This document shows positions 1 through 64,000 of a stretch of DNA of 64,000 nt, one piece after another. Made by a program: the position numbers and the translations under genes. The notes under the pieces were generated by a model. The model made no database searches. It had not been told where the DNA came from and saw only the letters and a program-made list of their open reading frames with translations. The stretch is from sequence record MZ779063.1. The stretch is one strand, 5' to 3'. The DNA comes from Staphylococcus phage vB_SauM-UFV_DC4. Numbering within the stretch: position 1 is the first letter of the stretch; each line of letters starts with the position of its first letter.

Positions 1-63
1 GTAATAAACAAGCTAAGAAATTATATATAGCATTTTAAAATATAACTAAAGAGAGGTAATTTC

Positions 64-690
64 ATGAGAAACACAGTGAATATATTTGATTGGTATATCT
101 ATAAAAATGGAGAATATACAATGATTCCTTTCTTCTTCAGATTAGCTTCAGGATTATTAATATTAATTGTATTCTCATCTTTAATTGCAATTAATATTAA
201 ATTATCTTTTATATCATTAATGATAACAATTCCAACATTTTTAATAATTAATCTATTAATTTATTTATATTTTAATAAAAATTGTCTTAGAGAATATGGA
301 GAAATAAATAAATCTTTTAAAGTGAAAGATAAATATTATTCTTTTTGGTATATTGAATTAAATGAAGATAATGAGGTTTTTAAAGAAGCTTTTAATAATT
401 TTAAAAATGAACACGAATGGATTATAGAAGAAGAAAATATAAAAAATCTATCAGAAATACTGTCACAAAAATTTTTTATAAAAGACACTAAAATAGTAGA
501 GACTGTAGCGAGAGAAAAAAGAAAACATTGGAAGAACAATATTGACACTAATAGACTGATAACTTATAGAGAGTTTCTTAAATATAGAAAGAATAAAAAG
601 AAATTTGAAGAGTCTAAGAAGTTAGAAAAGGAAATAAAAGAGTTTCAAGATTATTACAATTTAAACACTAAAGGAGAAATTAAAAAATGA
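64..690 (+). CDS. Small membrane protein: two N-terminal TM helices, then a Lys/Glu-rich cytoplasmic tail.
   Basis: ORF with RBS (agagagg) upstream. Hydrophobic stretches FFFRLASGLLILIVFSSLIAI and LMITIPTFLIINLLIYLYF. Confidence 0.5.
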   Translation: MRNTVNIFDWYIYKNGEYTMIPFFFRLASGLLILIVFSSLIAINIKLSFISLMITIPTFLIINLLIYLYFNKNCLREYGEINKSFKVKDKYYSFWYIELNEDNEVFKEAFNNFKNEHEWIIEEENIKNLSEILSQKFFIKDTKIVETVAREKRKHWKNNIDTNRLITYREFLKYRKNKKKFEESKKLEKEIKEFQDYYNLNTKGEIKK

Positions 691-1151
691 ATACTAAAAT
701 AATCGCAGCATTTCCGGGTACAGGTAAATCTTACATCAAAAATAATATCTCATTCTTAAAAACATCTGATTCAGATTCAACTAGTTTTTCATGGATAATT
801 AAAGATGGAGAAAAAGTTAGAAATCCTAAATTTCCAACGAATTATATTAGTTATATTAAGGATCTCTATTATAAAAATGTAATGGATTATATTTTCGTAT
901 CAACTCATAAAGAAGTTATCCAAGAGTTGATTGATAATAATTTAGAATTTGTAGTAGCTTATCCAAAACGTTCAGATAAAGAATTATATTTAAAGAGATA
1001 CAAAGAAAGAGGTTCAGATAGTAAATTTATTGAGCTTCTTGATAATATGTTTGATAGTTTTATAGATGATATAGAGAATAGAGTTCCTGAAGAAAACAGA
1101 ATTGAACTTAATCATAATGAATATTTAGCTAACGTATTAGATAAAATTTAA
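687..1151 (+). CDS. P-loop NTPase, small nucleotide-kinase-like (Walker A GTGKS).
   Basis: N-terminal AAFPGTGKSY matches Walker A GxxxxGK[ST]. Its start overlaps the stop of the previous ORF (ATGA). Confidence 0.5.
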   Translation: MNTKIIAAFPGTGKSYIKNNISFLKTSDSDSTSFSWIIKDGEKVRNPKFPTNYISYIKDLYYKNVMDYIFVSTHKEVIQELIDNNLEFVVAYPKRSDKELYLKRYKERGSDSKFIELLDNMFDSFIDDIENRVPEENRIELNHNEYLANVLDKI

Positions 1152-1168
1152 ATAAGGAGAAATTAAAA

Positions 1169-1627
1169 ATGAGATACTTTAAAGGTATAGTAGCAGGAAA
1201 AGACTTTTTCTTAAAAGCAGATAATGAAGAAAATGCCATTAAGGAATTAGCATCAAAAGAAATTAATTCTATAGGATCTTTTACAATGTTAAGTAATGAA
1301 AAACAGAAATACCTAATAATTTTCTTTAATGAAGATGAAGATAAATTTGTTGTTGGAAATGGATTAGAATCATATATATCATTAGACAGTCTTAAATCTG
1401 AATTAGAATCTAAAGATTTAGAATGTTATTATTTAGATTTAGGTAATACAGATAATATCGAGATAAACGGTATTATAAAAAATCAAGAATACACATTAAC
1501 AGAAATAATAATGGAAAGTATTAAATTAACTATGAATGATTTTTATCAACAAGTTATAAATTCTGTATTAACTGAATTAACTGAAAAAGAATACAAAAAT
1601 TCAATAGTTGTTAAAAATTTTAAATAA
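1169..1627 (+). CDS. Hypothetical protein; member of the tandem paralog family (C-terminus ...TEKEYKNSIVVKNFK).
   Basis: Strong RBS aaggag. Its C-terminal tail matches the motif shared by the ORFs at 3778-7743. Confidence 0.55.
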   Translation: MRYFKGIVAGKDFFLKADNEENAIKELASKEINSIGSFTMLSNEKQKYLIIFFNEDEDKFVVGNGLESYISLDSLKSELESKDLECYYLDLGNTDNIEINGIIKNQEYTLTEIIMESIKLTMNDFYQQVINSVLTELTEKEYKNSIVVKNFK

Positions 1628-1646
1628 CTAGGAAGGAATAGAAATA

Positions 1647-2117
1647 ATGAGAAATAAAAAAAGAAGCATAGATAGTTTGATAAATAATAATCTAGAATTA
1701 CCAATTGAGATTACTGAAAATTATATAAATAATTTTATATACAAATCATTAACTGCTATAAATAAGAAAAAAGAAATAAAACCAAATCAAACTTATATAA
1801 TTAATCATAAGAATGAATTATTTAATAAAGCAGATAATTTCATAAATTGTATTTTAGAATTATTAAAAGGTGATGTGGGTACTTTAATAGATAAAAAAGA
1901 TTTAAAGTTAAAAAGAAATGTAAAGAAAGACAATATAAGTAATTGTCTTACAATATATACTATTGTAGAAACTTTAACTTACAATAATTCTATAACAATG
2001 ATGATGGTAAAAAATGTAAATAATACCAATAAGGAAGTAACTGGTGAACTAATATTTGATATTAATATAAGTGATAAATTAGGTAAAGATAATTACAATG
2101 AAAATATTTATATTTAA
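1647..2117 (+). CDS. Hypothetical early protein.
   Basis: ORF with RBS ggaagg; same-strand tight spacing. Confidence 0.45.
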   Translation: MRNKKRSIDSLINNNLELPIEITENYINNFIYKSLTAINKKKEIKPNQTYIINHKNELFNKADNFINCILELLKGDVGTLIDKKDLKLKRNVKKDNISNCLTIYTIVETLTYNNSITMMMVKNVNNTNKEVTGELIFDINISDKLGKDNYNENIYI

Positions 2118-2172
2118 TTACTATTTAAATATATATTATATAAATGAAGTTAATTAAAATACAGGAGATGAA

Positions 2173-2520
2173 TTGGATATGTTAAACGATACTAAAAAAG
2201 TTTTAGACAGAATATATGACAAAATAAATGGTGATTTAATTGTTATTTCAGAGTGTAAAGATCTATTTGATAAGGAATTAAATTACACTTTAACTGAAGG
2301 TAATGAAGAAACAACAAATCTTGATTATTTGGCAGATTCTTTAATTGTAGTTTCTTCAGATATATTTACTTTAAATGAAGTACTTAATATTGATGAAGAA
2401 ACTATTAATAATGAACTATTAGCAGAATTTAAACTAAGCTATAGAATGATACAGAATTTTCATATGAAATTAGAATTAAAAAAATATAAATTAAAAAAGA
2501 TTAAAACCTCGGTTGAATAA
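2173..2520 (+). CDS. Hypothetical acidic protein.
   Basis: ORF with RBS aggaga. Confidence 0.45.
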   Translation: MDMLNDTKKVLDRIYDKINGDLIVISECKDLFDKELNYTLTEGNEETTNLDYLADSLIVVSSDIFTLNEVLNIDEETINNELLAEFKLSYRMIQNFHMKLELKKYKLKKIKTSVE

Positions 2521-2539
2521 ATATAGGAGATGATTAGGA

Positions 2540-3025
2540 ATGAATTATTTAAAGAATGAAAAAGGGGAGGTCTTTCCAGTCAATGAAGAAGGAATGGAGA
2601 ATATCATATTCTTTCTTCTAGACTACTCACAGAAAAATGATTATAACACAATGAATTTGATTAAAGAGATAAATGATCACGTGATGAAAGGCGAAAATAT
2701 AAGTAATGAATTTATTAATGAAAAAACAAAAGAAACGATATTAACTTTAGGTAAAGTAAAAGGTAATTTAACTAATGAATTAGCTAGAAGTGGTTATATA
2801 GTTAATTTCTCTAGAAATAAAATATCACTATCGATATATGTAAAAAATAATAGTTTTAAATTAGTAAGAATTTCAGATCATAATATTAATAAAAAAATAA
2901 ATAAAAAAGGTGTAATCAGTAATAGATTTGACGGACAATTAGTATGTAAAAATAATCTAGTTAAATCTTCTGATTTGAAAAAGCATGGAATTGATATTAA
3001 TGAAGGAATATATTATTTAGAATAG
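2540..3025 (+). CDS. Hypothetical protein.
   Basis: ORF with RBS taggaga. Confidence 0.45.
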   Translation: MNYLKNEKGEVFPVNEEGMENIIFFLLDYSQKNDYNTMNLIKEINDHVMKGENISNEFINEKTKETILTLGKVKGNLTNELARSGYIVNFSRNKISLSIYVKNNSFKLVRISDHNINKKINKKGVISNRFDGQLVCKNNLVKSSDLKKHGIDINEGIYYLE

Positions 3026-3026
3026 G

Positions 3027-3320
3027 ATGAAACTATATATGAAAAAGATAATAATGTTTTTAGGTATTTTGTTACTAACAACGGTATTGGTCGGTTGTGG
3101 AGAAAGTGTTGATTCAAAAGATAAAAAAGATTCAATCAAAACAGTAACTATTTATAGTAAAGGCGGTAAAGTATTACATCAATATGAAGGAAAAGTTAGT
3201 GCTGAGAGAGTAACGGATAACAAATTTACTAAAATTGATATAGACGGTAAGAAATTAAGAGTTGTAAATGCAGATGTAGTTATTGAAGAAAAAGGTATTG
3301 AGAAATTTGAAACAAAATAA
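3027..3320 (+). CDS. Small secreted lipoprotein (signal peptide with LVGC lipobox); candidate superinfection-exclusion or surface protein.
   Basis: N-terminus MKKIIMFLGILLLTTVLVGCGES has a positive n-region, a hydrophobic core and an L-x-G-C lipobox. Confidence 0.55.
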   Translation: MKLYMKKIIMFLGILLLTTVLVGCGESVDSKDKKDSIKTVTIYSKGGKVLHQYEGKVSAERVTDNKFTKIDIDGKKLRVVNADVVIEEKGIEKFETK

Positions 3321-3382
3321 AGATTAAGTATATATTATAATTATGAAGAAAGATATTATCATATATCTTTCTAATAAAATTA

Positions 3383-3694
3383 ATGGAGGAATTTGTTATG
3401 GCAAAATTAAATGAAGAAGTATTAAGAGACTTTCAAGTAAAAACTGAAATTGATGGAGAATTTGAAGTAATGGAATCTGATGAGCTTGGTGTTGATGAAG
3501 CTTATGAAATTGAATTAATTAAAGAATTGGGATTAGATGTCGATTCAAGTGTATTCTCTTATGCAATATCAGAAAAAGATGATGAAGAAAATACGTATAC
3601 TTTAGAATATAGTCATGAAGGCGTTCTATTAACTATTCATGATATCGATTTTGAAAATGGTATTCATGATACTATTTATAAAAATGTAATTTAA
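3383..3694 (+). CDS. Small acidic hypothetical protein.
   Basis: ORF with RBS ggagga; a terminator hairpin follows. Confidence 0.45.
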   Translation: MEEFVMAKLNEEVLRDFQVKTEIDGEFEVMESDELGVDEAYEIELIKELGLDVDSSVFSYAISEKDDEENTYTLEYSHEGVLLTIHDIDFENGIHDTIYKNVI

Positions 3695-3704
3695 TGATTT
3701 AAGT

Positions 3705-3735
3705 ATAGCTGATATCTTTAACGGATATCAGCTAT
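3705..3735 (+). terminator. Rho-independent terminator hairpin (atagctgatatc/gatatcagctat) followed by a T-run.
   Basis: Perfect 12-bp inverted repeat followed by ttatttttatttttttac. Confidence 0.6.
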
Positions 3736-3777
3736 ATTATTTTTATTTTTTTACTTAAAGGAGATGAAAAGGATAAT

Positions 3778-4389
3778 ATGAATTATTTTGAATTGGAATA
3801 TACAGGTTTAATTAATAATAATAAATTAGATAATCTAGTTCTACACAAACAAGAAAATGAAGAAATTGAATCGGGTGTTTTAAATATGGTTTTATTTAAA
3901 TTGTATCTAAAAGAATTCTATAATGATAATATGGATGATAATGATTTATGTAAGAAACTAAAAATGGAAATAAGAAGTATTCATAGTTATAATAATTCAG
4001 AAATTTATATTAATGAAGACTTTGCTGAAATATATGATGGTATTAATCCGAATAATAATATTAAATCAGGAAAAATAAATAAAGATTATGAATATTTATT
4101 TAAATTTATTAAAGATAATATAAATGAAAAAGATTTAAATAATATACATGTGATTAAATTTACAACATTTGAAATAGAGAAATATAAACCTGTTGTGATT
4201 TTTATAAACTCAGATAAACTTAGAATTAAGACCAATAAATCAATTAGTAGATATACATCAACAAATGAATTTGTATTCTATAATATTTCAAGCGAAAGTT
4301 TATATACATTAATGAAAAATACAAATAGAATAAGAAATATAACGGAAAAAGAATATAAAAAAGAATTAGTTAAAAGGAGTTTTTTATAA
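3778..4389 (+). CDS. Paralog-family protein 1 (C-terminus ...TEKEYKKELVKRSFL).
   Basis: RBS aaggagatg. Its stop overlaps the next start (TAATG). Confidence 0.55.
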   Translation: MNYFELEYTGLINNNKLDNLVLHKQENEEIESGVLNMVLFKLYLKEFYNDNMDDNDLCKKLKMEIRSIHSYNNSEIYINEDFAEIYDGINPNNNIKSGKINKDYEYLFKFIKDNINEKDLNNIHVIKFTTFEIEKYKPVVIFINSDKLRIKTNKSISRYTSTNEFVFYNISSESLYTLMKNTNRIRNITEKEYKKELVKRSFL

Positions 4390-4937
4390 TGTATGAAGTT
4401 AATAAAAAATTTAAATATGCTAAAAGAGATAAAGAATTCACATTATTCCACCATAAATCAAAAGAAAAAATAACTGATTCATTTATAATTAATAATTATA
4501 TTTCATATGTATTATATCAATGCTACGAAAGAACACCAGGAAATGCAGAAGTTTGGTTGGAAATTAATGATATAAATAATATAAAAGGTGATTTCTTATT
4601 TAAATTTATGTTTGACAACAGACCTTCTTTTGGTTCTAATTATTTTCCTAAGTGTAAATTAAATATACAAGATAACAGTGATAATAATATTGTAACTATT
4701 GAATTTAGTGATAAATATAAAAGACATAATTTTATTCTAGAAGAAATATCTAAATTTAATAATGTTCATATTAATTTTTATGAAGAAGTATTATTTACTA
4801 ATGAAGATGAAGAATTCAAGTTATTAAAGAATGTATTTAAAACTGATAACATTAAATATTACCAAAATAAAGATTTAATTAGTTATATTTCAGACAAAGA
4901 AGCTAGAAAAATTTTAGTAAAAGAAAACTTTAAATAG
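4389..4937 (+). CDS. Paralog-family protein 2 (C-terminus ...KEARKILVKENFK).
   Basis: Translationally coupled to the previous ORF. Its N-terminal motif IINNYISYVLYQCY parallels IIESYFDYMFNYY in the next ORF. Confidence 0.55.
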   Translation: MYEVNKKFKYAKRDKEFTLFHHKSKEKITDSFIINNYISYVLYQCYERTPGNAEVWLEINDINNIKGDFLFKFMFDNRPSFGSNYFPKCKLNIQDNSDNNIVTIEFSDKYKRHNFILEEISKFNNVHINFYEEVLFTNEDEEFKLLKNVFKTDNIKYYQNKDLISYISDKEARKILVKENFK

Positions 4938-4953
4938 AATAGGGGCAAATAAA

Positions 4954-5487
4954 TTGAATAAATATTTTAAATTTAAATTAAATAATAAAAGTGATTACGA
5001 TGTATTTAAATTTTCAGGAAATGAAGAAGAAATAAGCGATTCTAAAATTATAGAGTCTTATTTTGATTATATGTTTAATTATTATATAAATGAAGCAATA
5101 CCTGACTCCAGTATGATTAATATTGCTGTATTTACTGAAGGTAAAAGAAAAAGATTATTGAGATTTACTATAGATAAACCACCAATTTATATAAAAGAGC
5201 CAGTTAGTACTTTATTTATGAATGAAAATGATGAAGATAAACAAATTAATTTTAAAGAATTTAACGAAATTAAAAAATTTATACACGAAAAGATTATGGA
5301 ATTGAATAAAGGTGAATTTTATATTTATATTGATTATAATTTTGATTATTCTTATAGAATAGATTACGATGATGTATTTGATAAAATATTATTTAATAAA
5401 AATAATCTAAATCTTTATTCATCATTTATTAAAGAAACAGATGAAAATGAATATAAAAATTATCTAGTAAGAGAGAATTTTAAATAA
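4954..5487 (+). CDS. Paralog-family protein 3 (C-terminus ...NEYKNYLVRENFK), TTG start.
   Basis: TTG start with an upstream aggggc RBS; shares the family N- and C-terminal motifs. Confidence 0.5.
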   Translation: MNKYFKFKLNNKSDYDVFKFSGNEEEISDSKIIESYFDYMFNYYINEAIPDSSMINIAVFTEGKRKRLLRFTIDKPPIYIKEPVSTLFMNENDEDKQINFKEFNEIKKFIHEKIMELNKGEFYIYIDYNFDYSYRIDYDDVFDKILFNKNNLNLYSSFIKETDENEYKNYLVRENFK

Positions 5488-5504
5488 GGAAGTGAGACAG
5501 ATAA

Positions 5505-6281
5505 ATGGAATATGTTATGATAAATAAATTATTAACAAAAAATGATTCATCTGAATTAAAAATAAACATGGTTAAACTATATAAAGAGGAAGAAGACTTT
5601 TTCAATTTCTTTTTAAACTTTATTATAGAATATAATTCATATTATATAGGAAATTATAAATACTTTTATAGTATAGATTCATTATCAGATTATAATTCAG
5701 ATTATCAAATAAATGGAAATCCTTATGTGCCATTTGAGGAAGGGATAAAGGTAAATGAAGTCATTCATATTTATAAAAATAAATTATTTAGGAATATAAG
5801 TAAAGATATTGAAAATAGAATAACCGTACTTTATGTAGAAGACAAAGAAGACGATATTTTCTATTATATATTAATATCTAATTACTTTAATAAAAAATTT
5901 AAAAAAGAATATAAAGAAGAACTTCCCGATAAAGAAAAATTGTTAGCTAGACTTATAGTAAGATCCTTTCTAAATGAAAAAATTTTATTAGATTCACATT
6001 CAGAATTTTTAGTTATTAAAGATAAAGAAAAATTGAATAATTTAATTAATAATTTAATGAAAAATCAAAAATACAAAATTTTAAACTTTGATTTCTTAAG
6101 TAATAGGGAATTAAAATATAATGGAGTAATATTTAATACAAATTTATATGATAATAAACTAATCCTGAAGTATTTAAAAGGAATAGACTACAAAGATATT
6201 ATTAATAAAGATAAAGAAAAAATTACGTTTATAAATGAAAAAGGATATAAAAAACTAGCAGTGAAAGAATCATTTAAATAA
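5505..6281 (+). CDS. Paralog-family protein 4 (C-terminus ...KGYKKLAVKESFK).
   Basis: RBS aaggaag; carries the family C-terminal tail. Confidence 0.55.
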   Translation: MEYVMINKLLTKNDSSELKINMVKLYKEEEDFFNFFLNFIIEYNSYYIGNYKYFYSIDSLSDYNSDYQINGNPYVPFEEGIKVNEVIHIYKNKLFRNISKDIENRITVLYVEDKEDDIFYYILISNYFNKKFKKEYKEELPDKEKLLARLIVRSFLNEKILLDSHSEFLVIKDKEKLNNLINNLMKNQKYKILNFDFLSNRELKYNGVIFNTNLYDNKLILKYLKGIDYKDIINKDKEKITFINEKGYKKLAVKESFK

Positions 6282-6359
6282 ATAATAAATATTCTCATCC
6301 ATTCATTATATAATAACTTTTAATTATATAATAATTTTTAGAATGGATGAGATGCTTTT

Positions 6360-7019
6360 ATGAGTAATTATTTATATCGTTTTAACAAAGAGAATGTAAA
6401 TATCTTCTATCATAAAAGGACTAATAATGGTCATAAAATGTTATTTAATAATAGTAATGATAAAGATAGATCTATATACTTAATAAATACTGATGAAGAA
6501 ATCAATAATATGGAACTAGTATCTAAATATATTGCTGGAAAAGTATTTGAAATACTAAACCAAGAAAATATGAAAATAGTACATATGGATTTCTTTAATA
6601 GTAAATTAGAATTCTTTATAAGTAGATCATCCAAGAATAAATATATAATGAATATGTATTTTAGTTTAAAAAGTTATAATGATCTAATAGAAAATGAAAA
6701 AGAATTTATAGATAGTGTTAATGAGCTTAATTTAGACTTTTTAAAATCAGTTTCTTTAGATCAAGACAATAATCATGTATTAGATATGACATTAATATTT
6801 TTAATAGATAAAAATAAAATAGATGAATTTATTAAAAATCTATTTTACATTAATTATGTAAAGATAATAGAATTTATAATAGATACTATATCAGTATATG
6901 CAGATGATTACAAGAAATTTAATGAAGAAATAAATATTCTTTTGGATCATAGAAATTTTGTAGAGGAAATAACATATAAAGAATATAAAAAGATAATGAC
7001 AAAAGAGATGTTTATTTAA
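6360..7019 (+). CDS. Paralog-family protein 5 (C-terminus ...YKEYKKIMTKEMFI).
   Basis: ORF with the family C-terminal tail. Confidence 0.5.
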   Translation: MSNYLYRFNKENVNIFYHKRTNNGHKMLFNNSNDKDRSIYLINTDEEINNMELVSKYIAGKVFEILNQENMKIVHMDFFNSKLEFFISRSSKNKYIMNMYFSLKSYNDLIENEKEFIDSVNELNLDFLKSVSLDQDNNHVLDMTLIFLIDKNKIDEFIKNLFYINYVKIIEFIIDTISVYADDYKKFNEEINILLDHRNFVEEITYKEYKKIMTKEMFI

Positions 7020-7032
7020 GGAGTAATTAACT

Positions 7033-7743
7033 ATGAAGATTTCAGCCAATAAAGAATTATTAGGAAAGAAAGTTATACCTTTAGGTTTTAAACAACTTAA
7101 TAACTTATATAAAGATCATGATTATGTATATTTAAGAATTCCTGAAATATTTAATGTATTTGATAAGTATCAATTTAAAGATGATAAATTTGTATATCTT
7201 AAAACAGAAATAAAACCCAGTACTATTGTAGATTTAATAGATTCTTTATCAAGTGGTTTTAATTGGTTAATAAATGAATATATTTCTAATGATATACTAA
7301 ATATACATTATATAAAGAAAAATTTATTAGACATTTCCAATAGTGAATATAAAACTCTAGAAGAAACAAGATCTCAGTTAGATTTAGAATTAGAATTCAT
7401 AAGTAGTAATGAAAAACAAAGAAAGCAATCTAATATTTTAATAAAGGATATTCATAAAGAAATAAATTATATAAGGAATGAATACACAAAAGTATTCACT
7501 CTTAAGAAAAGTAAAACCAGAAATAATAAACCAATAAAAATAAAAATTAGAAATTTATATGATGAAGATCCAATATCTATATTAAAAATAATATTAGACT
7601 TAGGAGAAGAATATTGTATGAATAGTACTATATTTAACGCATTTACTTATTCATTAATGTTAACAAATAATTTAGATTTCATAGACGAAAAAGAATTTCA
7701 GGATATAGTTAAGAAAGAGAAAGTGAAAAATACTTTCATTTAA
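7033..7743 (+). CDS. Paralog-family protein 6 (C-terminus ...KEKVKNTFI).
   Basis: RBS aaggag; a degenerate family tail; a terminator follows. Confidence 0.5.
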   Translation: MKISANKELLGKKVIPLGFKQLNNLYKDHDYVYLRIPEIFNVFDKYQFKDDKFVYLKTEIKPSTIVDLIDSLSSGFNWLINEYISNDILNIHYIKKNLLDISNSEYKTLEETRSQLDLELEFISSNEKQRKQSNILIKDIHKEINYIRNEYTKVFTLKKSKTRNNKPIKIKIRNLYDEDPISILKIILDLGEEYCMNSTIFNAFTYSLMLTNNLDFIDEKEFQDIVKKEKVKNTFI

Positions 7744-7748
7744 AACAT

Positions 7749-7805
7749 TATTCATATAGTTTGAGGAAATTTTCCTTAAGCTATATGAATTATTTTATTT
7801 TTTTT
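7749..7805 (+). terminator. Nested-palindrome terminator (attcatatag ... ctatatgaat with an inner AGGAAA/TTTCCT) plus a T-run.
   Basis: A 10-bp perfect inverted repeat flanks an inner 6-bp inverted repeat, followed by tattttattttttttc. Confidence 0.55.
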
Positions 7806-7939
7806 CTAAAAATATAAACTAATTTATATTAATAATTTTTATAATGTATCATTCACTTAGTCGCAAATATTTATTTATTTTAAGAACATAAATTTTATAT
7901 CAAATAATATAGAATTTTTAAAAAGGAGAATTTAATTTT

Positions 7940-8503
7940 ATGGAAAAATATGATAAATTAACTGAAGAATTAGAAGCTTTATATGAGCAATCTCAAGAAG
8001 AAGCTCTAGAAGAACAGTTCGAAAGCATTATCGAATCAACTGATGAAGATAAAGCAGAAGAAGTTGAAGATAAAGATTCTAAAGAAGATTCAGACGAAGA
8101 AGAAACATCTGTTGAAGAACAATTTAACAGTATCTTAGAATCAGAAGATGAAGAATCTGATGAGGAAGAAGATGACGAAGATTCAGAAGAAGAACCGGTT
8201 GAAGAATCTGATGAGGAAGATTCAGAAGACGATTCAGAAGATGATGAAGATTCTTTAGAAGAAGAATTAAATCGTTTATTTGAAGAAAATGAAGACCCAG
8301 AAATGGATGTCGAAAAGCAAACTACAAAAGCTAATGACATGAACTCAAAAAAATCATCTGACTCTACTGAACATCCTGAAGAAGATGTGAAAAAAATCAC
8401 TTCAGAAGATGAAGACGAAGAAGAAGATGCTGAAGATGACGAAGAAGAATCTACTAATGAAGATGAATCATTAGAAGAATCATTAGATCGTATCTTTGGT
8501 TAA
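7940..8503 (+). CDS. Hyper-acidic Asp/Glu/Ser-rich protein (about 45% D+E) with internal EEQF-S-I-ES-DE repeats; candidate DNA-mimic, anti-restriction or scaffold-like protein.
   Basis: RBS aaaggag. The translation carries the repeated motifs EEQFESIIESTDED, EEQFNSILESEDEE, EEELNRLFEENEDPE and EESLDRIFG. Confidence 0.6.
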   Translation: MEKYDKLTEELEALYEQSQEEALEEQFESIIESTDEDKAEEVEDKDSKEDSDEEETSVEEQFNSILESEDEESDEEEDDEDSEEEPVEESDEEDSEDDSEDDEDSLEEELNRLFEENEDPEMDVEKQTTKANDMNSKKSSDSTEHPEEDVKKITSEDEDEEEDAEDDEEESTNEDESLEESLDRIFG

Positions 8504-8524
8504 TTATTAATTAATCTTTAAAAT

Positions 8525-8557
8525 ATCCCCTAACCTTATTAATTTAAGGTTAGGGGA
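8525..8557. terminator. Bidirectional terminator between convergent genes (atcccctaacctt / aaggttaggggat).
   Basis: Perfect 13-bp inverted repeat with A/T runs on both sides. Confidence 0.65.
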
Positions 8558-8572
8558 TTAATATTGTATTTT

Positions 8573-9031
8573 TTATCTGAAATAATTAGTATTATCAGTC
8601 ATTTTTCTTCCAAAAGCATCTAGTCCATCTAATGGATTAACTTTATCTCCAGTTGTTTTAAAATCATCTCCACCATAAGTGCCGCTAAAATTTGTATCTA
8701 CGCCTTTAGATAATTCTTCACTCATTTTATTTAAGTGTCTTACTCTTTCAACTTTTCTCTGATAATAGTCTTCTGCTTCTTGTTGAGATTTTAATCTATT
8801 TTCATCAATAGTTTCGTTATCTTTTAATTTAGTTACTGGAGTAAAACCATCCATAACTACATAAAATTTATCAATTTGATCCTGATAAATAAAAGGTATT
8901 TTAGTTTTTAAATGTAAAGTAGTTGGTTCATCTTCATACTGTAATGTCTCATATTCAAGTATATTACCTTCTTTATCGACAGTGACAGATATATCCATCA
9001 TAATTTCTTCTTTTTTCTTTTCTTCTGACAA
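8573..9031 (-). CDS. Hypothetical protein (tail-fibre module).
   Basis: ORF downstream of the 998-aa fibre gene. Confidence 0.45.
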   Translation of the reverse strand: MSEEKKKEEIMMDISVTVDKEGNILEYETLQYEDEPTTLHLKTKIPFIYQDQIDKFYVVMDGFTPVTKLKDNETIDENRLKSQQEAEDYYQRKVERVRHLNKMSEELSKGVDTNFSGTYGGDDFKTTGDKVNPLDGLDAFGRKMTDNTNYFR

Positions 9032-9055
9032 GTCTTTTCATCTCTCTTTCATATT

Positions 9056-12052
9056 TTAGTTTCTTCCATAAATATAAGAGTTTAGGAACCAAGCATTTCC
9101 TTTTTGACCTGGTTTAACACGAGCTCGTATAGCTACTGAAGCTATAGATTGTTGTGGTATTCCTAAATCAACAATAATCTCTTTAAATTTAGTTTTAGTA
9201 ACACTAGTAGAAGTGTCTTTAGGTATTGATACAGTTTTATCAAAAATTACACCATTCTGTTCGTTAAAAGAGTCTACTTTAATATCTATACCACATTGTG
9301 GAGTAGCATACCATATACCAATGTGTAACCATCTAGTTTCATGTTGACCGTATAATGTCATAGCACGTCTAAAGTAGCTACCTGTAGTCTTATCACTAAA
9401 CATAAATGCATTACCGACATTTTTAAATCTAGGAGTACCATTAGACATTAAATCTTGCACACCAGGTTCTGAACGTACATAAGCTGTAGTGAATCGTGGC
9501 ATACCATTGTATACTAAATAACCACCATCAGGGCGTTTGATAGTGATACCGCCTTTAACTTCTCCCATAGCATCTAACATAGTTTGAACAACTATATTTT
9601 TAGACATTAAATTAGTAATAGCAGCTTCTTTAATAGTAGCTCTACCATTAGAAATTATTACATCACCATCATTAATATCAACCATCTTAGATTTTAATTT
9701 AATACTATTAGGATCAATATCAAAAGAAGATAATTTATCATTAGATGAAGATGACATAGTAATACCATCAGCTAATAGAGATAATGCAGAACCCATTTTT
9801 TCTATTTTAGTTTTATCAGCATTGTAAGTTTCTTTAGTAACACTTAGAGCGATATTATTTTCTGTTTGACTAATTCTACTTTCCATATTAGTAATTCTAG
9901 CATTACTATCTTTAATAGACGGTTGCCAAGCAGTAGATTTATTACCTTCTTCAACTTTTAATCCTTCAATATCAACAGACATTGGGAAAGTTCCATTTTT
10001 ATTAATAATCATATTAATTAATGTGTCAGTTGTAAATGAATCATTAGGAATAAATACTACTTCTATTAATGTTAAAGCAGAAGTATCATCAAACGTAATA
10101 TTACGTGAATCTTGACCTTTAGCAACACCATTAACAAAAGTATTAGTTATAGTTGAATTAGGTATACTAATATCAACATTAGTTAATGTACCAGTTTTCT
10201 TTTCTAAGTTAAAGCTTAATATGTGTTCACGTCTATTTCTAACTTTATCTAATTTAAATTTAATACCTTGACCGTTAGCAGTTAAAGCTGTATTAAGTTC
10301 TCCGTATTCTAAATAATTAGTTTTAGTTAAAGTTACAGAACCAATTGGTGTAATATTAGCAATGCTAATTAAGTTCATACCGCCAACTGTAATTTTACCG
10401 GCTTCTGTAACAGCATAACCATTAGAAATACTGTCAATAGATTTTTGAATAGCATCTTTAATATTCGATTGAGCTTCATTATATCTCAAGTAGTTAGTAT
10501 TAAATTGAGCTATTTCTTCTTGAGTGGCTACACCGTCAATAATAGTATTAGTGATATCTTGTATTAGTATATTATATTTCTCATTAAATAAATCATATTT
10601 ATTTTTTAAATCTGTTTTTACTGAATTAGCCATCATTTTATTAGGATAAAGTGTATTAAAGATTTTATCTATTTCAGCTTTATCTTTATCAATAACATTT
10701 TTCTGTTTATCAATAGCAATTCTTTCAGCATTAGATATAATACCATCTTTGAAAGCTTCAGTAACTGTATCACCTAAACCTACAGCATTCTTTTCGATAT
10801 TAGTTATTTTACCATTAATAGTTTTATTATAGTTTTCTAACATATTATCATAATCTTCAGGTGCAGCTGTCCAGTCAGAAGACACACTACCTCGTTCAAC
10901 TTTAACTCTAGCAATATCAAATGTACCACTTAATCCATTAAGGTCAGTATCTACTCCAAGAAGCAATTTAGTATTATTTCTTCCAGTTAGTGTTTGTTTA
11001 TATACAAATGAATATCTATGCCATTCTTCATCAATATCTAAATACTTTTCAGCGATTGGTGTAGAATAATTACCAGAAGGATCAATGAAGTAACAATAAT
11101 CAAGTCTATTAAATGTATCTGATCTAAAATCAAATGAAATAGTATAAGTCTCATTATATTCTAGTTTAAAACCATTATAACTTTGAGCTCCTACTTGTCC
11201 TTCAATACCTTCAGTATTAATTGTAAAATAACTTTTACCGTTACTGTCTTGTCCAAAAGTTAAAGCATTTGGGTTTGATGAATTTAAAGCATCCGGTTTT
11301 AACAACCAATTACCTGAAACAGCTAAAGAATTTTCTAATAAGTTTTTACCACCAATAACAATACCGTCAATTTCAGATTTAGAAACTGTTTGTTCTATTA
11401 AGTCTGCAAATTGAGATATCTGACTTTCAAATTCAGTTACTTTATTATTAACCGTATCTATATCAGCTCTAGTAACTGTATCTTGTAGAACTCTAGCTGT
11501 TTGTTCTCTAAATGATTCTAATTTAGTAATACTATCATTAATTTCATTAAGAGTGTAATCAGTAGCTATACTCTTAATGGACTCTGCAGTTTGTTCTACT
11601 TTAGTACTTAAATATTGTATAGATGATTCATATTTATTAACTTTAGACATTGCTATTGATAGGGACTCTTCATTAGATGAAACTCTTCCATTTAAAGAAT
11701 CTAGATTACCTTTAATATCAGAATCCCATCCACCTTCAGCAACGCTATCAATATAGTCAATACTTAGTTTTTGGTATTTTCTTAATTCAGTTTTTAATGT
11801 ATCAAGTGTAACATAGTTAGATAAATCTAAATCAATATCGTGACTACCATCTAAATTTCTTAATTTTTCTATTAAATTATCATTTTCTTTATCTAAAGAA
11901 TCAATACTTGTATTTAAGACATTAATTCTATTTTTATTATCTTCTGACAGATTTTTAATGCTATCTTGTTCTTGTAATAAAGAATTGAATTTCGATTTAA
12001 TAGAATTTATTTCTTCATTTATTTGAAGAAGATTTTTTTCTTTATCTTCCAT
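9056..12052 (-). CDS. Tail fibre or receptor-binding protein (998 aa). It has an N-terminal coiled coil, then one lectin-like module ending in SDWTAAPEDY, then C-terminal beta-rich domains.
   Basis: Heptad-rich N-terminus. The G-K-N-L-L-E-N-S ... W-T-A-A-P-E-D module is homologous to the four modules of the 2662-aa protein. Confidence 0.6.
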   Translation of the reverse strand: MEDKEKNLLQINEEINSIKSKFNSLLQEQDSIKNLSEDNKNRINVLNTSIDSLDKENDNLIEKLRNLDGSHDIDLDLSNYVTLDTLKTELRKYQKLSIDYIDSVAEGGWDSDIKGNLDSLNGRVSSNEESLSIAMSKVNKYESSIQYLSTKVEQTAESIKSIATDYTLNEINDSITKLESFREQTARVLQDTVTRADIDTVNNKVTEFESQISQFADLIEQTVSKSEIDGIVIGGKNLLENSLAVSGNWLLKPDALNSSNPNALTFGQDSNGKSYFTINTEGIEGQVGAQSYNGFKLEYNETYTISFDFRSDTFNRLDYCYFIDPSGNYSTPIAEKYLDIDEEWHRYSFVYKQTLTGRNNTKLLLGVDTDLNGLSGTFDIARVKVERGSVSSDWTAAPEDYDNMLENYNKTINGKITNIEKNAVGLGDTVTEAFKDGIISNAERIAIDKQKNVIDKDKAEIDKIFNTLYPNKMMANSVKTDLKNKYDLFNEKYNILIQDITNTIIDGVATQEEIAQFNTNYLRYNEAQSNIKDAIQKSIDSISNGYAVTEAGKITVGGMNLISIANITPIGSVTLTKTNYLEYGELNTALTANGQGIKFKLDKVRNRREHILSFNLEKKTGTLTNVDISIPNSTITNTFVNGVAKGQDSRNITFDDTSALTLIEVVFIPNDSFTTDTLINMIINKNGTFPMSVDIEGLKVEEGNKSTAWQPSIKDSNARITNMESRISQTENNIALSVTKETYNADKTKIEKMGSALSLLADGITMSSSSNDKLSSFDIDPNSIKLKSKMVDINDGDVIISNGRATIKEAAITNLMSKNIVVQTMLDAMGEVKGGITIKRPDGGYLVYNGMPRFTTAYVRSEPGVQDLMSNGTPRFKNVGNAFMFSDKTTGSYFRRAMTLYGQHETRWLHIGIWYATPQCGIDIKVDSFNEQNGVIFDKTVSIPKDTSTSVTKTKFKEIIVDLGIPQQSIASVAIRARVKPGQKGNAWFLNSYIYGRN

Positions 12053-12114
12053 TATTAAATTTCACCAAACTTTCATTTTTATTTAAATAATAAGTTGATG
12101 TTTTATGATTTTAA

Positions 12115-12621
12115 TTAAACGAATAATGAAAGATTGATTGCATTTGTATAAGGATCTGATAATTTATATACATAAATATTAGTAATCATTAAATCTTTCA
12201 TTTCAATTTCATTATTTTTCATCAATTCATCTAACTCTGTATCTTCTTTAATAGAATCAAAAATAGCTGGACCGATATACTTTAATACTTCTTTGTCTAA
12301 TTTGTCAGCTACATCTTCTTCATATTCTCTTAAGTAAGCTTCATACTCATCATTATTTCCCTGAAAACTTTGTTTATTTTTAGCATGCAAATCTTCATCA
12401 TCTAATTTAATAACAAATGTTGGTTTTTTAACATCAATATGTTTTTCTGCCGCTTCAGATCTAAATTTAAAGTTTTCAGATTTATTAATAGTATCACGAA
12501 TAATATCAACTGTATTCTCTAAATCGATATAGTTCATAATGTTATTTCTAATTCTCATTATTAACTGCAAATCTCTAATATCTTTTTCTTCATTAACTAA
12601 TACATCTTTATTATTTCTCAT
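12115..12621 (-). CDS. Hypothetical acidic protein.
   Basis: ORF only. Confidence 0.4.
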   Translation of the reverse strand: MRNNKDVLVNEEKDIRDLQLIMRIRNNIMNYIDLENTVDIIRDTINKSENFKFRSEAAEKHIDVKKPTFVIKLDDEDLHAKNKQSFQGNNDEYEAYLREYEEDVADKLDKEVLKYIGPAIFDSIKEDTELDELMKNNEIEMKDLMITNIYVYKLSDPYTNAINLSLFV

Positions 12622-12623
12622 TT

Positions 12624-13274
12624 TTATTTATTCTCCATTCTTTTCTCTTTTATTTTTTCTATTAATGTTTTATACTTGTCTAATAATACTTTATCCATTC
12701 TACCTTTAGATTCTTCTAGATCATCTTTTACATATTTAATATGTATGAATGTTTTATCTTTAAAATCACTAGAATACTTCTTAAGAGAAGTTACTTTAAA
12801 TATCTGAGCATCATCTTTCCAAAACATTTCATTCATAACATCAAATGTAGTTTTTTGGAAATTATCAACATCAGGAGTATTTGTTCTCTTAATTAAACCT
12901 AAAAGTTTAAATAATATAAGTTTTATTGAATCAGTATTATTACAAGGATTTCTTTCTGTAATTAATTCAAATTCAATAGGTTTTTCAAAATTATTTTTAA
13001 TGATATCTTTTATAAAATCTTCTTTTAATTCTTCTTTCATTCTTTTCTTTAGTTCTTTTTTATATGTGTGTAAAGGATCATAAGTTCTCATTCCGCTTTT
13101 TCTATGTCTAAGATATTGATAAACTTCATGATCATCTATAGAAATAATAATTTCATTATCATTTACACTTTTATATTCAATATTACAATTTTTAACTTCT
13201 TCAATTTTATCTAATATCTTTTTAGGTACTTCTTTTTTCTTTTTAGGCATTTTTTCATTCAATTCCTTTAGCAA
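12624..13274 (-). CDS. rusA: RusA-like Holliday-junction resolvase (C-terminal domain) with an N-terminal extension.
   Basis: The C-terminal TNTPDVDNFQKTTFDVMNEMFWKDDAQIFKV matches the RusA signature D-x-D-N-x-x-K-x-x-x-D-x-(L/M) ... DD-x-x-I. Confidence 0.5.
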   Translation of the reverse strand: MLKELNEKMPKKKKEVPKKILDKIEEVKNCNIEYKSVNDNEIIISIDDHEVYQYLRHRKSGMRTYDPLHTYKKELKKRMKEELKEDFIKDIIKNNFEKPIEFELITERNPCNNTDSIKLILFKLLGLIKRTNTPDVDNFQKTTFDVMNEMFWKDDAQIFKVTSLKKYSSDFKDKTFIHIKYVKDDLEESKGRMDKVLLDKYKTLIEKIKEKRMENK

Positions 13275-13330
13275 AGTGTATATTTATAATAATAACGTTA
13301 TATGTATATTAAAATTTTTTATAAAATAAA

Positions 13331-13360
13331 CGGTAACATTCAATTTAATGAATGTTACCG
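13331..13360 (-). terminator. Terminator hairpin (cggtaacattc / gaatgttaccg) for the minus-strand unit.
   Basis: 11-bp inverted repeat; a T-run lies on the minus strand downstream. Confidence 0.55.
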
Positions 13361-13369
13361 TAGAATATA

Positions 13370-13909
13370 TTAATTTGATTGATCTTCAGCAGATCCTCCA
13401 CCTAAGATTTCAGGATTGTAATTAGCATCAGCTCTAACATCTGATTCTATTAATTCTTCATCATCTTCAGTAGAAACTTGTTGTTCTAAACCTTCACTCT
13501 CAGGGATTTCTGGATCCTTTGACAAGTTTGTAGTTTCTTGGTTGCTCTCTTGCTCCAAAAAAGGTTTCACTGGAGGAAGAACCGTACCGTCATAGTCCAT
13601 TGCTTGAAGAGATTTTTCATTATTTGTAGTAGGTCTACTTTTAGCTAAGTTACGTTCAGAGTCAGCTATTCCTTCAGTAGTACTATCTACAAAACGACCA
13701 ACTAAACTAGATATAACCCCTGCTAAAACTTGAACAATACTTAAAACATTAGTTTCAGTGTCACCAGAAACTTCTCCGCCAAAAGCACGAATTAAGAAAA
13801 TAACTACGTTGACTAATTGAACTAATAGGGCTGCTGTCCATGCTTTATTTTTAAATCTAACTAATACGTTAATCTGTTTATCTTTACCAATTTTTAAATT
13901 TTTTCCCAA
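13370..13909 (-). CDS. Membrane protein: basic N-terminus, a TM helix, and an acidic disordered C-terminus.
   Basis: Hydrophobic segments AWTAALLVQLVNVVIFLIRAF and VLSIVQVLAGVISSLVG. Confidence 0.45.
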   Translation of the reverse strand: MGKNLKIGKDKQINVLVRFKNKAWTAALLVQLVNVVIFLIRAFGGEVSGDTETNVLSIVQVLAGVISSLVGRFVDSTTEGIADSERNLAKSRPTTNNEKSLQAMDYDGTVLPPVKPFLEQESNQETTNLSKDPEIPESEGLEQQVSTEDDEELIESDVRADANYNPEILGGGSAEDQSN

Positions 13910-13949
13910 TTTAATATTTCTCCTTTTTTATTAAAATAAATATTTAAAA

Positions 13950-14507
13950 CTATCCTCCAAATATTCTTCTAAGTATATCTAAGATTACTGAAGGAGCTAA
14001 TATCAAAGACACTATATTGACAAATAAATTTCTTTTAAAAGTTTTATTTTCTTTTTCATCATTAGAACCGTCTTCAATCTTCTTAAACTCAATTTCAAAG
14101 TCTTCTATATTAAGTTTACTATCTAAACCCAATCTTAAATCTTGTATATCACTAGTTATTTTTCTTTCAACTTGTTCAACATTTTGATTTAATTCTTGTT
14201 TAACAGATTGTATTTGTGATTCTAATTCATAATGTCTTCTTTTTCTTTCTTCTTCTTCAATTTTTCTATTTTCTCTATCTTCTTTCATTTCTTTTCTAAT
14301 TTCTTCAGTATTTTTACCCATGCTTTCAAGTAATACTTCTACACGTACTAAAGTGTTACTTGTTTTTTGACTCTCGGATTTAACTTCATCTATTTTCTTA
14401 TCAAACTTCTCTTCAATTTCTTCTTTAAGTGAATTATTTGACTTTAGTAATTCTAATTCAGTTATAGATTTACTATTTTCATACAATCTTCTTTTATCTT
14501 CTTCCAT
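13950..14507 (-). CDS. Coiled-coil protein with a C-terminal TM anchor (tail-anchored).
   Basis: Charged heptad-rich body with C-terminal LFVNIVSLILAPSVILDIL. It overlaps the upstream gene by 14 nt. Confidence 0.45.
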   Translation of the reverse strand: MEEDKRRLYENSKSITELELLKSNNSLKEEIEEKFDKKIDEVKSESQKTSNTLVRVEVLLESMGKNTEEIRKEMKEDRENRKIEEEERKRRHYELESQIQSVKQELNQNVEQVERKITSDIQDLRLGLDSKLNIEDFEIEFKKIEDGSNDEKENKTFKRNLFVNIVSLILAPSVILDILRRIFGG

Positions 14508-14988
14508 TTATAATAGATTCCATTCTCATTTCAAGAATTGTAAATACTGCAAAGAAGAGATTTAGGAAAGAGATGATGATTTTTAATATTATAGTAGATT
14601 GCATACCAGCACTATCTAAAGATAGAATAGCGTATATTAAAAATAGAGCGAAGTTAATAAATGCACCTATAGTCATTAAAGGTTTTGTCATGAAATTATC
14701 CAAGAATAGGGAAGCGGCTAAAGCCAATCCTCCAATAATTAAAAATACTCCATATGTTTTTAAATCCATAAAATGAGAAATAGCCACATAAATATCTGAT
14801 GTTCTATAAGCTTCTCTTGTTCTAAAAACAAATTGAAAACCATAAATTAAAGAATAAACAGCTAAGAAAATAGGAGTTATATAATATTTAAATTGCTTAA
14901 GAAAATAATATAATTTGATGACTAAACTATTTGCTTCTTCAACACTTAGATTATCTTCTCTATCATTATTTTTATTATCGTCCGTCAT
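14494..14988 (-). CDS. Four-TM integral membrane protein (holin-like or superinfection-exclusion-like).
   Basis: Four hydrophobic helices: ITPIFLAVYSLIYGFQFVF, GVFLIIGGLALAASLFL, LMTIGAFINFALFLIYAILSL and IILKIIISFLNLFFAVFTIL. Confidence 0.5.
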   Translation of the reverse strand: MTDDNKNNDREDNLSVEEANSLVIKLYYFLKQFKYYITPIFLAVYSLIYGFQFVFRTREAYRTSDIYVAISHFMDLKTYGVFLIIGGLALAASLFLDNFMTKPLMTIGAFINFALFLIYAILSLDSAGMQSTIILKIIISFLNLFFAVFTILEMRMESIINGRR

Positions 14989-15089
14989 AGTTATTTTTCA
15001 CATCCTATTCTTTTATTATAAATCTTTATTATAAACCTTTGTTCCTTTAATAGTCTTGATGAGTCCTATAAATTTTCGAGCAAAATAAA

Positions 15090-15121
15090 GTCCCTAACAC
15101 TCAAATAAGAATGTTAGGGAC
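15090..15121 (-). terminator. Terminator hairpin (gtccctaaca / tgttagggac).
   Basis: 10-bp inverted repeat; a T-run lies on the minus strand downstream. Confidence 0.55.
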
Positions 15122-15261
15122 TGTTTGAAGACTTTGCCAAAATTAAAAGAAAAAAGAATAAAGATAGACAAGAACAAAGAAATTGTATGAAAGATATTTA
15201 TGTAAATAACTTTCATATAAATATGTTCTATTTTTCTTTATTCAATTGATGCTGATAAGAA

Positions 15262-15678
15262 TTACTGGTTAGGTAAAGATCCACCTTGAGCTGTTGAAGG
15301 GTTTTCAGGATCTTCTTCTTGAGGTTCTACTTCTGTAGCTCGACCAACACCTTGAACTTCAGAATCTTCAACTGAATCCTCAACCATATGTTCTTCATCA
15401 ATAGGATCGATTTCTTCAACTAATTCTTCACTACTATTGTGGGTTCCGCTTGTATACCATGTTTGAGATCCTCTAAAATCATTAGCTGGATCATATGATG
15501 GATCCGTCACCCAATCACCATTATTAGAATTTTCTTCATTGAAAGCAATTTCATTTAAAATTTCTTCAACTAATGCTTTTAACCCATTGCCTTCAGAAAC
15601 TTCTTCTAATTCCAATACTCCTTTAGCAACTAAGGTTGCATGAAAAGTTACAATAAAAGATTTTTTACTAAATTCCAT
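15262..15678 (-). CDS. Acidic hypothetical protein (possible fibre assembly or accessory protein).
   Basis: ORF only. Confidence 0.4.
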   Translation of the reverse strand: MEFSKKSFIVTFHATLVAKGVLELEEVSEGNGLKALVEEILNEIAFNEENSNNGDWVTDPSYDPANDFRGSQTWYTSGTHNSSEELVEEIDPIDEEHMVEDSVEDSEVQGVGRATEVEPQEEDPENPSTAQGGSLPNQ

Positions 15679-15693
15679 AATATAAAATTCCTC

Positions 15694-16062
15694 CTATTTT
15701 CTATTAGCCATTAAAGCAGCTAATCTCTCTTGAAGCTCACGAATTTCTTTTTCTTCAGGAGTTTCTTCTGGTTCTTCTTTCTTATTAAAAGTTTCACCTG
15801 GTTTTTCAGCTAATCTAGGAGTAGCATTTTCATATTCTATTTTTAATTTTTCCATCTGTTCACGAATATTATGGTCTACAATAAATATTACAGATTCTTT
15901 AGTTGAATCATTCATATTTCCTATAGAATAACCATAGAAATATCCTTCTTCATCTATATCTTGCATATTTATGATTAGCCAGAATCGACCATCAATTCTT
16001 TTTCCTCTTTCATCATACATATTTTTATGTGTTTCTACAAATGCCAATAAGAAAACCTCCAC
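15694..16062 (-). CDS. Hypothetical protein downstream of the giant fibre.
   Basis: ORF tightly spaced to its neighbours. Confidence 0.4.
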   Translation of the reverse strand: MEVFLLAFVETHKNMYDERGKRIDGRFWLIINMQDIDEEGYFYGYSIGNMNDSTKESVIFIVDHNIREQMEKLKIEYENATPRLAEKPGETFNKKEEPEETPEEKEIRELQERLAALMANRK

Positions 16063-16108
16063 TATATTATTTTAATTTATAAATAATAGTTTAAAATAAT
16101 ATAGTTAG

Positions 16109-19100
16109 TTATCTCACATCACTTTCAAAATTACTTAATGACATACGCACTATAGATATTTGACCTAATTGTGCACTTCCTGTAGAACCTGTTATAGAAA
16201 GCTGTATCAGTAAATATTTATTAAAATTATCAGGAACTCCTAAATCTATAGTTGCTATTCTTGTTGAAGTATCAACTTTAGAACTTCCTGTTACCCCTAT
16301 TTCTTTATGCATTTTTATATCACTATTTGTTTTCCAACCCATACCATCACTAAATGTAATATAAAGATTATTGCCTTCAGTTACTGTTGCCCTGTAAACA
16401 AATTTTAGATATCTTCTATTATGATGATAACTAAATACATTTAGTGTCGCTTTGTCTTTACCTGATGATTCATCTAATTGTGCATTATCGTAACCATATT
16501 TATAAATATCTCTATAAATATTATATGTTCCAGCTCTAGTATCGTCTAATACTATAGGTCTAAAGTTTTTTTCATTGGTAGCATGAGCAGATCCACTAAC
16601 CCAGTTCCAAGTTCTAACTCCAGGCATAGTAGGCATAAAGTTAGTTTCAGATAAGAACATACCTTCAACCATTTGGTCAACACCGTTTTTTCTTATATTT
16701 AATCCAGTTGAATTTATTTCCACAAAATTATCAGTATCTAGAGCACTTTTTGATATTCTCAATACATCATTTGTAAATGAAAGATTGCCTTTATTATTAT
16801 ATATTTTAACTTTATCCGTATTTAGATCTATACTACTAGATATCATTTTAATTGATTCCGAGTTCATAGTTATCTTACTTGATAAAGAACTAGTGCTATA
16901 TTTATCTAATGCCGAAGGTGTCCATGGTTTTAATTGATTACCTTTTTCTAATTTTGGAAGAGCGTAATAAAATACAGTTCCATCATTATAAGCATCAGTT
17001 TTATCATAGTTGTTATAACGTAATAGAAATCTTAGATAATTGGTTCTTCCATTACTAGAGTTTCTAGGTATTTTAGCTGTAAAACTATATCTAACCCATT
17101 TATCAAATATAAATTCACTAGCAGGTATCTCAACTACACCAAATTTAGGATTGGTAGTTTGTTGTATATTCTCATAAGTTGCCACCTCAAAATATATCTT
17201 ATAAGTAAGGAATTTTCTAGCTGTTGCAGGAATGTATATATAAACAGAGCCTGTTACTTCATCTCCAATACTAAATTGACCTTCTTGACCTACAGGTAAA
17301 TAGCTTGACATTACTGCAGGCCATGTTGTTCCAAAGTTATTATGTTTATATTTGAAGACATCTTTTACTTTATTAATATCAAAACTAGTATCGTCATTAG
17401 AATCTTTCGACTCAATTACAGTTATATTTTCAAAAGAGGCAGTTATATCAGCATTATCTGTAGTTCCTGCTTTTGCAGCATAAAATAACAACTGATTAAT
17501 TTTATCCTCATTAGGAGTAGTAATTTCTATTACGTTTCTTTTAGTTGTGCTAACAGGATAATCTATTCTATTAACTGAACTAATTTCAGGTAATGTATCC
17601 AAATCAGTTGAATACCCTGAACCTTTATAAGGATATCTATATGGGTACAATGAAATTAAACCTTCACTATTTTTCCCAGATTGTATATTATAATCAAATG
17701 CTACTTTATATTTAGTATTCTTTTTTAGATATCCATTTAATGGAAGAGTCATTCTTTTATAAGTTCCTCTGGATACATTGTTTACACGATAAACTGAACC
17801 TAAAGCTAGATTGTTATCGGTATTAAAAGTCATATCATCTTCAGAAGCTATTGAAAATCTAGGATTTTTAGGATAATTTCCTTCATCCAGTCTTATATTT
17901 TTAAAGTAAAACTTACCATCTGAATATGGTGAAACGGAGGCTATTATTAATCTTAATTGAGTCATTCCGCTTAAATCTGAGCTAGTTAGATTGAACGTAG
18001 TTTGGAAAGTACTCCAATCATCATTGATATCATTTTCAGCAGATATTGTATAACTTAAAGGATTGATTGAACTTGATGATTTGTTCACACGTAAACTTAC
18101 AGTAATAGACCCTTTAGTAGTTTCTAAAGATTTTCTAACATCAAAACTAAAAGTATAAGTACCTGGCTTAATTTTAGATAATTTTAAACTTCCATCTGCA
18201 TCTTTATAATCAATATTAGATGTTTGCCATTGTTTCCATCCTTCATTAGAATTTGAAATTATAGAAAGATAATCTCTATAATTTGTAGTTGTATCTGTTG
18301 GATTTGATTCAGTTGATCCACTAAATGTGTATGTCCAGTAAGGTGAGTCAATCTTATCCGCAAAGTTTAAATTGTTTGATGTATCATCATCATTAGTTTT
18401 CCAACCTTCCCATCCATTTCTAAGATCAGAGTTAATAAGTGCGTTATCTGCATTAAGATAATTATTTATTTTATTAACAGATAACTCAATAGAATCTGCC
18501 TTTTGATCTATTTTAGAAGAAACAGTCGATATTGAAGTCTCAATATCTTCGGGAGCTGGTGTCCAATCAGTAGATTTATTACCTTTTTCAAGTTTAATCC
18601 ATTCTATAGTTGATAGATAATTTCCATCTTTAGGCATATCGTATATTGTTAATAACTTACTTAAATTTCTTGAAGATTGTTTGGCAACCCCAGTACCTAT
18701 CCATAAACCCTTTTTAGAATCATATGTTAAATTACATAAGTTTGTATAACCGTCATCAATATAAGCACTAAAATAGTGGTCTTTATTATTTGTATTACCT
18801 TTTATTGTAACTGTATAAGTCTCATCCACTATCCAATCTAATGACAAATTATATGGTTTCCCATATAATGTATGATTTACATATTTATTATTTTTACTAT
18901 CTAAAACTAAATTTCTTCCACCAATTCGAATATCATTAATTTGAGAGTTTACATCTTCGGGAGCTGGAGACCAGTCAGTTGCTTTATTACCCTTTTCAAT
19001 TTTAATATTTTCAATAGAGAATTTATCTCCATTGTTATTGTTATAAGCATATATAGCCCATCTAGTGTTAGTTCCAGAAGTCTTAGTTATTTTAGAAGTG

Positions 19101-22100
19101 TATTTATATCTAAATTTTTTATTACCAACATTAGTTATTGTATCGCTACCAATAGACATACCTGGATCTACTACACTATCATATATTCTGAAAACATCTC
19201 CACGTTCCATTTGTAAGTCAAATGATATAGAAATTTCATCTCCGACTTTTACTTTATTCAATAACTCATCAATATAAATTCTCCATAAATATTGATAAGA
19301 TCCATTTGAATTATCTTCAAAGCCTTTATTCCAAGATAAACTGTTTTCTAATAAGTTTCTTGCACCAATCTGTATATTATTAATATTTTCATTAACTCTA
19401 TTTTCTACTGCAGTAACTTGTGATGTAATTTGATTTGGTAATTGTTGGATACTAGAAGTATTAGCAGCAATTTTACCATCCATCTCATCTTGTTTACTAA
19501 CAATACTAGTAATCTTATCAGTTTCTACTTTTAATTCACTGTATTGATTTGTAGTTTTAGTATCTAATGTCGTAATAGAAGAAGCGTTAAGTGTAATATC
19601 TTTCTCAGTTTGAGTTATACGAGTTTCATTTTTAGCAAATCTACTTCTATAATCTTCTGGCGATACGTCCCAAGAAGAAGCCACATTACCTTCTTCTAAT
19701 TGAATATGACCTACATAAGTATCCTTAGTTGTATTATCAGCAGTAAACTGAATTTTAAGGAAATTATTAGTTTTAGAATTGAATCTCAACTCATAACGAG
19801 TAGGAGTTGTTGTCAATGTCTTAGCAGATTCAGTCATAGTAATAAGATAATCTTTAGGAGAAACTTCAGTAGTTAAACTTGAAGCTTTCGTAATAGGTGT
19901 TTTAATTACTGGAGACGCAGCTGCTGAATAAGCATCATAGCTTAATACATAATTCGTATTAGGTTTAACTGCAACTATTTGAGACACTTCAGATAAATTT
20001 GTTCTAGTATTAGCATAAGTTATACTATTATTAACTTTTTTAGTAATGCTAGCTAAGAAAGGTAAATCAAATTTTTCAGTTCCAGCAAGCATGTTCTTAG
20101 TACCAATTTTAACTTTTCCCGATATAGCTTCAGTACTAGTCTCAGTTGTTACTCTTTGATCTATTCTACCAATTTCAGCAGTAATATTTGTATTTAAATT
20201 TGATACAGTTTCATTAACGCTAGTTTTAGTGGCATAATCTTTAGAAATATCTTGTTTAATAGAATCAGCTGTAGTAGTAATGCTAGCCTGTAAAGTTTGT
20301 TTAGTGTCATTAATAGCAGATTGTCTATCTGTAACTTCTTGAGTTATTTTATCATTAGCTACTTTTAATTCACCAGTTAAATCACTGATATTGCCTTCAT
20401 TTTTAGTAACTTTATCAGCAGTAATAGTATAGCTATCATTAAGTTGGGTTACTTTAGTTGACAAATCAGAATAATTTTCATCACTTCTATCTATTCTAGA
20501 AACTAATGATGTGATATTATCAGTGGCTACTTTTAAACTACCTTCTAAATTAGTGACATTTTCTTGAGTGACTTTTTGTTCTTCAGAAATAGCTTTAATT
20601 TCTCCAGCAACTGTTTCTAATCTAGATGATATATCTCTGACAACTTTATCATCTAAATCTTCTATTTTCTTAGATACTTCTTGACGAATCATATCTACTG
20701 TTTGACTGACTTCAGAGAAACCTTCGACTACCTGTTTACGATAATCATCCATTTCTTTTTTAGTCATCATAGTGGCTACTAATTCATTAGTGTCAATTAC
20801 AGTTTTCTTAACAGATTCTAATCCAGTGACATCGTACATTTCTAAATTAGTAACCCAGAATTTAGGTTCATCAGAACCATCTTCAAATTCTGTTACATCT
20901 GAATCTTCAGATTGGTTTACCTTAAAGTATAATGTCATATAGAAAGCACCGTATAAGAAACCATTAGTACCTCTAACATTTTCTTTAGTAATTAAACCTT
21001 GACGGTGATACCAACCATTAAATTCTTCAGGATCGTCATCTTCTTCTGTATTAGGAATATCTTCATCTTTAATTAAAGACCATTCAACATTACTATCAGT
21101 GAATGTTCCTGAAACTTTAGTTCCGGCAGGGAAACCTCCATCTTCAGAATCGTAATTAATTAAATCAAAAGGTCTATTTAAATAGATACAATTGTTTTCT
21201 CTATCAATAGCTCCAAAATCCCAACCGTTCATGAATACATTTCTAGAATAAGTTGATTCTCCATAATTATAACCATCATTACTCTTGAAATTCCAAATAA
21301 CTAATGAATGATTATCATTATAATCTACTAAATTAGGATTAATATTTTTATTAACTATTCCTGCATTTGATACATTATAATTATTAGTCATATTCTTAAT
21401 AGCTTCTTCTTCATCTACCGGAGTTGAATTAGTTTCAACTGGTTCTTCAGATTCAGACATAGGGAGATCAGGTTCTGTAGTTTTATCTTCTTCAGGAGTA
21501 TCATCTGCATATATTACACTATCTTCTTCTTCATCAGGTAATGCATTAGGATCATCTATAGAAAGAATATCATCTGCATCACTAGGTAATATAACTGATC
21601 CATCTCTATCGTAATCATAAACAGGAGTATCATCTTCTTCATCTAACGGTGCAGATTGGAATCTATAAGTGTCATCAAGACCATCAAGACTCTTGAAATA
21701 AATAACTTTATCCCCTTGTCTTAATTCTTGAGCTAATTCAATTACAGGTTTCTCACTACCCATTACATGTTGTGATTCTATTAATTGTCCGTCTTTATCA
21801 TAACTTAAATGACCTATAGAAGAAGGAAGAGAATTATTATTCTTCATAAACATAGAAAGTTTGTATGTTTTCTCTGGATTAATTGGTATTAATCTTTCAG
21901 AAGAAACAGTATTGTTAAATCCTTCCATTCTAAATGAAGCTGCAGATTGGAAAGCGTCTGAATTATCGTAATACATTCCAGGAAAGTTTGATTCATCTCC
22001 TTGATCTGCATTACCATTAAAAATTAAGTTATCTCCACGAGAATCCATATAGTAATTAAATTCTTGTTGTGATACTTCTAATTCTTGACCTAAATCTTCT

Positions 22101-24097
22101 CTAACACTATTAGCTTCAGCCATAGCTTTATCTATATCTTTAGATTTTTGATCTAATTCTTCTTGTTGTTTTTCTAACTCTGTTTTAGTATTCTCTAAGT
22201 TAACTTTAGATTCAGCAATTTCATCTTTAGTTTTTTGAATCTGTTCTTGGATAAGATCAAACATATCTTGTTTATCTATAGTACCATCTATTAAACCAGA
22301 TTCAGAGTTAAGAGGTAAACCTAATACGCTTGATAGATTTTCTTTTAATTGATTTAAATTTTCTTTTAATCCTCTATCGGAATCATTAAGGTCATTTTCA
22401 ATTCTGTTAACTTTAACTCTCATTAATTCTAAAGAAGTTTTTACTTCATTGATATCTTCAGTTACGTTGATATTTCCTGTCAATTTTTGAGTTTTACTGT
22501 CATAAGATAAACCTAAAACTCTTCCAATTTCAGAAAATACAGTATCTTTAATACCATGAGAATATTCATTTTGAAGTTTATTCATTTCTAAGTTAATAGC
22601 TTCATTAGATAATTCAATAATACGTTTAGTGCTATTGATTACAGAATAAAATCCTACAAAAGATTTATTAATATCTTTCATTAATGATTCATTCTGATCA
22701 GCTCTATTAAGCTTATTAACTTCAGATTTTATTTTATCGAAATTAGTATCAATTTCTTTAATTTTGTCTCTAACCTGAATCTTAATTGCATCTTCTTTAA
22801 GATAAGCAGAATCAAATATAGATTTCAATTGATTATTAACTTGATCTTTTTGAGATTTAATTAAATTAAAATCAGAAATAATGGCATCAAAGTTAAGTTC
22901 TTTATTTGATTGTAATACACTTAGACCATCTGTACCACTACCGTTATTAGTGCTAATATCATTAATATAATTTTTAAATGATTCTAATTGTTTATTAACT
23001 AAAGATTCAACCAATTTAACATTATTACTTTCAGAAGATGTATTATCTTTAATAAAGATGTTATCATTAGCGTATTTAGTATAATTCTCTAACATTTCAG
23101 GTTTATAAACTTCATTAGAATTTTTATACTTAGCAAAGAAGTTAAATTTCTCAATATTATAATCAAATAAACTTCTCTCTAATTTATATATTTGAAACCC
23201 TGCTGTTAATTCAGGTTTTATATTTTTATAATTGATGAATATTTGACTTGATATAAATTTATTATAATGACAATTAGTCCAATTTCTTAGAACTAAACCA
23301 GTCATTTTTAAATCTATAGCATTCAAAGAACTGTCATTAAGGTATTTAGAAGCAATCTCTTCCATTTCATCTCTAGTTTTTCCTTTAACTTCCATAGTGT
23401 CAAATATATAATTTTCATCTTTAATAAATCTAGCTTGGTTTAATGAATCTTTAACAGTAATAGATTCATTATTATCATTATACATAATTAAGCCAGTTTT
23501 AATATTTGATTTATCTACATTAAATTCAAAACCAGGAATTCTACCAGAAACTTCTTTAGGATTAGATTTTCTTAAATCTTTACCTTTATTAATTATTAAA
23601 GTTCTTTCATTTGTATTAATATCATACTTATGTCTAATAGATAAATCTTTTTCAAATAAAATATCTAATAATTTTTCAAATACAGATTTATTATTTTTAG
23701 ATAAAGTAATTTCTTCATCAACAACCAAATCATTATATTCAATATTATACCCTGTATTCAATAATAGAGTGCTTAATACTGATTTTAATTGTCCTTTTAA
23801 TTCTTCATTAGAATTCACAAAAGTATTATTTAAATCTTTTACATAAGAAGGAATTAATGAAGATTTTAAACCATCTTCTTCAATACAAACAAATTCAGAA
23901 TCATTCTTACTTTCATCTTTAATAATTATATGTGTATTTTCTGAAATGTAGTTTTTACTTTTGAATTCAATATTAATAATTTCAGTTTTCTTACTAAAAT
24001 CATATACTAATTTCTCACTAGAAATTACATTTTCAAAAGTTTCTGCAACTAATTTACCTTCAATTCTTTTACGTTCTTTATCTAGAATACTAATCAA
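16109..24097 (-). CDS. Giant tail fibre or adhesin (2662 aa). It has an N-terminal attachment region, a long coiled coil, a poly-acidic linker, four tandem lectin/jelly-roll-like modules each ending in W-x-P-x-PED, and C-terminal beta-rich domains.
   Basis: Uninterrupted 8 kb ORF. The four modules are GTKNML...SSWDVSPEDY, IGARNLL...TDWSPAPEDV, IGGRNLV...TDWTPAPEDI, and the cognate module in the 998-aa protein. Confidence 0.65.
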   Translation of the reverse strand: MISILDKERKRIEGKLVAETFENVISSEKLVYDFSKKTEIINIEFKSKNYISENTHIIIKDESKNDSEFVCIEEDGLKSSLIPSYVKDLNNTFVNSNEELKGQLKSVLSTLLLNTGYNIEYNDLVVDEEITLSKNNKSVFEKLLDILFEKDLSIRHKYDINTNERTLIINKGKDLRKSNPKEVSGRIPGFEFNVDKSNIKTGLIMYNDNNESITVKDSLNQARFIKDENYIFDTMEVKGKTRDEMEEIASKYLNDSSLNAIDLKMTGLVLRNWTNCHYNKFISSQIFINYKNIKPELTAGFQIYKLERSLFDYNIEKFNFFAKYKNSNEVYKPEMLENYTKYANDNIFIKDNTSSESNNVKLVESLVNKQLESFKNYINDISTNNGSGTDGLSVLQSNKELNFDAIISDFNLIKSQKDQVNNQLKSIFDSAYLKEDAIKIQVRDKIKEIDTNFDKIKSEVNKLNRADQNESLMKDINKSFVGFYSVINSTKRIIELSNEAINLEMNKLQNEYSHGIKDTVFSEIGRVLGLSYDSKTQKLTGNINVTEDINEVKTSLELMRVKVNRIENDLNDSDRGLKENLNQLKENLSSVLGLPLNSESGLIDGTIDKQDMFDLIQEQIQKTKDEIAESKVNLENTKTELEKQQEELDQKSKDIDKAMAEANSVREDLGQELEVSQQEFNYYMDSRGDNLIFNGNADQGDESNFPGMYYDNSDAFQSAASFRMEGFNNTVSSERLIPINPEKTYKLSMFMKNNNSLPSSIGHLSYDKDGQLIESQHVMGSEKPVIELAQELRQGDKVIYFKSLDGLDDTYRFQSAPLDEEDDTPVYDYDRDGSVILPSDADDILSIDDPNALPDEEEDSVIYADDTPEEDKTTEPDLPMSESEEPVETNSTPVDEEEAIKNMTNNYNVSNAGIVNKNINPNLVDYNDNHSLVIWNFKSNDGYNYGESTYSRNVFMNGWDFGAIDRENNCIYLNRPFDLINYDSEDGGFPAGTKVSGTFTDSNVEWSLIKDEDIPNTEEDDDPEEFNGWYHRQGLITKENVRGTNGFLYGAFYMTLYFKVNQSEDSDVTEFEDGSDEPKFWVTNLEMYDVTGLESVKKTVIDTNELVATMMTKKEMDDYRKQVVEGFSEVSQTVDMIRQEVSKKIEDLDDKVVRDISSRLETVAGEIKAISEEQKVTQENVTNLEGSLKVATDNITSLVSRIDRSDENYSDLSTKVTQLNDSYTITADKVTKNEGNISDLTGELKVANDKITQEVTDRQSAINDTKQTLQASITTTADSIKQDISKDYATKTSVNETVSNLNTNITAEIGRIDQRVTTETSTEAISGKVKIGTKNMLAGTEKFDLPFLASITKKVNNSITYANTRTNLSEVSQIVAVKPNTNYVLSYDAYSAAASPVIKTPITKASSLTTEVSPKDYLITMTESAKTLTTTPTRYELRFNSKTNNFLKIQFTADNTTKDTYVGHIQLEEGNVASSWDVSPEDYRSRFAKNETRITQTEKDITLNASSITTLDTKTTNQYSELKVETDKITSIVSKQDEMDGKIAANTSSIQQLPNQITSQVTAVENRVNENINNIQIGARNLLENSLSWNKGFEDNSNGSYQYLWRIYIDELLNKVKVGDEISISFDLQMERGDVFRIYDSVVDPGMSIGSDTITNVGNKKFRYKYTSKITKTSGTNTRWAIYAYNNNNGDKFSIENIKIEKGNKATDWSPAPEDVNSQINDIRIGGRNLVLDSKNNKYVNHTLYGKPYNLSLDWIVDETYTVTIKGNTNNKDHYFSAYIDDGYTNLCNLTYDSKKGLWIGTGVAKQSSRNLSKLLTIYDMPKDGNYLSTIEWIKLEKGNKSTDWTPAPEDIETSISTVSSKIDQKADSIELSVNKINNYLNADNALINSDLRNGWEGWKTNDDDTSNNLNFADKIDSPYWTYTFSGSTESNPTDTTTNYRDYLSIISNSNEGWKQWQTSNIDYKDADGSLKLSKIKPGTYTFSFDVRKSLETTKGSITVSLRVNKSSSSINPLSYTISAENDINDDWSTFQTTFNLTSSDLSGMTQLRLIIASVSPYSDGKFYFKNIRLDEGNYPKNPRFSIASEDDMTFNTDNNLALGSVYRVNNVSRGTYKRMTLPLNGYLKKNTKYKVAFDYNIQSGKNSEGLISLYPYRYPYKGSGYSTDLDTLPEISSVNRIDYPVSTTKRNVIEITTPNEDKINQLLFYAAKAGTTDNADITASFENITVIESKDSNDDTSFDINKVKDVFKYKHNNFGTTWPAVMSSYLPVGQEGQFSIGDEVTGSVYIYIPATARKFLTYKIYFEVATYENIQQTTNPKFGVVEIPASEFIFDKWVRYSFTAKIPRNSSNGRTNYLRFLLRYNNYDKTDAYNDGTVFYYALPKLEKGNQLKPWTPSALDKYSTSSLSSKITMNSESIKMISSSIDLNTDKVKIYNNKGNLSFTNDVLRISKSALDTDNFVEINSTGLNIRKNGVDQMVEGMFLSETNFMPTMPGVRTWNWVSGSAHATNEKNFRPIVLDDTRAGTYNIYRDIYKYGYDNAQLDESSGKDKATLNVFSYHHNRRYLKFVYRATVTEGNNLYITFSDGMGWKTNSDIKMHKEIGVTGSSKVDTSTRIATIDLGVPDNFNKYLLIQLSITGSTGSAQLGQISIVRMSLSNFESDVR

Positions 24098-24151
24098 ATT
24101 TAATTCACCATCCTTTCATTTAATTGATATTAATGTGTTCCATGTCAATAA

Positions 24152-24574
24152 TTAATAGTCTTCTAATTGTTCAGCTAGCGTATCAATAATAGCAGCTTTT
24201 TTCCCTGATAGTTGAGTTTCCATATTATCAATAATATTTAATAAAATAGATTTATCTCTAACAGTAATAACTGCTTTTTCTTCATCAATAGCTAATATAT
24301 CTTCTTTAGCATTTGGGAATTCACTTACATTAAGAATAATACTTTCTGGATCTTTAGGGTCTTTAACAATATTACCATTTTCATCTTTTTTAGAAAATTC
24401 GTCAACCATATCTTTTCTATCTTTAGCATATTCTTCATAAGATTCTTTAAGTTGATTAATGAATTTAGTTCTATGTCTAGATTTATTACCATTAAGTGGA
24501 ATATTGAATAACACATCATATACAGTTTGTAAATCTTCATTTTTAATTGTAACTTGTTCAATTGTTTCTACCAT
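24152..24574 (-). CDS. Hypothetical protein upstream of the giant fibre gene.
   Basis: ORF with an upstream RBS. Confidence 0.45.
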   Translation of the reverse strand: MVETIEQVTIKNEDLQTVYDVLFNIPLNGNKSRHRTKFINQLKESYEEYAKDRKDMVDEFSKKDENGNIVKDPKDPESIILNVSEFPNAKEDILAIDEEKAVITVRDKSILLNIIDNMETQLSGKKAAIIDTLAEQLEDY

Positions 24575-24691
24575 TTTTAGAAAACTCCTTTTAAATTGAT
24601 ATTTATAATATAAATTAAGTTATTATGGCATTTTAAAAAATTACTCAACATTTTATTTATTATGAAACTAATAGAAAGTGGGTAGAAATAT

Positions 24692-25954
24692 ATGCCTCAT
24701 TTAGGAAAAGAAAATGGTTATTCCATGTGTACTGCATCACCTTCATTATCTAGTGTTATATCAGGTGTACAATCATTCATGTGGACATATTTTAAATCAA
24801 TGTTCCCTAGTAATTTTTTTGCTTCAACTTATGTAAATACTTCTCTTAATTCAAATTCACTAAAAGATATGAAGGAACGTAAAAAAGGTTTTCCTCATTT
24901 ATCAATGAATACACAATTTGAATTGGGTGATGGTTTTATGTCAGGTTTACCTATGTGGCATAAGACTGATAGATTTGTAATGAAAAATCTTAAAAGAAAT
25001 TATAGATTGATATTTGAAGACGATACAAGAGGAATTAGAATATATACAGTTCCTCAAAGATATAAGATAGTATTTAATTACGGTATACTATTACAAACAG
25101 AAATGGGAGCTTGGAACGTTCTTAATCACATTAATCAAACGTTTGAAAATGGTGGATATAATTATGCTAATGAAATAAGAATACCAACAAAATTACCAGA
25201 AATATTTATTGTTAATATATGTAGAAAACTAGGTTTAGATATTAATAACAATAAAGATAGAATGCAATTAAATGATTATATGATGACAAATGGTTTAGGT
25301 CCAATTACTAATAAAAAAGATTTGTCTACTGGTAAAGAAAAGTATACTTATGATTATACTACTAATATATTATTAAATTATCCTGATTTAACTAATTATG
25401 AAAAAGAAGTAACTAATCTAATAAATAAATCAGCTTCAGTTAGATATGCGATATCTGCTGAATTATGGGTACCTGGTAGTTATATATTAGAAATTGAAGA
25501 TGATTTCAATATTCAAAGAGAAATTGATTCACTTTCAGATGATGTTTTACAATTCGACATTGCTATTTTACAAGATATGATTCCTAAGGAAAATGAAAGA
25601 GGAATGAAATTATTATTAGAAAGAAACTTTAATACTGAAATGAATGTTAAATTTGATTCAACTCAGATTGAAGAAATATTAGATAAAGATGTTATAAATT
25701 CAATTAAAGAACTTAATAAGATTAATGGGGACATTCAAAAAATCGTAGAATTCAAATTGTTTAAAAATAATAAACCTATGAGTAAAGATGAATATTTCGT
25801 TGATTATGATACATTTGAATTAATTGTAAAAGAACCTGAAGATAATAAGGTTCACACACTTGTAATGTATGCGGATACACGTAAGATTAATATGATAAAT
25901 GAATTAATAAATCAAGGAAGAAAAAAAGATTTATACAAAATGGACATATTTTAG
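24692..25954 (+). CDS. Hypothetical 420-aa protein. It is a lone + strand gene between minus-strand units.
   Basis: ORF with RBS gtgggtag; no recognisable motif. Confidence 0.45.
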   Translation: MPHLGKENGYSMCTASPSLSSVISGVQSFMWTYFKSMFPSNFFASTYVNTSLNSNSLKDMKERKKGFPHLSMNTQFELGDGFMSGLPMWHKTDRFVMKNLKRNYRLIFEDDTRGIRIYTVPQRYKIVFNYGILLQTEMGAWNVLNHINQTFENGGYNYANEIRIPTKLPEIFIVNICRKLGLDINNNKDRMQLNDYMMTNGLGPITNKKDLSTGKEKYTYDYTTNILLNYPDLTNYEKEVTNLINKSASVRYAISAELWVPGSYILEIEDDFNIQREIDSLSDDVLQFDIAILQDMIPKENERGMKLLLERNFNTEMNVKFDSTQIEEILDKDVINSIKELNKINGDIQKIVEFKLFKNNKPMSKDEYFVDYDTFELIVKEPEDNKVHTLVMYADTRKINMINELINQGRKKDLYKMDIF

Positions 25955-26013
25955 AAAAAAAAATCAAAATATTAGAGGTAACTATCAAATTAATGATAGT
26001 TACCTCAATTTTA

Positions 26014-26820
26014 TTATTTTACATTAGTTCTGTATTCAAGAATAGTTTTTACTAAAAGCATATTAGCATTTAATTCTTTAGAAGTTCCTTCAGCTTCTTC
26101 AGCTTTAAGTTTACCTACTTGTTCTAAAGACATCATTTCCATTGGATTAATATTTTTAGGAATTTTACCTGAATTAAGTTTAATAACTTCGCTAGCTTGC
26201 ATAGCTTTAATAGATTCATTTAAAAATTCATTAATGACTGAATCTGAAAAGCTTTTAATAACTTTGTTATCTTCTTTTTTAGTGATATCATTACCTTTAA
26301 TTAAGTCTGCTCTGTTATAATATACAAATAAATCAATATAAGTTACTAAGATTATATTGTATATTTCTTGGAAGTTTAAATTAGTGCCCATATTTTCATC
26401 AGTGTAATTCAACATTAATGCAAATACTCTTTCACTAATATTACTTTGTCCTTCTGGAAGAAATTCATCAAAACCTACACTTCTAGACATTGATAAGAAG
26501 TCCATAATATTTCTTGCAAAGTTTTCTTCACTGTTTAATTCATTTTCATCAGTAAAGAATTTAACAAAATCAGAATATGATAGACCAGTAATATCATCTG
26601 ATTTTCTTCTAATCATTTTCATACTATAAAAATCTCTAAATGTTTTACTATCTCCAGTTGAACCTAATTTATCTTCTAAGATTTCTAATTCTTTTCTGTT
26701 GGATTCTTCTTTCATTTCTTTCATTAATACATTTGAAACATCCTCGTTAATTCTTTCTAAATCATTGTTAAATAATTCAATTGCTTGGTTTAATTCTTCC
26801 ATTATCCATTTCATCTCCAT
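26014..26820 (-). CDS. Hypothetical protein.
   Basis: ORF only. Confidence 0.4.
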   Translation of the reverse strand: MEMKWIMEELNQAIELFNNDLERINEDVSNVLMKEMKEESNRKELEILEDKLGSTGDSKTFRDFYSMKMIRRKSDDITGLSYSDFVKFFTDENELNSEENFARNIMDFLSMSRSVGFDEFLPEGQSNISERVFALMLNYTDENMGTNLNFQEIYNIILVTYIDLFVYYNRADLIKGNDITKKEDNKVIKSFSDSVINEFLNESIKAMQASEVIKLNSGKIPKNINPMEMMSLEQVGKLKAEEAEGTSKELNANMLLVKTILEYRTNVK

Positions 26821-26901
26821 TTATAAAAATTATTTAAGATTATTTAATTACCATTAATCTCATTTATATAATATATATTTAAATAATGTTTATAATTTTA
26901 T

Positions 26902-27555
26902 TTATATATCTGAAGCTTCTAATAATTCATTATACTGTTCTATTTGATGATCTAACATGTAATCTTTATAATACGAAACAAATTCATTTACTTTACCAAA
27001 TATTGAAGATAATGGAATGATAATTTTACCTGCATGAGCTAATTGATGATTTGTTTTGGATAGTAATACTAAACCTACTTTATTATCGAAATGTAATTTC
27101 ATAACTCTTTCTGCTATATCTATTGATGTGAATTGTTCATCTTCCATTATAGCTCTATTAACTACTATTTCTACAATCTCATATAATGTAAAAGGAAAGT
27201 GATGATATTCCATTGTAACCATGTCTTCTGTTAAATTTGACATTGTTATATCATTTTTTAGATTGTATTCTTCTTTTAATATTGATAAATACTTTTTATA
27301 TTCATTTGATCTTCTTACTAATCCTTCTACATTCTTAATAAATTTCTTTAAACTATTTTCTGATTCTATTTCAAAGTATAAACTTGATATTTGAAATTTA
27401 CTTTTTTTATTTACTAATGTTGTATTATTATTTGAATCTTTCTTGATTAGTATATTATTAATTCTATTATTTTTATTTAATTTAACTTTACTACTTGAAA
27501 ATTTCTTATTATTAAATTTTATATCTACATTTTTATTACTACTCATTTTATTCAA
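26902..27555 (-). CDS. Hypothetical protein with an Asn/Lys-rich N-terminus.
   Basis: ORF with RBS aaggaattg on the minus strand. Confidence 0.4.
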   Translation of the reverse strand: MNKMSSNKNVDIKFNNKKFSSSKVKLNKNNRINNILIKKDSNNNTTLVNKKSKFQISSLYFEIESENSLKKFIKNVEGLVRRSNEYKKYLSILKEEYNLKNDITMSNLTEDMVTMEYHHFPFTLYEIVEIVVNRAIMEDEQFTSIDIAERVMKLHFDNKVGLVLLSKTNHQLAHAGKIIIPLSSIFGKVNEFVSYYKDYMLDHQIEQYNELLEASDI

Positions 27556-28013
27556 TTCCTTTTTATTAATTAAAAATTAATTAATTTATTATATTTATAT
27601 TCCTTATTTATTAAAAATTCTTTAATTAAAAATATATTTATTAAAAATTTATTAATAATATTTATATTAATTAAAATTTAATAATTAAAAATAAATAAAC
27701 TACCCCCTAAATCCCCCTTCTTGTAAAACAAATTCCAAACTATATATTAAATTATTAGCTCAGAAAATTAAAAATTTTTACTAAATAATATATCTGTTAC
27801 AAAATGTATTAATCTAATACAGATATATTAATTCTTTTTTATAAGTATAATTATATAATTATTTCAATCATTGGTATGTTTATTTTTGAATTGAATAGAG
27901 AACATATTAAGTTAATATAGATTTTTAAATTAAAAATATTATAGAAAATATACAGAGATATATAACAACCTTTTATTAAATATACAAAGAGAGCGAGGAT
28001 TAAATGAGATATA
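27556..28013. promoter_or_regulatory. A 458-bp AT-rich divergent intergenic region. It has about 6 copies of a TTAATTAAAAAT-like iteron, a CCCCCTAAATCCCCC island and a 10-bp inverted-repeat operator-like site (atatatctgt N21 acagatatat). It is a candidate divergent promoter or replication-origin region.
   Basis: Direct repeats were counted by eye at 27575-27695. The inverted repeat is at 27789-27829. Confidence 0.45.
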
Positions 28014-30557
28014 ATGGCTATAGAATTTAATGATTTTAATAGATTCAGTAAAGATGATTTAAGAAAATACAATCCTCTCTATTTTTATAAAGCATTTACT
28101 GAAGAAGATATAGAAAATTTAGATGATGTTATTAAATATTGTCAAGGTCTAATTATTAAAGATCAGTCAATGGCAGATAAATTAGAATCAAATGACTCAA
28201 TGATGGAATCTGATTTATATATAAGAGCTAAAGATGATACGCTCGATGATTACTATTCAGTTTTCGATAGAGATAGTATATTAAGAACGTATAAAGAAAA
28301 AAATCCATACTATGGTAAATTAAGAAATTTATATGATATTGATCCATACGATTCAAGAACGACTAGCGATTTTCAAATAATAAAAGCACTTAATAAAACT
28401 TTAGATAATAAAGAAGAATCTATATTATTGGAAAGTTATACAGAATCAGTTGAATATTTTAAAAAAGTAACTCATACTAGAGCGTTTAATAATCAAATAT
28501 ATTACAGAGAAATGTTTTATATGTATCTAATTAATGCAACTCTACATAGATATATTAATAAAACTATGTATAGAATATTCGATGTTGATAGATATACAAG
28601 GAGAGATCTTAAAAATGCATTTATATCTAATGGTTTGGATTACTTTGATGAGTTCCCACTTGAATATCAAAGAAGAACTTACAAAAGATTAAATGATTTA
28701 ATTAGAAATAAAGGCACTAATGAAATATTTCCTATAATTGAAGAAATATTCTCTATTAATTCTATTGATATTAATAAATATTATCTAGCTAAGCATCCGA
28801 ATGATTTGAAATTTTATAAAACTAATGTAAATGATAATTTCAATCCTTATAAAAATAACCAATATAGCTACAATGAAATTGTCGATCTTGATCCATATTG
28901 GAGAAATACTAAAGAAGAAGTTATGGATAAAGCATTTAACGTTATACAAACTAAATATTTGTCTACTGATGCTGTTATAGATATAATTAATAACAGTAAA
29001 TCTTTATCATTCTTATACAGTTTAATTAACTTAATGAAAGAAGATAAAAATATTATCGAAGATGACAGTTTCAATATGACTAATACAAGAATTAGTTCTA
29101 GAAAATTTAATGTCTTTGACGGAATTGTTACACTTAATACACTTGTCATAAATTATATTAAATGGAATGATAACATTAAGAATGATAAAAATATGAATAT
29201 ATATGCGTATAATTTTAATTCAGATATAAAAGATACTGTAGATGATATTCGTAATTATATTTATTCTAGACAATTTGATAAATCAGACTATACTGATTTT
29301 GCTAGAGAATTAAATTTCCTTAATATTAAGAAATTTAAAAATAGAAATACATTAAGCTATGAAGATATCATAAATGAATATGAATCATCTGACTTAGCTC
29401 AAAGACAATTTAAATTCATCTCTGAAATGTTAACTGGTGAAAATGGATCAACTCAATTAGAATATTATATTGAAAATGATTTAATTATTGATGGTATGCG
29501 TTATTTATGGACTCAGATATCAAAACCAGAAAGAAACTTCTTATTCAAAAATATTTCTTATTATGAAAACTTTATGAAGATATATAAGAAATTCTTAAAT
29601 GTAATGGTAAGAGATGGAAGAATTGATAGAGAAGACGTATATAAAATAATGATTGAAGACGAATCAATTGATAAAGAATTAAAAGATTTTGTTAAAGTTA
29701 TGAATGTTAGATTTTTAAATGAATCTTACGATAGATATAAAGACAATAAGAATGCTGAAAATATTGAAAATATAGTTACTGCAGTCAGAAAATCTATAGA
29801 CTATTCAATTAAGAATAATCAATATACTTCTAAAAAACAAATATCTAGATATCCTGCATTAAAATCATATATTTCAGATATATTAGTTTATGATGATTCT
29901 GATAAAGATTTAATAAATATTTATGATATTATTAATATGTATAAGCATAATGAAAAATTCCGTAAAGAACTAGAAGAATTAATATATAATGCGAATGATC
30001 CTCATTTAAGAGAAAAATTTATTACATTGCATAAACAACTATTTATCAATAATTCTAGTAATGATGTATTTAATGGATTTAAGACCTATTCAGATTATCT
30101 TAAATTTAAAGAACCTGATTTGTATTATTATACTATTGTAGAATCAGAAATATATGATGAAGATACATTTGATAGAGAAACTATCTTTAGAGAAAGAATT
30201 TTTGAATTAGTTAGTAGTATTGATAATCATTTAAATTTAAAAGAACAGTATTTCACTAATAGTAATTTTGTAGGTATAGTTAATTTTATCAGAGATTATA
30301 TTACTATTTTAATTACATTATTTAAATCTTATTCAACTGATTTAATTTATACTAGTCTATTATTTAAATTAGATGATAAATTTGAAAATAGTATACATTT
30401 AATAGACGAAGCCAATGTTAAATATAGTGGAACTTCTAAAAAAGTAGATAAAATCAATACACTTGACAATAAAAATATCATTGATAAAATTAATAGAAAA
30501 GAAAGTATTGAGACTAAAGATGAATTAAAAATCTCAATAATTAAGAAGGGAGATTAA
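28014..30557 (+). CDS. Large hypothetical structural protein (847 aa); possibly the portal or another head/baseplate component.
   Basis: Long ORF at the head of the + strand unit preceding the lysis and head genes; no motif recognised. Confidence 0.3.
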   Translation: MAIEFNDFNRFSKDDLRKYNPLYFYKAFTEEDIENLDDVIKYCQGLIIKDQSMADKLESNDSMMESDLYIRAKDDTLDDYYSVFDRDSILRTYKEKNPYYGKLRNLYDIDPYDSRTTSDFQIIKALNKTLDNKEESILLESYTESVEYFKKVTHTRAFNNQIYYREMFYMYLINATLHRYINKTMYRIFDVDRYTRRDLKNAFISNGLDYFDEFPLEYQRRTYKRLNDLIRNKGTNEIFPIIEEIFSINSIDINKYYLAKHPNDLKFYKTNVNDNFNPYKNNQYSYNEIVDLDPYWRNTKEEVMDKAFNVIQTKYLSTDAVIDIINNSKSLSFLYSLINLMKEDKNIIEDDSFNMTNTRISSRKFNVFDGIVTLNTLVINYIKWNDNIKNDKNMNIYAYNFNSDIKDTVDDIRNYIYSRQFDKSDYTDFARELNFLNIKKFKNRNTLSYEDIINEYESSDLAQRQFKFISEMLTGENGSTQLEYYIENDLIIDGMRYLWTQISKPERNFLFKNISYYENFMKIYKKFLNVMVRDGRIDREDVYKIMIEDESIDKELKDFVKVMNVRFLNESYDRYKDNKNAENIENIVTAVRKSIDYSIKNNQYTSKKQISRYPALKSYISDILVYDDSDKDLINIYDIINMYKHNEKFRKELEELIYNANDPHLREKFITLHKQLFINNSSNDVFNGFKTYSDYLKFKEPDLYYYTIVESEIYDEDTFDRETIFRERIFELVSSIDNHLNLKEQYFTNSNFVGIVNFIRDYITILITLFKSYSTDLIYTSLLFKLDDKFENSIHLIDEANVKYSGTSKKVDKINTLDNKNIIDKINRKESIETKDELKISIIKKGD

Positions 30558-30562
30558 AAAGC

Positions 30563-31399
30563 TTGTTTAATTTTGATAGATTTTCAAGAAGACTTGTTGA
30601 AAGTAACGCTATGGAACAAGAAAAAATAGATGAGATAAGCTCAAGAGTGGAAACAAGAGACTCTAACGCTATTAATATCAAATCAGATTTTAAAGAAGAT
30701 ATAGGAAATTACATTAAAGGTATTGTTAAATTTTCTAATCCTAGAACAGGTGAACTAATACATCAAGAAGAAAATTTAGTTTTAATGAGAACTCGTGTTT
30801 GGTTATTAGAAAAATTATTTGGTAAAGGTATACCTTCAAACTATAATGCAGATAGTACCCCTGATCGTACAATTTGTTTATTCTCGATTGGGTCAGGTGG
30901 AGCAGATGTTAACAATGCAGCTTTTTCTCCTTATACAGTTAAGTATTCGGATCAAAAATTAAATAGACCAATTCCATTTGTAGTAGAAAATCCAGATAAA
31001 GAAAATTCTGATTTAACTGCAAATAATCCTAGTATGATTGAAGAATTATCTGATGAACAGAGAAGAAAATATTATCTTCCTGAAGATAAACAAGATGGAA
31101 CTACTAGTTTCTATGGTAAACGTTTTACTAATGCGACTAAAGAAAATCCTCTTGGAGATTCAAAAGGATGGATTATTGATAATGAAGATGGTTCAGTAGC
31201 ATTTTCATTAAAAATGTCAGTAGAACCAGATGAAGCTAGAGGTTCTATCGTAAATGAATTAGGTTTATGGTTAGCTAAATATAATGAAACTGAAAATAAA
31301 TTTGATGGTACTGAATTAGCTACAAGACTTACATTTGATAGTCGTTCTTTAAAGAACTTATCAGATGGATTAGATATAGAATATATTATTTATATTTAA
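30563..31399 (+). CDS. Hypothetical protein (278 aa).
   Basis: ORF immediately after the 847-aa gene. Confidence 0.4.
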   Translation: MFNFDRFSRRLVESNAMEQEKIDEISSRVETRDSNAINIKSDFKEDIGNYIKGIVKFSNPRTGELIHQEENLVLMRTRVWLLEKLFGKGIPSNYNADSTPDRTICLFSIGSGGADVNNAAFSPYTVKYSDQKLNRPIPFVVENPDKENSDLTANNPSMIEELSDEQRRKYYLPEDKQDGTTSFYGKRFTNATKENPLGDSKGWIIDNEDGSVAFSLKMSVEPDEARGSIVNELGLWLAKYNETENKFDGTELATRLTFDSRSLKNLSDGLDIEYIIYI

Positions 31400-31407
31400 T
31401 AAAATAA

Positions 31408-31436
31408 CCACAACGATAAATTAATATCGTTGTGGT
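31408..31436. terminator. Bidirectional terminator hairpin (ccacaacgata / tatcgttgtgg).
   Basis: 11-bp inverted repeat followed by a T-run. Confidence 0.6.
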
Positions 31437-31440
31437 ATAT

Positions 31441-31659
31441 TTATTTTTTATCTTGTTCTTTTATCTCTTCTAATAGGATTTCATTAAAAGTAGATAACTT
31501 ATCTATTACTTTTCTTTGATTTCTATTTTCTTTTTCTATCATATTAATTCTTATAGATATATCTTCCAAATTCTTAAGGATTAATTTAGTTCTTACAATT
31601 AATGGTAGACTTATCAATAAGAAATATATTAAGAGGCAAAGGATAACAAGCTGTATCAA
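31441..31659 (-). CDS. Small single-TM protein (72 aa); holin-like candidate.
   Basis: N-terminal LVILCLLIYFLLISLPLIV followed by a charged C-terminus. Confidence 0.35.
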   Translation of the reverse strand: MIQLVILCLLIYFLLISLPLIVRTKLILKNLEDISIRINMIEKENRNQRKVIDKLSTFNEILLEEIKEQDKK

Positions 31660-31728
31660 TAGCGGTTTCCTCCAGTACTTACATTATAGAAAAAATTTTA
31701 TAGAAAAGGGAGCGTTGATGAAAATACT

Positions 31729-32397
31729 ATGAATTATAAAGAATCGTTTAAAGAATTTGACTTCAGCAGAGACTTTGAAGCTGTAGTCATAGATAACTCA
31801 GATTTTGATACAAAATATGAAGTTAAGCTATTTGTTTTTGAACTAATAATGACCACCTTGCAAGATTCCCCAAGAAATATCAAAAGAAATCTATATGCAT
31901 CAAATATTATTAATATAGAAGATTTAGATATATCTGAGAATATTGATATTGGAAATTATTTAGTCTGTCAACCGTTGATGAATAATGATCTTGATAAACC
32001 TTTAAGAAAACCTGAATTATATGACAGAGTTTTACTTAAATTCCATAATGCAAATCCTAAATTCCCATATTATTACGATATGCATCTTCCAAGAAAATAT
32101 AAACCTGAAGAACCTCATATTCCTAATAGAAGACAAATCAAAGGAAATTATTATAGATTGCTTATGTATAGAGAAGAAAACATGACAGGAAATGACGTTA
32201 ATGTAGTAGGAATAACACTGCATGGTCTAGGATATTCTGTCAATAAATATGATAGTAAAAACTATATATTCGATAGAACTATGTTAGAATCATTATTACA
32301 GTTCCAAAAAGATAATAACCTTAAACAAGATGGAGACGTTGGCCCAATTACATTTAACAAATTAATAGAAAAATACAATGCAATTAGCTATTGTTAG
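31729..32397 (+). CDS. Cell-wall-binding protein with a C-terminal PG_binding_1 peptidoglycan-binding domain; probable lysin component.
   Basis: The C-terminal GNDVNVVGITLHGLGYSV...MLESLLQFQKDNNLKQDGDVGPITFNKL matches the PG_binding_1 consensus. Confidence 0.5.
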   Translation: MNYKESFKEFDFSRDFEAVVIDNSDFDTKYEVKLFVFELIMTTLQDSPRNIKRNLYASNIINIEDLDISENIDIGNYLVCQPLMNNDLDKPLRKPELYDRVLLKFHNANPKFPYYYDMHLPRKYKPEEPHIPNRRQIKGNYYRLLMYREENMTGNDVNVVGITLHGLGYSVNKYDSKNYIFDRTMLESLLQFQKDNNLKQDGDVGPITFNKLIEKYNAISYC

Positions 32398-32414
32398 AAA
32401 TGAGGAATTAAAAA

Positions 32415-32999
32415 ATGTATTATGAAATTAAACAAGATAGACGAAGAAGAAGTAGTACTTTTCAAACACATATAATAATTACTCATATGAATAATTTAAT
32501 ACTTAAGGAAAACAAATTTAGTGATAGAGATTTACTTAAAGGATCTTATAAATATTCTTGGGGTAAAGTTCAGAATTATCTAATTAGACATGCTAATATT
32601 AGAGCATTACCTATGCATTATTATGTAGAATTAATAGATAAAGATTACGCTGTTATGGAAGGATTATCTGATTATAAACCTAGCTACTACCTTCAAGAAT
32701 TAGCAGATAAAGGAATTATACCTCAGAAATATAAAAATAGTATTTTAATAGCTGTAGCTGATGATTTTAATTTATATAATCCTGATGTACGTATGTTTAA
32801 ACATCTAGCAGATAAATTATTAGTACCTTTATGTAAAAGACATCGATTAAGTTTTCATGAGATAAAATTATTAGATGAAATTTATAGAGATGACTATCTT
32901 GATCATCTTGATGAAAATCGTTTTGAAACTAAATCTATGAATAGATTTGATAAACAGAGATTAAAAAATCAATTTAATATCTATAATGTAATGAAATAA
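32415..32999 (+). CDS. Putative N-acetylmuramoyl-L-alanine amidase (amidase_2/PGRP-like); endolysin candidate.
   Basis: MHYYVELIDKDYAVMEG resembles the amidase_2 block aYHyvIdrdGtiyq; NSILIAVADDFN resembles the NsrSIGIE block. It is adjacent to the PG-binding gene. Confidence 0.4.
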   Translation: MYYEIKQDRRRRSSTFQTHIIITHMNNLILKENKFSDRDLLKGSYKYSWGKVQNYLIRHANIRALPMHYYVELIDKDYAVMEGLSDYKPSYYLQELADKGIIPQKYKNSILIAVADDFNLYNPDVRMFKHLADKLLVPLCKRHRLSFHEIKLLDEIYRDDYLDHLDENRFETKSMNRFDKQRLKNQFNIYNVMK

Positions 33000-33337
33000 A
33001 ATTTATTTATATTTTGTTACTAACAATATAAATATAGAAATTTAGATTTCTATATTGTTTTACCTTTTGTTTTGTCTTATGTTTGTGCTCTGATTTCAAA
33101 GTCATTTTGCTCTTAACTTCGTATAGTATAAAACTTTGCTATTTATAATTTTTTTAGCTAAGTTAATAAAGCTTATAAGCTTTATTGGACAAACTGCCAT
33201 GTCAAATTTATAAATAACTTACAATATATTAGCGTATTAAGTTTTTATAATAAAAAAATTATTGCTTTCGCTTAATGATTAAATTTCTATTTTAATCTTT
33301 ATTTATGATTTACTCCTTATATAAATAAAAAATAAAT

Positions 33338-33367
33338 CCCCAATACCATAGAAAAATGGTATTGGGG
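33338..33367. terminator. Bidirectional terminator (ccccaataccat / atggtattgggg) in a 375-bp convergent intergenic region.
   Basis: 12-bp inverted repeat flanked by A/T runs. Confidence 0.6.
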
Positions 33368-33374
33368 TATTTTA

Positions 33375-34088
33375 TTAACCGAAATATAATTTCTTTCTGT
33401 TACTATTAAATATAGAATAATTTTCCATCTTTTCTACTAACTCTCTACGTTTATCTCTTGCTTCACGTAAATCATCCATATTAAGATTTAATTCTCCAAA
33501 AGTAGTTTGTAAGTTCTGGAATCTACTTCTCATAGCATATAGTGATATTTGAACATCATAAGAAGCTAATTCTAAGAAATAGTCATGCATATTATTTGGT
33601 ACAGAACCAAAATGTTTATCATGATAAGTATTCAGAACTATTAGTAAATTAACAGAACCAATTACAGCAGAACTTAATATTTCTATTTTATTAGGATGAT
33701 GGTATCTAAAAGTAGATGGTGATAAATTAATTGCCATTAAATCAGACATCATTTGACTATCTATAGGATTTCCCATAGCAAATCCTGCATAAGGACTCAT
33801 ATTACCTGCATATCCAGTTAAATTAGTAACAGGATTATTAGCTCCAATTACTCTATTAATATTAACTATAGGATTCTCAGAATCTATATAGAACATATTA
33901 GTAGTTCCTTCTACTTTATCTTCTGGTTTTATAATTACTCTTTCTTGCTTAGGATGAAATTTACTAAATGTAGGAATAGTGAATCTTTCTACTGTTTTAA
34001 TAATTTCATCAGGTTTTAATTCTAAATCAGTGAACATGAAACCTACATCACGTTCAATATAGTTAAGTATTTCTGTATTGGTTAACAT
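33375..34088 (-). CDS. Hypothetical protein (237 aa).
   Basis: ORF downstream of the protease-like gene. Confidence 0.4.
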   Translation of the reverse strand: MLTNTEILNYIERDVGFMFTDLELKPDEIIKTVERFTIPTFSKFHPKQERVIIKPEDKVEGTTNMFYIDSENPIVNINRVIGANNPVTNLTGYAGNMSPYAGFAMGNPIDSQMMSDLMAINLSPSTFRYHHPNKIEILSSAVIGSVNLLIVLNTYHDKHFGSVPNNMHDYFLELASYDVQISLYAMRSRFQNLQTTFGELNLNMDDLREARDKRRELVEKMENYSIFNSNRKKLYFG

Positions 34089-34112
34089 AACCTTTAATCA
34101 CATCCATACACA

Positions 34113-34955
34113 TTATTTAAAGTTTCTATAGAAATCATCAAGTCCATTAAGAACAGATTCTTCTAAGAACACTTTGATAGTTTTATTACTTTCTCTAATT
34201 GAAGCTAATTGAGAACCTTTATCATAACTGATATTAGATTCATCAACTCCAGCAAATCCCATATCTTCTGCAATGTATTTCACATTATCTGAATTTTCTT
34301 TAATATAAGTTAAAACTTCTCTAGGAGAGAATTCAGTAATTTTACCATTAGCAAACATATCAATTGATTCATTTACCATTTGTAAATCATTAGGATTATA
34401 GTTATTATGACCTTCTGAAATAATATTTTGAATATAAGAATCTTGATGAGATGGAATTACTACCCAATCATAGCAAATTAATCTTAAAGGCTTAGTAACT
34501 TCAACTTCACCAGAAGGAGTTCTATTAATTTTACTGAAACCACGCATTGAGAAAGATACGTCAGATTTTTGTCTAATTAAACCTTTCATATCTTTACCAG
34601 CTGCTGTTTGAGCTGTTTCTACTTCTCCCATTAATTTATTACCATTCCACCAAGTTCTAGTAACAATATGAGAAATATTGCGTTGATCAATATACATTTG
34701 ACGTTTAGGTTCATCACTTAAGGGATGTCCTGATTCCCCGTAAAAAGTTCTTCTTGCTAATTTTTCTTGTATTACTGGACTATCTAAACCACTTTGAATA
34801 ACATCTTTACGATAAACACGACCATTACGGTTTTGTCTATCCGCTTCTTGTAACTCAGCAATGAATCTAACCGATTTATTATTATCTTGAACTACTTCTG
34901 GTTGAGAAGTTGTATTAGATTCATTAATAAGATAAGCTTTTATATCTTTAGACAT
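34113..34955 (-). CDS. Putative prohead maturation protease (HK97/S78-like).
   Basis: Three S78-like blocks were seen: VRFIAELQEADRQNRNGRVYRKDV, GESGHP and DVSFSMRGFS. The last resembles the gmSfGF block. Confidence 0.35.
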   Translation of the reverse strand: MSKDIKAYLINESNTTSQPEVVQDNNKSVRFIAELQEADRQNRNGRVYRKDVIQSGLDSPVIQEKLARRTFYGESGHPLSDEPKRQMYIDQRNISHIVTRTWWNGNKLMGEVETAQTAAGKDMKGLIRQKSDVSFSMRGFSKINRTPSGEVEVTKPLRLICYDWVVIPSHQDSYIQNIISEGHNNYNPNDLQMVNESIDMFANGKITEFSPREVLTYIKENSDNVKYIAEDMGFAGVDESNISYDKGSQLASIRESNKTIKVFLEESVLNGLDDFYRNFK

Positions 34956-35055
34956 TTATTTAACTTCCTTTCACATATTAAATTTAGAATATTTAAATGT
35001 TTGATAAGCAATTTTAACAATAGAATATTAACCTTAATGAAAATATGAATAGGAT

Positions 35056-36075
35056 GTGAAATACTTGAAGAATTTCAATGAAGTAGAAAGTGAATTAAAA
35101 TATTTCATAGAACAAACAGATAACGATTCTTTTCCTGTTGATTTATATGATAAATTGATTGATATTGAAAAGTATGCAGATGTAGATTCTTTTACAAGTG
35201 ATCAAGTTAGGAAATCGGTTAAATATCTTGTTGCTTTAAAAGATTCACTAGAAAGATTTGAAATTGAAAATGAACAGTCTGAAATGGCAGTTAATATGGT
35301 TCTTCATAAAATAGAATTTTTAAAAGATAAGTATAATACTCTTTATATTAATAAACGTGTTCCAAATAATGGTTACATAGATAATTTATATAAAGAAGAT
35401 TTCAGTTCTAATATTAATACAGAATTTAATTTTAAACAATTAACTGTAGCATTAGCTGAAAGTCCTGCTGATTCTAAACTAGAAAGAAAAGCTGTTATTA
35501 ATTTCTTAATGGAAGGTAATATGAATTATCTCAATGAAGCTTATGACGATGATGATGACGAAGATTATCTTGATGGTCTTGATAGTAGTTTTGAAACTTC
35601 TAAAGAACCTAAAGTTGCTGAAAAGAATTTAAATAGATTAATTGGTTCTGTTAAAAAAGCAACCGCTTCTTCTAAAAATATGAATGATAAACAATTAGCT
35701 AAAGCTAACCGTATTAGATTTGTAAGAGCTTTATTAACTGGAATTTTATTCTGTATTGGTTTAAAAATTAGTTCAGCAGCTATTGGTAAAGCTAAAACAG
35801 CTTTAATAGGGTTATTGACTGTAATTGTTTATAATGCAAGTAAAGGTAATGAACTTAATAGACTTATCATTGTATTAGAAGAAAGAATCCAAACTTTAGA
35901 GAATAGAATTGATTCGACTGATGATGGAGAAAAGAGAAAAGAATTAAGAATATTAAAATCAGATTTAGAAGGTCAACTTAAGAAAGCTAATTTCCAAAAG
36001 AAATCTATTGAGAAAACTAAAAATGCGATTTCTCGTGGAGATGTAAACGATAGTGGGTCAGCGTATGACTATTAA
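35056..36075 (+). CDS. Scaffold-like protein with a coiled coil, a central TM-like segment and an acidic stretch. The start is uncertain: GTG at 35056 or TTG at 35065.
   Basis: ORF divergent from the protease gene. Confidence 0.4.
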   Translation: MKYLKNFNEVESELKYFIEQTDNDSFPVDLYDKLIDIEKYADVDSFTSDQVRKSVKYLVALKDSLERFEIENEQSEMAVNMVLHKIEFLKDKYNTLYINKRVPNNGYIDNLYKEDFSSNINTEFNFKQLTVALAESPADSKLERKAVINFLMEGNMNYLNEAYDDDDDEDYLDGLDSSFETSKEPKVAEKNLNRLIGSVKKATASSKNMNDKQLAKANRIRFVRALLTGILFCIGLKISSAAIGKAKTALIGLLTVIVYNASKGNELNRLIIVLEERIQTLENRIDSTDDGEKRKELRILKSDLEGQLKKANFQKKSIEKTKNAISRGDVNDSGSAYDY

Positions 36076-36739
36076 TAATAGAGATCTTTTATCTGAATCA
36101 ATTAAAAAATTATTAAATGGTAATAATATTCTTAATGAAGCTGAAGATGATGAAACTAATAATGATTCTTCAGATACTAATACAGATGATACAAGTTCGG
36201 AAGATACTACTAATGATAATGAAGAATCTTCAGAAGAAAATTCAGAAACAGAAGAAGATAATCAAGATGATAATAATGAAGATGATTCTAGTGCAGATGA
36301 CTCTGAAAGTGATTCAGGATTAGATGATGGTTCAGAAGAGAATTCAGATGAAGACAATCCTTTAGACGATCAATCTGAAGAAGAAAATAATGAGCCTAAA
36401 GAAACTAATTCAGATAAATATCTAAAATTACAAATATTTAATAAATTAAATGATTTAATAGATGTTTCATTAAAATTTAAAGATATTGTAAATGAAAAGA
36501 ATATGGAATCATTTGATAAAAATGAAAAAGAAAAAATGAGTGAGATTACTGTCCAAACTTCAAATAACTTAGACAGTTTAATTGATAGTATTAATTTATT
36601 TAACAATAAATTTATAAATAATATTGATGCTGATAAATGTCAAAAACTTTATACGAAGTTTGAAAGTACTTATGAAGAGATCTTCAATATTTATTTAAAA
36701 GAATACAATAAATTGAATAAAGACAAAAAAAGCAAATAG
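36053..36739 (+). CDS. Highly acidic Ser/Asp/Glu/Asn-rich protein immediately upstream of the major capsid gene; scaffolding-protein candidate.
   Basis: Low-complexity acidic N-terminal half and a helical C-terminal half; its position is upstream of the MCP. Confidence 0.45.
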   Translation: MGQRMTINNRDLLSESIKKLLNGNNILNEAEDDETNNDSSDTNTDDTSSEDTTNDNEESSEENSETEEDNQDDNNEDDSSADDSESDSGLDDGSEENSDEDNPLDDQSEEENNEPKETNSDKYLKLQIFNKLNDLIDVSLKFKDIVNEKNMESFDKNEKEKMSEITVQTSNNLDSLIDSINLFNNKFINNIDADKCQKLYTKFESTYEEIFNIYLKEYNKLNKDKKSK

Positions 36740-36917
36740 TTTTATATTTCAAATTTTATTCCGTTTTATTAATATTTATAAAATTAATAACATTAACATA
36801 TGAAAAGAAATATTTCATTACAAATAATGATTATTTTTTATAAACAAATTTATATAATAAAATTAATAAATATAAACTACACGCTAATATATTTAAGAAA
36901 AGGAGCAGAAAAAATTT

Positions 36918-38522
36918 ATGTTAAACCCAAACAGAATTAAAGATGAATTTTCGGTTCGTTTAGAAGATATCGAAAACTCTATTAATGAATCATATAACCT
37001 TAGTACTATCGGCGGAGATTTCGCTGCTATTGCTACTGACGATGCAGTATTTGAAAGCTATAAAGATCAATTATTAGAAGGTTTTGACGCTGCTGAAGGA
37101 GAAGCTTTAGCTGGAATGTTAGATAATACTCGTGAAGAAATCTTAATGGAATCTTCAATGGGGCCTATCCAACCTTACGCTTCACTTTCTATGCCTATTT
37201 TAGTTAAACTTTGGGCTCGTTTAGCTTTAACTGAAGCTTTACCAACTCAAGTTGCTAACAAACCAAACTTTACAGTTCCAATCTTAACTCCATATGTTGT
37301 GGATGCAGATGGTAACAAACATGCTTTACCAGAATCAATTAATAACACACCTGAAACTTTAGTTGGATTAGTTCAAATTAAAGAAGATATCGCAGTTGAA
37401 GGTGGAAAAATTACTGATTACGATTTATTTAATGGATTAAAAGAAGGTAAAGAAGTTCGTAAAGGTATTGACCGTTTAGACCGTAAATTCAAAATCGTTG
37501 AAGCTAAATGGAGTGATTCATTCGATGAACGTACTTCAGCTGCAGGATTCGTTGAATTAGGTTCTAATGTAGTTAAATTACAAGACAATGATACATTAGT
37601 AGGACAAATTAAATATCCTACAAATGGTGATGGTGAAGTTGAAACTGACACTGTCTTAGGTAAAGTAGATGTTTCTACAGGTGAACTTACTTTGACTTCA
37701 GCTTCAGGTAAATTAACTGATGTTAAAGTTAAAGGTTATGTAGCTTCTGAACAACATACTTCAGCTACAAACGTTGAACTTGGTTTAACTCGTAAAGACG
37801 TTGTTATTGATACAGCTCAACACATCGAAGCTACAGTACCTCTTGAAGTAATTCAAGATATGAAAGCTACTTATGATATCGATGGAGTTGCTCGTTTATC
37901 AGAAACTATGTCTCAATTATCTAGTCAAAAAGTTGACTTAGACATTATTGAATTCTTAGATCACGAATATAAAGAAACTGATGCTAAATATCACTTCAGC
38001 TTCGATGTATTCCCACATAGTGATTACAGTGCTCATCCTAAAGATTGGTTAGAAGGTCTACGTGAAGTAATTGACCACACTACTCAATCAATGAAAAACG
38101 ATTACAAATTATATGACGTTCAATTCGTTATCGTTGGTAACCCATTAGACGTTCGTTTAATCCCTAACGTTTCTTGGACTTTCAATGGTGGAGACCGTAA
38201 CGCTGATGCTTATTCTAACGGAATCAAAATTAACTATTCATTAGGTGCTGCTTCAGGTACTGCTAACTACCGTATTATCGGTTCTGACTTAGTACGTCAA
38301 GGTGAATTAACTATTATTGCTATTCCTCAACAAGATAACTATAAAACATTCATGTTCTACCCTTACACATTCAATGTTGTAAATGGTGGAGGTTACCTAA
38401 ATACTCGTAACCCTAATGTTCCTAACATGATGATGACTCGTAGATATACAGTTGAATCATTTGTTCCGATCATTGGACGTATTACAATCAAAAACAACAA
38501 CGGTTCAGTATACGCTCGATAA
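36918..38522 (+). CDS. Major capsid protein (534 aa).
   Basis: Strong RBS aaaggagc. Local GC is visibly higher and Arg is encoded by CGT rather than AGA, which is highly-expressed-gene codon bias. It sits between a scaffold-like gene and the terminase. Confidence 0.6.
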   Translation: MLNPNRIKDEFSVRLEDIENSINESYNLSTIGGDFAAIATDDAVFESYKDQLLEGFDAAEGEALAGMLDNTREEILMESSMGPIQPYASLSMPILVKLWARLALTEALPTQVANKPNFTVPILTPYVVDADGNKHALPESINNTPETLVGLVQIKEDIAVEGGKITDYDLFNGLKEGKEVRKGIDRLDRKFKIVEAKWSDSFDERTSAAGFVELGSNVVKLQDNDTLVGQIKYPTNGDGEVETDTVLGKVDVSTGELTLTSASGKLTDVKVKGYVASEQHTSATNVELGLTRKDVVIDTAQHIEATVPLEVIQDMKATYDIDGVARLSETMSQLSSQKVDLDIIEFLDHEYKETDAKYHFSFDVFPHSDYSAHPKDWLEGLREVIDHTTQSMKNDYKLYDVQFVIVGNPLDVRLIPNVSWTFNGGDRNADAYSNGIKINYSLGAASGTANYRIIGSDLVRQGELTIIAIPQQDNYKTFMFYPYTFNVVNGGGYLNTRNPNVPNMMMTRRYTVESFVPIIGRITIKNNNGSVYAR

Positions 38523-38553
38523 GAGTAGTACTTTATCATTGCTATTTATATTA

Positions 38554-38580
38554 CCCATACATCTCTCTGAGGTGTATGGG
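38554..38580 (+). terminator. Terminator hairpin (cccataca / tgtatggg) plus a T-run after the capsid gene.
   Basis: Inverted repeat followed by tttattttat. Confidence 0.5.
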
Positions 38581-38615
38581 TTTATTTTATATCAAAAAGG
38601 AGAATATAATTCATT

Positions 38616-39770
38616 ATGAATTTACAAGAAGAACAACAATTAAATAAAATTAATAAAATAATGAATATCAATGAAGATGCTTTTAATTTTAGTAAAAATA
38701 CTTCATTATTGAGAGAAATAGATGAAGAATTTAAAACATTATTAGATAGTTATAATTATGATAAATCTGATTTTGATTTAATTGATAAACATGAAATAAA
38801 TAAAATATCTACTAATATTTCTAAAATCACTAAGAAGCTATTTAATACTAATATGAAATTAAAATTTGTTGAAGCTGATCCTAAAGGAAAAGATAAATTT
38901 AGAGTTGAATCAATTGCAAGTACAATTATAAAACCAGAACAAATTAGAAATACATTAGATGGAATTTCTAAAATAGTTATAGAAGAAAAGAATGGAATAT
39001 ATTATTCTAAACCTAGAGAAATTGAAGTTTTTATGGAGTTATCATCTTTAAGATACTTTTTAGAAATGAAAAAGAATTCTAAGAAGGTATCTTTTTCTAA
39101 TTTTAATGAAAGAGTTTGTACTTCAATATTATTACATGAAATAGGACATAATTTATTTTTACCTATTGAAATTAAAGTAATAACTCAAGGTAAAGAACCT
39201 GCTTTTGAGCTTAAATATAAAGACAATAAACCGGTACAATTTCAATATACTAAAGATATAGAAGCGGACACTGATAGAAATTTAAAATTAGCTGGTCCTA
39301 TGATAATTTCTATGACACTAATGGTTGCTATTTTAACTTCATTAACAGGTGTAGCTGCTATAACTGGAATTGCTTCTATTTTTTCTTTCTTTAAATTAGG
39401 ATCAATGGATAATAAAAGAGTAGAAAAAATGAATTATAATCTATCTGAAAGATCTGCTAATCAATTACCTGCTTTATATGGATATGCAAAAGAGAATATA
39501 ATGCTTTACGATATGGTTTATGCTGCAACTAATAGTAAAATGGAAAAAACTAAAAATAATATTTTCAGTAAAATATTTAGAGGATTAATGTATCCTGGTA
39601 GATTATTTATTAGAAATTATAAAGACTATTCATCAGATTCCATTGATAATACTATTAAGACTCTTAAATTTGAAATAAGTAACCCTAATAATAGTAAAGA
39701 AGTTAAAGAAAGTTTAAAACAACAACTTTCTGATATTCAAACTTTGATGAAGAAATCAGATAGAATGTAG
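38616..39770 (+). CDS. Membrane-associated zinc-metalloprotease-like protein (HEIGH motif, two TM helices).
   Basis: SILLHEIGHNLFLP is a HExxH zincin motif. The hydrophobic stretch is LAGPMIISMTLMVAILTSLTGVAAITGIASIFSFF. Confidence 0.45.
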   Translation: MNLQEEQQLNKINKIMNINEDAFNFSKNTSLLREIDEEFKTLLDSYNYDKSDFDLIDKHEINKISTNISKITKKLFNTNMKLKFVEADPKGKDKFRVESIASTIIKPEQIRNTLDGISKIVIEEKNGIYYSKPREIEVFMELSSLRYFLEMKKNSKKVSFSNFNERVCTSILLHEIGHNLFLPIEIKVITQGKEPAFELKYKDNKPVQFQYTKDIEADTDRNLKLAGPMIISMTLMVAILTSLTGVAAITGIASIFSFFKLGSMDNKRVEKMNYNLSERSANQLPALYGYAKENIMLYDMVYAATNSKMEKTKNNIFSKIFRGLMYPGRLFIRNYKDYSSDSIDNTIKTLKFEISNPNNSKEVKESLKQQLSDIQTLMKKSDRM

Positions 39771-39795
39771 ATAAGAAAAGTGAGTTGAAATAAAT

Positions 39796-41829
39796 ATGAC
39801 TACTAAACCAAAATTAAAGAAAAAAGTGTATTACGATTATAAAACTAATAATGTTAGTTTTTTAAGAGTAGCTAGAGATCTTAAGAAGAACAACGTTAGA
39901 AATTATGGTATTCCATTAACTTTATATGATAAAAATCTTGTGGGAGTAGATCCTTGGGATCCTGAACTTTCTGATGAAATGAAAACTCGTGTGTTAAGAG
40001 AAGCTAAAATTAATATATGGTTTTATCTAAGGGAAGTTATAAGAGTTCCTGTTCCTGGTGGTAAGGTTATGTATGAACTTCATAGAGGTAATATGGCTAT
40101 GACTTTTTGTATGCTACATAACCTCGATACAGCTATAATGCTTCCACGTCAGCACTATAAAACATATTCAGCTGTATGTTATTATTCATGGATAATGTTA
40201 TTAGTAGGTAGTAACTATACAATGCTATTTACACATAAATCATATTCAGATACAACGGAAAACTTAAAACGTCTTAAAAACTTATTTAAAGAGAAGTGTT
40301 TACCTGAATATGTATTAGCTAACTTTGGTGATAAAAATGATAGAGATAAGATTAATGAGTTTCAATTAGCTAGTAATAATAATACCATTAAAACAGTTTC
40401 ACCACCAACCAATGCTGAATCTGCAAACAAGGCAGGAAGAGGTAGTACCGTTCCAATGGTTTGGCTAGATGAGTGGGCTTTCATTCCACATAATCAAACA
40501 ATGTTTGAAGCAATGAGACCAGCAGTCTCTACAGCATCAGCTATAGCTAAAAAGAACGGTACACCTTATGGTCTTCTTATCACCACAACACCGAGTACTT
40601 TAGATGTACCTCAAGGACAGTTTTTCTTTGAACAAATGAATGATGCGGCTCAATGGACAGAAAAAATATATGATTATTACATTAATTCTGAAGAAGAAGG
40701 TAACGAAAAATTAGAAGAATATATGGAAAGTAATTCAGGTAATTCATTCATCTATATAGAATATTCATATAAAGAATTAGGTAAAGATGACACTTGGTTA
40801 GAAAAGCAAAAACGTCAAATTGGTTCTTTAGAAGCAGTTAAACGTGAAATACTTCTTGAATGGGCATTTAGTAACGATGATTCATTATTTGATGAAGAAC
40901 AAATGTCAGAATTATCATTATATGCAAATAAAGAGATATATAATACTATTGATTTTAAAATAAATGGTAAAACTTATTATGTTCATATGATTAAAAAGAT
41001 GGAAAATATGCATGAAAAGAACTGGCTTGTTGGTATTGACATATCTGGCGGTCTTGGTCGAGATAATACTGCATTTACTGTAGTTGATCCGGGTACATTA
41101 GAACCAGTAATGGTCTTCCAAAATAATATAATTAATGGTCCTACTTTCAGAAAATTAATTAAAGAACTTATTACACTTTATATACCTAATGCAGTATTAA
41201 TACCTGAACGTAACTATGCTGGTACAGTAATGATAGAAGATATGATTCAAACTGATAATATTGGAGATAATATTTTTTATTCATTAAAGAATAGAACAGC
41301 AGAAAAACAAGTTGAAGTTAATAAACAAGTATTTAATGAAATGCCTAGACATAGCACTAATAAAGTTACTAAACAAGTAAGAAGATATGGTATCGATACA
41401 ACTAAAAAATCTCGTGACTTAATGCTTAATGAAATTTTATCAATGATAGTTGAAGAAAAGCCTTATCTGGTTAATAATAAACCATTATTCCAACAAATAA
41501 AATCTCTTCAAATGAAAAAAGGTAGAATTGATCATCCTGATGGCGGTCATGATGACTTACTTATGAGTTATTTATTCTGCTTATACGCATACTATTATGA
41601 AAAAGATATTAAGAAATTTGTTAAAGTTAAATACGGTTCAATAGTATCTCCAACTGGAGAAAATGCGGAAGAGATTGAAAAAGAAAGACAAGCTAGAAGA
41701 AAAGATATTGCATCCATAAAACGTATTGGTGGAATTATTGATGGTAATTCTCCTAGCAATCCTCTATTACAGAATAATAATTCCGCTCCAAATCAAAAAT
41801 CAAAAAGAATAATGAATTTATTGGATTGA
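39796..41829 (+). CDS. terL: Terminase large subunit (T4 gp17-like).
   Basis: The deviant Walker A LPRQHYKT resembles T4 SRQLGKT. The Walker B MVWLDEWAF resembles T4 MIYIDECAF. A C-terminal nuclease-like region carries DHPDGGHDD. Confidence 0.75.
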   Translation: MTTKPKLKKKVYYDYKTNNVSFLRVARDLKKNNVRNYGIPLTLYDKNLVGVDPWDPELSDEMKTRVLREAKINIWFYLREVIRVPVPGGKVMYELHRGNMAMTFCMLHNLDTAIMLPRQHYKTYSAVCYYSWIMLLVGSNYTMLFTHKSYSDTTENLKRLKNLFKEKCLPEYVLANFGDKNDRDKINEFQLASNNNTIKTVSPPTNAESANKAGRGSTVPMVWLDEWAFIPHNQTMFEAMRPAVSTASAIAKKNGTPYGLLITTTPSTLDVPQGQFFFEQMNDAAQWTEKIYDYYINSEEEGNEKLEEYMESNSGNSFIYIEYSYKELGKDDTWLEKQKRQIGSLEAVKREILLEWAFSNDDSLFDEEQMSELSLYANKEIYNTIDFKINGKTYYVHMIKKMENMHEKNWLVGIDISGGLGRDNTAFTVVDPGTLEPVMVFQNNIINGPTFRKLIKELITLYIPNAVLIPERNYAGTVMIEDMIQTDNIGDNIFYSLKNRTAEKQVEVNKQVFNEMPRHSTNKVTKQVRRYGIDTTKKSRDLMLNEILSMIVEEKPYLVNNKPLFQQIKSLQMKKGRIDHPDGGHDDLLMSYLFCLYAYYYEKDIKKFVKVKYGSIVSPTGENAEEIEKERQARRKDIASIKRIGGIIDGNSPSNPLLQNNNSAPNQKSKRIMNLLD

Positions 41830-41836
41830 TTACAAT

Positions 41837-41870
41837 AAAGGTAATGGCATAATAATTTGTCATTACCTTT
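41837..41870 (+). terminator. Terminator hairpin (aaaggtaatg / cattaccttt) plus a T-run.
   Basis: 10-bp inverted repeat. Confidence 0.55.
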
Positions 41871-42007
41871 TTATTATCACAAATTTTTATTATTCCATCT
41901 TAACTAATTTGTATAATAGAATTTCAAGAATAATTTTAAATTAGAATTTTTTCTAAATTTAATAGAATAATATAATATATAATAATAAAACGGATGGTGA
42001 AAATAAA

Positions 42008-42799
42008 TTGGCAAAAACATATTTAATTGACGATAAAGATGATTTAGAAATGGTAAAAGAAGAATATGATGAAGTCATTATGAATATATCTGAAGACATT
42101 ATGATTGATAATATTAAAGAACAAATTGAAGATTCAAATTCAAGACAGTTCTATATTAATCAATATCATAAAGATTTCTTTGAATACTTTGAAATTAGAT
42201 TTAAATTTATTTTAGAAAGATATAAAGAAGATAATGATATCTTAATTAAAACTAAACAAGTTTATCATGATATTCTTAATGAAATTCAAGAATCTATTGA
42301 AAATACTTATCAATTTTCTTTAGAATTTCCAGAAGATATTTTAATTGAAGATAAAGCTCAATACATTAAATCATTGTATAATTTCTTTGTATTAAATAAA
42401 AAAGAAACTTTAAATAATTTATTTATTAACTATATTGAGAAGAATATAATGCAATTAGCTAAAACTTATAAAGATAGTATGGATGAAGATGTTATTAACT
42501 CTCTTTCATATAATAACTTAAAGAAAACTATTGATAATGATTATACACCTTTAGTATATTCTATTCCTGAAATTATTGATGGTATTCATATTTCTGATAA
42601 TGAAGATGTAATAGAGACTATTATCTATGATGAAGAATCTGAATTAAATAACTATCAAATTGATAAAATGTTAGTAGAACAATCTGTAACAGATGTTAGA
42701 TTTGATAATCATTTAATTAATGTATTTAGAGATTCTTTTATAGAGAATAATGTATTACATCGAGAAGTTCAATACTATTTTATAGATAAGTATAAATAA
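42008..42799 (+). CDS. Hypothetical acidic protein, TTG start.
   Basis: ORF with RBS ggtga. Confidence 0.4.
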   Translation: MAKTYLIDDKDDLEMVKEEYDEVIMNISEDIMIDNIKEQIEDSNSRQFYINQYHKDFFEYFEIRFKFILERYKEDNDILIKTKQVYHDILNEIQESIENTYQFSLEFPEDILIEDKAQYIKSLYNFFVLNKKETLNNLFINYIEKNIMQLAKTYKDSMDEDVINSLSYNNLKKTIDNDYTPLVYSIPEIIDGIHISDNEDVIETIIYDEESELNNYQIDKMLVEQSVTDVRFDNHLINVFRDSFIENNVLHREVQYYFIDKYK

Positions 42800-42823
42800 T
42801 AACATATAAGGAGAAAAGCTAAA

Positions 42824-43570
42824 ATGACTGAAGATAAGAGCAAAGAATTAGATTTAGAAAAATTAGAACAAGATATAGAACAAGCTAATGATGAATTTGA
42901 AAAAGAAAATGAAAAGATTGAGAAAGAGTTAGAAGAAACAAAAGAGGGAATTAATAAAGAAATAGCTTCTTATTATGGTAAAGATAGTATTAGTCTTAAT
43001 GACACTATTTCAGTAGATGCTAAGGTTAATAGATACCAAGAAAAATTAGACTTTATTAATGGAGATTTAAGTTTTGATAGTGAAGATGATATTCCTGAAA
43101 GACTTAAACCTTTTAAAAATATGGAAATAAAAGATACTAAACAAATTGAAAATATTATTCAACAAATTAAAGACAGTAAAGAGGCTAAACATCTTGTAGA
43201 AAATATTACTATTAGTAAATTACCTGTTAATGATAATAAACTTAAAAAAGTAAATGAAAAATTAAATATGAAAATTTACAGATATAATAAGTTACATGGT
43301 AATGAAAATAATGAATATAATTACATTGATTTAGAAGATATTCATAATACTCTAAAAAATGCTTTAGACAACGATAGTTTCAAAGAATCAAATACATTAT
43401 ACAAATTTATGTGTGCATTAGGTTCATACATGTCGCAAAATTATGAAAAATATCCTTACTATATAAAATCTCTTTCTGAAAATGTTGACTACATTGGAAA
43501 ATTCGGTAATAAATTAGATCAGAACGAAGACTTTATCAAAGTAATAAATAGTATTCTTAAGAAATACTAA
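42824..43570 (+). CDS. Hypothetical protein (248 aa).
   Basis: RBS aaggagaa. Confidence 0.45.
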   Translation: MTEDKSKELDLEKLEQDIEQANDEFEKENEKIEKELEETKEGINKEIASYYGKDSISLNDTISVDAKVNRYQEKLDFINGDLSFDSEDDIPERLKPFKNMEIKDTKQIENIIQQIKDSKEAKHLVENITISKLPVNDNKLKKVNEKLNMKIYRYNKLHGNENNEYNYIDLEDIHNTLKNALDNDSFKESNTLYKFMCALGSYMSQNYEKYPYYIKSLSENVDYIGKFGNKLDQNEDFIKVINSILKKY

Positions 43571-43612
43571 AATATATTATTAAAAATTATAAGAAAGAGG
43601 TTTGATTAAAAG

Positions 43613-43852
43613 ATGGAACAAATTAAATTTTATACTAAGAATAACTGTGCTAAATGTGGTTTCAGTAAAATGTTTTTAAATAATAAAGGTGTTGCTTACA
43701 CTGAAATCAATATTGATGAAGATGAAAGTGCTAAAGAAGAACTTTTATCTAAAGGATACCAATCATTACCTGTAATTGATTTTGGAACAGATGTAATCGT
43801 TGGTAATGATCCTGCTAAATTAAATCAAATTTTATCTACAGTTACTGCTTAA
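43613..43852 (+). CDS. nrdH: NrdH-like glutaredoxin/thioredoxin-fold redoxin (CxxC).
   Basis: 79 aa with a CAKC motif near the N-terminus; it lies immediately upstream of nrdI and nrdE. Confidence 0.65.
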   Translation: MEQIKFYTKNNCAKCGFSKMFLNNKGVAYTEINIDEDESAKEELLSKGYQSLPVIDFGTDVIVGNDPAKLNQILSTVTA

Positions 43853-43876
43853 TTAAATATAAAGGAGATTATAATT

Positions 43877-44077
43877 ATGCAAACTATTTTTAATAGTCCA
43901 GAAGAAGTAGATTTTAAAAAATTAGCTGAGAAAGCTAGAAATAATGATAATGAATTAAATACAAAAGCTGTTCATGAAGGAGAATACAATTACAATTTCA
44001 GTATTGAAGGTTGGAATTACTCATTCAGTTCAGATGGAACTTATTGGAAATGGAATTATCAACAAGTTAATCAATAA
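43877..44077 (+). CDS. Small hypothetical protein (66 aa).
   Basis: RBS aaggaga. Confidence 0.35.
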   Translation: MQTIFNSPEEVDFKKLAEKARNNDNELNTKAVHEGEYNYNFSIEGWNYSFSSDGTYWKWNYQQVNQ

Positions 44078-44095
44078 TAATGATTAATAAAAAAC

Positions 44096-44126
44096 GATCT
44101 ATCACAGAGATAATCTGTGATGGATC
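44096..44126 (+). terminator. Imperfect hairpin (gatctatcacaga / tctgtgatggatc) plus a T-run.
   Basis: 13-bp stem with one mismatch. Confidence 0.45.
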
Positions 44127-44164
44127 TATTTTTAACGAAAAATTTTATATTTGGAGAGATTTAA

Positions 44165-44569
44165 ATGAAATTACTTTATTTCTCATTAACAGGAAATAGT
44201 AAAAAATTTGCTGAGAAATTAGATAGCTCTATAGTAGGAGAACCTATTGAACTTAATAGAGATAATTGTGATGATATTAAAATGGATGAAGAGTATGTAT
44301 TAGTATGTGGATCTTACAATACTCCTCACGCTATTTACAATCATGTAGAAAAATTCTTTAATAATGGTAATAATTTAGAATTATGTAAAGGTATAATTGG
44401 CTCAGGAAATAGAAACCTAAATTATCAATTCTTAACTACACCTAAAAGATTATGTAGTGATTTTAATTTAGAATTGATTGCAGGAGTAGAATTGTTTGGA
44501 ATTAAAAATGAACATTTAGAAGTAAATAAAAAATTAGAAGAGTTATCTAACTCTAGTATTATAAATTAA
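44165..44569 (+). CDS. nrdI: NrdI flavodoxin-like RNR stimulatory protein.
   Basis: The N-terminus MKLLYFSLTGNSKKFAEKL is typical of NrdI; it is directly upstream of nrdE. Confidence 0.7.
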   Translation: MKLLYFSLTGNSKKFAEKLDSSIVGEPIELNRDNCDDIKMDEEYVLVCGSYNTPHAIYNHVEKFFNNGNNLELCKGIIGSGNRNLNYQFLTTPKRLCSDFNLELIAGVELFGIKNEHLEVNKKLEELSNSSIIN

Positions 44570-44595
44570 TATATTGTAAGGAGACTTTTAATAAA

Positions 44596-46797
44596 ATGCC
44601 AAAAGAAATAGACTTAACTTCAGAAAAATTTAAAGATTATTCATATAACGAATTAAACTCAAGAGGTTCACAATTAAAAGATGGTAATTTAGATTTAGAA
44701 TTTGAATTAACATCTGTTAAAAAATATTTCTTAGATTCAGTTAATAAGAATGTAAGATACTTTAAAACATATAAAGAAAAAATTAATTATTTAGTTGATA
44801 ATGATTATATTGATGGAGACATGATCAGTAATTATGATTTTGAATTTATTAAAGGATTAATGAAAGAATTAATGGCTTATAAACATAGATTCACTCGTCT
44901 ATTAGGAGCTAAGAAATTCTATGAACAGTATGCAATGAAAGATGATGCAGGAGAAATTTTATTAGAACTATATGAAGATAGAATTTTATTTGTAGCTTTA
45001 TATTTAGCTGATGGTGATGAAGAATTAGCTAGAAATATTGCTAATGAAATTATTACAGGTACTTTCCAACCTGCTACACCAACATTCCTTAATGCAGGTA
45101 GAGTACGTTCTGGGGAATTAGTAAGTTGTTTCTTATTAACTATGGAAGATTCTTTATCATCTATTTATAGAAATATTTCTAACGTGGCACAATTAAGTAA
45201 ACGTGGTGGAGGAATTGGAGTATCTTTAAGTAATTTACGTGCTGACAATGATCCAATTAAAGGTGTTGAAGGAGCAGCTTCAGGAGTAGTTCCAGTTATG
45301 AAAGTATTTGAAGACACATTATCGTATGTAAATCAATTGGGTCAACGTAATGGTGCAGGTGCACTTTACTTAAACATTTTCCATAAAGATGTAGTAAAAT
45401 TCTTAGATACTAAGAAAGAAAATGCTGATGAGAAAGTAAGATTAAAAACTATTTCATTAGGTTTAACAGTTCCAGATAAATATTATCAATTAGTTAAAGA
45501 AAATAAATCATTATATACATTTAGTCCATATGATATTAAAAAATATTACGATTTAGATTTCGATAGTATTGACTTTAATACTTACTATGATATCTTTGTA
45601 GATGATAAACGTATTAGCAAAGAGAAAATGTATGCTCGTGATTTAGAAACTACTATTAGTAAATTACAACAAGAATCTGGCTATCCTTATATCATTAATA
45701 TTGATACTGCTAATAGAGCTAATCCAATTAGTCATGGTACAATTAAAATGAGTAACCTATGTAGTGAAATTTTACAAGTACAATACCCTTCATTAGTTGA
45801 CGATAATCAACAATATGTTAAAACAGGAACAGACGTTTCATGTAACTTAGCTTCAACTATCGTACCTGGTTTAATGAAATCAGAAGACTTTGGTAAATCA
45901 GTTGGAACTATGTTAAGAAGTTTAAATTCAGTGGCAGAAAAATCTAATATTGAAGCTGTACCTACAGTTAAGAAAGCTAATGATTTATTCCATACGGTTG
46001 GTTTAGGTGCAATGGGATTACACACATATTTAGCTGAAAATCATATTCAATATGGATCAGAAGAATCTAAAGACTTTACTAATATTTATTTCATGTTATT
46101 AAACTATTGGACATTAGTTGAATCAAATAAAATTGCTAAAGAAAAAGATGAATCATTCTACTTATTTGATAAAACTGAATATGCTGATGGTTCTTACTTT
46201 GATAAACGTTATATTGGTAAAAATATTCAACCACGTACTGAAAAAGTTAAAGAATTATTTGAAGATATCTTTATTCCATCTGATAGTGATTGGGAACAAT
46301 TAAGAAATAATATCGTTATGGATGGTTTATACAATCAAAATAGATTAGCTGTAGCACCTAATGGTTCTATTGGTTATGTTAGAGAAGTATCACCTTCAAT
46401 TCACCCTATTGTTGAATTAATTGAAGAACGTGTAGAAGGTAAAACAGGTACTACTTTCTATCCAGCACCAGGTATTACACCAGATAACTTTGATTACTTT
46501 AAGAAAAATGCTTATCAATTAGATATGAGAGATATGATTGATTTATATTCAGAAGCTCAATATCATGTAGATCAAGGTATTTCTATGAATATTTATTTAA
46601 TGAATGAACTTGATCCAGATCTTTATGAATGGAAAAAAGATTCTTTAGATAAAGAAACTACTACTCGTGATATTAGTAGATTACGTAACTATGCTTACAG
46701 TAAAGGTATTAAATCTATGTATTATACTCGTATTTATTCACCAGACCATGATGAAAATTCTCAAGGTATTGTTGAATGTGAATCTTGTTCTATTTAA
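44596..46797 (+). CDS. nrdE: Ribonucleotide reductase class Ib alpha subunit.
   Basis: 733 aa. It carries the active-site MSNLCSEI motif and the C-terminal redox-shuttle cysteines CESCSI. Confidence 0.85.
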   Translation: MPKEIDLTSEKFKDYSYNELNSRGSQLKDGNLDLEFELTSVKKYFLDSVNKNVRYFKTYKEKINYLVDNDYIDGDMISNYDFEFIKGLMKELMAYKHRFTRLLGAKKFYEQYAMKDDAGEILLELYEDRILFVALYLADGDEELARNIANEIITGTFQPATPTFLNAGRVRSGELVSCFLLTMEDSLSSIYRNISNVAQLSKRGGGIGVSLSNLRADNDPIKGVEGAASGVVPVMKVFEDTLSYVNQLGQRNGAGALYLNIFHKDVVKFLDTKKENADEKVRLKTISLGLTVPDKYYQLVKENKSLYTFSPYDIKKYYDLDFDSIDFNTYYDIFVDDKRISKEKMYARDLETTISKLQQESGYPYIINIDTANRANPISHGTIKMSNLCSEILQVQYPSLVDDNQQYVKTGTDVSCNLASTIVPGLMKSEDFGKSVGTMLRSLNSVAEKSNIEAVPTVKKANDLFHTVGLGAMGLHTYLAENHIQYGSEESKDFTNIYFMLLNYWTLVESNKIAKEKDESFYLFDKTEYADGSYFDKRYIGKNIQPRTEKVKELFEDIFIPSDSDWEQLRNNIVMDGLYNQNRLAVAPNGSIGYVREVSPSIHPIVELIEERVEGKTGTTFYPAPGITPDNFDYFKKNAYQLDMRDMIDLYSEAQYHVDQGISMNIYLMNELDPDLYEWKKDSLDKETTTRDISRLRNYAYSKGIKSMYYTRIYSPDHDENSQGIVECESCSI

Positions 46798-47031
46798 TTG
46801 GAGGTATTTAATATGACATTAAAAGAAAAATTTGAAAGTAAATATAGAAATTTAAATAAAGAACCAGAAATTTTAATTGTAGTAATTAAACTACCAAGTG
46901 GAGCTAAGGAAGTAATTTCCAATAGCTCTGACTTGGATAATAAAGTTCATTATTACTTAGAAAATTATGATGATCAATTTAGACATGTTAGAGATAGCAA
47001 TGTACAGATAATTGATTTCGTATTAGTTTAA
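46798..47031 (+). CDS. Small hypothetical protein between nrdE and nrdF.
   Basis: RBS ggaggt. Confidence 0.4.
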   Translation: MEVFNMTLKEKFESKYRNLNKEPEILIVVIKLPSGAKEVISNSSDLDNKVHYYLENYDDQFRHVRDSNVQIIDFVLV

Positions 47032-47056
47032 AAATAAAGAAAAAGGATGAAGTTAA

Positions 47057-48127
47057 ATGGATAGAGGAGATTTCTTAACAAGTTATACAAAAGATAAAGG
47101 TTATTATACACCTGTAAATTGGAATAGAGTAGATGATTATGTAGATATTATGACATATGACACTTTAGTATCTCAATTTTGGACATCAACACGTATTCCA
47201 GTATCTAATGATATTAAAGCTTGGTCTAATACTGATGATTTAACTAAAGGAGTAGTTAATAAAGTATTTGCTGAATTAACTATTTTAGATACACTTCAAT
47301 CTCGTGAAGGTTCTGATGCTTTAATGCATAGTGCATTAACTACATTAGAAGAAGATGTATTAAGAAATATCGGTTTTATGGAATCAATTCATGCTCGTAG
47401 TTATAGTACTATTTTTACTACATTATGTACTTCAAAAGAAGTAGATGAAAACTTTGAATGGGCAGAAAATAATAAATATGTACAAAAGAAAATTAAATTA
47501 ATAAATGAAGCTTATCAATCTGGAGATATTCTTAAAATTCAAGCAGCTTCAGTATTCTTAGAATCATTCTTATTCTATTCAGGTTTCTATACTCCTTTAA
47601 GATTAAAAGATAGTCTTAAATCAGTTCTTGAAATCATAAAATTAATCTTAAGAGATGAGTCTGTTCATGGTTCATATATTGGATATAAATTCAGTAAGAG
47701 ATTTGAAAAATTAAGTGAAGAAGAAAAAAATGAAACTAAAATGTGGGTAAATAACTTACTATTTGAACTTTATCAAGTTGAATGTGAATTCATTGAAGAA
47801 GTTTATACTGAAATTGGTTGGGCAGAAGATGTTAAATTATTCGCTCAATATAATGCTAATAAAGCTCTATTAAATCTTAAATTAGATCCTATTTTCGAAA
47901 CTACTGAAGAAGATGTAAACCCTATCGTAATGGCAGGATTAAAAACTTCTACAGGAAATCATGACTTCTTCTCTCAAGAAGGTAATGGTTATTTATTAGG
48001 TAAAGCTGAAAATACTAAAGAAGAAGATTATGATTCAATCGATATTAATGAACTTAATAAGAATATCATTGATTCGTATAAAGATAAAGCAGACGATAGA
48101 TTTAGTCATAGTTACTATATAGATTAA
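47057..48127 (+). CDS. nrdF: Ribonucleotide reductase class Ib beta subunit.
   Basis: 356 aa. Ferritin-like di-iron ligand blocks MESIHARSY and RDESVHGSY are present. Confidence 0.8.
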   Translation: MDRGDFLTSYTKDKGYYTPVNWNRVDDYVDIMTYDTLVSQFWTSTRIPVSNDIKAWSNTDDLTKGVVNKVFAELTILDTLQSREGSDALMHSALTTLEEDVLRNIGFMESIHARSYSTIFTTLCTSKEVDENFEWAENNKYVQKKIKLINEAYQSGDILKIQAASVFLESFLFYSGFYTPLRLKDSLKSVLEIIKLILRDESVHGSYIGYKFSKRFEKLSEEEKNETKMWVNNLLFELYQVECEFIEEVYTEIGWAEDVKLFAQYNANKALLNLKLDPIFETTEEDVNPIVMAGLKTSTGNHDFFSQEGNGYLLGKAENTKEEDYDSIDINELNKNIIDSYKDKADDRFSHSYYID

Positions 48128-48215
48128 TAAAAATTTTATTGAATGATTAACAAATATAGTATAATAAAAATAAAAAAGGTAATTTGTTTTTATTATGATT
48201 AATTTGCATACATTT

Positions 48216-48246
48216 CCCCTAACATTCTTAATTGATTGTTAGGGGA
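48216..48246 (+). terminator. Terminator hairpin (cccctaaca / tgttagggg) plus a T-run.
   Basis: Inverted repeat followed by atttttt. Confidence 0.6.
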
Positions 48247-48317
48247 TTTTTTACGCCAAATTTTGATCTGTAACAAAGATATATTAATTCAATTAATGGG
48301 AAAGGAGATAAAATGGA

Positions 48318-49064
48318 TTGAAACTTAAAGAACTTAAAAGAGATGGAAATTCTATTATATTCACTGGTGAAATATTAGACATTTACATTCCAAGAGAACA
48401 ATTCAAAAAAGGTTTATCAGAACATCGTGGTGAGTATATTAACACGTATGGAATGTTTCAATTTGAAATAAAAACTGAGAAGCAAGCTGAAGAAGGTAAA
48501 CAAGGTGTTTTAAGAAAAATGAAATATCCTAACCCTATCGATTTTAACTATGTAGAGAATTTTAAGTTTGATGGAAAACTGTCAGATAACATGGATTCAA
48601 TACAATATGAAGTCTTTAGACTAAGAACCGGATGTCAATTTGTAGCTAATGTTAATATAGAACAATCAGCTGAAACTGTTAAGAATTTCTTATTCTTATT
48701 CCATGCAGGTAAATTACCTACTTTTATAGATTATAATGATATTATTAAACTTCATTATGATGTATTGGATAGTAATAAAGTAAACCTTAAATCTAATTCA
48801 TTAACTTATGAATTGATTATTGCTGAATTATGTAGATATAAAGAAAATGTAGAAACGCCTTATAGAATAGCTTTAAATAAAAAACAAAATGTTGGCCCTT
48901 TAGATTATATTAATTACAATCTTAAAAAATTACCTAACCTTAATTCTACATTTGCTTCATTCACATTTGAAGGTATGGATGATACTATTGTGACATCTAT
49001 AGGTAGAACTGCTAAAGGTGGAACAGAAAAACGTTCACCATTAGAAGACGTAATGAAATATTAA
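48318..49064 (+). CDS. Hypothetical protein (248 aa), TTG start.
   Basis: RBS aaggag 10 nt upstream of the TTG. Confidence 0.45.
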   Translation: MKLKELKRDGNSIIFTGEILDIYIPREQFKKGLSEHRGEYINTYGMFQFEIKTEKQAEEGKQGVLRKMKYPNPIDFNYVENFKFDGKLSDNMDSIQYEVFRLRTGCQFVANVNIEQSAETVKNFLFLFHAGKLPTFIDYNDIIKLHYDVLDSNKVNLKSNSLTYELIIAELCRYKENVETPYRIALNKKQNVGPLDYINYNLKKLPNLNSTFASFTFEGMDDTIVTSIGRTAKGGTEKRSPLEDVMKY

Positions 49065-49087
49065 TAAGAAAGGATGAATCTAATAAA

Positions 49088-49282
49088 ATGTTCTGGAAAG
49101 TATCAAAGAATCTCTTAAAGTTATCTAGAAGTATTTTAACATTCATTGAACTTAATTCAAATAAAAAGAAATATCCACCTTATTTAGCTTTTTTAGTATT
49201 CCAGAATAGTATAACAATAGATCAAGTTCCTAATGAATTTAAAGAAGAAGTTCAATATTTATTGGATGAAAGTTTTAAATAA
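49088..49282 (+). CDS. Small hypothetical ORF (64 aa).
   Basis: ORF only; weak call. Confidence 0.25.
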   Translation: MFWKVSKNLLKLSRSILTFIELNSNKKKYPPYLAFLVFQNSITIDQVPNEFKEEVQYLLDESFK

Positions 49283-49410
49283 ATTATGATTGGTATCATT
49301 GTATATACTTTTCTAAATTAAACATACTATTATAAAATTTAATTATAATATAAAATCTATTGAAATTAATCACATAGATGTAAATATTCGAAAGGAAGGT
49401 TACAAAACAT

Positions 49411-52400
49411 ATGGCAGACTTTATGTATCTCCATCCTTCTGTACAAACACAAATCAACTCTTATCAAAATAATTACCCTACAGCTGAAGGTCCTGTAACA
49501 TTATTTGCTGCAGACACTTTTGAAAAAGGTAAAGATGGAGTTATTGATTTTGTAGGTACTGAAGAAGAATTTATTTTTAAATATGGTGAACCAAACTATA
49601 CGAAATACGGTCAAGCTGCTTATAACCTCGTGAACTGGTTACGTTCTGGTGGTCAAGCTTATGTATTACGTGTATTACCTAAAAATGCAACTTACTCTCA
49701 TGCTATATTAAACGTACAAAGTAGAGTACAAAAAGATGGTAAAAAAGTTTTAACGGATGCAAATGAATTAGTTAAAATTGATGATGTTAAAATTCGTCCA
49801 ACAATTGCATTTGTTAAGAAAAATAATAGAAATATTGAAGAATTAGTTAACGAAATCACTTTAGATCGTGGTAATGAACAAACAGTAGACGGTTATAATA
49901 ATAACTTCTTACTTTTAGCTTATCCAAATGGTCGTGGTGAATCTTATAATGATTTAGGTATTCGTTTAACTTTAAATACTTCATATGACACTAGTGGTCG
50001 TACTGAACGTGTTTATAACTTAGAAGTACTTGAATTTGACGAATTTAGTAATGTTAATGTAATTGATGGCCCATTCTTAGTTACATTTGATCCAGATTCA
50101 ATTTCAGATACTGGTGAATCAATGTTCATCGAAGAGGTTGTTAATCGTTATTCTAAATACGTTAACATCAAATTTAATCTAGAAAACTTCCAAAATCTAG
50201 CTAAAGAAATTAATCCTAATGTACATCCTGCAAGCATTGATGTTATTTCTGGTAAATCTAAAGTTAGTATTGATGGAACTCCTGAGACTTTCTACTCAGA
50301 AAAAACTAAACAATCTGAAGATATCCATATCACTTTACACCGTTACAATAATAAAGGTGTACCAGTAACTATTAGTGGTAACCCTGTATTGAATAAACCT
50401 GATTTTAACGATCCAGTTGAAAATGCATTAATTTCATTAGACAATGGTATGCGTGAAAAAACTTTCGTTACAGATTCAGATCGTCTTTCTTACATGAGAG
50501 ATCAATACAAAACTTTACGTTCTGATAATTTTACAGAATTTAAATCATTATTAAATAAAATTATTGTACCGGGTAATGGTTTATTTGAAGATGATGCAGG
50601 TAGCTTACCTAAAACTATTAAAGATAATTTAGTTTCTGCAAAATTAACACAAGAAGATGTAACTGCAGATATCAATGATGAAGAAGCAGTTGAAGAAGAA
50701 TTAGCTGGAAAATTCAAACCTTCTGAAATTAATTTCGGTGGTAAACCTGCTGGAGCAGCTGAACGTTTAGTTCAAGATTATAACACTTATTTTGAAGATT
50801 CAAATGAAGAAAATCTTTCTGCAGTACTTTCAGGTACAGAAGAAATTGGTTCTTTATTATTAAACGAATTCTTAGATAACGGTAATAAACTTAACGCTGC
50901 TTACGAATTAGTTTATAAATCTAATTCAGGTATTTCTTCAAATCCTAAATATCAAGCTGATGTTAAAGAATTACGTGATGTATTGGCTCAAAAAGACCAA
51001 ATCCGTATCTTTGGTATTCAACATAAATCTAATATCTTAGATATTACAAATGATATTGCTGAATTACGTATTGGTATGAAATCAGTTACTAACTTAGAAG
51101 GTATGTCTAAAGTATTAAATGATACTGAAACAGAATTACGCTATGTAATTGACAACTTAATGCCTGCTGTTCGTGAAGGACTTCCTAAAGAAGCAGTTGA
51201 CTTTATTAACACTGTTCCTGATGGTGATGATGAAGATACAGAACGTGATTTAGTTTCTCCAGAAGCTATGTTAAACTCATTAGCTGACAAACAAATGTTA
51301 GTTGACGATATTAACTTAGGATTAATGGAAGACAATGCTGCTAACCGTGAAGAAGTATTCGTAGCTTGTAATGAAATCGCTAACCAATTAGTTGATTTAA
51401 TTAACAGAGCTGTTTCAGTAGCTTCTGTATATAAAGTTGCTCGTGCGGTACGTATTGCAGCTAATACAATCTATTATGATATTTCTATCTTCCGTAAAAA
51501 TATTGATGAAATGATTCAAACTCGTTCTAACTATACAGAAAGAGATATTACATTGAATGCTCATCAAAATATTGAATTAGCTGTTGCTAACTTGAATAAA
51601 GCTAACTCTAAATACTTCAATACTAATCTTATTGATGTATCTAGTCCAGTTAAATTCTTATTCGGTTCTGATGGTGACTTCTCTTATGCTGAAGACATTT
51701 CATATAAAGATCGTAAAAACTCTGTTAACCGTGAATTAATTAAAGCTTATAAAGGTTTAATTGATGAAGAAATTACAAACACTAAAGCTTATCCATTTGA
51801 TGTTGTTCTTGATGCTCGTTATTCTAACGAAGTTAAGTTCGCTATCTCTGAATTAGCTAAAAATGTTCGTAAAGACTTTGTATTCTTAGCTGATACGGTT
51901 ACTGATCGTTACCCAGTTAGTCCTGAAGATGCAATTAGATGGAGAAAAGAAGAATTTGCTGTTTCTTCTGAGTATACAGCTATTTACTCTCAAGATTTAA
52001 CTTACTATGATGAGTACACTGGTAGAGACATTCGTTTCACACCAACTTATCGTTTAGCTTCAATGATTCCTTATCAAGCTGTTAACTCTGGTTTACACTT
52101 CCCAATTGCAGGACCTAGACGTGGACTAGTTGAAGGACATAAAGCTTTATCTTGGGCTCCTAATGAACCTTATAAAGAAAAACTTTATACTTCTAAAATT
52201 AACTACATTGAAAAAGATATTGATAGAACTAAATTTGGTGCACAAATGACTTCTATTAAATCTGATGGTCCATTATCTAACTTGAACAATATCTTTACAT
52301 TAAATCAAATTAAACGTGATGCAGAAACTCTTGTTTCTGATTACCAATTTGAATTAAATGATGATGAAACTCGTTCAATTATGGGTACAGAGTTGAATGC

Positions 52401-52563
52401 TTATCTTACTCGTTATGTATCTAACCGTAGCTGTGAAACTATTCAAGCTGAAGTTAGTGCAGATGAATACGATAAATCTCAACGTATTGTACGTGTTAAA
52501 ATTTCTGTTAAATTCAACAATGTTATTGAACGTATCTTCATTGACATTAATGTTGAAAAATAA
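49411..52563 (+). CDS. Contractile tail sheath protein, unusually large at 1050 aa.
   Basis: The N-terminal YGQAAYNLVNWLRSGGQAYVLRVLP aligns with the T4 gp18 block YFMSAMNFLQYGNDLRVVRAV. The C-terminus carries VRVKISVKF. Codon bias is of the highly-expressed type. Confidence 0.7.
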   Translation: MADFMYLHPSVQTQINSYQNNYPTAEGPVTLFAADTFEKGKDGVIDFVGTEEEFIFKYGEPNYTKYGQAAYNLVNWLRSGGQAYVLRVLPKNATYSHAILNVQSRVQKDGKKVLTDANELVKIDDVKIRPTIAFVKKNNRNIEELVNEITLDRGNEQTVDGYNNNFLLLAYPNGRGESYNDLGIRLTLNTSYDTSGRTERVYNLEVLEFDEFSNVNVIDGPFLVTFDPDSISDTGESMFIEEVVNRYSKYVNIKFNLENFQNLAKEINPNVHPASIDVISGKSKVSIDGTPETFYSEKTKQSEDIHITLHRYNNKGVPVTISGNPVLNKPDFNDPVENALISLDNGMREKTFVTDSDRLSYMRDQYKTLRSDNFTEFKSLLNKIIVPGNGLFEDDAGSLPKTIKDNLVSAKLTQEDVTADINDEEAVEEELAGKFKPSEINFGGKPAGAAERLVQDYNTYFEDSNEENLSAVLSGTEEIGSLLLNEFLDNGNKLNAAYELVYKSNSGISSNPKYQADVKELRDVLAQKDQIRIFGIQHKSNILDITNDIAELRIGMKSVTNLEGMSKVLNDTETELRYVIDNLMPAVREGLPKEAVDFINTVPDGDDEDTERDLVSPEAMLNSLADKQMLVDDINLGLMEDNAANREEVFVACNEIANQLVDLINRAVSVASVYKVARAVRIAANTIYYDISIFRKNIDEMIQTRSNYTERDITLNAHQNIELAVANLNKANSKYFNTNLIDVSSPVKFLFGSDGDFSYAEDISYKDRKNSVNRELIKAYKGLIDEEITNTKAYPFDVVLDARYSNEVKFAISELAKNVRKDFVFLADTVTDRYPVSPEDAIRWRKEEFAVSSEYTAIYSQDLTYYDEYTGRDIRFTPTYRLASMIPYQAVNSGLHFPIAGPRRGLVEGHKALSWAPNEPYKEKLYTSKINYIEKDIDRTKFGAQMTSIKSDGPLSNLNNIFTLNQIKRDAETLVSDYQFELNDDETRSIMGTELNAYLTRYVSNRSCETIQAEVSADEYDKSQRIVRVKISVKFNNVIERIFIDINVEK

Positions 52564-52572
52564 TTAAACTTA

Positions 52573-52604
52573 TAGGATACGGCTTAATATACAGTCGTAT
52601 CCTA
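52573..52604 (+). terminator. Terminator hairpin (taggatacg / cgtatccta) plus a T-run.
   Basis: 9-bp inverted repeat. Confidence 0.5.
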
Positions 52605-52716
52605 TTTTATTATATAAATAAAGATCTTATATTAAATTATACGTATGAAGATGGTATATAAACTTCTATAATATACATTTATGTAAATAAGATTAATGAA
52701 AAGGAGAAAATAATAT

Positions 52717-53523
52717 ATGATTTTACCAAGTAAAAATCAGCGTGTGTTTGATAATAACATCGCTAAGAACAAGTGGTTCTATAATGGACATATGAATCTT
52801 CAAACTCTTGAGTTTGATCCATTCGTAACTGGTTATTCATTCATAGTATGGACTAAGATTCCTTCTTGGGTTGAAAAACAATTCCCTGGTTTTAAAGCTA
52901 TGACTCAAAAGAACTTTAAATCATTCCAAGGTTTAGAAAACATTGAAATGACTACAAACGATTATATGCATACGTTTAACGGTAATAACTATCGTACAGC
53001 TGCTAGTATTACAAAAGGAAACACTGGTTTCCAAATGACTCACCAAGAATTCTCTGGTAGTCCAATTAAAAATATGTATCAATACTGGGTATCTGGTATC
53101 CGTGATCCTCGTACTGGTATTGCAACTTATCCTAAAATTCATAATTTAGAATATGCTGCTAAAAACCATACAGGTGAATTATTATATATTCAAACTCGTC
53201 CAGATGCTAATAATACATCTAAAAATAATATTGAATTCGCTGCTTATTACACTGCAGTAATGCCTACTCGTATTTCTCTTGATCACCATAACTACACTAT
53301 GGAAACTCATGAAGAAGCACAAATTGAGCAAGACTTTGCAGGTAATATGGAAATTTCAGCACGTGTAAATGACTTTGCTAAGTCTAAACTTAATGAAATT
53401 TACAGCTTCACTGAACAAGGTATGTTTGATCCATCTGCACCTAAAACTGCTGGAGATAACTTATCTGATTTCGACTATAATAAAGGTGGAATCACTGGTT
53501 CAGGTAACGGAGATCTTAAATAA
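52717..53523 (+). CDS. Putative tail tube protein.
   Basis: Position immediately after the sheath gene; strong RBS aaaaggag; Arg is encoded by CGT. Confidence 0.45.
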   Translation: MILPSKNQRVFDNNIAKNKWFYNGHMNLQTLEFDPFVTGYSFIVWTKIPSWVEKQFPGFKAMTQKNFKSFQGLENIEMTTNDYMHTFNGNNYRTAASITKGNTGFQMTHQEFSGSPIKNMYQYWVSGIRDPRTGIATYPKIHNLEYAAKNHTGELLYIQTRPDANNTSKNNIEFAAYYTAVMPTRISLDHHNYTMETHEEAQIEQDFAGNMEISARVNDFAKSKLNEIYSFTEQGMFDPSAPKTAGDNLSDFDYNKGGITGSGNGDLK

Positions 53524-53543
53524 TAGATTCTCTCAAATAAAAT

Positions 53544-53573
53544 CCCCTAATACTAAATTAATAGTATTAGGGG
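53544..53573. terminator. Bidirectional terminator (cccctaatact / agtattagggg) between convergent units.
   Basis: Perfect 11-bp inverted repeat. Confidence 0.65.
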
Positions 53574-53585
53574 AATATTTTTGAA

Positions 53586-55751
53586 TTATTTATTAATTCT
53601 ACTGTATATATGACAAAATGTTATGTCGTCTAAATTTACTGTTTCATTTAATAATCTTTCTTTCCAGTTCTCTCCAAGATCATATATCATTTCTGATAAT
53701 ACTTTTTCTGTATAATTTTGTAAAGGAACTAGTTTAGCATCATATTTACTGAATTTTCGTATATAGTTTTCATAACTTAAATCGTCAGATACATATTTAA
53801 TAGATTCAAATATATAAGGTTTAAATATCATATATCTATCAAAATCCATATCATCATGAATCATCAATAATTTAGGTAAATAATAAGATTCAATAGGTAC
53901 TTTAATTTCTAATCCTTGAATATTATTTTTATAATGAACTTCATATTTTAATTTTCTATCTTTCCAATCAAAATTATTAAGAGCATAATGTATAGGTTCT
54001 TCTTTAAGGTAATAATCAATTCCATCATTACTATATGATTGAACACTATCAAACGATCTAGGATCGTTATCTGAATCAATATTATTTAACTCATTATCTT
54101 CATTAGTCATTACATAATCTTCATATATAAAATAATAATTTTTAATATTAGGATACACTAAAGCTTTTTTATTGACATTTGAATGTTTTTTGACTGTATT
54201 TGAATTTATAATAAGAGAATCAAATAAGAAATTATTTTTGTCAGGTGTAGTTATTTGTATATCATTTTCTTTTCTAAGATAAATTTCATTGATATATTCA
54301 TCTATATTCATTTCTGGAAATCTCTTATATAAACCTAATGTACATAAATTGTTATGATCTTCATGAACTTTAGCAATATAATTTTTACCATTAATATTTA
54401 CTACCGCTTCTTCTTGTTTAGAATTCTTTATTTGATCATTATTAAATTTTCTTCTAAATAATATTTTGAAATCATACATTCCAGATTCAGATAAATTTAA
54501 AGTATTCTTAACAGTTCCTGTAGTTAAAGAAAATTTATCAGATAAACTACTAACTTCTTCTATATTTGTAGTTTTATTATCTATTTTAAAAGTTTCTAAA
54601 GTTTTACCGGTTCCTTGATTATAAGAATCATTATCTATATAGAAATCTTTAATAGGTACTATAGTTCTAGTTCCTACTTTAAAGTGATTTTCTTGTTTTG
54701 AATAGAAAGGATTTTTAGCTTCAGGAACTTCAACTTCTTCTAATAATATAACGTTTATATCATTTTCTTTAGTAGAGAAGTTTTTATCATATTCAAATTT
54801 AAATGTGTGAATTCCTTCTTCTAAATATAAAGGCGGTTCTTCAAAATATTCATCTTTAGCATCATCATATTTTTCTAATATAGATCTAAACCATAATAAA
54901 CTTTTATTCGTAGGAGTTCTAAAATAACTTCCCACATTATCTATAAATACTTTATTCACTGTACCATTATTATAATGATTTCCAGCTTTAAATCTTACTT
55001 CATAATGGGATGATTTAGGAATATTAATTTTCATTTCTAATATTCCATCTTCTATAGTCACATATCCTTTTCCTAAGAACCTATCATAACCTGAATCTCT
55101 CTTATAAGCTCCATCAAATTCACTTTCTCTAGTTCTATAAACATCACCTAGATATGCATCATAGAATATTCTTCCATCTTCTACTAATCCATTATATATA
55201 ATGCCATCTATTAATTCAGATTCTTTTAATATTTTTTGATTAAACGCATAGTCTTTAGGATAATTATTATTATCTTTATAGACTGGTGGATAAGGTTCAA
55301 TTTTCACCTCACTTTCTACCAGATTGTTAAAATTTAAATCTTCATACTCAATATTACCTATATAATTGGTATCATATATTCTTTCCATTTTACCTAAGTA
55401 ATTATAATATATTGTAAATAAATCATATTTTAATTCACCAATTAATTCATAAGGTCTTTCTTCATAAACTAAAACATCTTTAGTTAATTCATTTTGATTT
55501 AATATAGGATTTTCAATTCCATATTCTTTTTTAATATAGGAAGCTGATTCAAATAAATTAACCTCACCATCTTCTTTAAAAGATAATTTTTTGTATTCAT
55601 CAGAATCAAATTCTATTTTTAATAATAATTTTTCTTTCTTTTTAGTTTTAGTTGTAATCAATGGTCTATTTTCATTATCTTTAATTTTAGTAATAACGAT
55701 TTCACCATTATTATTTTTATCAATTAACTCTTCTATTCTATAAAGCTTCAT
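53586..55751 (-). CDS. Large tail-tip or baseplate protein (721 aa); Tal/hub-like by position.
   Basis: Second gene downstream of the tape-measure gene on the minus strand. Confidence 0.35.
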   Translation of the reverse strand: MKLYRIEELIDKNNNGEIVITKIKDNENRPLITTKTKKKEKLLLKIEFDSDEYKKLSFKEDGEVNLFESASYIKKEYGIENPILNQNELTKDVLVYEERPYELIGELKYDLFTIYYNYLGKMERIYDTNYIGNIEYEDLNFNNLVESEVKIEPYPPVYKDNNNYPKDYAFNQKILKESELIDGIIYNGLVEDGRIFYDAYLGDVYRTRESEFDGAYKRDSGYDRFLGKGYVTIEDGILEMKINIPKSSHYEVRFKAGNHYNNGTVNKVFIDNVGSYFRTPTNKSLLWFRSILEKYDDAKDEYFEEPPLYLEEGIHTFKFEYDKNFSTKENDINVILLEEVEVPEAKNPFYSKQENHFKVGTRTIVPIKDFYIDNDSYNQGTGKTLETFKIDNKTTNIEEVSSLSDKFSLTTGTVKNTLNLSESGMYDFKILFRRKFNNDQIKNSKQEEAVVNINGKNYIAKVHEDHNNLCTLGLYKRFPEMNIDEYINEIYLRKENDIQITTPDKNNFLFDSLIINSNTVKKHSNVNKKALVYPNIKNYYFIYEDYVMTNEDNELNNIDSDNDPRSFDSVQSYSNDGIDYYLKEEPIHYALNNFDWKDRKLKYEVHYKNNIQGLEIKVPIESYYLPKLLMIHDDMDFDRYMIFKPYIFESIKYVSDDLSYENYIRKFSKYDAKLVPLQNYTEKVLSEMIYDLGENWKERLLNETVNLDDITFCHIYSRINK

Positions 55752-55781
55752 TGTAATAACTCAACTCTCTTCTATAATATT

Positions 55782-57242
55782 TTATGATAATGCACTTCCA
55801 ATAGCACTGTTAGGATGAGGGTTTGCTTGAGATTTATAACCGTAAATAGTATCATCTATTTGTTGTTTAAATACTCTTCCTTTTAACACTTGCATACTTC
55901 TTGAATACTGATTTTGCATATTAATTTGAGCTTTATCTATAATTGATAGTTGATCTCTTCTAATACCTGCTAAACAATCAATATAAGAAATTAAACCTGT
56001 ATTAAATTTCATACGTTGGAATGATTTTGATGCCATTAAGTTAGGGTACATATCTCTTACATTTAGTGAAACTGTTATTTCTCTAGGGAAACCATCTGCT
56101 GTCCATGTACCTTCTTCTCCACGAACTATATTCATTGATGTTATAATACCTGTATGACATTCAAATCTACCAGGACAGTTTGCTCTAACAATGAATGGTT
56201 GTTTATATGAGAAAATAGAATCTTGTAAAGGTAAAGCTAATACCAATAATGACATGAACGGTAAATATACATTTTCAAAAATAGATTGAGGATCTCCATA
56301 CGCACTATAGAATTTAAATTCTAAGTTATAAGTACGGTCAAAAGTTGAGTTCATCCATACATCAGGATAATACATTGATGCTCCATCTAAATTTTCCATA
56401 AAGTTACCAACTATACCACCTAATACTGGCATATTTGCAACCATATCATTAATGCTATCTTTAATAGATCTTGTAATTTTACCTAAAATAGAAGCTCCTC
56501 CAATACGAGCCATTTCTTTTTCTTCACGTATTTCTTGGTTTTTATTATTAATCTGAGAAGCTATATCAGATTGATTATACTCATGCATTGCTGATTCAGA
56601 TACACTAGTAGCTTTATCCGCATAATAAGCTAAACCATAGTTTTTGTCATCTAAAGATCCACCTAAATCAAATGATCCTTTTAATCCCATAGATGCATGT
56701 AATTGACTTCCCATGGTTTGTACGTATTTATAATATTCACTCATTTTAGGTTCAAAACTAACCATACGTCCATCTTTAGTATTACCTATACCAACTAATC
56801 CAGCTGTAGTATTTGCCAATCTATCTAAACCTTCTCCAAAACTCCATAATTTACCTTCACCCGGTTTACCAAATAGTTTACCGTTCAATTTAGGCATACC
56901 TGGCATTATAAATACTAAAGGTAAGTCTAATTCAAATGTTCTTTTATATATTCTTCTATTAGGGTCATCTAAACTAGAGTAGTACATAGGCATTCCAAAT
57001 ACATCTAGTTCACCTTTAACATTTCTCAATTTAGTTTTATCGGAAGCACCATATTCAGAAATATTACGAGTATTACCTGTAGCATCTTTAAATACACCTA
57101 AATCATTCTGACTTGGATCATATTCTTGGAAATCATAATCACCTTTAGTTTCATCAGGTTTAGGTATTAAAGCAATATCGTCATCACTAATATCTAAAGG
57201 TTTCGTACTACCTTTTTCATTTTTATCTTTTTCTTCTGCCAA
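55782..57242 (-). CDS. Distal-tail or baseplate protein (486 aa); Dit-like by position.
   Basis: Immediately downstream of the tape-measure gene. Confidence 0.35.
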   Translation of the reverse strand: MAEEKDKNEKGSTKPLDISDDDIALIPKPDETKGDYDFQEYDPSQNDLGVFKDATGNTRNISEYGASDKTKLRNVKGELDVFGMPMYYSSLDDPNRRIYKRTFELDLPLVFIMPGMPKLNGKLFGKPGEGKLWSFGEGLDRLANTTAGLVGIGNTKDGRMVSFEPKMSEYYKYVQTMGSQLHASMGLKGSFDLGGSLDDKNYGLAYYADKATSVSESAMHEYNQSDIASQINNKNQEIREEKEMARIGGASILGKITRSIKDSINDMVANMPVLGGIVGNFMENLDGASMYYPDVWMNSTFDRTYNLEFKFYSAYGDPQSIFENVYLPFMSLLVLALPLQDSIFSYKQPFIVRANCPGRFECHTGIITSMNIVRGEEGTWTADGFPREITVSLNVRDMYPNLMASKSFQRMKFNTGLISYIDCLAGIRRDQLSIIDKAQINMQNQYSRSMQVLKGRVFKQQIDDTIYGYKSQANPHPNSAIGSALS

Positions 57243-57373
57243 TATTATTCACTTCCTTTAATTTCATTTATTTTGAAATAATATATGCGGATATGACATA
57301 TAATAAACTGTCATATCCGCATAATCTTTACTATATAAAAGAGTTGTTCTTCTATTTATTCAAATTATTAACT

Positions 57374-60300
57374 TTATTTACCTGAAAATACTGGTATAGC
57401 AGATCTCACGTCAATATTGAATTGATCTCCATAAGCTCTATTAATAGCTTCTTGAAGATCAGAATCTCCTTGTGAAGGTCCATTATTATTACCTGGATTG
57501 ATAATAATAGTACTTCCGTTTCCATTATTACCACCTGTACCAGGATTATATGGATCATTAGGATTAACAATGACATTACCATTATTATTACCATTATTGC
57601 CATTAGCTCCATTGTTTCCATTTTGTCCATTATTTCCAGTATTGCCGTTGCTACCATTATTTCCATTTGCACCGTTAATAATATCTGGATTATTTTGTAA
57701 ATTATCTTTAATGATTCTATCAATTTCTTTATTAATTTCTTTGATAATTACATTACCTTTAGAATCAACTAAGTCACCTTTATTATTGATAGTCGTGTTA
57801 TTAAAGATATTATCACCTTTATTAATAGTAGTGTTATTACCTTTAAATGACATTTTTCTAAGTTGATCTAACATCTTAGCTGTATTTTTATCAATATTAC
57901 TTGTATGCTTAGTAATTTCATCTAAATCCATACGTTTTTGCTTATCAACTTTCATAGGTCCATTTTTGTAAGATACTGTAGAATTGTTATAATTATTGGT
58001 AATATTATAAATATTTCTTACAGTATTATTATCGCCTTGAATTGTTTGATGAGTAGTAGAATTGTTGGTTGTAGTTCCTGGTGAAGTATAGTTATTATTA
58101 ACTATAGTAGAATTAGTATTTCCACCATTATTAATTACAGTACTTCCGCCAGAAGAACTTCCTGATCCTTGTTGTTGAGATTGATTTGGCATTGATGAAG
58201 ATGACCCATCTTGACCATTTGCACCAGATTGACCATCAGAACCACTAGATCCTGATGAACCTGAAGAACCAGAGTCTCCTGATTCCCCATCTTCTCCATC
58301 AGACCCTGATGAACCTGATTCAGATTTCTTCTTACCAGCTTCAGATTTAAGCTTTTCTTGTTGTTCTTGGTCTATTTTTTTGGCTTCTTCGTAATCAATA
58401 CCATATATTTGAGCGTAACGTTTCATTAAACGGTCATTTAATGCTTCTTGTTCTTCTTCATCCATACGGTTATCGTCACGTCCAGTAATGGATCCGTACC
58501 AAGTACCATTTTTGAAACTATATTCTGAAGCTCCTGGTGAATCTCCTGATTCTGAACTTTCATCACTTGAGCTTCCGCTATCAGAACCTCCTTCACCATA
58601 TCTCATATAACCATCAATTCCCCATTTAGGGTTTTTATATTTATTAGCACTGTTAATAACAACACCATCAACACCATTAGCCTCTACTTGTTTACCTCCA
58701 CCAATGTACATTGTAACGTGTTCTATATTATCACATAAAATAATGTCACCTGGTTTAAGGTCTTTGGGGCTTTTAGCTTTAATTTTCTTAAAAGGCGTAT
58801 CTCCATTCCAGAATGAATGAGTAGTGGCGTTCTTATCCATATCTAAACCAGCTTTTACATAAGCTCTAGCTATCAAACTAGAACAGTCAAAAGAATTAGC
58901 TCCTTGTCTGTTAGGTTGTGAATATTTTGCACCAACCTGTTTCTTAGCCCATGCAACAGCTTTATCAATTTTGGCTTTTTGACTTCCGCCACCGCCACCG
59001 CCTCTTTGTATAGGTGGATTACCTTTAATTATTCCTGTTCTACGTGAGCTTTTGTTTTTTCCTGATGTAGATGAAACCATGTTAGAAAATTTACTAATAT
59101 CATTTGTATCAGCTATAACTGAACCGGCCCCACCTCCGCCAGCTCCTCCACCTTTTTTCTTAGTAGATTTTTTATCAGAACCACTGAATTTTTTGATAAA
59201 AGCATTACCAGAAGAAATACGTGACCCTAAAGCAGGAACACCGGCTCTTTCATATTTACTTACCCAAGAAGCAGCTGCTTGTTCTACTGTTTTAGTAGTT
59301 TTAAGGTGAGATAAGGCAGCACTTTCTGATCCACTTAATTCTTTCCATAAATAATCCAATTGTAAGTCTAAATCAGACCATTTTTTACCTTTTTCTTTAG
59401 CATATTTCATTAAACCTTGTCTACGAGTATTATCCCATTGAGCAATACCAATACCATAACCAGAAATAGCACTATTAGCTTTTGCTTCATCAAATTTGGC
59501 ATCTCCTTGAACACGATCAGCTTTCATTCCAGATTCATGTGCAAAGTTACCTAAAACACCAGCAACTTGTTCATTAGAAAGTCCTTTATCTTTAAGGAAA
59601 TTCCAAATTTTCTCTGCACCTTCACCTTCAATTCCAGCTGCATCACTTCCTGAAGATGATGCTGAACTTGATGAAGATGATCCAGATCCGGCCATAAATC
59701 CAGCCATGATATCATTCATCATACCGCCTAATTTATCGAACCAATCACCAATAGTATTAACTACTTCTCCTCCTGGTTCATTTATATCTAGTTTAGATTT
59801 TTTCTTTTTCTTCTTACTTAATAAAGAATAGAAAGGTGACATACGCATCATAGTCTCTGCTAATTTCTTAGGTGTTTTCTTAAGTTTACTCATGAGATTT
59901 TTAGGCATTAATTTATTCATTTGATGACCAATTCTACCCATTACAGATAATGGAGAATCTTTCATAGCTCCATCTACATCTTTCTTGATAGAATCTCTAG
60001 TTTTTCCTGCTGACTCTTCTACTTGTTTTTTAGCATCTTTACTAGCTTTATCTGACATGCCTTGCATTTCTGCTATTTCTTTTTTAGCTCTATCAGATGC
60101 TTCGCCTTCAATTCCTTCTTGATATGAACTTAATTCTTCTTTACTAGCTTCAGTCATTTCTTTACTCATATTTCCCATTTCTTCTTCATGACTAGAGAAT
60201 TTATCTTTTAACCATCCCCAACCAGATTTAATTAATCCAGTTCCTCCTTGAAGAAGCATAGAAGTCATACCAGTTAAATTACTTAAGCCTTTACCAGCTA

Positions 60301-63262
60301 ATGCCAAAGGAGCCATCAATAACATAGAAGCTCCGCCAACAACTTTTTTAATCAATCCTCCAAAGCCACTTGATTTTTCTTCCATAGCCATATCAGTTTG
60401 ATCTCCAAAGCTTTTAGCCATACCTGTAGTTTTCTGAACCATATTCATACCTAAACCAAATGCCGGTTTTACAATTGATTTATATAATCCCATTCCAGCT
60501 AATCCCAATAAAGGAGTAGAAGCTAATAATGGATTATCTTTAATAAAACCACCTATAATTGAAGATTTATCTAAAGAACCATTCATTTTAGTATCAACTG
60601 AAGGATCAACTGCAAAATTTTCTCCACCAGGTTGAGTTGAATCTAATTTTTCTTGTTCTTTTTTAGTCTTAGAAGGGTGATCATTGAATCCAATAATACT
60701 ACCTAATGTCTTAATTGGGTGTTTTAAAGATTCAATAGGGTTGGCTATAGTTCTAATAATGTCTGGGCCAGCTAATGCTAATGATGCAATTTGTCCAACT
60801 ACAGGAATAGCATTTACACCAACACGAGCACCTACTTTAGCTCCTGCTTTAAGTAATCCTTTACCTATAGCTTTTTTAGCACCTTTTCCAGCAGCCATTT
60901 TAGCAGCTCTAGCTTTAAGTTTCCCTTTAAGTCTACTACCTGCACCGGCCATTAAAGCACCACCGGCAGCAAATTTACCAGTTAAAGAACCACCCATACT
61001 AGTTATTTTACCACCTAATTTAGTATTAGATAATTTACCTATTTTTTCTTTAACAAGGTCTTTACCTTTATTTTTATATTTATCAAATTTTTCTTTGACA
61101 TGTTTATTACTATCAATAAGATCTTGAACGTCTCCTACTTTATCTGCAAAATCTTTATCATCTGAAGTGTCAGAAGCTTTCGTTTGTCCATTTTCTAAAG
61201 TTTGTTCATTAGGAATAATAGTAGATCTATTATCCTCATCATTAATATTATCATTTCTTCTTGTACTATCAGATTGTCTACTTTGATTTGGACTAGAAGA
61301 TGTTGTAGAAGTATTTTTATTTAAAGTTTGTTCTCTAGGATCTATTTCTCTAGAAACATTTTCATTAGGTTGATTTACATCACTAATTATACCACTTGAA
61401 TTTTTATCACTAGAATTACTACTATATCTTTGTTCAGGTATTTTATTATTTATTCTAGATACAATTTGTTTAATTTCACTTATATCTTTATTAACGATAT
61501 TAAAGCTAATATTATCATATACTGTATCTTTATTAGTGCTAAGAATACCGCTTCTATTTTCATTATTTAATTTAGAAGTAATATTTTTAGAAATACCTTT
61601 TCTTTGATTTTCATCATTAAGAGCATTTATAGAACTACTAGATAATCTCTTCTTAATATCTTTAGATTCTTTATTTAATTGCATTCTAGTTTTAGTTAAA
61701 CTAGTTTTAGCTTCTTTATCATTAAATAATTTATCTAGAAGAATATTAAATGGATCATTAGGATCATTTGATTTAATTTGATCAAGTTCATTGCTTTTAT
61801 TAATATTTTTAGAAATGATTTCTTTAATCTTAGATGTAGCTTTATTTTTATTATCTTCATTACTGAAAAGATCAATACCCATTTCAGAAGCTATATTTTC
61901 AAATTCTTTAGTAAAACTAGATTCTTTGATAGTTTTATTAACTTTTTCTTCTATATCATCTTTAATAGACTTGGAAGTTTTAAATGAACCTGAATCATAG
62001 TCATAATGAATTTCTTGTCCATCTTCTGAAGTTAAACCAACTATTTTAGATAGATAACCAGGTATAACTGTATTAAGCGTATTATGAGTTTCCACATCAA
62101 AAGCAACTTTTTGATGTCTGTCTTTTCTGTTAGCAGTTGATATACCACCAGTTACACTATCAAATATTTTGTCAATTAATTTACTTTTACCTGATTTAAC
62201 ATCTTCAAGAAGATCATCTCTTCTTTTATCTCTTTTTCTTTGTTTATCACCATTATCATTATCACTAAAAGGACTAAATTTCTTATTAGCAAATTTACCA
62301 ACAGCTTTTTCTATGAAAGTATTTTCATTATTAAGAAAATCAAAAGCTTTACCTTTAGCTACATCAACTAAACCTAAACTTTTAATACCTTGTTTTTTAG
62401 AACCAATAACTTCTTTAAGTAATTCAGTTCCTTGTTTTTTAATAAAGTCTTTAGCTTTATCTTTGAATCCTTCTTCTTGAGATCCTTCTAATATACTTGA
62501 TAAAGTTATATTAGATAAGAATAGATCTTCTAATGAATTACTATTTTTAATTTCAGATATATTCTTAATTTTAGTATTCTGTCTAATAGCATTACTAGTT
62601 TGAATTAAACCATTTAAGTTTTGGAACATACTTTCTCTAATACTATCGTTAGCTTCTCTCATTAAATTAAGATTATCAATCATAGAAGTAAATCCGGTAG
62701 TATTTATTTGAGAAAGATTAGATACAGAAGAAGTTAATAGAGCTGTAGATTTAGCAGAAGAACCACCATCATTAATAACTGTTGTAGAAGATACTATTTT
62801 AGATTTATTATCATCTTCTTCATCAAAGTCATCAAATTCAAAATCTCCATCTAAAGAATCATCTGTGTCAGAATCCATATCTGAAAAACTATCATCAAAA
62901 CCAAAATCTTCAAAATCACCACCGATATCCATACCCATGTTATTGAAGTCTTTTAGTGATCCTTTATCTTGGATAGTTTCTCCAGTTTTAAAGGTATTTT
63001 TAGTAGATTCTAAAGCTTCTTTAGATAAATCTTTAGTAGATTCACTTATCTTTTGTAATTGTTTTTTCTTTTTATTCTTTAATTCTTTGACAGCTTTTAA
63101 TGGATTATTTTGATCCATCATACGTTTCATGTCATTAGACTTCATTTTATTTAAATTTTTGTTAAATTCAATATCTATATATTTTCTAGAAGATTTAGAG
63201 GAGGAGTTATTTCTAAACTCCTTCTCTATCTTGCTAGTGTTAAATTTCTTATCTCTAGCCAA
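57374..63262 (-). CDS. Tail tape-measure protein (1962 aa) with an embedded lysozyme-like domain, an NlpC/P60-CHAP-like cysteine peptidase domain, and a C-terminal Gly/Asn collagen-like repeat.
   Basis: Gly/Ala-rich amphipathic TM-like segments GGKITSMGGSLTGKFAAGGALMAGAG are typical of TMPs. The lysozyme-like block is GNFAHESGMKADRVQGD...GYGIGIAQWDNTRRQ. The peptidase block has NSFDCSSLIARAY and IEHVTMYIGG with a Cys...His pair. Confidence 0.7.
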   Translation of the reverse strand: MARDKKFNTSKIEKEFRNNSSSKSSRKYIDIEFNKNLNKMKSNDMKRMMDQNNPLKAVKELKNKKKKQLQKISESTKDLSKEALESTKNTFKTGETIQDKGSLKDFNNMGMDIGGDFEDFGFDDSFSDMDSDTDDSLDGDFEFDDFDEEDDNKSKIVSSTTVINDGGSSAKSTALLTSSVSNLSQINTTGFTSMIDNLNLMREANDSIRESMFQNLNGLIQTSNAIRQNTKIKNISEIKNSNSLEDLFLSNITLSSILEGSQEEGFKDKAKDFIKKQGTELLKEVIGSKKQGIKSLGLVDVAKGKAFDFLNNENTFIEKAVGKFANKKFSPFSDNDNGDKQRKRDKRRDDLLEDVKSGKSKLIDKIFDSVTGGISTANRKDRHQKVAFDVETHNTLNTVIPGYLSKIVGLTSEDGQEIHYDYDSGSFKTSKSIKDDIEEKVNKTIKESSFTKEFENIASEMGIDLFSNEDNKNKATSKIKEIISKNINKSNELDQIKSNDPNDPFNILLDKLFNDKEAKTSLTKTRMQLNKESKDIKKRLSSSSINALNDENQRKGISKNITSKLNNENRSGILSTNKDTVYDNISFNIVNKDISEIKQIVSRINNKIPEQRYSSNSSDKNSSGIISDVNQPNENVSREIDPREQTLNKNTSTTSSSPNQSRQSDSTRRNDNINDEDNRSTIIPNEQTLENGQTKASDTSDDKDFADKVGDVQDLIDSNKHVKEKFDKYKNKGKDLVKEKIGKLSNTKLGGKITSMGGSLTGKFAAGGALMAGAGSRLKGKLKARAAKMAAGKGAKKAIGKGLLKAGAKVGARVGVNAIPVVGQIASLALAGPDIIRTIANPIESLKHPIKTLGSIIGFNDHPSKTKKEQEKLDSTQPGGENFAVDPSVDTKMNGSLDKSSIIGGFIKDNPLLASTPLLGLAGMGLYKSIVKPAFGLGMNMVQKTTGMAKSFGDQTDMAMEEKSSGFGGLIKKVVGGASMLLMAPLALAGKGLSNLTGMTSMLLQGGTGLIKSGWGWLKDKFSSHEEEMGNMSKEMTEASKEELSSYQEGIEGEASDRAKKEIAEMQGMSDKASKDAKKQVEESAGKTRDSIKKDVDGAMKDSPLSVMGRIGHQMNKLMPKNLMSKLKKTPKKLAETMMRMSPFYSLLSKKKKKKSKLDINEPGGEVVNTIGDWFDKLGGMMNDIMAGFMAGSGSSSSSSASSSGSDAAGIEGEGAEKIWNFLKDKGLSNEQVAGVLGNFAHESGMKADRVQGDAKFDEAKANSAISGYGIGIAQWDNTRRQGLMKYAKEKGKKWSDLDLQLDYLWKELSGSESAALSHLKTTKTVEQAAASWVSKYERAGVPALGSRISSGNAFIKKFSGSDKKSTKKKGGGAGGGGAGSVIADTNDISKFSNMVSSTSGKNKSSRRTGIIKGNPPIQRGGGGGGSQKAKIDKAVAWAKKQVGAKYSQPNRQGANSFDCSSLIARAYVKAGLDMDKNATTHSFWNGDTPFKKIKAKSPKDLKPGDIILCDNIEHVTMYIGGGKQVEANGVDGVVINSANKYKNPKWGIDGYMRYGEGGSDSGSSSDESSESGDSPGASEYSFKNGTWYGSITGRDDNRMDEEEQEALNDRLMKRYAQIYGIDYEEAKKIDQEQQEKLKSEAGKKKSESGSSGSDGEDGESGDSGSSGSSGSSGSDGQSGANGQDGSSSSMPNQSQQQGSGSSSGGSTVINNGGNTNSTIVNNNYTSPGTTTNNSTTHQTIQGDNNTVRNIYNITNNYNNSTVSYKNGPMKVDKQKRMDLDEITKHTSNIDKNTAKMLDQLRKMSFKGNNTTINKGDNIFNNTTINNKGDLVDSKGNVIIKEINKEIDRIIKDNLQNNPDIINGANGNNGSNGNTGNNGQNGNNGANGNNGNNNGNVIVNPNDPYNPGTGGNNGNGSTIIINPGNNNGPSQGDSDLQEAINRAYGDQFNIDVRSAIPVFSGK
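57480..57700 (-). repeat. Tandem roughly 9-bp (ccattatt[a/t]) repeats encoding (G-N-N/G-Q-N) collagen-like triplets at the tape-measure C-terminus.
   Basis: Periodic ccattattaccattattgccattagctccattgtttccattttgtcc seen directly in the sequence. Confidence 0.55.
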
Positions 63263-63285
63263 TTATTAGTTCCACCTCCTGCTAT

Positions 63286-64000
63286 CTATTTCAATTCTTC
63301 TAATAAACGGTCTAATTCTTTAGTAGATGCTAATGTATTTTTATCTATATTAGCTAACATTCTTACTAAATCATCTGAATACCATAATTTTTCATAATCA
63401 TAAGTATAACCAGAGTTACCATTTTCAATTTTAGAATTTTTATGATTGTTTACAATTTTATTATAATGGTTAGTTACTCGGTTTTTACCTTTTATAAATT
63501 CTTTATTCACATTTTCATTATTAATGACATTACTTTGTCCATTTTGATAATTGTTATTAACTGTTTTAGTATTTTTACTACCTTGATTGTTAACAGCATT
63601 ATTACCTCTATTAATATTAGAAAAACCACTATTAGCTAATGTTGGTAATTGGAATACCGGAGGATTTCCGATATTCTTATTATTAGTTATTTGAGATCTT
63701 GATTCTTGTGGTTTAGATGGCGATGCTGAAGAATCAGAACTATCTGAAGATTCTTCATCTCCAGAATCTTCACTTCCAGATCCTGATGAACCTGATTCAG
63801 ATTTCTTCTTACCGGCTTCAGATTTTTTCTTTTCTTGTTGTTCTTGATCGATCTTTTTAGCTTCTTCATAGTCAATACCGTATATCTGAGCATAACGTTT
63901 CATTAATCTATCATTTAATTCTTCTTGCTCGTCTTCATCCATACGGTTATCATCACGACCAGTTATTGAACCATACCAAGTACCATTTTTGAAACTATAT
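63286..64000 (-). CDS. C-terminal part of a tape-measure-paralogous lysin-module gene. The true start lies beyond the window end; the Met at 63942 is internal.
   Basis: The reading frame stays open to nt 64000 and encodes ...YSFKNGTWYGSITGRDDNRMDEDEQEELNDRLMKRYAQIYGIDYEEAKK, nearly identical to the tape-measure segment that follows its peptidase domain. Confidence 0.55.
   Translation of the reverse strand, partial: YSFKNGTWYGSITGRDDNRMDEDEQEELNDRLMKRYAQIYGIDYEEAKKIDQEQQEKKKSEAGKKKSESGSSGSGSEDSGDEESSDSSDSSASPSKPQESRSQITNNKNIGNPPVFQLPTLANSGFSNINRGNNAVNNQGSKNTKTVNNNYQNGQSNVINNENVNKEFIKGKNRVTNHYNKIVNNHKNSKIENGNSGYTYDYEKLWYSDDLVRMLANIDKNTLASTKELDRLLEELK

Follow-up and report, generated by a model that had tools for sequence, protein, structure and literature searches.

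A protein family of Staphylococcus jumbo phages defined by a short conserved C-terminus

Analysis of a 64,000-nucleotide stretch of DNA from Staphylococcus phage vB_SauM-UFV_DC4 (DC4; MZ779063.1), hereafter the window, revealed a genome-wide, clade-specific family that is defined, at the level of predicted proteins, by a C-terminus of approximately 20 residues. The window shares 99.9% identity with the genome of Staphylococcus jumbo phage S6. The earlier observation is confirmed, but its scale was greatly underestimated: the six tandem genes and the one outlying gene of the earlier note are all genuine members, but the family extends over the whole genome and the whole clade, with about 39-45 genes in S6. 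It is undescribed in the literature searched, and is unmentioned in the genome papers of MarsHill/Madawaska/Machias, DC4 and PALS2 and in the jumbo-phage survey of Iyer et al. (PMC7824862). All examined members (window genes, their orthologs and the S6 annotation) are annotated as 'hypothetical protein'.

Seven window genes and their common tail

All seven ORFs that had been claimed are present on the + strand, with positions and C-termini as reported. The outlying gene p1169 (S6_2460; 152 aa; 1169..1627) ends in ...LTELTEKEYKNSIVVKNFK, encoded by 1565-1624; this tail is kept in the orthologs from five relatives and scores 21.8 bits with an independent tail HMM. The array starts with p3778 (S6_2520; 203 aa; 3778..4389), whose tail ...IRNITEKEYKKELVKRSFL (24.3 bits) is also kept in orthologs, and continues with p4389 (S6_2530; 182 aa; 4389..4937; ...ISYISDKEARKILVKENFK, 20.7 bits), its paralog p4954 (S6_2540; 177 aa; 4954..5487; ...IKETDENEYKNYLVRENFK), p5505 (S6_2550; 258 aa; 5505..6281; ...ITFINEKGYKKLAVKESFK, 22.6 bits) and p6360 (S6_2560; 219 aa; 6360..7019; ...VEEITYKEYKKIMTKEMFI, 16.5 bits). 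The body of p6360 is the best conserved in the array, with 75-76% identity to SA1, AH12 and Machias. The final gene, p7033 (S6_2570; 236 aa; 7033..7743), has a tail with a 4-residue insertion (...FIDEKEFQDIVKKEKVKNTFI, 16.9 bits). Translational coupling had been proposed for several of these genes, and the start of p4389 does overlap the stop of p3778 (TAATG at 4389); however, only this gene pair literally overlaps, because 13-78 nt separate the genes at every other junction. The G+C content in the window region is about 20-25%.

The tails of all seven proteins follow the consensus [FY]-x-E-[IL]-T-[DE]-E-K-E-[YI]-K-x-[YI]-L-V-K-x-N-F-K-stop, a conserved module of about 20 residues that terminates exactly at the C-terminus. 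Among the 115 window ORFs with a length of 50 aa or more, the corresponding regular expression matches these seven genes and no others. In cross-validation, a tail HMM trained on 27 S6 members, none of them from the window, scored the seven window tails at 16.5-36.9 bits, whereas 2,100 shuffles of the same tails reached at most 12.5 bits (99th percentile, 8.7). The likeness is thus positional, and the shuffle test together with the cross-validation ruled out a K/E-rich compositional artefact. An unbiased all-versus-all comparison of the C-terminal 16-mers of S6 produced 447 edges and a single cluster of 45 ORFs, whereas internal segments and N-termini produced 7 and 25 edges, respectively. The tail profile identified 34 S6 ORFs at 7.4-29.5 bits, all with the motif 0-2 residues from the stop; no internal copies were found in S6 (top internal match, 6.2 bits), and the motif is absent from its - strand. 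The second-to-last residue is Phe in 33 of these 34 tails and is followed by a charged last residue; the endings are F-K in 24 of 34 and otherwise F-I, F-R, F-L or F-S, with charged residues preceding them.

Conservation of the tail acts on the protein, as evidenced by codon variation and substitution rates. Synonymous codons at the conserved tail residues vary freely (for example, Val at -6 is encoded by GTT, GTA and GTG in 15, 7 and 5 cases, respectively), and substitutions are conservative. The tail dN/dS of 0.19-0.30 is lower than that of the bodies (0.28-0.54) in four of four comparisons, and the tail dS is equal to or above the body dS. Codon variation and dS ruled out a DNA-level repeat or recombination element. 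Hence, the explanation of the tails as a nucleic-acid element (a recombination site or a regulatory RNA) or as a K/E-rich artefact of an AT-rich genome has a practically negligible probability. A G+C content of about 20-25% does make Lys, Glu and Asn codons abundant, but shuffled tails score far lower, synonymous codons are free to vary, the sequence downstream of the tail-encoding 3' ends shows no conservation, and the motif is found neither on the - strand nor at internal positions.

Extent of the family and divergence of its bodies

The 39-45 tail-bearing ORFs of S6 account for roughly 14% of its genes; all are on the + strand and are clustered in same-strand tandem arrays. The distant relative SA1, a phage of S. 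lentus, has about 26 ORFs with the same terminal pattern and zero internal matches, and the tail consensus is identical between the S. aureus phages and SA1. The clade possessing the family comprises S6, DC4, PALS_2, MarsHill, Madawaska, LY01, AH12, PB50, Machias and SA1, and the tail is kept in every family ortholog found. With many tandem same-strand copies confined to one phage lineage, the family is a lineage-specific expansion. Its proteins are 62-418 aa long, mostly acidic (median pI 5.5) and soluble, with no hydrophobic segments.

A search for the C-terminal motif in phage genomes had been suggested in the earlier note, and its matches are confined to Staphylococcus jumbo phages: tblastn of the tail consensus against GenBank phages (50,697 records, E <= 10) matched only 8 of them. 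In all searched phage, viral, genome and protein collections, the tail was not detected outside the clade, barring the clade's own metagenomic fragments. An exhaustive HMMER scan of 1.84 billion protein representatives yielded seven matches, six of which belong to the ortholog groups of the window genes themselves; the seventh, P0027, is an unrelated repeat protein. A degenerate DNA pattern produced 21 matches in IMG/VR, all of them single chance matches with zero real tails, and at least 120 matches in GTDB genomes, where the 80 scored among the matches listed were due to chance (best tail score, 13 bits). In Bacillus phage AR9, the tail family is absent and homologs were found for zero members. 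A known structural protein family, which had been named as an outcome that would overturn the claim, was matched in neither Pfam (nothing at gathering score; best E 0.013), PHROGs (best E 0.036, not significant) nor the structure searches, which included the PDB.

The combination of highly divergent bodies with a fixed C-terminal peptide, as originally claimed, is borne out by profile comparisons. When tails were removed, hhalign linked p4389 to p4954 (probability 95.5%, E 1.4e-8), and all other pairs scored at the level of control proteins. AH12 and Machias each have one gene to which both p4389 and p4954 are co-orthologous; its SA1 counterpart is found by p4389 only and not by p4954. Across the family, body homology detected by phmmer, BLAST and hhalign is limited to the sub-clusters p4389/p4954, 73971/76346/77144, 218524/218989/219958, 219462/220437 and 66335/67545. 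Cryptic body homology was sought throughout the family, and BLAST, phmmer and tail-less profile-profile comparisons against controls link these few sub-clusters only. The median identity between S6 and SA1 is 50.8% for the family versus 80.8% for other genes (p = 4e-5), and a reciprocal SA1 ortholog is missing for 19 of the 39 S6 family genes. The family had been called 'diversifying'; the term is valid solely in the sense of fast divergence, since the bodies, with the dN/dS values given above, are under purifying selection and do not show overall positive selection.

An N-proximal aromatic block had also been ascribed to all seven proteins. It is solid in the p4389/p4954 subfamily, where one analysis gives I33, I34, Y37 and Y40 as invariant and a second one again gives I34, Y37 and Y40. 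Family-wide, only a weak aromatic motif with a hairpin tendency remains; it is non-significant in individual proteins, although collectively it differs from non-family ORFs (Mann-Whitney p = 1.5e-8) and from internal segments (p = 0.006).

Transcriptional context and possible roles of the tail

Most S6 family clusters lie downstream of early-promoter motifs of the AR9 type (for AR9 promoters, see Korn et al., bioRxiv 10.1101/2020.12.14.422802). The S6 + strand contains 22 motifs of the AAATATATATTATaata.TGA type, the early promoter that precedes AR9-type early genes transcribed by the virion RNA polymerase, and several family clusters begin 65-80 nt downstream of them. In the window, two such early-promoter-like motifs, of a type whose consensus matches the annotated early promoters of AR9, were found in the same + strand block: TAAATATATATTATATAAATGAAGT at 2126..2150 and TAAGTATATATTATAATTATGAAGA at 3325..3349. 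The latter is the nearest candidate upstream of the array. The 430 nt between it and the array contain an ORF (3383-3694) and a strong intrinsic-terminator-like hairpin with a T-run and a 16-pair stem (3702..3738, + strand), which stands directly upstream of the ribosome-binding site of the array and forms its 5' boundary. A second strong + strand hairpin with a T-run (19-pair stem, 7750..7790), directly past the last gene, forms the 3' boundary. Terminators are annotated at the equivalent of the first hairpin in Madawaska and Machias and at that of the second in Madawaska. No early-promoter motif belongs to the six-gene array itself, and a terminator-like hairpin directly precedes it; thus, the timing and level of its expression are uncertain. 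Judged by promoter-motif similarity, the family proteins are probably made early in infection, and the context of most clusters is consistent with early genes of the host-takeover type.

Structure prediction and profile searches, both proposed in the earlier note, predicted a short strand followed by a terminal helix in the tail and yielded zero matches to known families. In the AlphaFold model of p4389 (pLDDT 75.8), the tail comprises a strand (164-167) and a helix (169-180); the strand, which opens the conserved module, belongs to the body sheet, and the model also contains a strand in its N-terminal part. The confidence of the tail helix is below that of the core (pLDDT about 64, decreasing to about 47 at the final residues). 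BFVD models of p4389 orthologs agree with the p4389 model (TM 0.75-0.86). In the p6360 model (pLDDT 63), the tail helix (206-216) comes after a low-confidence linker. The low confidence of the helix and the p6360 linker would fit a semi-detached element.

We tentatively interpret the family as a lineage-specific, tandemly expanded one in which the conserved tail is a putative common docking element, a reading to which we assign somewhat less than an even chance. The family would have grown by repeated tandem duplication, as demonstrated for sub-clusters including p4389/p4954 and presumed elsewhere, and the bodies would then have diverged so fast that most of them lost recognisable kinship. The fixed module would consist of a short beta-strand joining the body and an exposed lysine-rich terminal helix with a near-invariant second-to-last Phe, and this helix with its Phe-Lys carboxy end would connect each member to a single conserved partner, encoded by the phage itself or found among the highly conserved proteins of staphylococci. 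Identity of the tail consensus between the S. aureus phages and SA1 fits such a conserved partner. The variable bodies may supply differing specificities or activities, for instance toward different host targets in early takeover.

The same p4389 model keeps a purely structural role of the module in play, as its first part is a strand of the body fold; with the weak N-terminal hairpin, the conserved ends could simply close a common fold. The proteins would then be divergent paralogs of one ancestral fold, with different functions and no common partner, in which an N-terminal hairpin packs against the C-terminal strand-helix and both are retained for folding and stability. We consider this possible, though rather doubtful. 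It agrees with the tandem same-strand arrays, with the demonstrable paralogy of some sub-clusters, with the weak common aromatic motif and with the similar order of secondary-structure elements in the models of p4389 and p6360, an order compatible with cryptic common folds. However, BFVD fold searches with two models found each protein's own orthologs only and zero cross-paralog matches, the length range is wide, and short members (75 and 92 aa) could barely fit a common domain. Moreover, folding rarely fixes an exact distance to the carboxy-terminus or a second-to-last Phe with a charged end, and the tail helix is modelled less confidently than the core.

Two further explanations assign the tail a signalling role, as did the earlier note in suggesting a degron or processing signal. 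It may be a timing signal or degron that marks early proteins for joint removal by a protease, with the phage's own AAA ATPase/metallopeptidase pair (S6_0430/0440) and the Clp or FtsH systems of the host as candidates. The strictly C-terminal position of the signal in many probably early proteins agrees with this, as does the location of the ATPase and metallopeptidase genes, also conserved in AR9, just upstream of the first S6 family cluster. We nevertheless regard it as improbable, as AR9 has the ATPase/protease pair but not the tail family, and the charged tail ending in Phe-Lys is unlike the ssrA type. The ssrA-type C-terminal degrons recognized by ClpXP are non-polar, of the ..LAA or ..VAA type, and an ssrA-like degron was rejected given the S6 tail endings described above. 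Bacterial sliding-clamp-binding motifs are QL[SD]LF-like pentapeptides that are often C-terminal; this candidate was also rejected, since the consensus end ..L-V-K-x-N-F-K has neither Gln nor a Leu-Phe pair.

Alternatively, the tail could be an address tag for loading into the capsid and injection with the DNA, or for targeting to a phage-built compartment or assembly, which we judge very improbable. One short terminal peptide is indeed attached to many otherwise different proteins, and these phages do carry proteins in their particles, the virion RNA polymerase being an example. However, the DC4 equivalents of the array (UFVDC4_00212-00217) are absent from the 15 DC4 virion proteins detected by LC-MS, none of which matches a family member by size; both absences are weak evidence because this proteome is shallow. 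In addition, virion components are unlikely to be encoded behind early promoters.

Significance and comparison with known systems

Roughly 14% of the genes across a clade of S. aureus jumbo phages, which are both therapy candidates and generalized transducers, constitute one unannotated family. An invariant terminal peptide on fast-evolving bodies provides a direct experimental handle on a putative hub on which these probably early proteins would converge, and, if portable, it could serve for protein delivery or co-localisation in infected staphylococci. Should its role be only structural, divergence beyond recognition within a single genome would still be striking. The anchored comparison of termini finds families that are missed by ordinary homology searches.

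Lineage-specific expansion of paralogs in jumbo phages is already known from Bacillus phage G with its approximately 35-copy zinc-ribbon expansion (Iyer et al. 2021, PMC7824862). Both cases feature dozens of copies in one lineage, tandem arrays and a function that is only inferred; however, in phage G the entire small domain is conserved, whereas the S6 family involves no known domain and retains about 20 terminal residues on mutually unrecognisable bodies. AR9, the closest well-studied relative, has the array gp030/031/034/035/036, which is also a tandem paralog array downstream of an early promoter and follows directly after the genes for an AAA ATPase and a zincin protease; in S6, homologs of this pair are located ahead of the first tail cluster. 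The AR9 paralogs likewise have a conserved C-terminus, NDPKFKNSLKRVKxYEAxxILExL, and their likeness is known from it alone. In contrast to the S6 family, they number five, have a different C-terminal sequence and show zero detectable homology to it.

The poxvirus ankyrin-repeat/PRANC proteins are a multigene family of large viruses that also combine a fast-evolving N-terminal part with a conserved C-terminal element. PRANC is a folded F-box-like domain of 40-50 residues with Skp1 as its partner, and the variable part has a recognisable ankyrin-repeat fold. There, the C-terminal element plugs the members into one host machine, whereas the S6 tail, about 20 residues long, would have a putative partner; the analogy is one of logic, with zero sequence relationship. 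Terminal targeting peptides, such as encapsulin cargo-loading peptides, the T4 capsid-targeting sequence and the C-terminal signals of type IV secretion effectors, similarly are short conserved peptides on unrelated proteins, and their position at the extreme end is essential; cargo peptides of the encapsulin type bind to the inner face of a shell protein with the HK97 fold. The motifs of these peptides differ from the S6 tail, and no family member was detected in the shallow DC4 virion proteome. A bolder reading, which we hold to be possible but on the unlikely side, is that the tail is a lineage-invented peptide address or docking system by which approximately 40 otherwise unrelated, probably early proteins would share one conserved receptor, perhaps a phage hub protein, a protease, a chaperonin or an essential staphylococcal machine. 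If true, such a system would allow effector bodies to evolve quickly while one connection stays fixed, and would be to bacteriophages what the PRANC families are to poxviruses, or a phage equivalent of secretion and cargo signals.

Genome-wide extent of a terminal tail family

Between positions 3000 and 9000, the window is 99.9% identical to the genome of the Staphylococcus jumbo phage S6 (LC680885.1; circular, 267,055 bp), in which record position 239,164 corresponds to window position 1. DC4 is related to S6 and encodes identical proteins; the relatives of S6 are PALS_2, MarsHill, Madawaska, LY01, AH12, vB_StaM_PB50, Machias, and vB_StaM_SA1. The seven ORFs proposed in the earlier note to share a C-terminus, named here by their window starts, were all recovered with the quoted ends: p3778, p4389, p4954, p5505, p6360, and p7033 in an array at 3778-7743, and p1169 upstream (1169-1627). 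Each is annotated as a hypothetical protein in the S6 record (S6_2460 and S6_2520-2570). The array is tightly packed: the TAATG stop/start overlap noticed at 4389 is present and is the single overlap of this kind, and the remaining junctions span 13-78 nt. Strong hairpins followed by T-runs form its 5' (3702-3738) and 3' (7750-7790) boundaries; terminators are annotated at both sites in Madawaska and at the upstream one in Machias. All relatives keep the array in synteny; its gene number, five or six, varies by lineage.

The common C-terminal module, or tail, has the consensus [FY](-20)-x-[ED]-[IL]-[TS]-[DE]-E-K(-13)-E-[YIVF](-11)-K(-10)-x-[YI]-[LK]-V(-6)-K-x-[NT]-F(-2)-[KRI]-stop, counted from the C-terminus. 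A regular expression for it matches 7 of the 115 window ORFs, exactly the seven flagged. Scored with a cross-validation profile trained on 27 S6 members, all outside the window, the seven tails reach 16.5-36.9 bits, whereas 2,100 shuffles of them reach at most 12.5 bits (99th percentile, 8.7); the similarity is therefore positional, and the compositional, Lys/Glu-rich artefact that had been raised as an alternative is excluded.

Scanning six-frame ORFs of the whole assembled S6 genome revealed 34 ORFs carrying the tail (7.4-29.5 bits), all on the + strand and with the module 0-2 residues from the stop; Phe occupies position -2 in 33 of the 34, and the best internal match anywhere in S6 scores 6.2 bits. 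The cross-validated profile brings in five further members, for a total of about 39, or ~14% of the 273 annotated S6 features. A motif-free, all-versus-all comparison of the C-terminal 16-mers of 321 S6 ORFs grouped 45 ORFs into a single cluster and yielded 447 high-scoring pairs, compared with 7 pairs for internal and 25 for N-terminal segments. Thus, the array of six genes plus an outlier is real, but its extent had been understated: the family is genome-wide (~39-45 genes in S6), with clusters at record positions 46.8-47.9, 56.4-63.3, 66.3-72.0, 74.0-81.0, 179.4, 211-214, 218.5-221.9, and 240.3-246.9 kb. The S. lentus phage SA1 is the most diverged of the relatives; by the same criteria it has ~26 members, and none of its tail matches is internal.

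The constraint on the tail acts at the level of protein, not DNA. A nucleic-acid element as the cause of the common 3' end is excluded by codon variation (GTT/GTA/GTG at Val -6, 15/7/5 times; TTA/CTA/TTG at Leu -7), by synonymous divergence that in four phage comparisons is at least as high as in the bodies, as we call the rest of each protein, and by the sequences 3' of the family stop codons, which are unrelated to one another. Replacements within the tail are conservative (Y/I/V/F, K/R), and its dN/dS is 0.19-0.30 versus 0.28-0.54 for the bodies, being lower in all four comparisons.

Divergence and predicted structure of the bodies

Body sequences change quickly, and for most pairs of members no relationship can be recognised. 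With the tails removed, pairwise BLAST and phmmer connected only a few sub-clusters. When tail-less ortholog profiles from six phages were compared by hhalign, with seven unrelated neighbouring genes as controls, p4389 and p4954 were related (probability 95.5%, E 1.4e-8), and all other family pairs fell within the score range of the control pairs. These two genes are co-orthologs of one gene in AH12 and Machias, so their duplication is relatively recent; their SA1 counterpart is detected by p4389 only. Outside the window, the near-identical S6 paralogs at 66335-66817 and 67545-68036 (E 1e-54), which have degenerate tails (..KEVKDFKIRNLFK and ..KEVKDLKVRNHFR), indicate recent duplication still under way. 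The family as a whole probably originated by tandem duplication.

For S6-SA1 reciprocal best hits, the median identity is 50.8% in the family versus 80.8% for non-family genes (p = 4e-5) and 71.6% for size-matched non-family genes (p = 0.002). No reciprocal ortholog exists for 19 of the 39 members, and the tail is kept in every detectable ortholog. The suggestion of a diversifying family thus stands as regards fast divergence but not as regards overall positive selection, since the body dN/dS values point to relaxed or mixed selection. Hydrophobic segments are absent from the family proteins, most of which are acidic (median pI 5.5); the tail itself is basic.

The main alternative to a docking role for the tail, considered below, is that the two conserved ends simply close a common fold; we regard this as possible but less likely than docking. 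The N-proximal aromatic block reported for the array is solid in the p4389/p4954 subfamily and elsewhere is a weak tendency towards an aromatic hairpin, K-Y-[YF]-K-Phi-x3-G-x-Phi-x-Phi; its distribution is shifted relative to non-family ORFs (Mann-Whitney p = 1.5e-8) and internal segments (p = 0.006), and the motif does not reach significance for individual proteins. The AlphaFold2 model of p4389, built from 13 subfamily sequences (pLDDT 75.8, pTM 0.73), is an alpha+beta protein that agrees with independently predicted BFVD ortholog structures (TM 0.75-0.86); its conserved module is predicted as a short strand (164-167), a terminal helix (169-180, pLDDT ~64), and two loose end residues. The less confident p6360 model (pLDDT 63) places a tail helix at 206-216 after a low-confidence linker. 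The two models have a similar order of secondary-structure elements. BFVD searches with both retrieved only their own orthologs, never another family member, so structure lends no positive support to one common fold.

Expression context and neighbouring genes

The motif TTAAATATATATTATAAaaATGA occurs in S6 in 22 copies on the + strand and 4 on the - strand, and hardly differs from the consensus of the early promoters annotated in Bacillus phage AR9, AAATATATATTATaata.TGA. This motif has also been reported ahead of 29 MarsHill genes, where it was ascribed to the virion RNA polymerase (bioRxiv 10.1101/2020.12.14.422802). Several family clusters start 65-80 nt 3' of such a motif, which suggests that the family genes are expressed early. 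The window array departs in part from this pattern: its closest motif (3325-3349) is followed by a small acidic ORF and then by the 3702-3738 hairpin. The ribosome-binding site and start codon of the array lie within ~40 nt of this hairpin and leave no room for a promoter; hence, the array would be transcribed only by polymerase that reads through the hairpin or starts at a promoter not recognised here. Rather than terminating transcription fully, the hairpin element may act in attenuation or processing. The early-promoter core, TATATTAT, lies within its 3' arm and T-run.

Upstream, a + strand ORF of 97 aa (3027-3320) has a signal peptide of lipoprotein type (..LLLTTVLVGCGES..). AH12 and Machias also have this gene, and DNA matches to PALS_2, MarsHill, Madawaska, and LY01 start only just past it; its last ~60 nt are 82% identical to Listeria phages (P70, LP-114, and others). 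Directly 3' of the array, the + strand gene at 7940-8503 encodes an extremely acidic, Asp/Glu-rich protein of 187 aa, whose C-terminus, ..SLEE[ST]LDRIFG, is kept in all relatives. Right past the array region, the gene at 9056-12052 (- strand; 998 aa; tail fiber in the annotations of Madawaska, Machias, and DC4) marks the change to an opposite-strand structural block.

Distribution and possible role of the tail

Searching 50,697 GenBank phage records with the tail consensus (E <= 10) retrieved the eight Staphylococcus jumbo phages and no others. A degenerate DNA pattern of the tail, which matches S6 eight times, gave 21 scattered single matches and no real tails in IMG/VR; in GTDB (one genome per species), the 80 loci scored among at least 120 matches listed were all due to chance. 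When 1.84 billion representative proteins were scanned exhaustively with the tail profile (HMMER, E <= 0.001), seven matched: six belong to the ortholog groups of the window genes, and one is a repeat protein unrelated to them. In five of the six, the match ends at the C-terminus; the sixth, the metagenomic P0010, is a gene call running through the p6360 stop into p7033, and its internal tail is an annotation artefact. Full-length searches of 5.8 billion proteins found clade members and metagenomic fragments thereof, and nothing else. The possibility of a known structural family was not borne out by Pfam, PHROG, or PDB, none of which gave a match. We conclude that the family is clade-specific, with ~26-45 genes per genome and a strictly terminal module of ~20 residues under protein-level selection.

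No family homologs were detectable in AR9, which does have homologs of the adjacent AAA ATPase and metallopeptidase. Instead of a comparable tail expansion, AR9 (KU878088.1, 24579-30840) has a five-gene array of paralogs, gp030, gp031, gp034, gp035, and gp036, with a different common C-terminus, NDPKFKNSLKRVKxYEAxxILExL. It directly follows the AAA ATPase gp028 and the zincin/vWA protease gp029, and the S6 homologs of this pair sit ahead of the first S6 tail cluster. Two other AR9 proteins, the DnaB-like helicase gp007 (3583-5268) and gp161 (133928-134998), both end in ..D[SG]GI[PN]F, resembling the acidic C-terminal tips of SSB proteins.

The tail may serve as a common docking element for the family members, and this is the reading we tentatively favour. 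The module lies within two residues of the C-terminus in ~65 proteins of two distant phages, terminates in a Phe that hardly varies and then a charged residue, is carried by proteins ranging from 62 to 418 aa, and takes the form, in the models, of a partly detached helix at the chain end. That the tail is instead a degron, as the earlier note had also proposed, we regard as improbable. Still less probable is a packaging or address tag: the DC4 virion proteome, although shallow at 15 proteins, includes none of the array's equivalents. That the family constitutes a phage docking system of a new kind, based on a peptide tag, is a serious possibility, though less likely than not. By analogy, it resembles in logic the poxvirus ANK/PRANC families as well as terminal cargo or secretion signals. 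The family is a lineage-specific expansion defined by a terminal tag, and is described neither in the clade genome papers (MarsHill/Madawaska/Machias, DC4, and PALS2) nor in a survey of jumbo phages (PMC7824862). As such, it is comparable to the ~35 zinc ribbons of phage G, likewise a lineage-specific gene expansion in a large phage (PMC7824862); in contrast to expansions of that kind, the S6 family conserves the terminal peptide only.

Follow-up and report, generated by a model that had tools for sequence, protein, structure and literature searches.

Among the closest described counterparts of the gene that is analysed here are the T4 proteins gp22 and gp67, which are late and acidic, contain amphipathic helices and cooperate with a gp21-type protease; gp67 (44% Asp+Glu) consists of two amphipathic helices that are followed by a pure Asp/Glu tract (EGEEPEDEDEDEDDEDSDDKDDKKDEDSDEDEDDE). 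The sites that are cleaved by gp21 in the course of T4 head maturation are of the type [LI]-x-E. A strongly acidic composition is also found in Ocr (T7 gp0.3) and ArdA, compact folded dimers whose negative charge imitates the phosphate of DNA. Ugi and SAUGI, which bind to Ung via an ESI element on a beta-strand, are small alpha/beta proteins (~84-112 aa) with 12-24% acidic residues. The SPN3US protease cuts after A-X-E (PMC10052503), and for Bacillus phage AR9 consensus sequences were reported for the early promoters, AAATATATATTAT-(6N)-G, and for the late promoters, AACA-(6N)-TA/G, with 17 late promoters that deviate in spacing or bases (PMC5312081). AR9 encodes a hyper-acidic protein, gp163 in RefSeq and g164 in the AR9 transcriptome (the numbering in the paper is that of RefSeq plus one), whose gene has its own mapped late AACA transcription start in that transcriptome and rises in expression from 0.61 via 178 to 3508 FPKM across the time course, with the capsid gene at 3599.

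The S6_2580 locus and its transcription signals

The window, i.e. the whole stretch of 64,000 nucleotides of Staphylococcus phage vB_SauM-UFV_DC4 (MZ779063.1) that was analysed, has a G+C content of 26.5%. Positions 5000-13000 are 99.6% identical to Staphylococcus jumbo phage S6 (LC680885.1) and match eight more Staphylococcus jumbo phages at 81-94%. The matching phages carry uracil-DNA, or have been proposed to do so (PALS2, SA1), and are kin of the Bacillus phages AR9 and PBS1. The gene under study, S6_2580 (BDE75796.1), is located at 7940..8503 on the plus strand and encodes 187 aa, as given in a preliminary description that was made from the DNA sequence; the S6 record lists the product as 'hypothetical protein'. 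It occupies the same place in nine of the nine Staphylococcus jumbo phages and is a real and conserved gene. Two other interpretations of the locus were rejected: the Ser-rich ORF on the minus strand (7993..8400) is the antisense mirror of the GAA/GAT-rich coding strand and not a gene, and the HHpred match to 5WLC_LO ('ribosome assembly'), present in the annotation of MarsHill and Machias, was treated as a low-complexity artefact.

S6_2580 was previously thought to close an early plus-strand block. The AR9-type early boxes in the window, two of them perfect (2127, plus strand; 26861, minus strand) and a third with one mismatch (3326, plus strand), imply that the block upstream is indeed early, but S6_2580 is not a member of it. 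The upstream operon ends in an intrinsic terminator at 7750..7790 (plus strand; 19-bp stem and T-run; -22.5 kcal/mol, z = -9.2), and a terminator has been annotated at the homologous site in MarsHill and Madawaska. The 196-nt spacer between the operon and S6_2580, in which no AR9-type early promoter was found, has diverged between the phage subgroups, with the exception of the island AACATAAWTTTTATAT (7885-7900) and the block around the Shine-Dalgarno sequence. The former contains a late-type promoter box, AACATAAATTTTATAT (AACA-N7-TA; 7885..7900, plus strand), that is invariant in all nine phages and lies 55 nt from the ATG; transcription is predicted to start near 7896-7897, which would yield a leader of ~43 nt. 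The Shine-Dalgarno sequence AGGAG (7924..7928, plus strand) is found 11 nt before the ATG within the invariant block AAAAAGGAGAA. Given the terminator and the box of its own, the gene forms an independent unit and not the end of the early block.

When used as a pattern, the whole 16-nt promoter block was not enriched within the window (27 matches vs 36.7 expected), and the signal becomes informative only if reduced to the short AACA-N6/7-TA core and to intergenic sites with the matching orientation. Such co-oriented boxes were found in the window 40-130 nt 5' of the genes encoding the tail-fibre, a 2662-aa protein, the prohead protease, the major capsid protein and other structural proteins. 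These signals make the non-virion (late) RNA polymerase the most probable enzyme for the transcription of S6_2580. Late timing is probable, as suggested by the promoter motif, in which the spacing is 7 nt and not 6 nt, and by the analogue in AR9. Downstream of S6_2580 a perfect 14-bp hairpin separates convergent genes (8525..8558; -23.3 kcal/mol on the plus and -22.9 on the minus strand; z = -4.5 and -5.3, respectively). The bidirectional terminator that had been noticed earlier thus corresponds to a real hairpin and is a probable one; in MarsHill the corresponding site has been annotated with a terminator on each strand. The hairpin was missed by a consensus scan because of its weak U-tracts.

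Composition, repeated motif and predicted structure

S6_2580 contains 63 Glu and 31 Asp residues, which amounts to 50.3% Asp+Glu (the label hyper-acidic therefore stands, the earlier figure of ~45% does not), 7% Lys+Arg and a net charge of -81. No other ORF of the window comes near this acidity, the second most acidic one having 29%. The motif EEx[FL]xx[IL][ILFY] is present in four strict copies (at aa 24, 59, 107 and 179), against a mean of 0.013 and a maximum of 2 in 20,000 composition-preserving shuffles, and was found in none of the other ORFs of the window. The count of about four repeat copies that was initially proposed is thereby borne out, and a fifth, degenerate copy opens the protein. 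The more general form of the motif within S6_2580 is [SA]-[LV]-E-E-x-[FL]-x-x-[IL]-[ILFY]-[EG].

The five copies, all encoded on the plus strand, were compared in an alignment of the nine phages. Motif 1 (aa 7-17, LTEELEALYEQ; 7958..7990) is the degenerate copy, which ends in L-Y-E, and shows 87% column identity and no indels; motif 2 (aa 22-33, ALEEQFESIIES; 8003..8038) shows 97% identity, likewise without indels, and both coincide with a predicted helix at residues 2-34. Motif 3 (aa 57-68, SVEEQFNSILES; 8108..8143; 90% identity; helix 58-66) aligns with ELEEMFNEIINE of S6_0960, another acidic protein of S6, and motif 4 (aa 103-116, EDSLEEELNRLFEE; 8246..8287; 97% identity; helix 103-116) has RLFEE in common with T4 gp22. 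Motif 5 (aa 176-187, ESLEESLDRIFG-COOH; 8465..8500; 99% identity; helix 178-186) forms the C-terminus, and its SLEESL plus hydrophobic pair recurs in g129 of phage phiR1-37. The helical hydrophobic moment peaks at the motif windows, with the highest value for motif 4 (muH 0.66 vs a mean of 0.26).

The sequence between the motifs behaves differently. The motifs are almost free of indels (87-99% column identity), whereas the 163 columns outside show 56% identity and include 53% gap columns. The linker DNA consists of tandem repeats of 9-24 nt, and the indels between the orthologs all preserve the reading frame. The length of the orthologs varies between 156 and 208 aa, with Asp+Glu still at 48-58% and the net charge between -70 and -93, and the C-terminus SLEE[ST]LDRIFG is the same in nine of nine phages save for one S/T change. 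The SA1 ortholog lacks the only stretch that contains Lys (~aa 119-150), which implies that this stretch is dispensable. Motifs that are kept while the linkers drift at constant composition constitute the signature of short linear motifs in a disordered chain.

A similar picture was obtained with AlphaFold2, for which a single sequence was used, so that the model is weak evidence: helices are predicted at residues 2-34, 58-66, 103-116 and 178-186, all at motif positions, and the remainder is coil (pLDDT 62.6, pTM 0.19). S6_2580 is thus predicted to be a largely disordered polyanion with short helices. The searches for homologs yielded no matches, be it in Pfam-A (E ≤ 0.1; Ocr and ArdA are included in Pfam), PHROGs, PDB sequences (E ≤ 10), Foldseek against PDB with the model as query, a word-indexed search of 5.8 billion proteins, an exhaustive HMMER search of 1.84 billion representative proteins, or a pattern scan of IMG/VR with confirmation by tblastn. 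The empty results are probably in part a consequence of composition correction; the low-complexity filter of tblastn dropped even the match of AR9 gp163 to itself.

The preliminary description had put forward a folded, early-expressed DNA mimic of the Ocr/ArdA type, directed against restriction or BREX, and had suggested that structure prediction be used to look for a DNA-like charge surface. S6_2580 shares the strong acidity of Ocr and ArdA but differs in being predicted disordered, in its late-type promoter and in having no match to a family or a solved structure (Pfam, PHROGs, PDB, Foldseek). The model contains isolated helices and no compact fold (pTM 0.19, single-sequence model). A disordered model without a mimic-like fold had been named beforehand as an outcome that speaks against the proposal, and an Ocr/ArdA-like mimic is therefore unsupported.

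Acidic proteins of related phages and a possible role in head assembly

Within the whole AR9 genome exactly one ORF is comparable to S6_2580, namely that for gp163 (199 aa, 49% Asp+Glu), which contains L/I islands and has the C-terminus ...GESLLDLDLL; the ortholog in phage BpSp is gp226. The proteins of AR9/PBS1 and BpSp are of a length similar to that of S6_2580 (182-199 aa) and contain 49-52% Asp+Glu; as in S6_2580, the chain has amphipathic islands rich in L/I, and its C-terminal tip is hydrophobic. The AR9 record holds no virion-protein annotation for gp163. Alignment of the S6_2580 family with the acidic proteins of AR9 and BpSp by hhalign gave a probability of 0.4%, and in the absence of homology we consider AR9 gp163 an analogue of S6_2580. 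Smith-Waterman z-scores between S6_2580 and the AR9-like acidic proteins were between 0.4 and 4.4, with whole-sequence shuffles overstating the significance for low-complexity sequences. With its L/I/F islands of the LEExFxxI(I/L) type in a hyper-acidic disordered region, S6_2580 fits the acidic late proteins of the AR9-like uracil-DNA jumbo phages.

The position of the gene sets S6_2580 apart. An acidic protein is encoded 3' of the gene for head-tail joining (AR9 gp164-like, a virion gene; the S6 homologue matches PF24214 with E = 2e-12 and PHROG 3013, 'head and packaging') in AR9, BpSp (gp226), LPJP1 (00106; 41% Asp+Glu), phiR1-37 (g129) and S6 (S6_0960). In the Bacillus phages the acidic gene follows the head-tail joining gene directly, whereas S6_2580 is found elsewhere and the slot is occupied by S6_0960; the distance between S6_2580 and the neighbourhood of S6_0960 is ~143 kb on the circular S6 record of 267 kb. 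Synteny around the RusA gene in AR9 and LPJP1 revealed no acidic neighbour. Both S6_0960 and g129 share a short motif with S6_2580. The N-terminal hyper-acidic region of S6_0960 has EELEEMFNEIINEDEEE, which aligns with motif 3, and the protein carries EELEEMFNEIINE, kept in four Staphylococcus phages. The phiR1-37 protein g129, which has been listed among the late structural proteins of the virion, carries SLEESLKLF; a poly-Asp/Glu tail comes after its DSLEESLKLFKE, and the protein ends ...DSLEESLKLFKEDDDNDD... The likeness is confined to the motif (Smith-Waterman z only 2.5), of which S6_0960 and g129 contain one copy inside a larger protein, compared to five in S6_2580. S6_0960 is moreover a protein of 641 aa with zinc-ribbon-like CxxC pairs, unlike S6_2580.

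In the window, the ORF at 34113..34955 (minus strand) encodes a Peptidase_S77, the family of the T4 gp21 prohead protease (E = 6e-10; 39.4 bits vs a cut-off of 27), and the head module to which it belongs (33.4-38.5 kb) is syntenic with that of AR9. The slot between the protease and capsid genes is filled by two ORFs, 35056..36075 and 36053..36739, the second of which is, as a candidate, better placed for a scaffold than S6_2580, whose gene at 7.9 kb lies ~26 kb from the head module. Several segments of T4 gp22, namely LDSIFES, ELFESML and RLFEELN, resemble motifs 5, 2 and 4, respectively. Comparison by BLASTP of S6_2580 with gp22 retrieved RLFEE only (E = 1), and Smith-Waterman z-scores of 0.09 for gp22 and 2.4 for gp67 indicate no significant homology. 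In contrast to gp22 and gp67, S6_2580 repeats its motif five times in a mostly disordered chain and is encoded outside the head gene cluster, and its acidity greatly exceeds that of gp22 (50% vs 22%). Against a role in head assembly stand the lack of detectable homology to known scaffold and core proteins and the position of the gene outside the head module.

Each of the four internal motifs of S6_2580 begins with [SA]-[LV]-E and ends in an invariant [LI]-x-E. In the S6 and AR9 capsid proteins, L-x-E and A-x-E sites are present in the N-terminal part, at the point of T4 gp23 processing. The number of [LI]-x-E sites in S6_2580 (8) is not significantly higher than the 5.07 that are expected from composition (P = 0.086). 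The available virion proteomes were inspected as well. LC-MS/MS of SA1 virions (52 proteins) did not detect ORF112, the S6_2580 ortholog, which is weak evidence as few tryptic peptides are expected; ORF217 (817 aa), the ortholog of S6_0960, was not detected either, and the adjoining ORF218-220 (the homologue of the head-tail joining gene together with two genes beside it) were. In the shallow proteome of DC4 virions (15 proteins) S6_2580, again with few tryptic peptides to be expected, was not detected.

Taken by analogy, S6_2580 looks like the acidic prohead-core or scaffold-like proteins, a known kind. Our tentative reading, to which we assign a probability of about 40%, is that S6_2580 acts as a late, abundant and multivalent polyanionic head-assembly protein of the scaffold, prohead-core or internal type and not as an enzyme or a folded inhibitor; its logic would parallel that of T4 gp67 and gp22, and its motif would relate it to the acidic modules next to the head-tail joining gene. 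A scaffold or internal protein had been mentioned before as a fallback; the late-type context, the S77 protease and the shared motifs now favour it. The disordered polyanion (charge of ~-80) would string together five short amphipathic helices, each representing a short linear motif whose hydrophobic face may dock on a structural partner. Five copies of the motif would make the protein multivalent, such that several copies of the partner could be bridged or concentrated, and the acidic linkers would keep the chain extended, soluble and repelled from DNA. S6_2580 would then probably be removed or fragmented before or during DNA packaging by the prohead protease that is encoded in the window, a removal that is proposed because the ends and starts of the motifs match the site types of T4 gp21-like and phiKZ/SPN3US-like proteases. 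We infer its association with the head, the identity of its partner as a structural protein and its proteolytic removal.

Alternative roles and implications

The acidity of S6_2580 (50% Asp+Glu, net charge -81) would also suit a polyanionic decoy that mimics DNA and, with or without its helices, fills the DNA-binding cleft of a host Type I R-M system, BREX or uracil-DNA glycosylase; such a decoy could be synthesised late and enter the host with the uracil-DNA after packaging into the capsid. A recognisable Ugi, SAUGI or p56 is missing from the Staphylococcus uracil-DNA jumbo phages, and every candidate tested so far has failed (PMC10303552); S6_2580 cannot have been among these candidates, since the screen required 12-24% acidic residues (PMC10303552). 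In addition, motifs 2 and 3 contain ESI/NSI, similar to the ESI by which Ugi and SAUGI bind to Ung, and the motif-bearing relative g129 of phiR1-37 is virion-associated. The ESI of S6_2580, however, is positioned in a predicted helix of a disordered chain with 50% acidic residues and not on a beta-strand, and is to be expected by chance in a sequence rich in E and S; apart from this tripeptide, what links S6_2580 to Ugi and SAUGI is its acidity and its occurrence in a phage with uracil-DNA. No fold or family match to Ocr, ArdA or Ugi was obtained (Pfam, AlphaFold, PDB sequences, Foldseek), and chains of the 1UDI or 5AYS type were not matched by the PDB sequence search or Foldseek. The promoter is of the late type, an early promoter being absent, whereas the Ugi gene of AR9 sits behind an annotated early promoter. 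AR9 furthermore owns a Ugi yet retains an equally acidic late protein, and S6_2580 was detected in neither the SA1 nor the DC4 virions. We therefore regard a decoy function as unlikely. If true, it would supply the Ung inhibitor that is missing from the uracil-DNA phages of Staphylococcus, Listeria and Yersinia.

A disordered polyanion with a conserved acidic-hydrophobic C-terminal tip (...EESLDRIFG) and probably late expression might equally be a regulator or chaperone of basic proteins that mimics nucleic acid, comparable to a histone chaperone or the acidic tail of the delta subunit of Firmicute RNA polymerase. As a chaperone it could hold virion RNA polymerase, HU-like or other basic internal proteins off the DNA until loading, and small basic virion proteins do occur in the relatives (pI 10.2 and 9.0 in DC4; the HU-like g131 of phiR1-37 in the same cluster). 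As a regulator its C-terminal tip could engage replication or repair proteins in the style of an SSB tail. The C-terminal tail of SSB is D-D-D-I-P-F. S6_2580 ends in Gly, in contrast to the free aromatic residue of such tails, and AR9 has no annotated clamp gene; mimicry of an SSB tail or of a sliding-clamp ligand by the C-terminus was rejected on these two grounds. The reading as a whole coincides in part with that of head assembly, no independent line of evidence points to it, and we consider a regulator or chaperone rather improbable.

Very improbable, in our estimation, is a specific form of the decoy in which S6_2580 is an unstructured DNA surrogate that is made late, loaded into the prohead via five capsid-targeting-like helices, and injected with the uracil-DNA, upon which its roughly 80 negative charges would blind the host Ung and possibly restriction enzymes. 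The lack of a recognisable Ung inhibitor in uracil-DNA phages other than those of Bacillus, a published paradox, would thereby be explained. That S6_2580 is a functionless or near-neutral low-complexity ORF, arisen by slippage of GAA/GAT-rich DNA, might be thought in view of the tandem linker repeats of 9-24 nt and the variable ortholog length (156-208 aa), but is hardly credible for a gene that is found in nine of nine phages and in which the five motifs are invariant, as are the start codon, the Shine-Dalgarno sequence and the promoter box, with indels that preserve the frame and with Asp+Glu held at 48-58%.

The role in head assembly is the reading with the best support. Being invisible to homology searches, S6_2580 would stay 'hypothetical' unless it is approached via an analysis of its anatomy. 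If the head-assembly reading is true, it would represent an extreme scaffold or core protein, half acidic and nearly completely disordered, that makes use of repeated helix motifs of 10 residues. Similar motifs also mark other acidic modules within the clade of uracil-DNA jumbo phages, and, on the same condition, LEExFxxI(I/L) followed by Glu would provide a handle to find capsid-targeting, protease-processed proteins in phages with unstudied head assembly.

Orthologs of the acidic protein and a motif-sharing module

Among the orthologs of S6_2580, the one from the S. lentus phage SA1 (locus L006, 1631-2101) contains all five motifs, lacks the entire central Lys-containing segment (S6 aa ~119-150) and reaches 58% Asp+Glu. 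The GenBank notes on the MarsHill and Machias orthologs (L002 5949-6476 and L008 1555-2166, respectively) mention that HHpred matched them to 5WLC_LO ('ribosome assembly') at 95-98%, most likely a low-complexity artefact of the acidic tracts.

A LEExFxxII motif is common to S6_2580 and the acidic N-terminus of S6_0960, a protein of 641 aa that is encoded outside the window (L022 5290-7215, corresponding to positions 101714-103639 of the S6 record). The hyper-acidic stretch of S6_0960 comprises the N-terminal ~125 aa and is followed, towards the C-terminus, by several zinc-ribbon-like CxxC pairs. In MarsHill and SA1 the N-terminus of the ORF is longer by about 215 aa; no S6_0960 ortholog was found in SA1 virions. 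The AR9-like phages keep an array of three genes, encoding in this order a head-tail joining-like virion protein, a hyper-acidic protein and a small protein (AR9 gp162-gp164; L014 35408-37769, with counterparts in loci L018, L023 and L024). The small protein belongs to PHROG 23231, a family with no assigned function; it starts with a 'GKGPI..P' domain, which an acidic linker connects to a SAP/HeH-like C-terminus.

A scaffold candidate in the head module

The primary scaffold candidate of the phage is a 228-aa protein encoded at 36053..36739 (+); together with its neighbour at 35056..36075 (+), this gene lies between the one for the prohead protease and that for the major capsid protein. Its N-terminal half is long, disordered and rich in D/E/N/S (28% Asp+Glu), and its C-terminal half is helical. 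By position it is the analogue of both AR9 gp115 and T4 gp22.

Promoter-like elements and intergenic regions

The divergent intergenic region at 27556-28013 (458 nt) is extremely AT-rich, carries reiterated TTTTTAATTAATAAA-like elements and is flanked by homologues of AR9 gp260 and gp259; it could have a regulatory or replication-related role. Another 594 nt (43571-44164) are devoid of listed ORFs (90 aa or more); they precede the genes for ribonucleotide reductase at 44596-48127, whose AR9 homologues are gp222 and gp221. The end of this gap looks coding, and it may therefore hold a short gene, or the remnant of an intron or homing element.

The AR9-type early (virion RNA polymerase) promoter box, AAATATATATTAT-N6-G, was found at 2127-2146 (+) and 26861-26880 (-) as perfect matches and at 3326-3345 (+) with a single mismatch, and thus the early promoter consensus is identical in Bacillus AR9 and Staphylococcus S6. 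Late-promoter-like boxes (AACA-N6/7-TA) face structural genes on the minus strand (12102, 15043, 24139, 35001, 57348) and the plus strand (24647, 27964, 35016, 36789, 36843, 48272, 49321), the gene starts lying 40-130 nt downstream. With these boxes, the early and late genes of the window can be mapped provisionally.

Follow-up and report, generated by a model that had tools for sequence, protein, structure and literature searches.

Two large co-oriented genes at the end of the analysed DNA probably form a tandem pair of tape-measure-class genes that descended from one ancestral gene and acquired different wall-degrading cassettes, and in this reading, which we hold with moderate confidence, the DNA repeat shared by the two genes is the footprint of a selected protein module. 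The window, i.e. the whole stretch that was analysed, comprised 64,000 nt of Staphylococcus phage vB_SauM-UFV_DC4, an AR9-like jumbo myophage. The downstream gene, complete in the window, is called gene B, and the upstream gene, cut by the window edge, is called gene A. The following features were observed:

57374-63262, minus strand: gene B, a 1962-aa tape-measure-class tail protein (open reading frame, TTG start)
57584-57673, minus strand: 9-nt tandem repeat encoding G-X-Y run 2 (aa 1864-1893, GANGNNGSNGNTGNNGQNGNNGANGNNGNN; repeat search, regular expression)
57863-58120, minus strand: C-terminal Asn-rich region of gene B, collinear with the gene A C-terminus (NNNY...NIDKNT motif)
58199-58315, minus strand: Ser/Gly-rich G-X-Y run 1 (aa 1650-1688; marginal Pfam Collagen match, regular expression)
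58289-58537, minus strand: shared module, B copy, aa 1576-1658, PGASEYSFKNGTWYGSITGRDDNRMDEEEQEALNDRLMKRYAQIYGIDYEEAKKIDQEQQEKLKSEAGKKKSESGS (repeat search, alignment, blastn in nine genomes)
58622-58963, minus strand: NlpC/P60 cysteine peptidase domain, aa ~1434-1547 (Pfam PF00877, PDB 8er5, CwlO)
59186-59617, minus strand: lysozyme-like domain, Phage_lysozyme2 PF18013, aa 1216-1359 (Pfam E 7e-36)
60695-60766, minus strand: island 2, aa 833-856, PDIIRTIANPIESLKHPIKTLGSI, directly after the hydrophobic segment at aa 814-836
61973-62116, minus strand: island 1, aa ~383-430, KVAFDVETHNTLNTVIPGYLSK...YDYDSGSFKTSK, common to gene A and AR9 gp203
63263-63285, minus strand: 23-nt spacer between genes A and B, with the Shine-Dalgarno sequence AGGAGGTGG at 63272-63280
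63286-64000, minus strand: 3' part of gene A (open frame; remainder beyond the window)
63766-64000, minus strand: shared module, A copy, cut by the window edge (repeat search, open frame, alignment, blastn)

The coordinates of gene B equal the published DC4 coordinates minus exactly 192000, with identical gene lengths (1962 and ~1990 aa) and spacing, and the gene (UFVDC4_00259) has been published under the names "tail lysozyme" and "tail lysin". Orthologs in PALS_2, S6, Madawaska and MarsHill were 95-97% identical. The ribosome-binding site in the spacer lies 9 nt before the TTG of gene B, and the annotations of Madawaska and MarsHill give the same site. A search immediately 3' of the gene revealed no intrinsic terminator pattern. 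Nearby lie the genes of the sheath (49411-52563) and of a conserved virion protein (52717-53523), which places gene B in the tail morphogenesis region. Hydrophobic peaks were observed at aa 814-836 and 970-988 (Kyte-Doolittle), and Korn et al. described both giant proteins as having helical content and transmembrane domains. Gene B also scored a marginal 29.6 bits against the Collagen family PF01391 (cutoff 27.2); its two G-X-Y runs, of 13 and 10 triplets, consist of Ser/Asn-rich low-complexity sequence without Pro. The G+C content of 58-60 kb was 36%, above that of the surroundings. Horizontally acquired cassettes were considered as its cause and rejected, since GC3 was uniformly low (0.10-0.21), and the elevation is attributed to Gly/Ala/Ser codons.

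A first-pass annotation of this DNA had proposed a tape-measure protein with embedded lysozyme-like and Cys/His NlpC/P60 domains separated by Ser/Gly linkers, and all of these were recovered, with both domains inside the ranges proposed there. The match to PF18013 reached 123.9 bits (cutoff 28.2) and covered profile positions 3-140 of 140, and the domain was ~42% identical to that embedded in the Kayvirus tape-measure or tail-associated lysin. Residues E1243-S1244 ("AHESG") were invariant in six orthologs, and E1243 is the putative catalytic residue. The NLPC_P60 match covered aa 1455-1541 (E 5e-11, 42.9 bits, cutoff 23), and a PDB match to the NlpC/P60 structure 8er5 (E 5.8e-7) widened the peptidase domain to aa 1434-1544. 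Its Cys1460 (FDCSSL) and His1515 (IEHVTMY) were invariant among orthologs.

The frame of gene A is open from nt 63999 to a stop at 63286-63288 and reads YSFKNGTWYGSITGRDDNRMDE..., in agreement with the earlier assignment of the second repeat copy to a separate minus-strand gene running to the window edge. We read full-length gene A from PALS_2 and Madawaska, relatives with 96-98% identity, and not from the window. The gene was intact in all nine relatives (about 1974-2021 aa), and the full-length orthologs (L001:14916-20894 and L002:14904-20882) carried a Peptidase_M23 domain (PF01551, E 7e-23; 81.2 and 76.9 bits, cutoff 28.7). Its zinc motifs HxxxD and HxH (H1320, D1324, H1401 and H1403) were invariant in six orthologs, and its closest relatives, at 45% identity, were found in phi12/phiSLT-type tape measures. 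M23 is the only domain listed for this gene (UFVDC4_00260) in the DC4 paper. Just upstream of the module we observed an additional, putative OatA-like SGNH domain, which was matched over its full length by phmmer to 6WN9/6VJP (E 3.7e-10) and scored 17.9 bits against Pfam Lipase_GDSL, below the cutoff of 23.6. PALS_2 and Madawaska have the catalytic His as well as the GDS and GTNG blocks; the Asp of block V (D-x-x-H) did not align. The Ser and His were replaced in LY01, SA1, Machias and AH12, and by alignment only one clade appears to have kept the catalytic residues. Staphylococcal tail proteins with SGNH domains have been described before, e.g. phi11 Gp44. The upstream gene is therefore no pseudogene but a real paralog, as the first reading had supposed, and has catalytic domains of its own.

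Genes A and B appear from their sequences to be old tandem paralogs of a single tape-measure gene such as that of Bacillus phage AR9. Their similarity was limited to four short collinear islands, namely an N-terminal island (1), a post-hydrophobic island (2), the ~80-aa module (3) and the C-terminal Asn-rich region. The enzyme cassettes lie between islands 2 and 3 and have unrelated folds, M23 plus SGNH in gene A and lysozyme plus NlpC/P60 in gene B. Island 1 was a conservation peak among orthologs. Island 2 was 47% identical between A and B over 86 aa (BLASTP), and every genome gave a blastn match of 68 nt there, 78-90% identical. A match by hhalign extended over the module together with the C-terminus, with 52% identity in 225 columns (E 1.7e-61). 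Collinearity of the C-terminal Asn-rich regions was also supported by BLASTP. When gene B was compared to AR9 gp203, labelled "tail tape measure protein" by annotation, hhalign aligned island 1 and nothing else (70 columns, 39%, E 1.5e-6, probability 90%); neither the module nor island 2 showed up in gp203. The match was slightly better for gene B than for gene A (E 3.9e-5), and gene B lies directly upstream of a gp204 homolog, as gp203 does relative to gp204. A 1436-aa protein near the gp204 homolog of Listeria phage LPJP1 was also considered and was found to be unrelated.

Which of the two proteins sets tail length can be read in more than one way. It is possible, though we rate it as fairly unlikely, that only gene A encodes the length-determining tape measure, with gene B coding for a distinct lysin, sited at the tail tip or ejected, that retains ancestral tape-measure fragments. 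This is the view of the published annotations, which name gene A and not gene B as the tape measure, and the collagen-like runs and longer C-terminus of gene B, both absent from gene A, are consistent with it. However, it is gene B and not gene A that occupies the position of the single AR9 tape-measure gene and gives the better gp203 match, the two proteins are alike in length class, hydrophobic segments and islands, and the SA1 authors called both genes tape measures. Outside the enzyme domains no PHROG or Pfam tape-measure family matched either protein, and the PHROG tape-measure families that did match A and B did so through the enzyme domains only. The textbook rule for tape measures allots ~0.15 nm to each residue in extended helix. 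By this rough arithmetic 1962 aa would correspond to 294 nm, and the ~1600 aa outside globular domains to ~240 nm, equally for both paralogs; the tail is 233-237 nm long.

The repeat itself extends over 235 ungapped nt (58289-58523 against 63766-64000) with 87% identity at an offset of 5477 nt, where the first-pass annotation gave 85-90% identity and its coordinates imply an offset of 5480 nt. As a similarity the match far exceeds chance. The A copy is cut by the window edge. In relatives the repeat measured 215-255 nt at 83-90% identity (blastn, nine genomes, E down to 1e-90), so that ~15-20 nt of it would lie beyond nt 64000 and the B copy in the window spans 58289-58537. This repeat is a strongly conserved, non-enzymatic module of ~80 residues and not a copied lysin cassette. 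It contained no catalytic domain or catalytic residues, and in both proteins it lies between Ser/Gly linkers. The module was the top conservation peak among gene B orthologs, where it holds the most conserved 40-aa stretch (0.98), and the second among gene A orthologs. An AlphaFold2 model of the module alone showed a beta-hairpin and two helices (pLDDT 72), while a single-sequence model of NlpC/P60 plus module had a mean pLDDT of 41 with an unusable peptidase part. Foldseek of the module model against the PDB returned nothing (best E 2.0), and sequence searches of Pfam and the PDB returned noise only. Two very large homology searches, one among 1.84 billion sequences, yielded no module homologs outside this clade; the matches within it were one 122-aa fragment and one 1973-aa representative.

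The first-pass annotation had suggested a duplicated or exchanged lysin cassette, which does not hold given its non-enzymatic content, the unrelated A and B cassettes and the state of its synonymous sites. Between the two copies in the window pS was 0.59 and dS about 1.15, near saturation, with dN of 0.036 and dN/dS of about 0.03. The nucleotide identity of 87.2% exceeds only slightly the 82.5 +/- 2.2% expected for an identical protein under the codon bias of the genome; the same residue was found in 94% of codons, and 53 of these 73 synonymous or identical codons were identical where 47.8 were expected by chance (P = 0.10). Protein constraint would explain most of the DNA identity, and we suggest that the repeat is kept mainly by strong purifying selection on the protein. 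In five close genomes approximately 20 of the ~25 differences separate every A copy from every B copy, and because of this and the near saturation of synonymous sites the module is not a recent duplication.

A version in which continuing gene conversion maintains the likeness of recently duplicated or exchanged DNA in A and B, and this DNA predisposes the locus to deletion, is improbable in our estimation, although several observations lean toward it. In module codons 59-72 the identity within genomes was 92% (PALS_2) and 85% (Machias) versus 61-64% between orthologs, suggesting local concerted evolution, with some gene conversion, in the last ~40 nt (3' end). Quartet sites grouped by genome when the window was compared to Machias (7 against 2) and to SA1 (9 against 5), three clustered A-type changes were observed in the PALS_2 B module, the pS between A and B was only 0.355 in Machias, and the longest exact runs in the window were 32 and 26 nt. 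Against these stand the pS of the window pair, as high as that of orthologs from different clades (0.56-0.59), the non-significant excess of identical codons, the fixed differences, the grouping of quartet sites by paralog in the comparison with LY01 (7 against 1), and the absence of a within-genome excess in codons 0-59. Deletion or fusion of A and B was found in none of ten genomes, all of which had both genes intact. A 6-nt difference between A of the window and A of PALS_2 at the module 3' end was considered as conversion by B and set aside, since a two-codon Ser/Gly indel fits equally. The proposed recombination hot spot is thus borne out in part: gene A of LY01 showed an inter-lineage crossover inside the module, with the M23 and SGNH cassette swapped, and the 3' end evolves in concert, but the predicted deletion was not seen and the exact runs are short.

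Under the reading that we prefer, a tandem pair of divergent tape-measure paralogs sharing a selected module, the module and the other islands would be the contacts demanded of any protein in the tail lumen and baseplate hub, whether to a common partner or between the two paralogs; a docking role of this kind is our conjecture. Inside the tail, both proteins would hold their enzyme cassettes close to the distal tip; upon sheath contraction they would be extruded, and their hydrophobic segments would enter the membrane. Virion mass spectrometry (LC-MS) of SA1 and DC4 detected neither protein, which speaks against this reading, although coverage was low and tape measures are low-copy proteins. 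The four activities may breach the staphylococcal wall, which is thick, O-acetylated and pentaglycine-bridged, with the glycan strand, the stem peptide, the pentaglycine bridge and possibly the O-acetyl ester as targets. The module has also served as a crossover point for swaps of enzyme cassettes between phage lineages. Peptidoglycan O-acetylation makes the staphylococcal wall resistant to lysozyme. A bolder extension, for which we see only a slight chance, is that A and B co-assemble through the islands into a heteromeric tape measure with four complementary activities, in which an OatA-derived de-O-acetylase unlocks the lysozyme of the partner and the module acts as a "socket" for cassette swaps.

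It is doubtful that the module instead binds the cell wall and so directs the upstream cassettes to peptidoglycan or teichoic acid, as the C-terminal domains of endolysins do. Its place right after the enzyme domains of both proteins, behind a flexible linker, its aromatic beta-hairpin (YSFKNGTWYG) and its confinement to staphylococcal phages would suit such a role, but it resembled neither SH3b, LysM or GW domains nor any Pfam or PDB entry, and a highly charged helical hairpin makes up two-thirds of it. Moreover, binding domains usually track the host, whereas the module hardly varied among phages that had been isolated on S. aureus and on S. lentus. Reviews quoted in the DC4 paper note that binding domains are usually missing from virion-associated lysins.

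Nor does a maturation site, at which A and B are cleaved by the same protease or autoproteolytically and release a C-terminal part, seem at all likely. Lambda and T5 process their tape measures in this way, and the conservation of the module would then reflect recognition by the protease. The module has Ser/Gly linkers on both sides in both proteins, and its invariant start, G-A-S-E↓Y, may resemble the S/A/G-X-E motif known for prohead proteases of the phiKZ type. However, seventy nearly invariant residues far exceed the needs of a cleavage site, and prohead proteases work in heads and not in tails. The virion LC-MS of SA1 and DC4 gave no peptides of either A or B.

The A/B pair is already published for this phage and its relatives, and our analysis concerns largely known biology with modest new detail. 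PF18013, PF00877, M23 and "two potential tape measure proteins" have been reported; the terms M23, NlpC and lysozyme are absent from the text of the MarsHill preprint. Neither published account mentions the module and islands common to A and B, an OatA-like SGNH domain in gene A, descent from a single gene as in AR9 or the cassette swap in LY01. The added detail is that the DNA repeat is a module conserved at the protein level and not a mobile lysin cassette, that the pair probably came from duplication of an AR9-type tape-measure gene, and that lineages have exchanged cassettes with a junction in the module. These findings could guide the engineering of virion-associated lysins against S. aureus, and they pose the structural question of how two tape-measure paralogs of ~2000 residues fit in one tail lumen.

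Among known systems, AR9 gp203 (YP_009283108) is like gene B in size class (1925 aa), in its gp204-homolog neighbour, in the position of island 1 and in having a peptidoglycan hydrolase embedded at about 75-85% of its length, but it is a single gene with a VgrG3-like_C lysozyme (PF21277) as its enzyme. In S. aureus OatA the extracytoplasmic SGNH domain (PDB 6VJP/6WN9) aligned over its full length with the domain of gene A, which could act as an esterase, a transferase or a binding domain only. Other staphylococcal tape measures, namely the phi12/phiSLT-type (M23) and Kayvirus (lysozyme-like) proteins, carry the closest enzyme domains, also embedded. Each of these staphylococcal phages has one such protein of about 1000-2000 aa whose similarity to A and B is restricted to the enzyme domain, whereas in the A/B pair four domains are split between two paralogs.

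A megablast search with 57374-64000 returned nine phage records only, all Staphylococcus jumbo myophages, the closest being PALS_2 (96.6%), S6, Madawaska and MarsHill. In the published DC4 gene table (PMC10638138), a 'tail lysozyme' of 1962 aa occupies 249374..255262 (-), a 'tail tape measure protein' of 1990 aa occupies 255286..261258 (-) and the sheath is at 241411..244563. With 192000 subtracted, these coordinates coincide exactly with the window ORFs 57374..63262 (hereafter gene B) and 49411..52563 and with the stop, at 63286, of the ORF upstream of B (its paralog, gene A), so the window very probably corresponds to DC4 nt 192001-256000. Sequence past nt 64000 was taken from close relatives. 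At the opposite end, window 1-8000 contains small plus-strand ORFs with a G+C of 19-23%, compared to 25-36% elsewhere, and a strong positive GC skew.

Korn et al. described 'two potential tape measure proteins' and gave the name tail lysin to the one that has PF18013 and PF00877; the DC4 paper (PMC10638138) gives 00259 as tail lysozyme and 00260 as a tape measure with peptidase_M23. Since both giant tail genes and their lysozyme, NlpC/P60 and M23 domains are reported in these papers, the finding of the first-pass annotation, a tape measure with two muralytic domains beside a paralogous lysin-module gene, is already known. We found no description in either paper of the ~80-aa module and other short islands shared by A and B, of their evolutionary behavior, or of the putative single-gene ancestry (AR9) and cassette swap (LY01) considered below, and no mention of the OatA-like SGNH domain of gene A in the DC4 or MarsHill papers. 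Such additions are incremental, though useful. The features observed were as follows.

Features of gene B, gene A and their shared islands
57374..63262, minus strand: gene B, 1962-aa ORF, TTG start at 63262 preceded by AGGAGGTGG
Gene B aa 1216-1359: Phage_lysozyme2 (Pfam E 7e-36)
Gene B aa 1455-1541: NLPC_P60 (Pfam E 5e-11)
57584-57673, minus strand: G-X-Y run, 10 triplets, a 9-nt tandem repeat encoding GANGNNGSNGNT...
58199-58315, minus strand: G-X-Y run, 13 triplets
61973-62116, minus strand: island 1, core B aa 383-430, in an N-terminal stretch 24% identical over 480 aa; KVAFDVETH..VIPGYLSK..YDYDSGSF
60695-60766, minus strand: island 2, after the hydrophobic segment; PDIIxTIxxPIESLKHPIKTLGS / PDIIRTIANPIESLKHPIKTLGS; 47% over 86 aa
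Island 3: the ~80-aa module, common to A and B
C-terminal island: Asn-rich motif, last residues NIDKNT
Gene A aa 1319-1409: Peptidase_M23, HxxxD and HxH motifs invariant
Gene A aa ~1565-1725 (PALS_2, L002:14904-20882, minus strand; same in L001, a second relative): SGNH-like domain, 160 aa, between M23 and module

The lysozyme-like domain and Cys/His NlpC/P60-type peptidase first proposed for gene B were supported by Pfam, by PDB matches to NlpC/P60 proteins and by the putative catalytic residues Glu1243 (lysozyme-like) and Cys1460 and His1515 (peptidase), invariant in six orthologs. The lysozyme domain is ~42% identical to the Kayvirus tape-measure/tail-associated lysin domain. A Pfam match to Peptidase_C92 (permuted papain-like amidase) at aa 1427-1486, far under the cutoff, overlaps the NlpC/P60 region. 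Both G-X-Y runs jointly produce a marginal Pfam Collagen match, and could represent a trimerisation signal or mere low-complexity sequence. The PALS_2 record begins gene B (PALS_2_172, L002:9001-14748) at an internal ATG, giving 1915 aa; this start is probably misannotated, because the TTG start behind AGGAGG is conserved, being used in Madawaska, MarsHill, S6 and the window. TTG starts both giant genes, while GTG starts gene A in the Machias clade.

As originally described, the upstream reading frame continues uninterrupted as far as the window edge, and gene A is neither a pseudogene nor devoid of catalytic domains, being intact in all nine relatives (~1974-2021 aa) with M23 and SGNH-like domains. 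The A-to-B gap in the relatives is 21-24 nt, except in PALS_2, where B is annotated from the internal ATG. The M23 domain shares 45% identity with M23 of phi12/phiSLT-type siphophage tape measures, and the SGNH-like domain gave a full-length match to the S. aureus OatA extracytoplasmic domain (PDB 6WN9/6VJP, E 3.7e-10). PALS_2 and Madawaska retain its presumed catalytic Ser and His, which are replaced in LY01, SA1, Machias and AH12 (GDE/GDD; His to Met/Leu). Any esterase role would thus be specific to the DC4/PALS_2/Madawaska clade, the only one with both residues intact.

By BLASTP and profile-profile comparison, the likeness of A and B is collinear and limited to short islands. Island 2 retains a DNA match of 68 nt (78-90% identity) in every genome, and the folds of the enzyme cassettes that lie from island 2 to island 3 are unrelated. 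The repeat reported between gene B and the upstream ORF was present, with its offset corrected by 3 nt, as a direct repeat of 235 nt without gaps at 87% identity (58289-58523 and 63766-64000). This offset was the only factual error in the first-pass description. It encodes B aa 1576-1658 (PGASE-YSFKNGTWYGSITG-...-two helices-KKKSESGS), bordered on both sides by Ser/Gly linkers in A and in B. A single-sequence AlphaFold model consists of a beta-hairpin followed by a helical hairpin (mean pLDDT 72, helices 81-93). Pfam, PDB and fold searches returned no match to the module, and two very large protein libraries contained no homologs outside this phage clade. The repeat is not the lysin cassette that had been suggested, because the module has no catalytic motif.

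The window copies of the module have the same residue at 73 of 78 codons and nearly saturated synonymous sites (pS 0.59, dS ~1.15, dN 0.036, dN/dS ~0.03), and module orthologs of different clades are equally divergent at such sites (pS 0.56-0.59). With synonymous codons drawn independently from the strongly A/T-biased usage of this genome, the expected nucleotide identity was 82.5 +/- 2.2% (87.2% observed), with 47.8 identical codons expected and 53 observed (P = 0.10). Of the ~25 positions at which A and B differ, about 20 are fixed across the five close genomes. No other 40-aa stretch of B is as conserved among orthologs as the module (0.98), which ranks second in A (0.94); the enzyme domains score lower (0.6-0.8). 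Taken together, these observations indicate that the repeat mostly reflects strong constraint, at the protein level, on a module that is old and common to both genes; the dS and the fixed differences argue against recent duplication or exchange of DNA.

Over its final ~40 nt the module is 92% (PALS_2) and 85% (Machias) identical between paralogs within one genome, but only 61-64% between orthologs of the PALS_2 and Machias clades. Lineage-specific sequences common to both paralogs were observed at this 3' end (KSEAGKKKSESGS versus KAKAGKEATESGSSSGSSSS), where three A-type substitutions are also clustered in PALS_2 B. These few sites are suggestive of concerted evolution. Compared with PALS_2 and Machias (L002, L005), LY01 gene A (L003:13564-19509, minus strand) is a clear mosaic, PALS_2-like from nt 1 to ~3760 and again from ~5400 (informative sites roughly 10:1), and Machias-like over the M23+SGNH cassette (nt ~3760-5380). 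On the right-hand side of the cassette the junction falls within the module, from which it follows that the module has, by this sequence comparison, been used as a homology arm for enzyme-cassette exchange between phages. No comparable mosaic was observed in gene B. The earlier idea of exchange thus survives in limited form, as a cassette swap at an orthologous locus between phages, but not between A and B. The longest exact runs between the A and B module copies are 32 and 26 nt, and no genome showed an A/B deletion or fusion via the direct repeat.

In characterised long-tailed phages (lambda gpH, T5 pb2) the tape measure is fixed to the tail tip or hub by its C-terminal part, and the hydrolases embedded in it exit first. 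Both paralogs are ordered as helical/hydrophobic body, enzyme cassette, module and C-terminal motif. The strict co-conservation of the islands would be best explained if both proteins make the same contact during assembly, either with one tail or baseplate partner or with each other. From the domain content we infer that, upon contraction, the B enzymes would attack the glycan strand (lysozyme-like domain) and the stem peptide (NlpC/P60 domain), while the A M23 domain would attack the pentaglycine bridge and its SGNH domain might remove or recognise OatA-installed 6-O-acetyl groups. These groups confer lysozyme resistance on the peptidoglycan of S. aureus (Bera et al. 2005, cited in PMC4876445) and also help phi11 adsorption. 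The published, limited virion LC-MS tables of SA1 and DC4 list sheath and capsid proteins and neither A nor B. A heteromeric double tape measure of A and B with an O-acetyl-stripping helper domain appears improbable.

The gene just downstream of B, 55782-57242, encodes a conserved virion protein (phrog_20401), present in phiKZ-like jumbo phages that infect many different hosts (195 records). Its Machias homolog (L005:5841-8958) is split by an inserted 'transposase' ORF, related by annotators to CasX/TnpB; the window copy is uninterrupted. In Bacillus phage AR9, the nearest well-studied relative, a single 1925-aa tape-measure gene, gp203 (L011:8996-14773, plus strand), occupies the position of gene B, directly upstream of the homolog of 55782-57242. 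Island 1 is common to gp203 and gene B (E 1.5e-6) and also gene A (E 3.9e-5), whereas the gp203 enzyme differs, being a T6SS VgrG3-like_C lysozyme domain (PF21277, E 2e-35). The simplest reading of these sequences is that an ancestral tape-measure gene was tandemly duplicated in the staphylococcal lineage and that the embedded enzymes are interchangeable cassettes. Consistent with this reading, the nearest relatives of the A M23 and B lysozyme domains lie inside proteins annotated as tape measures of other staphylococcal phages.
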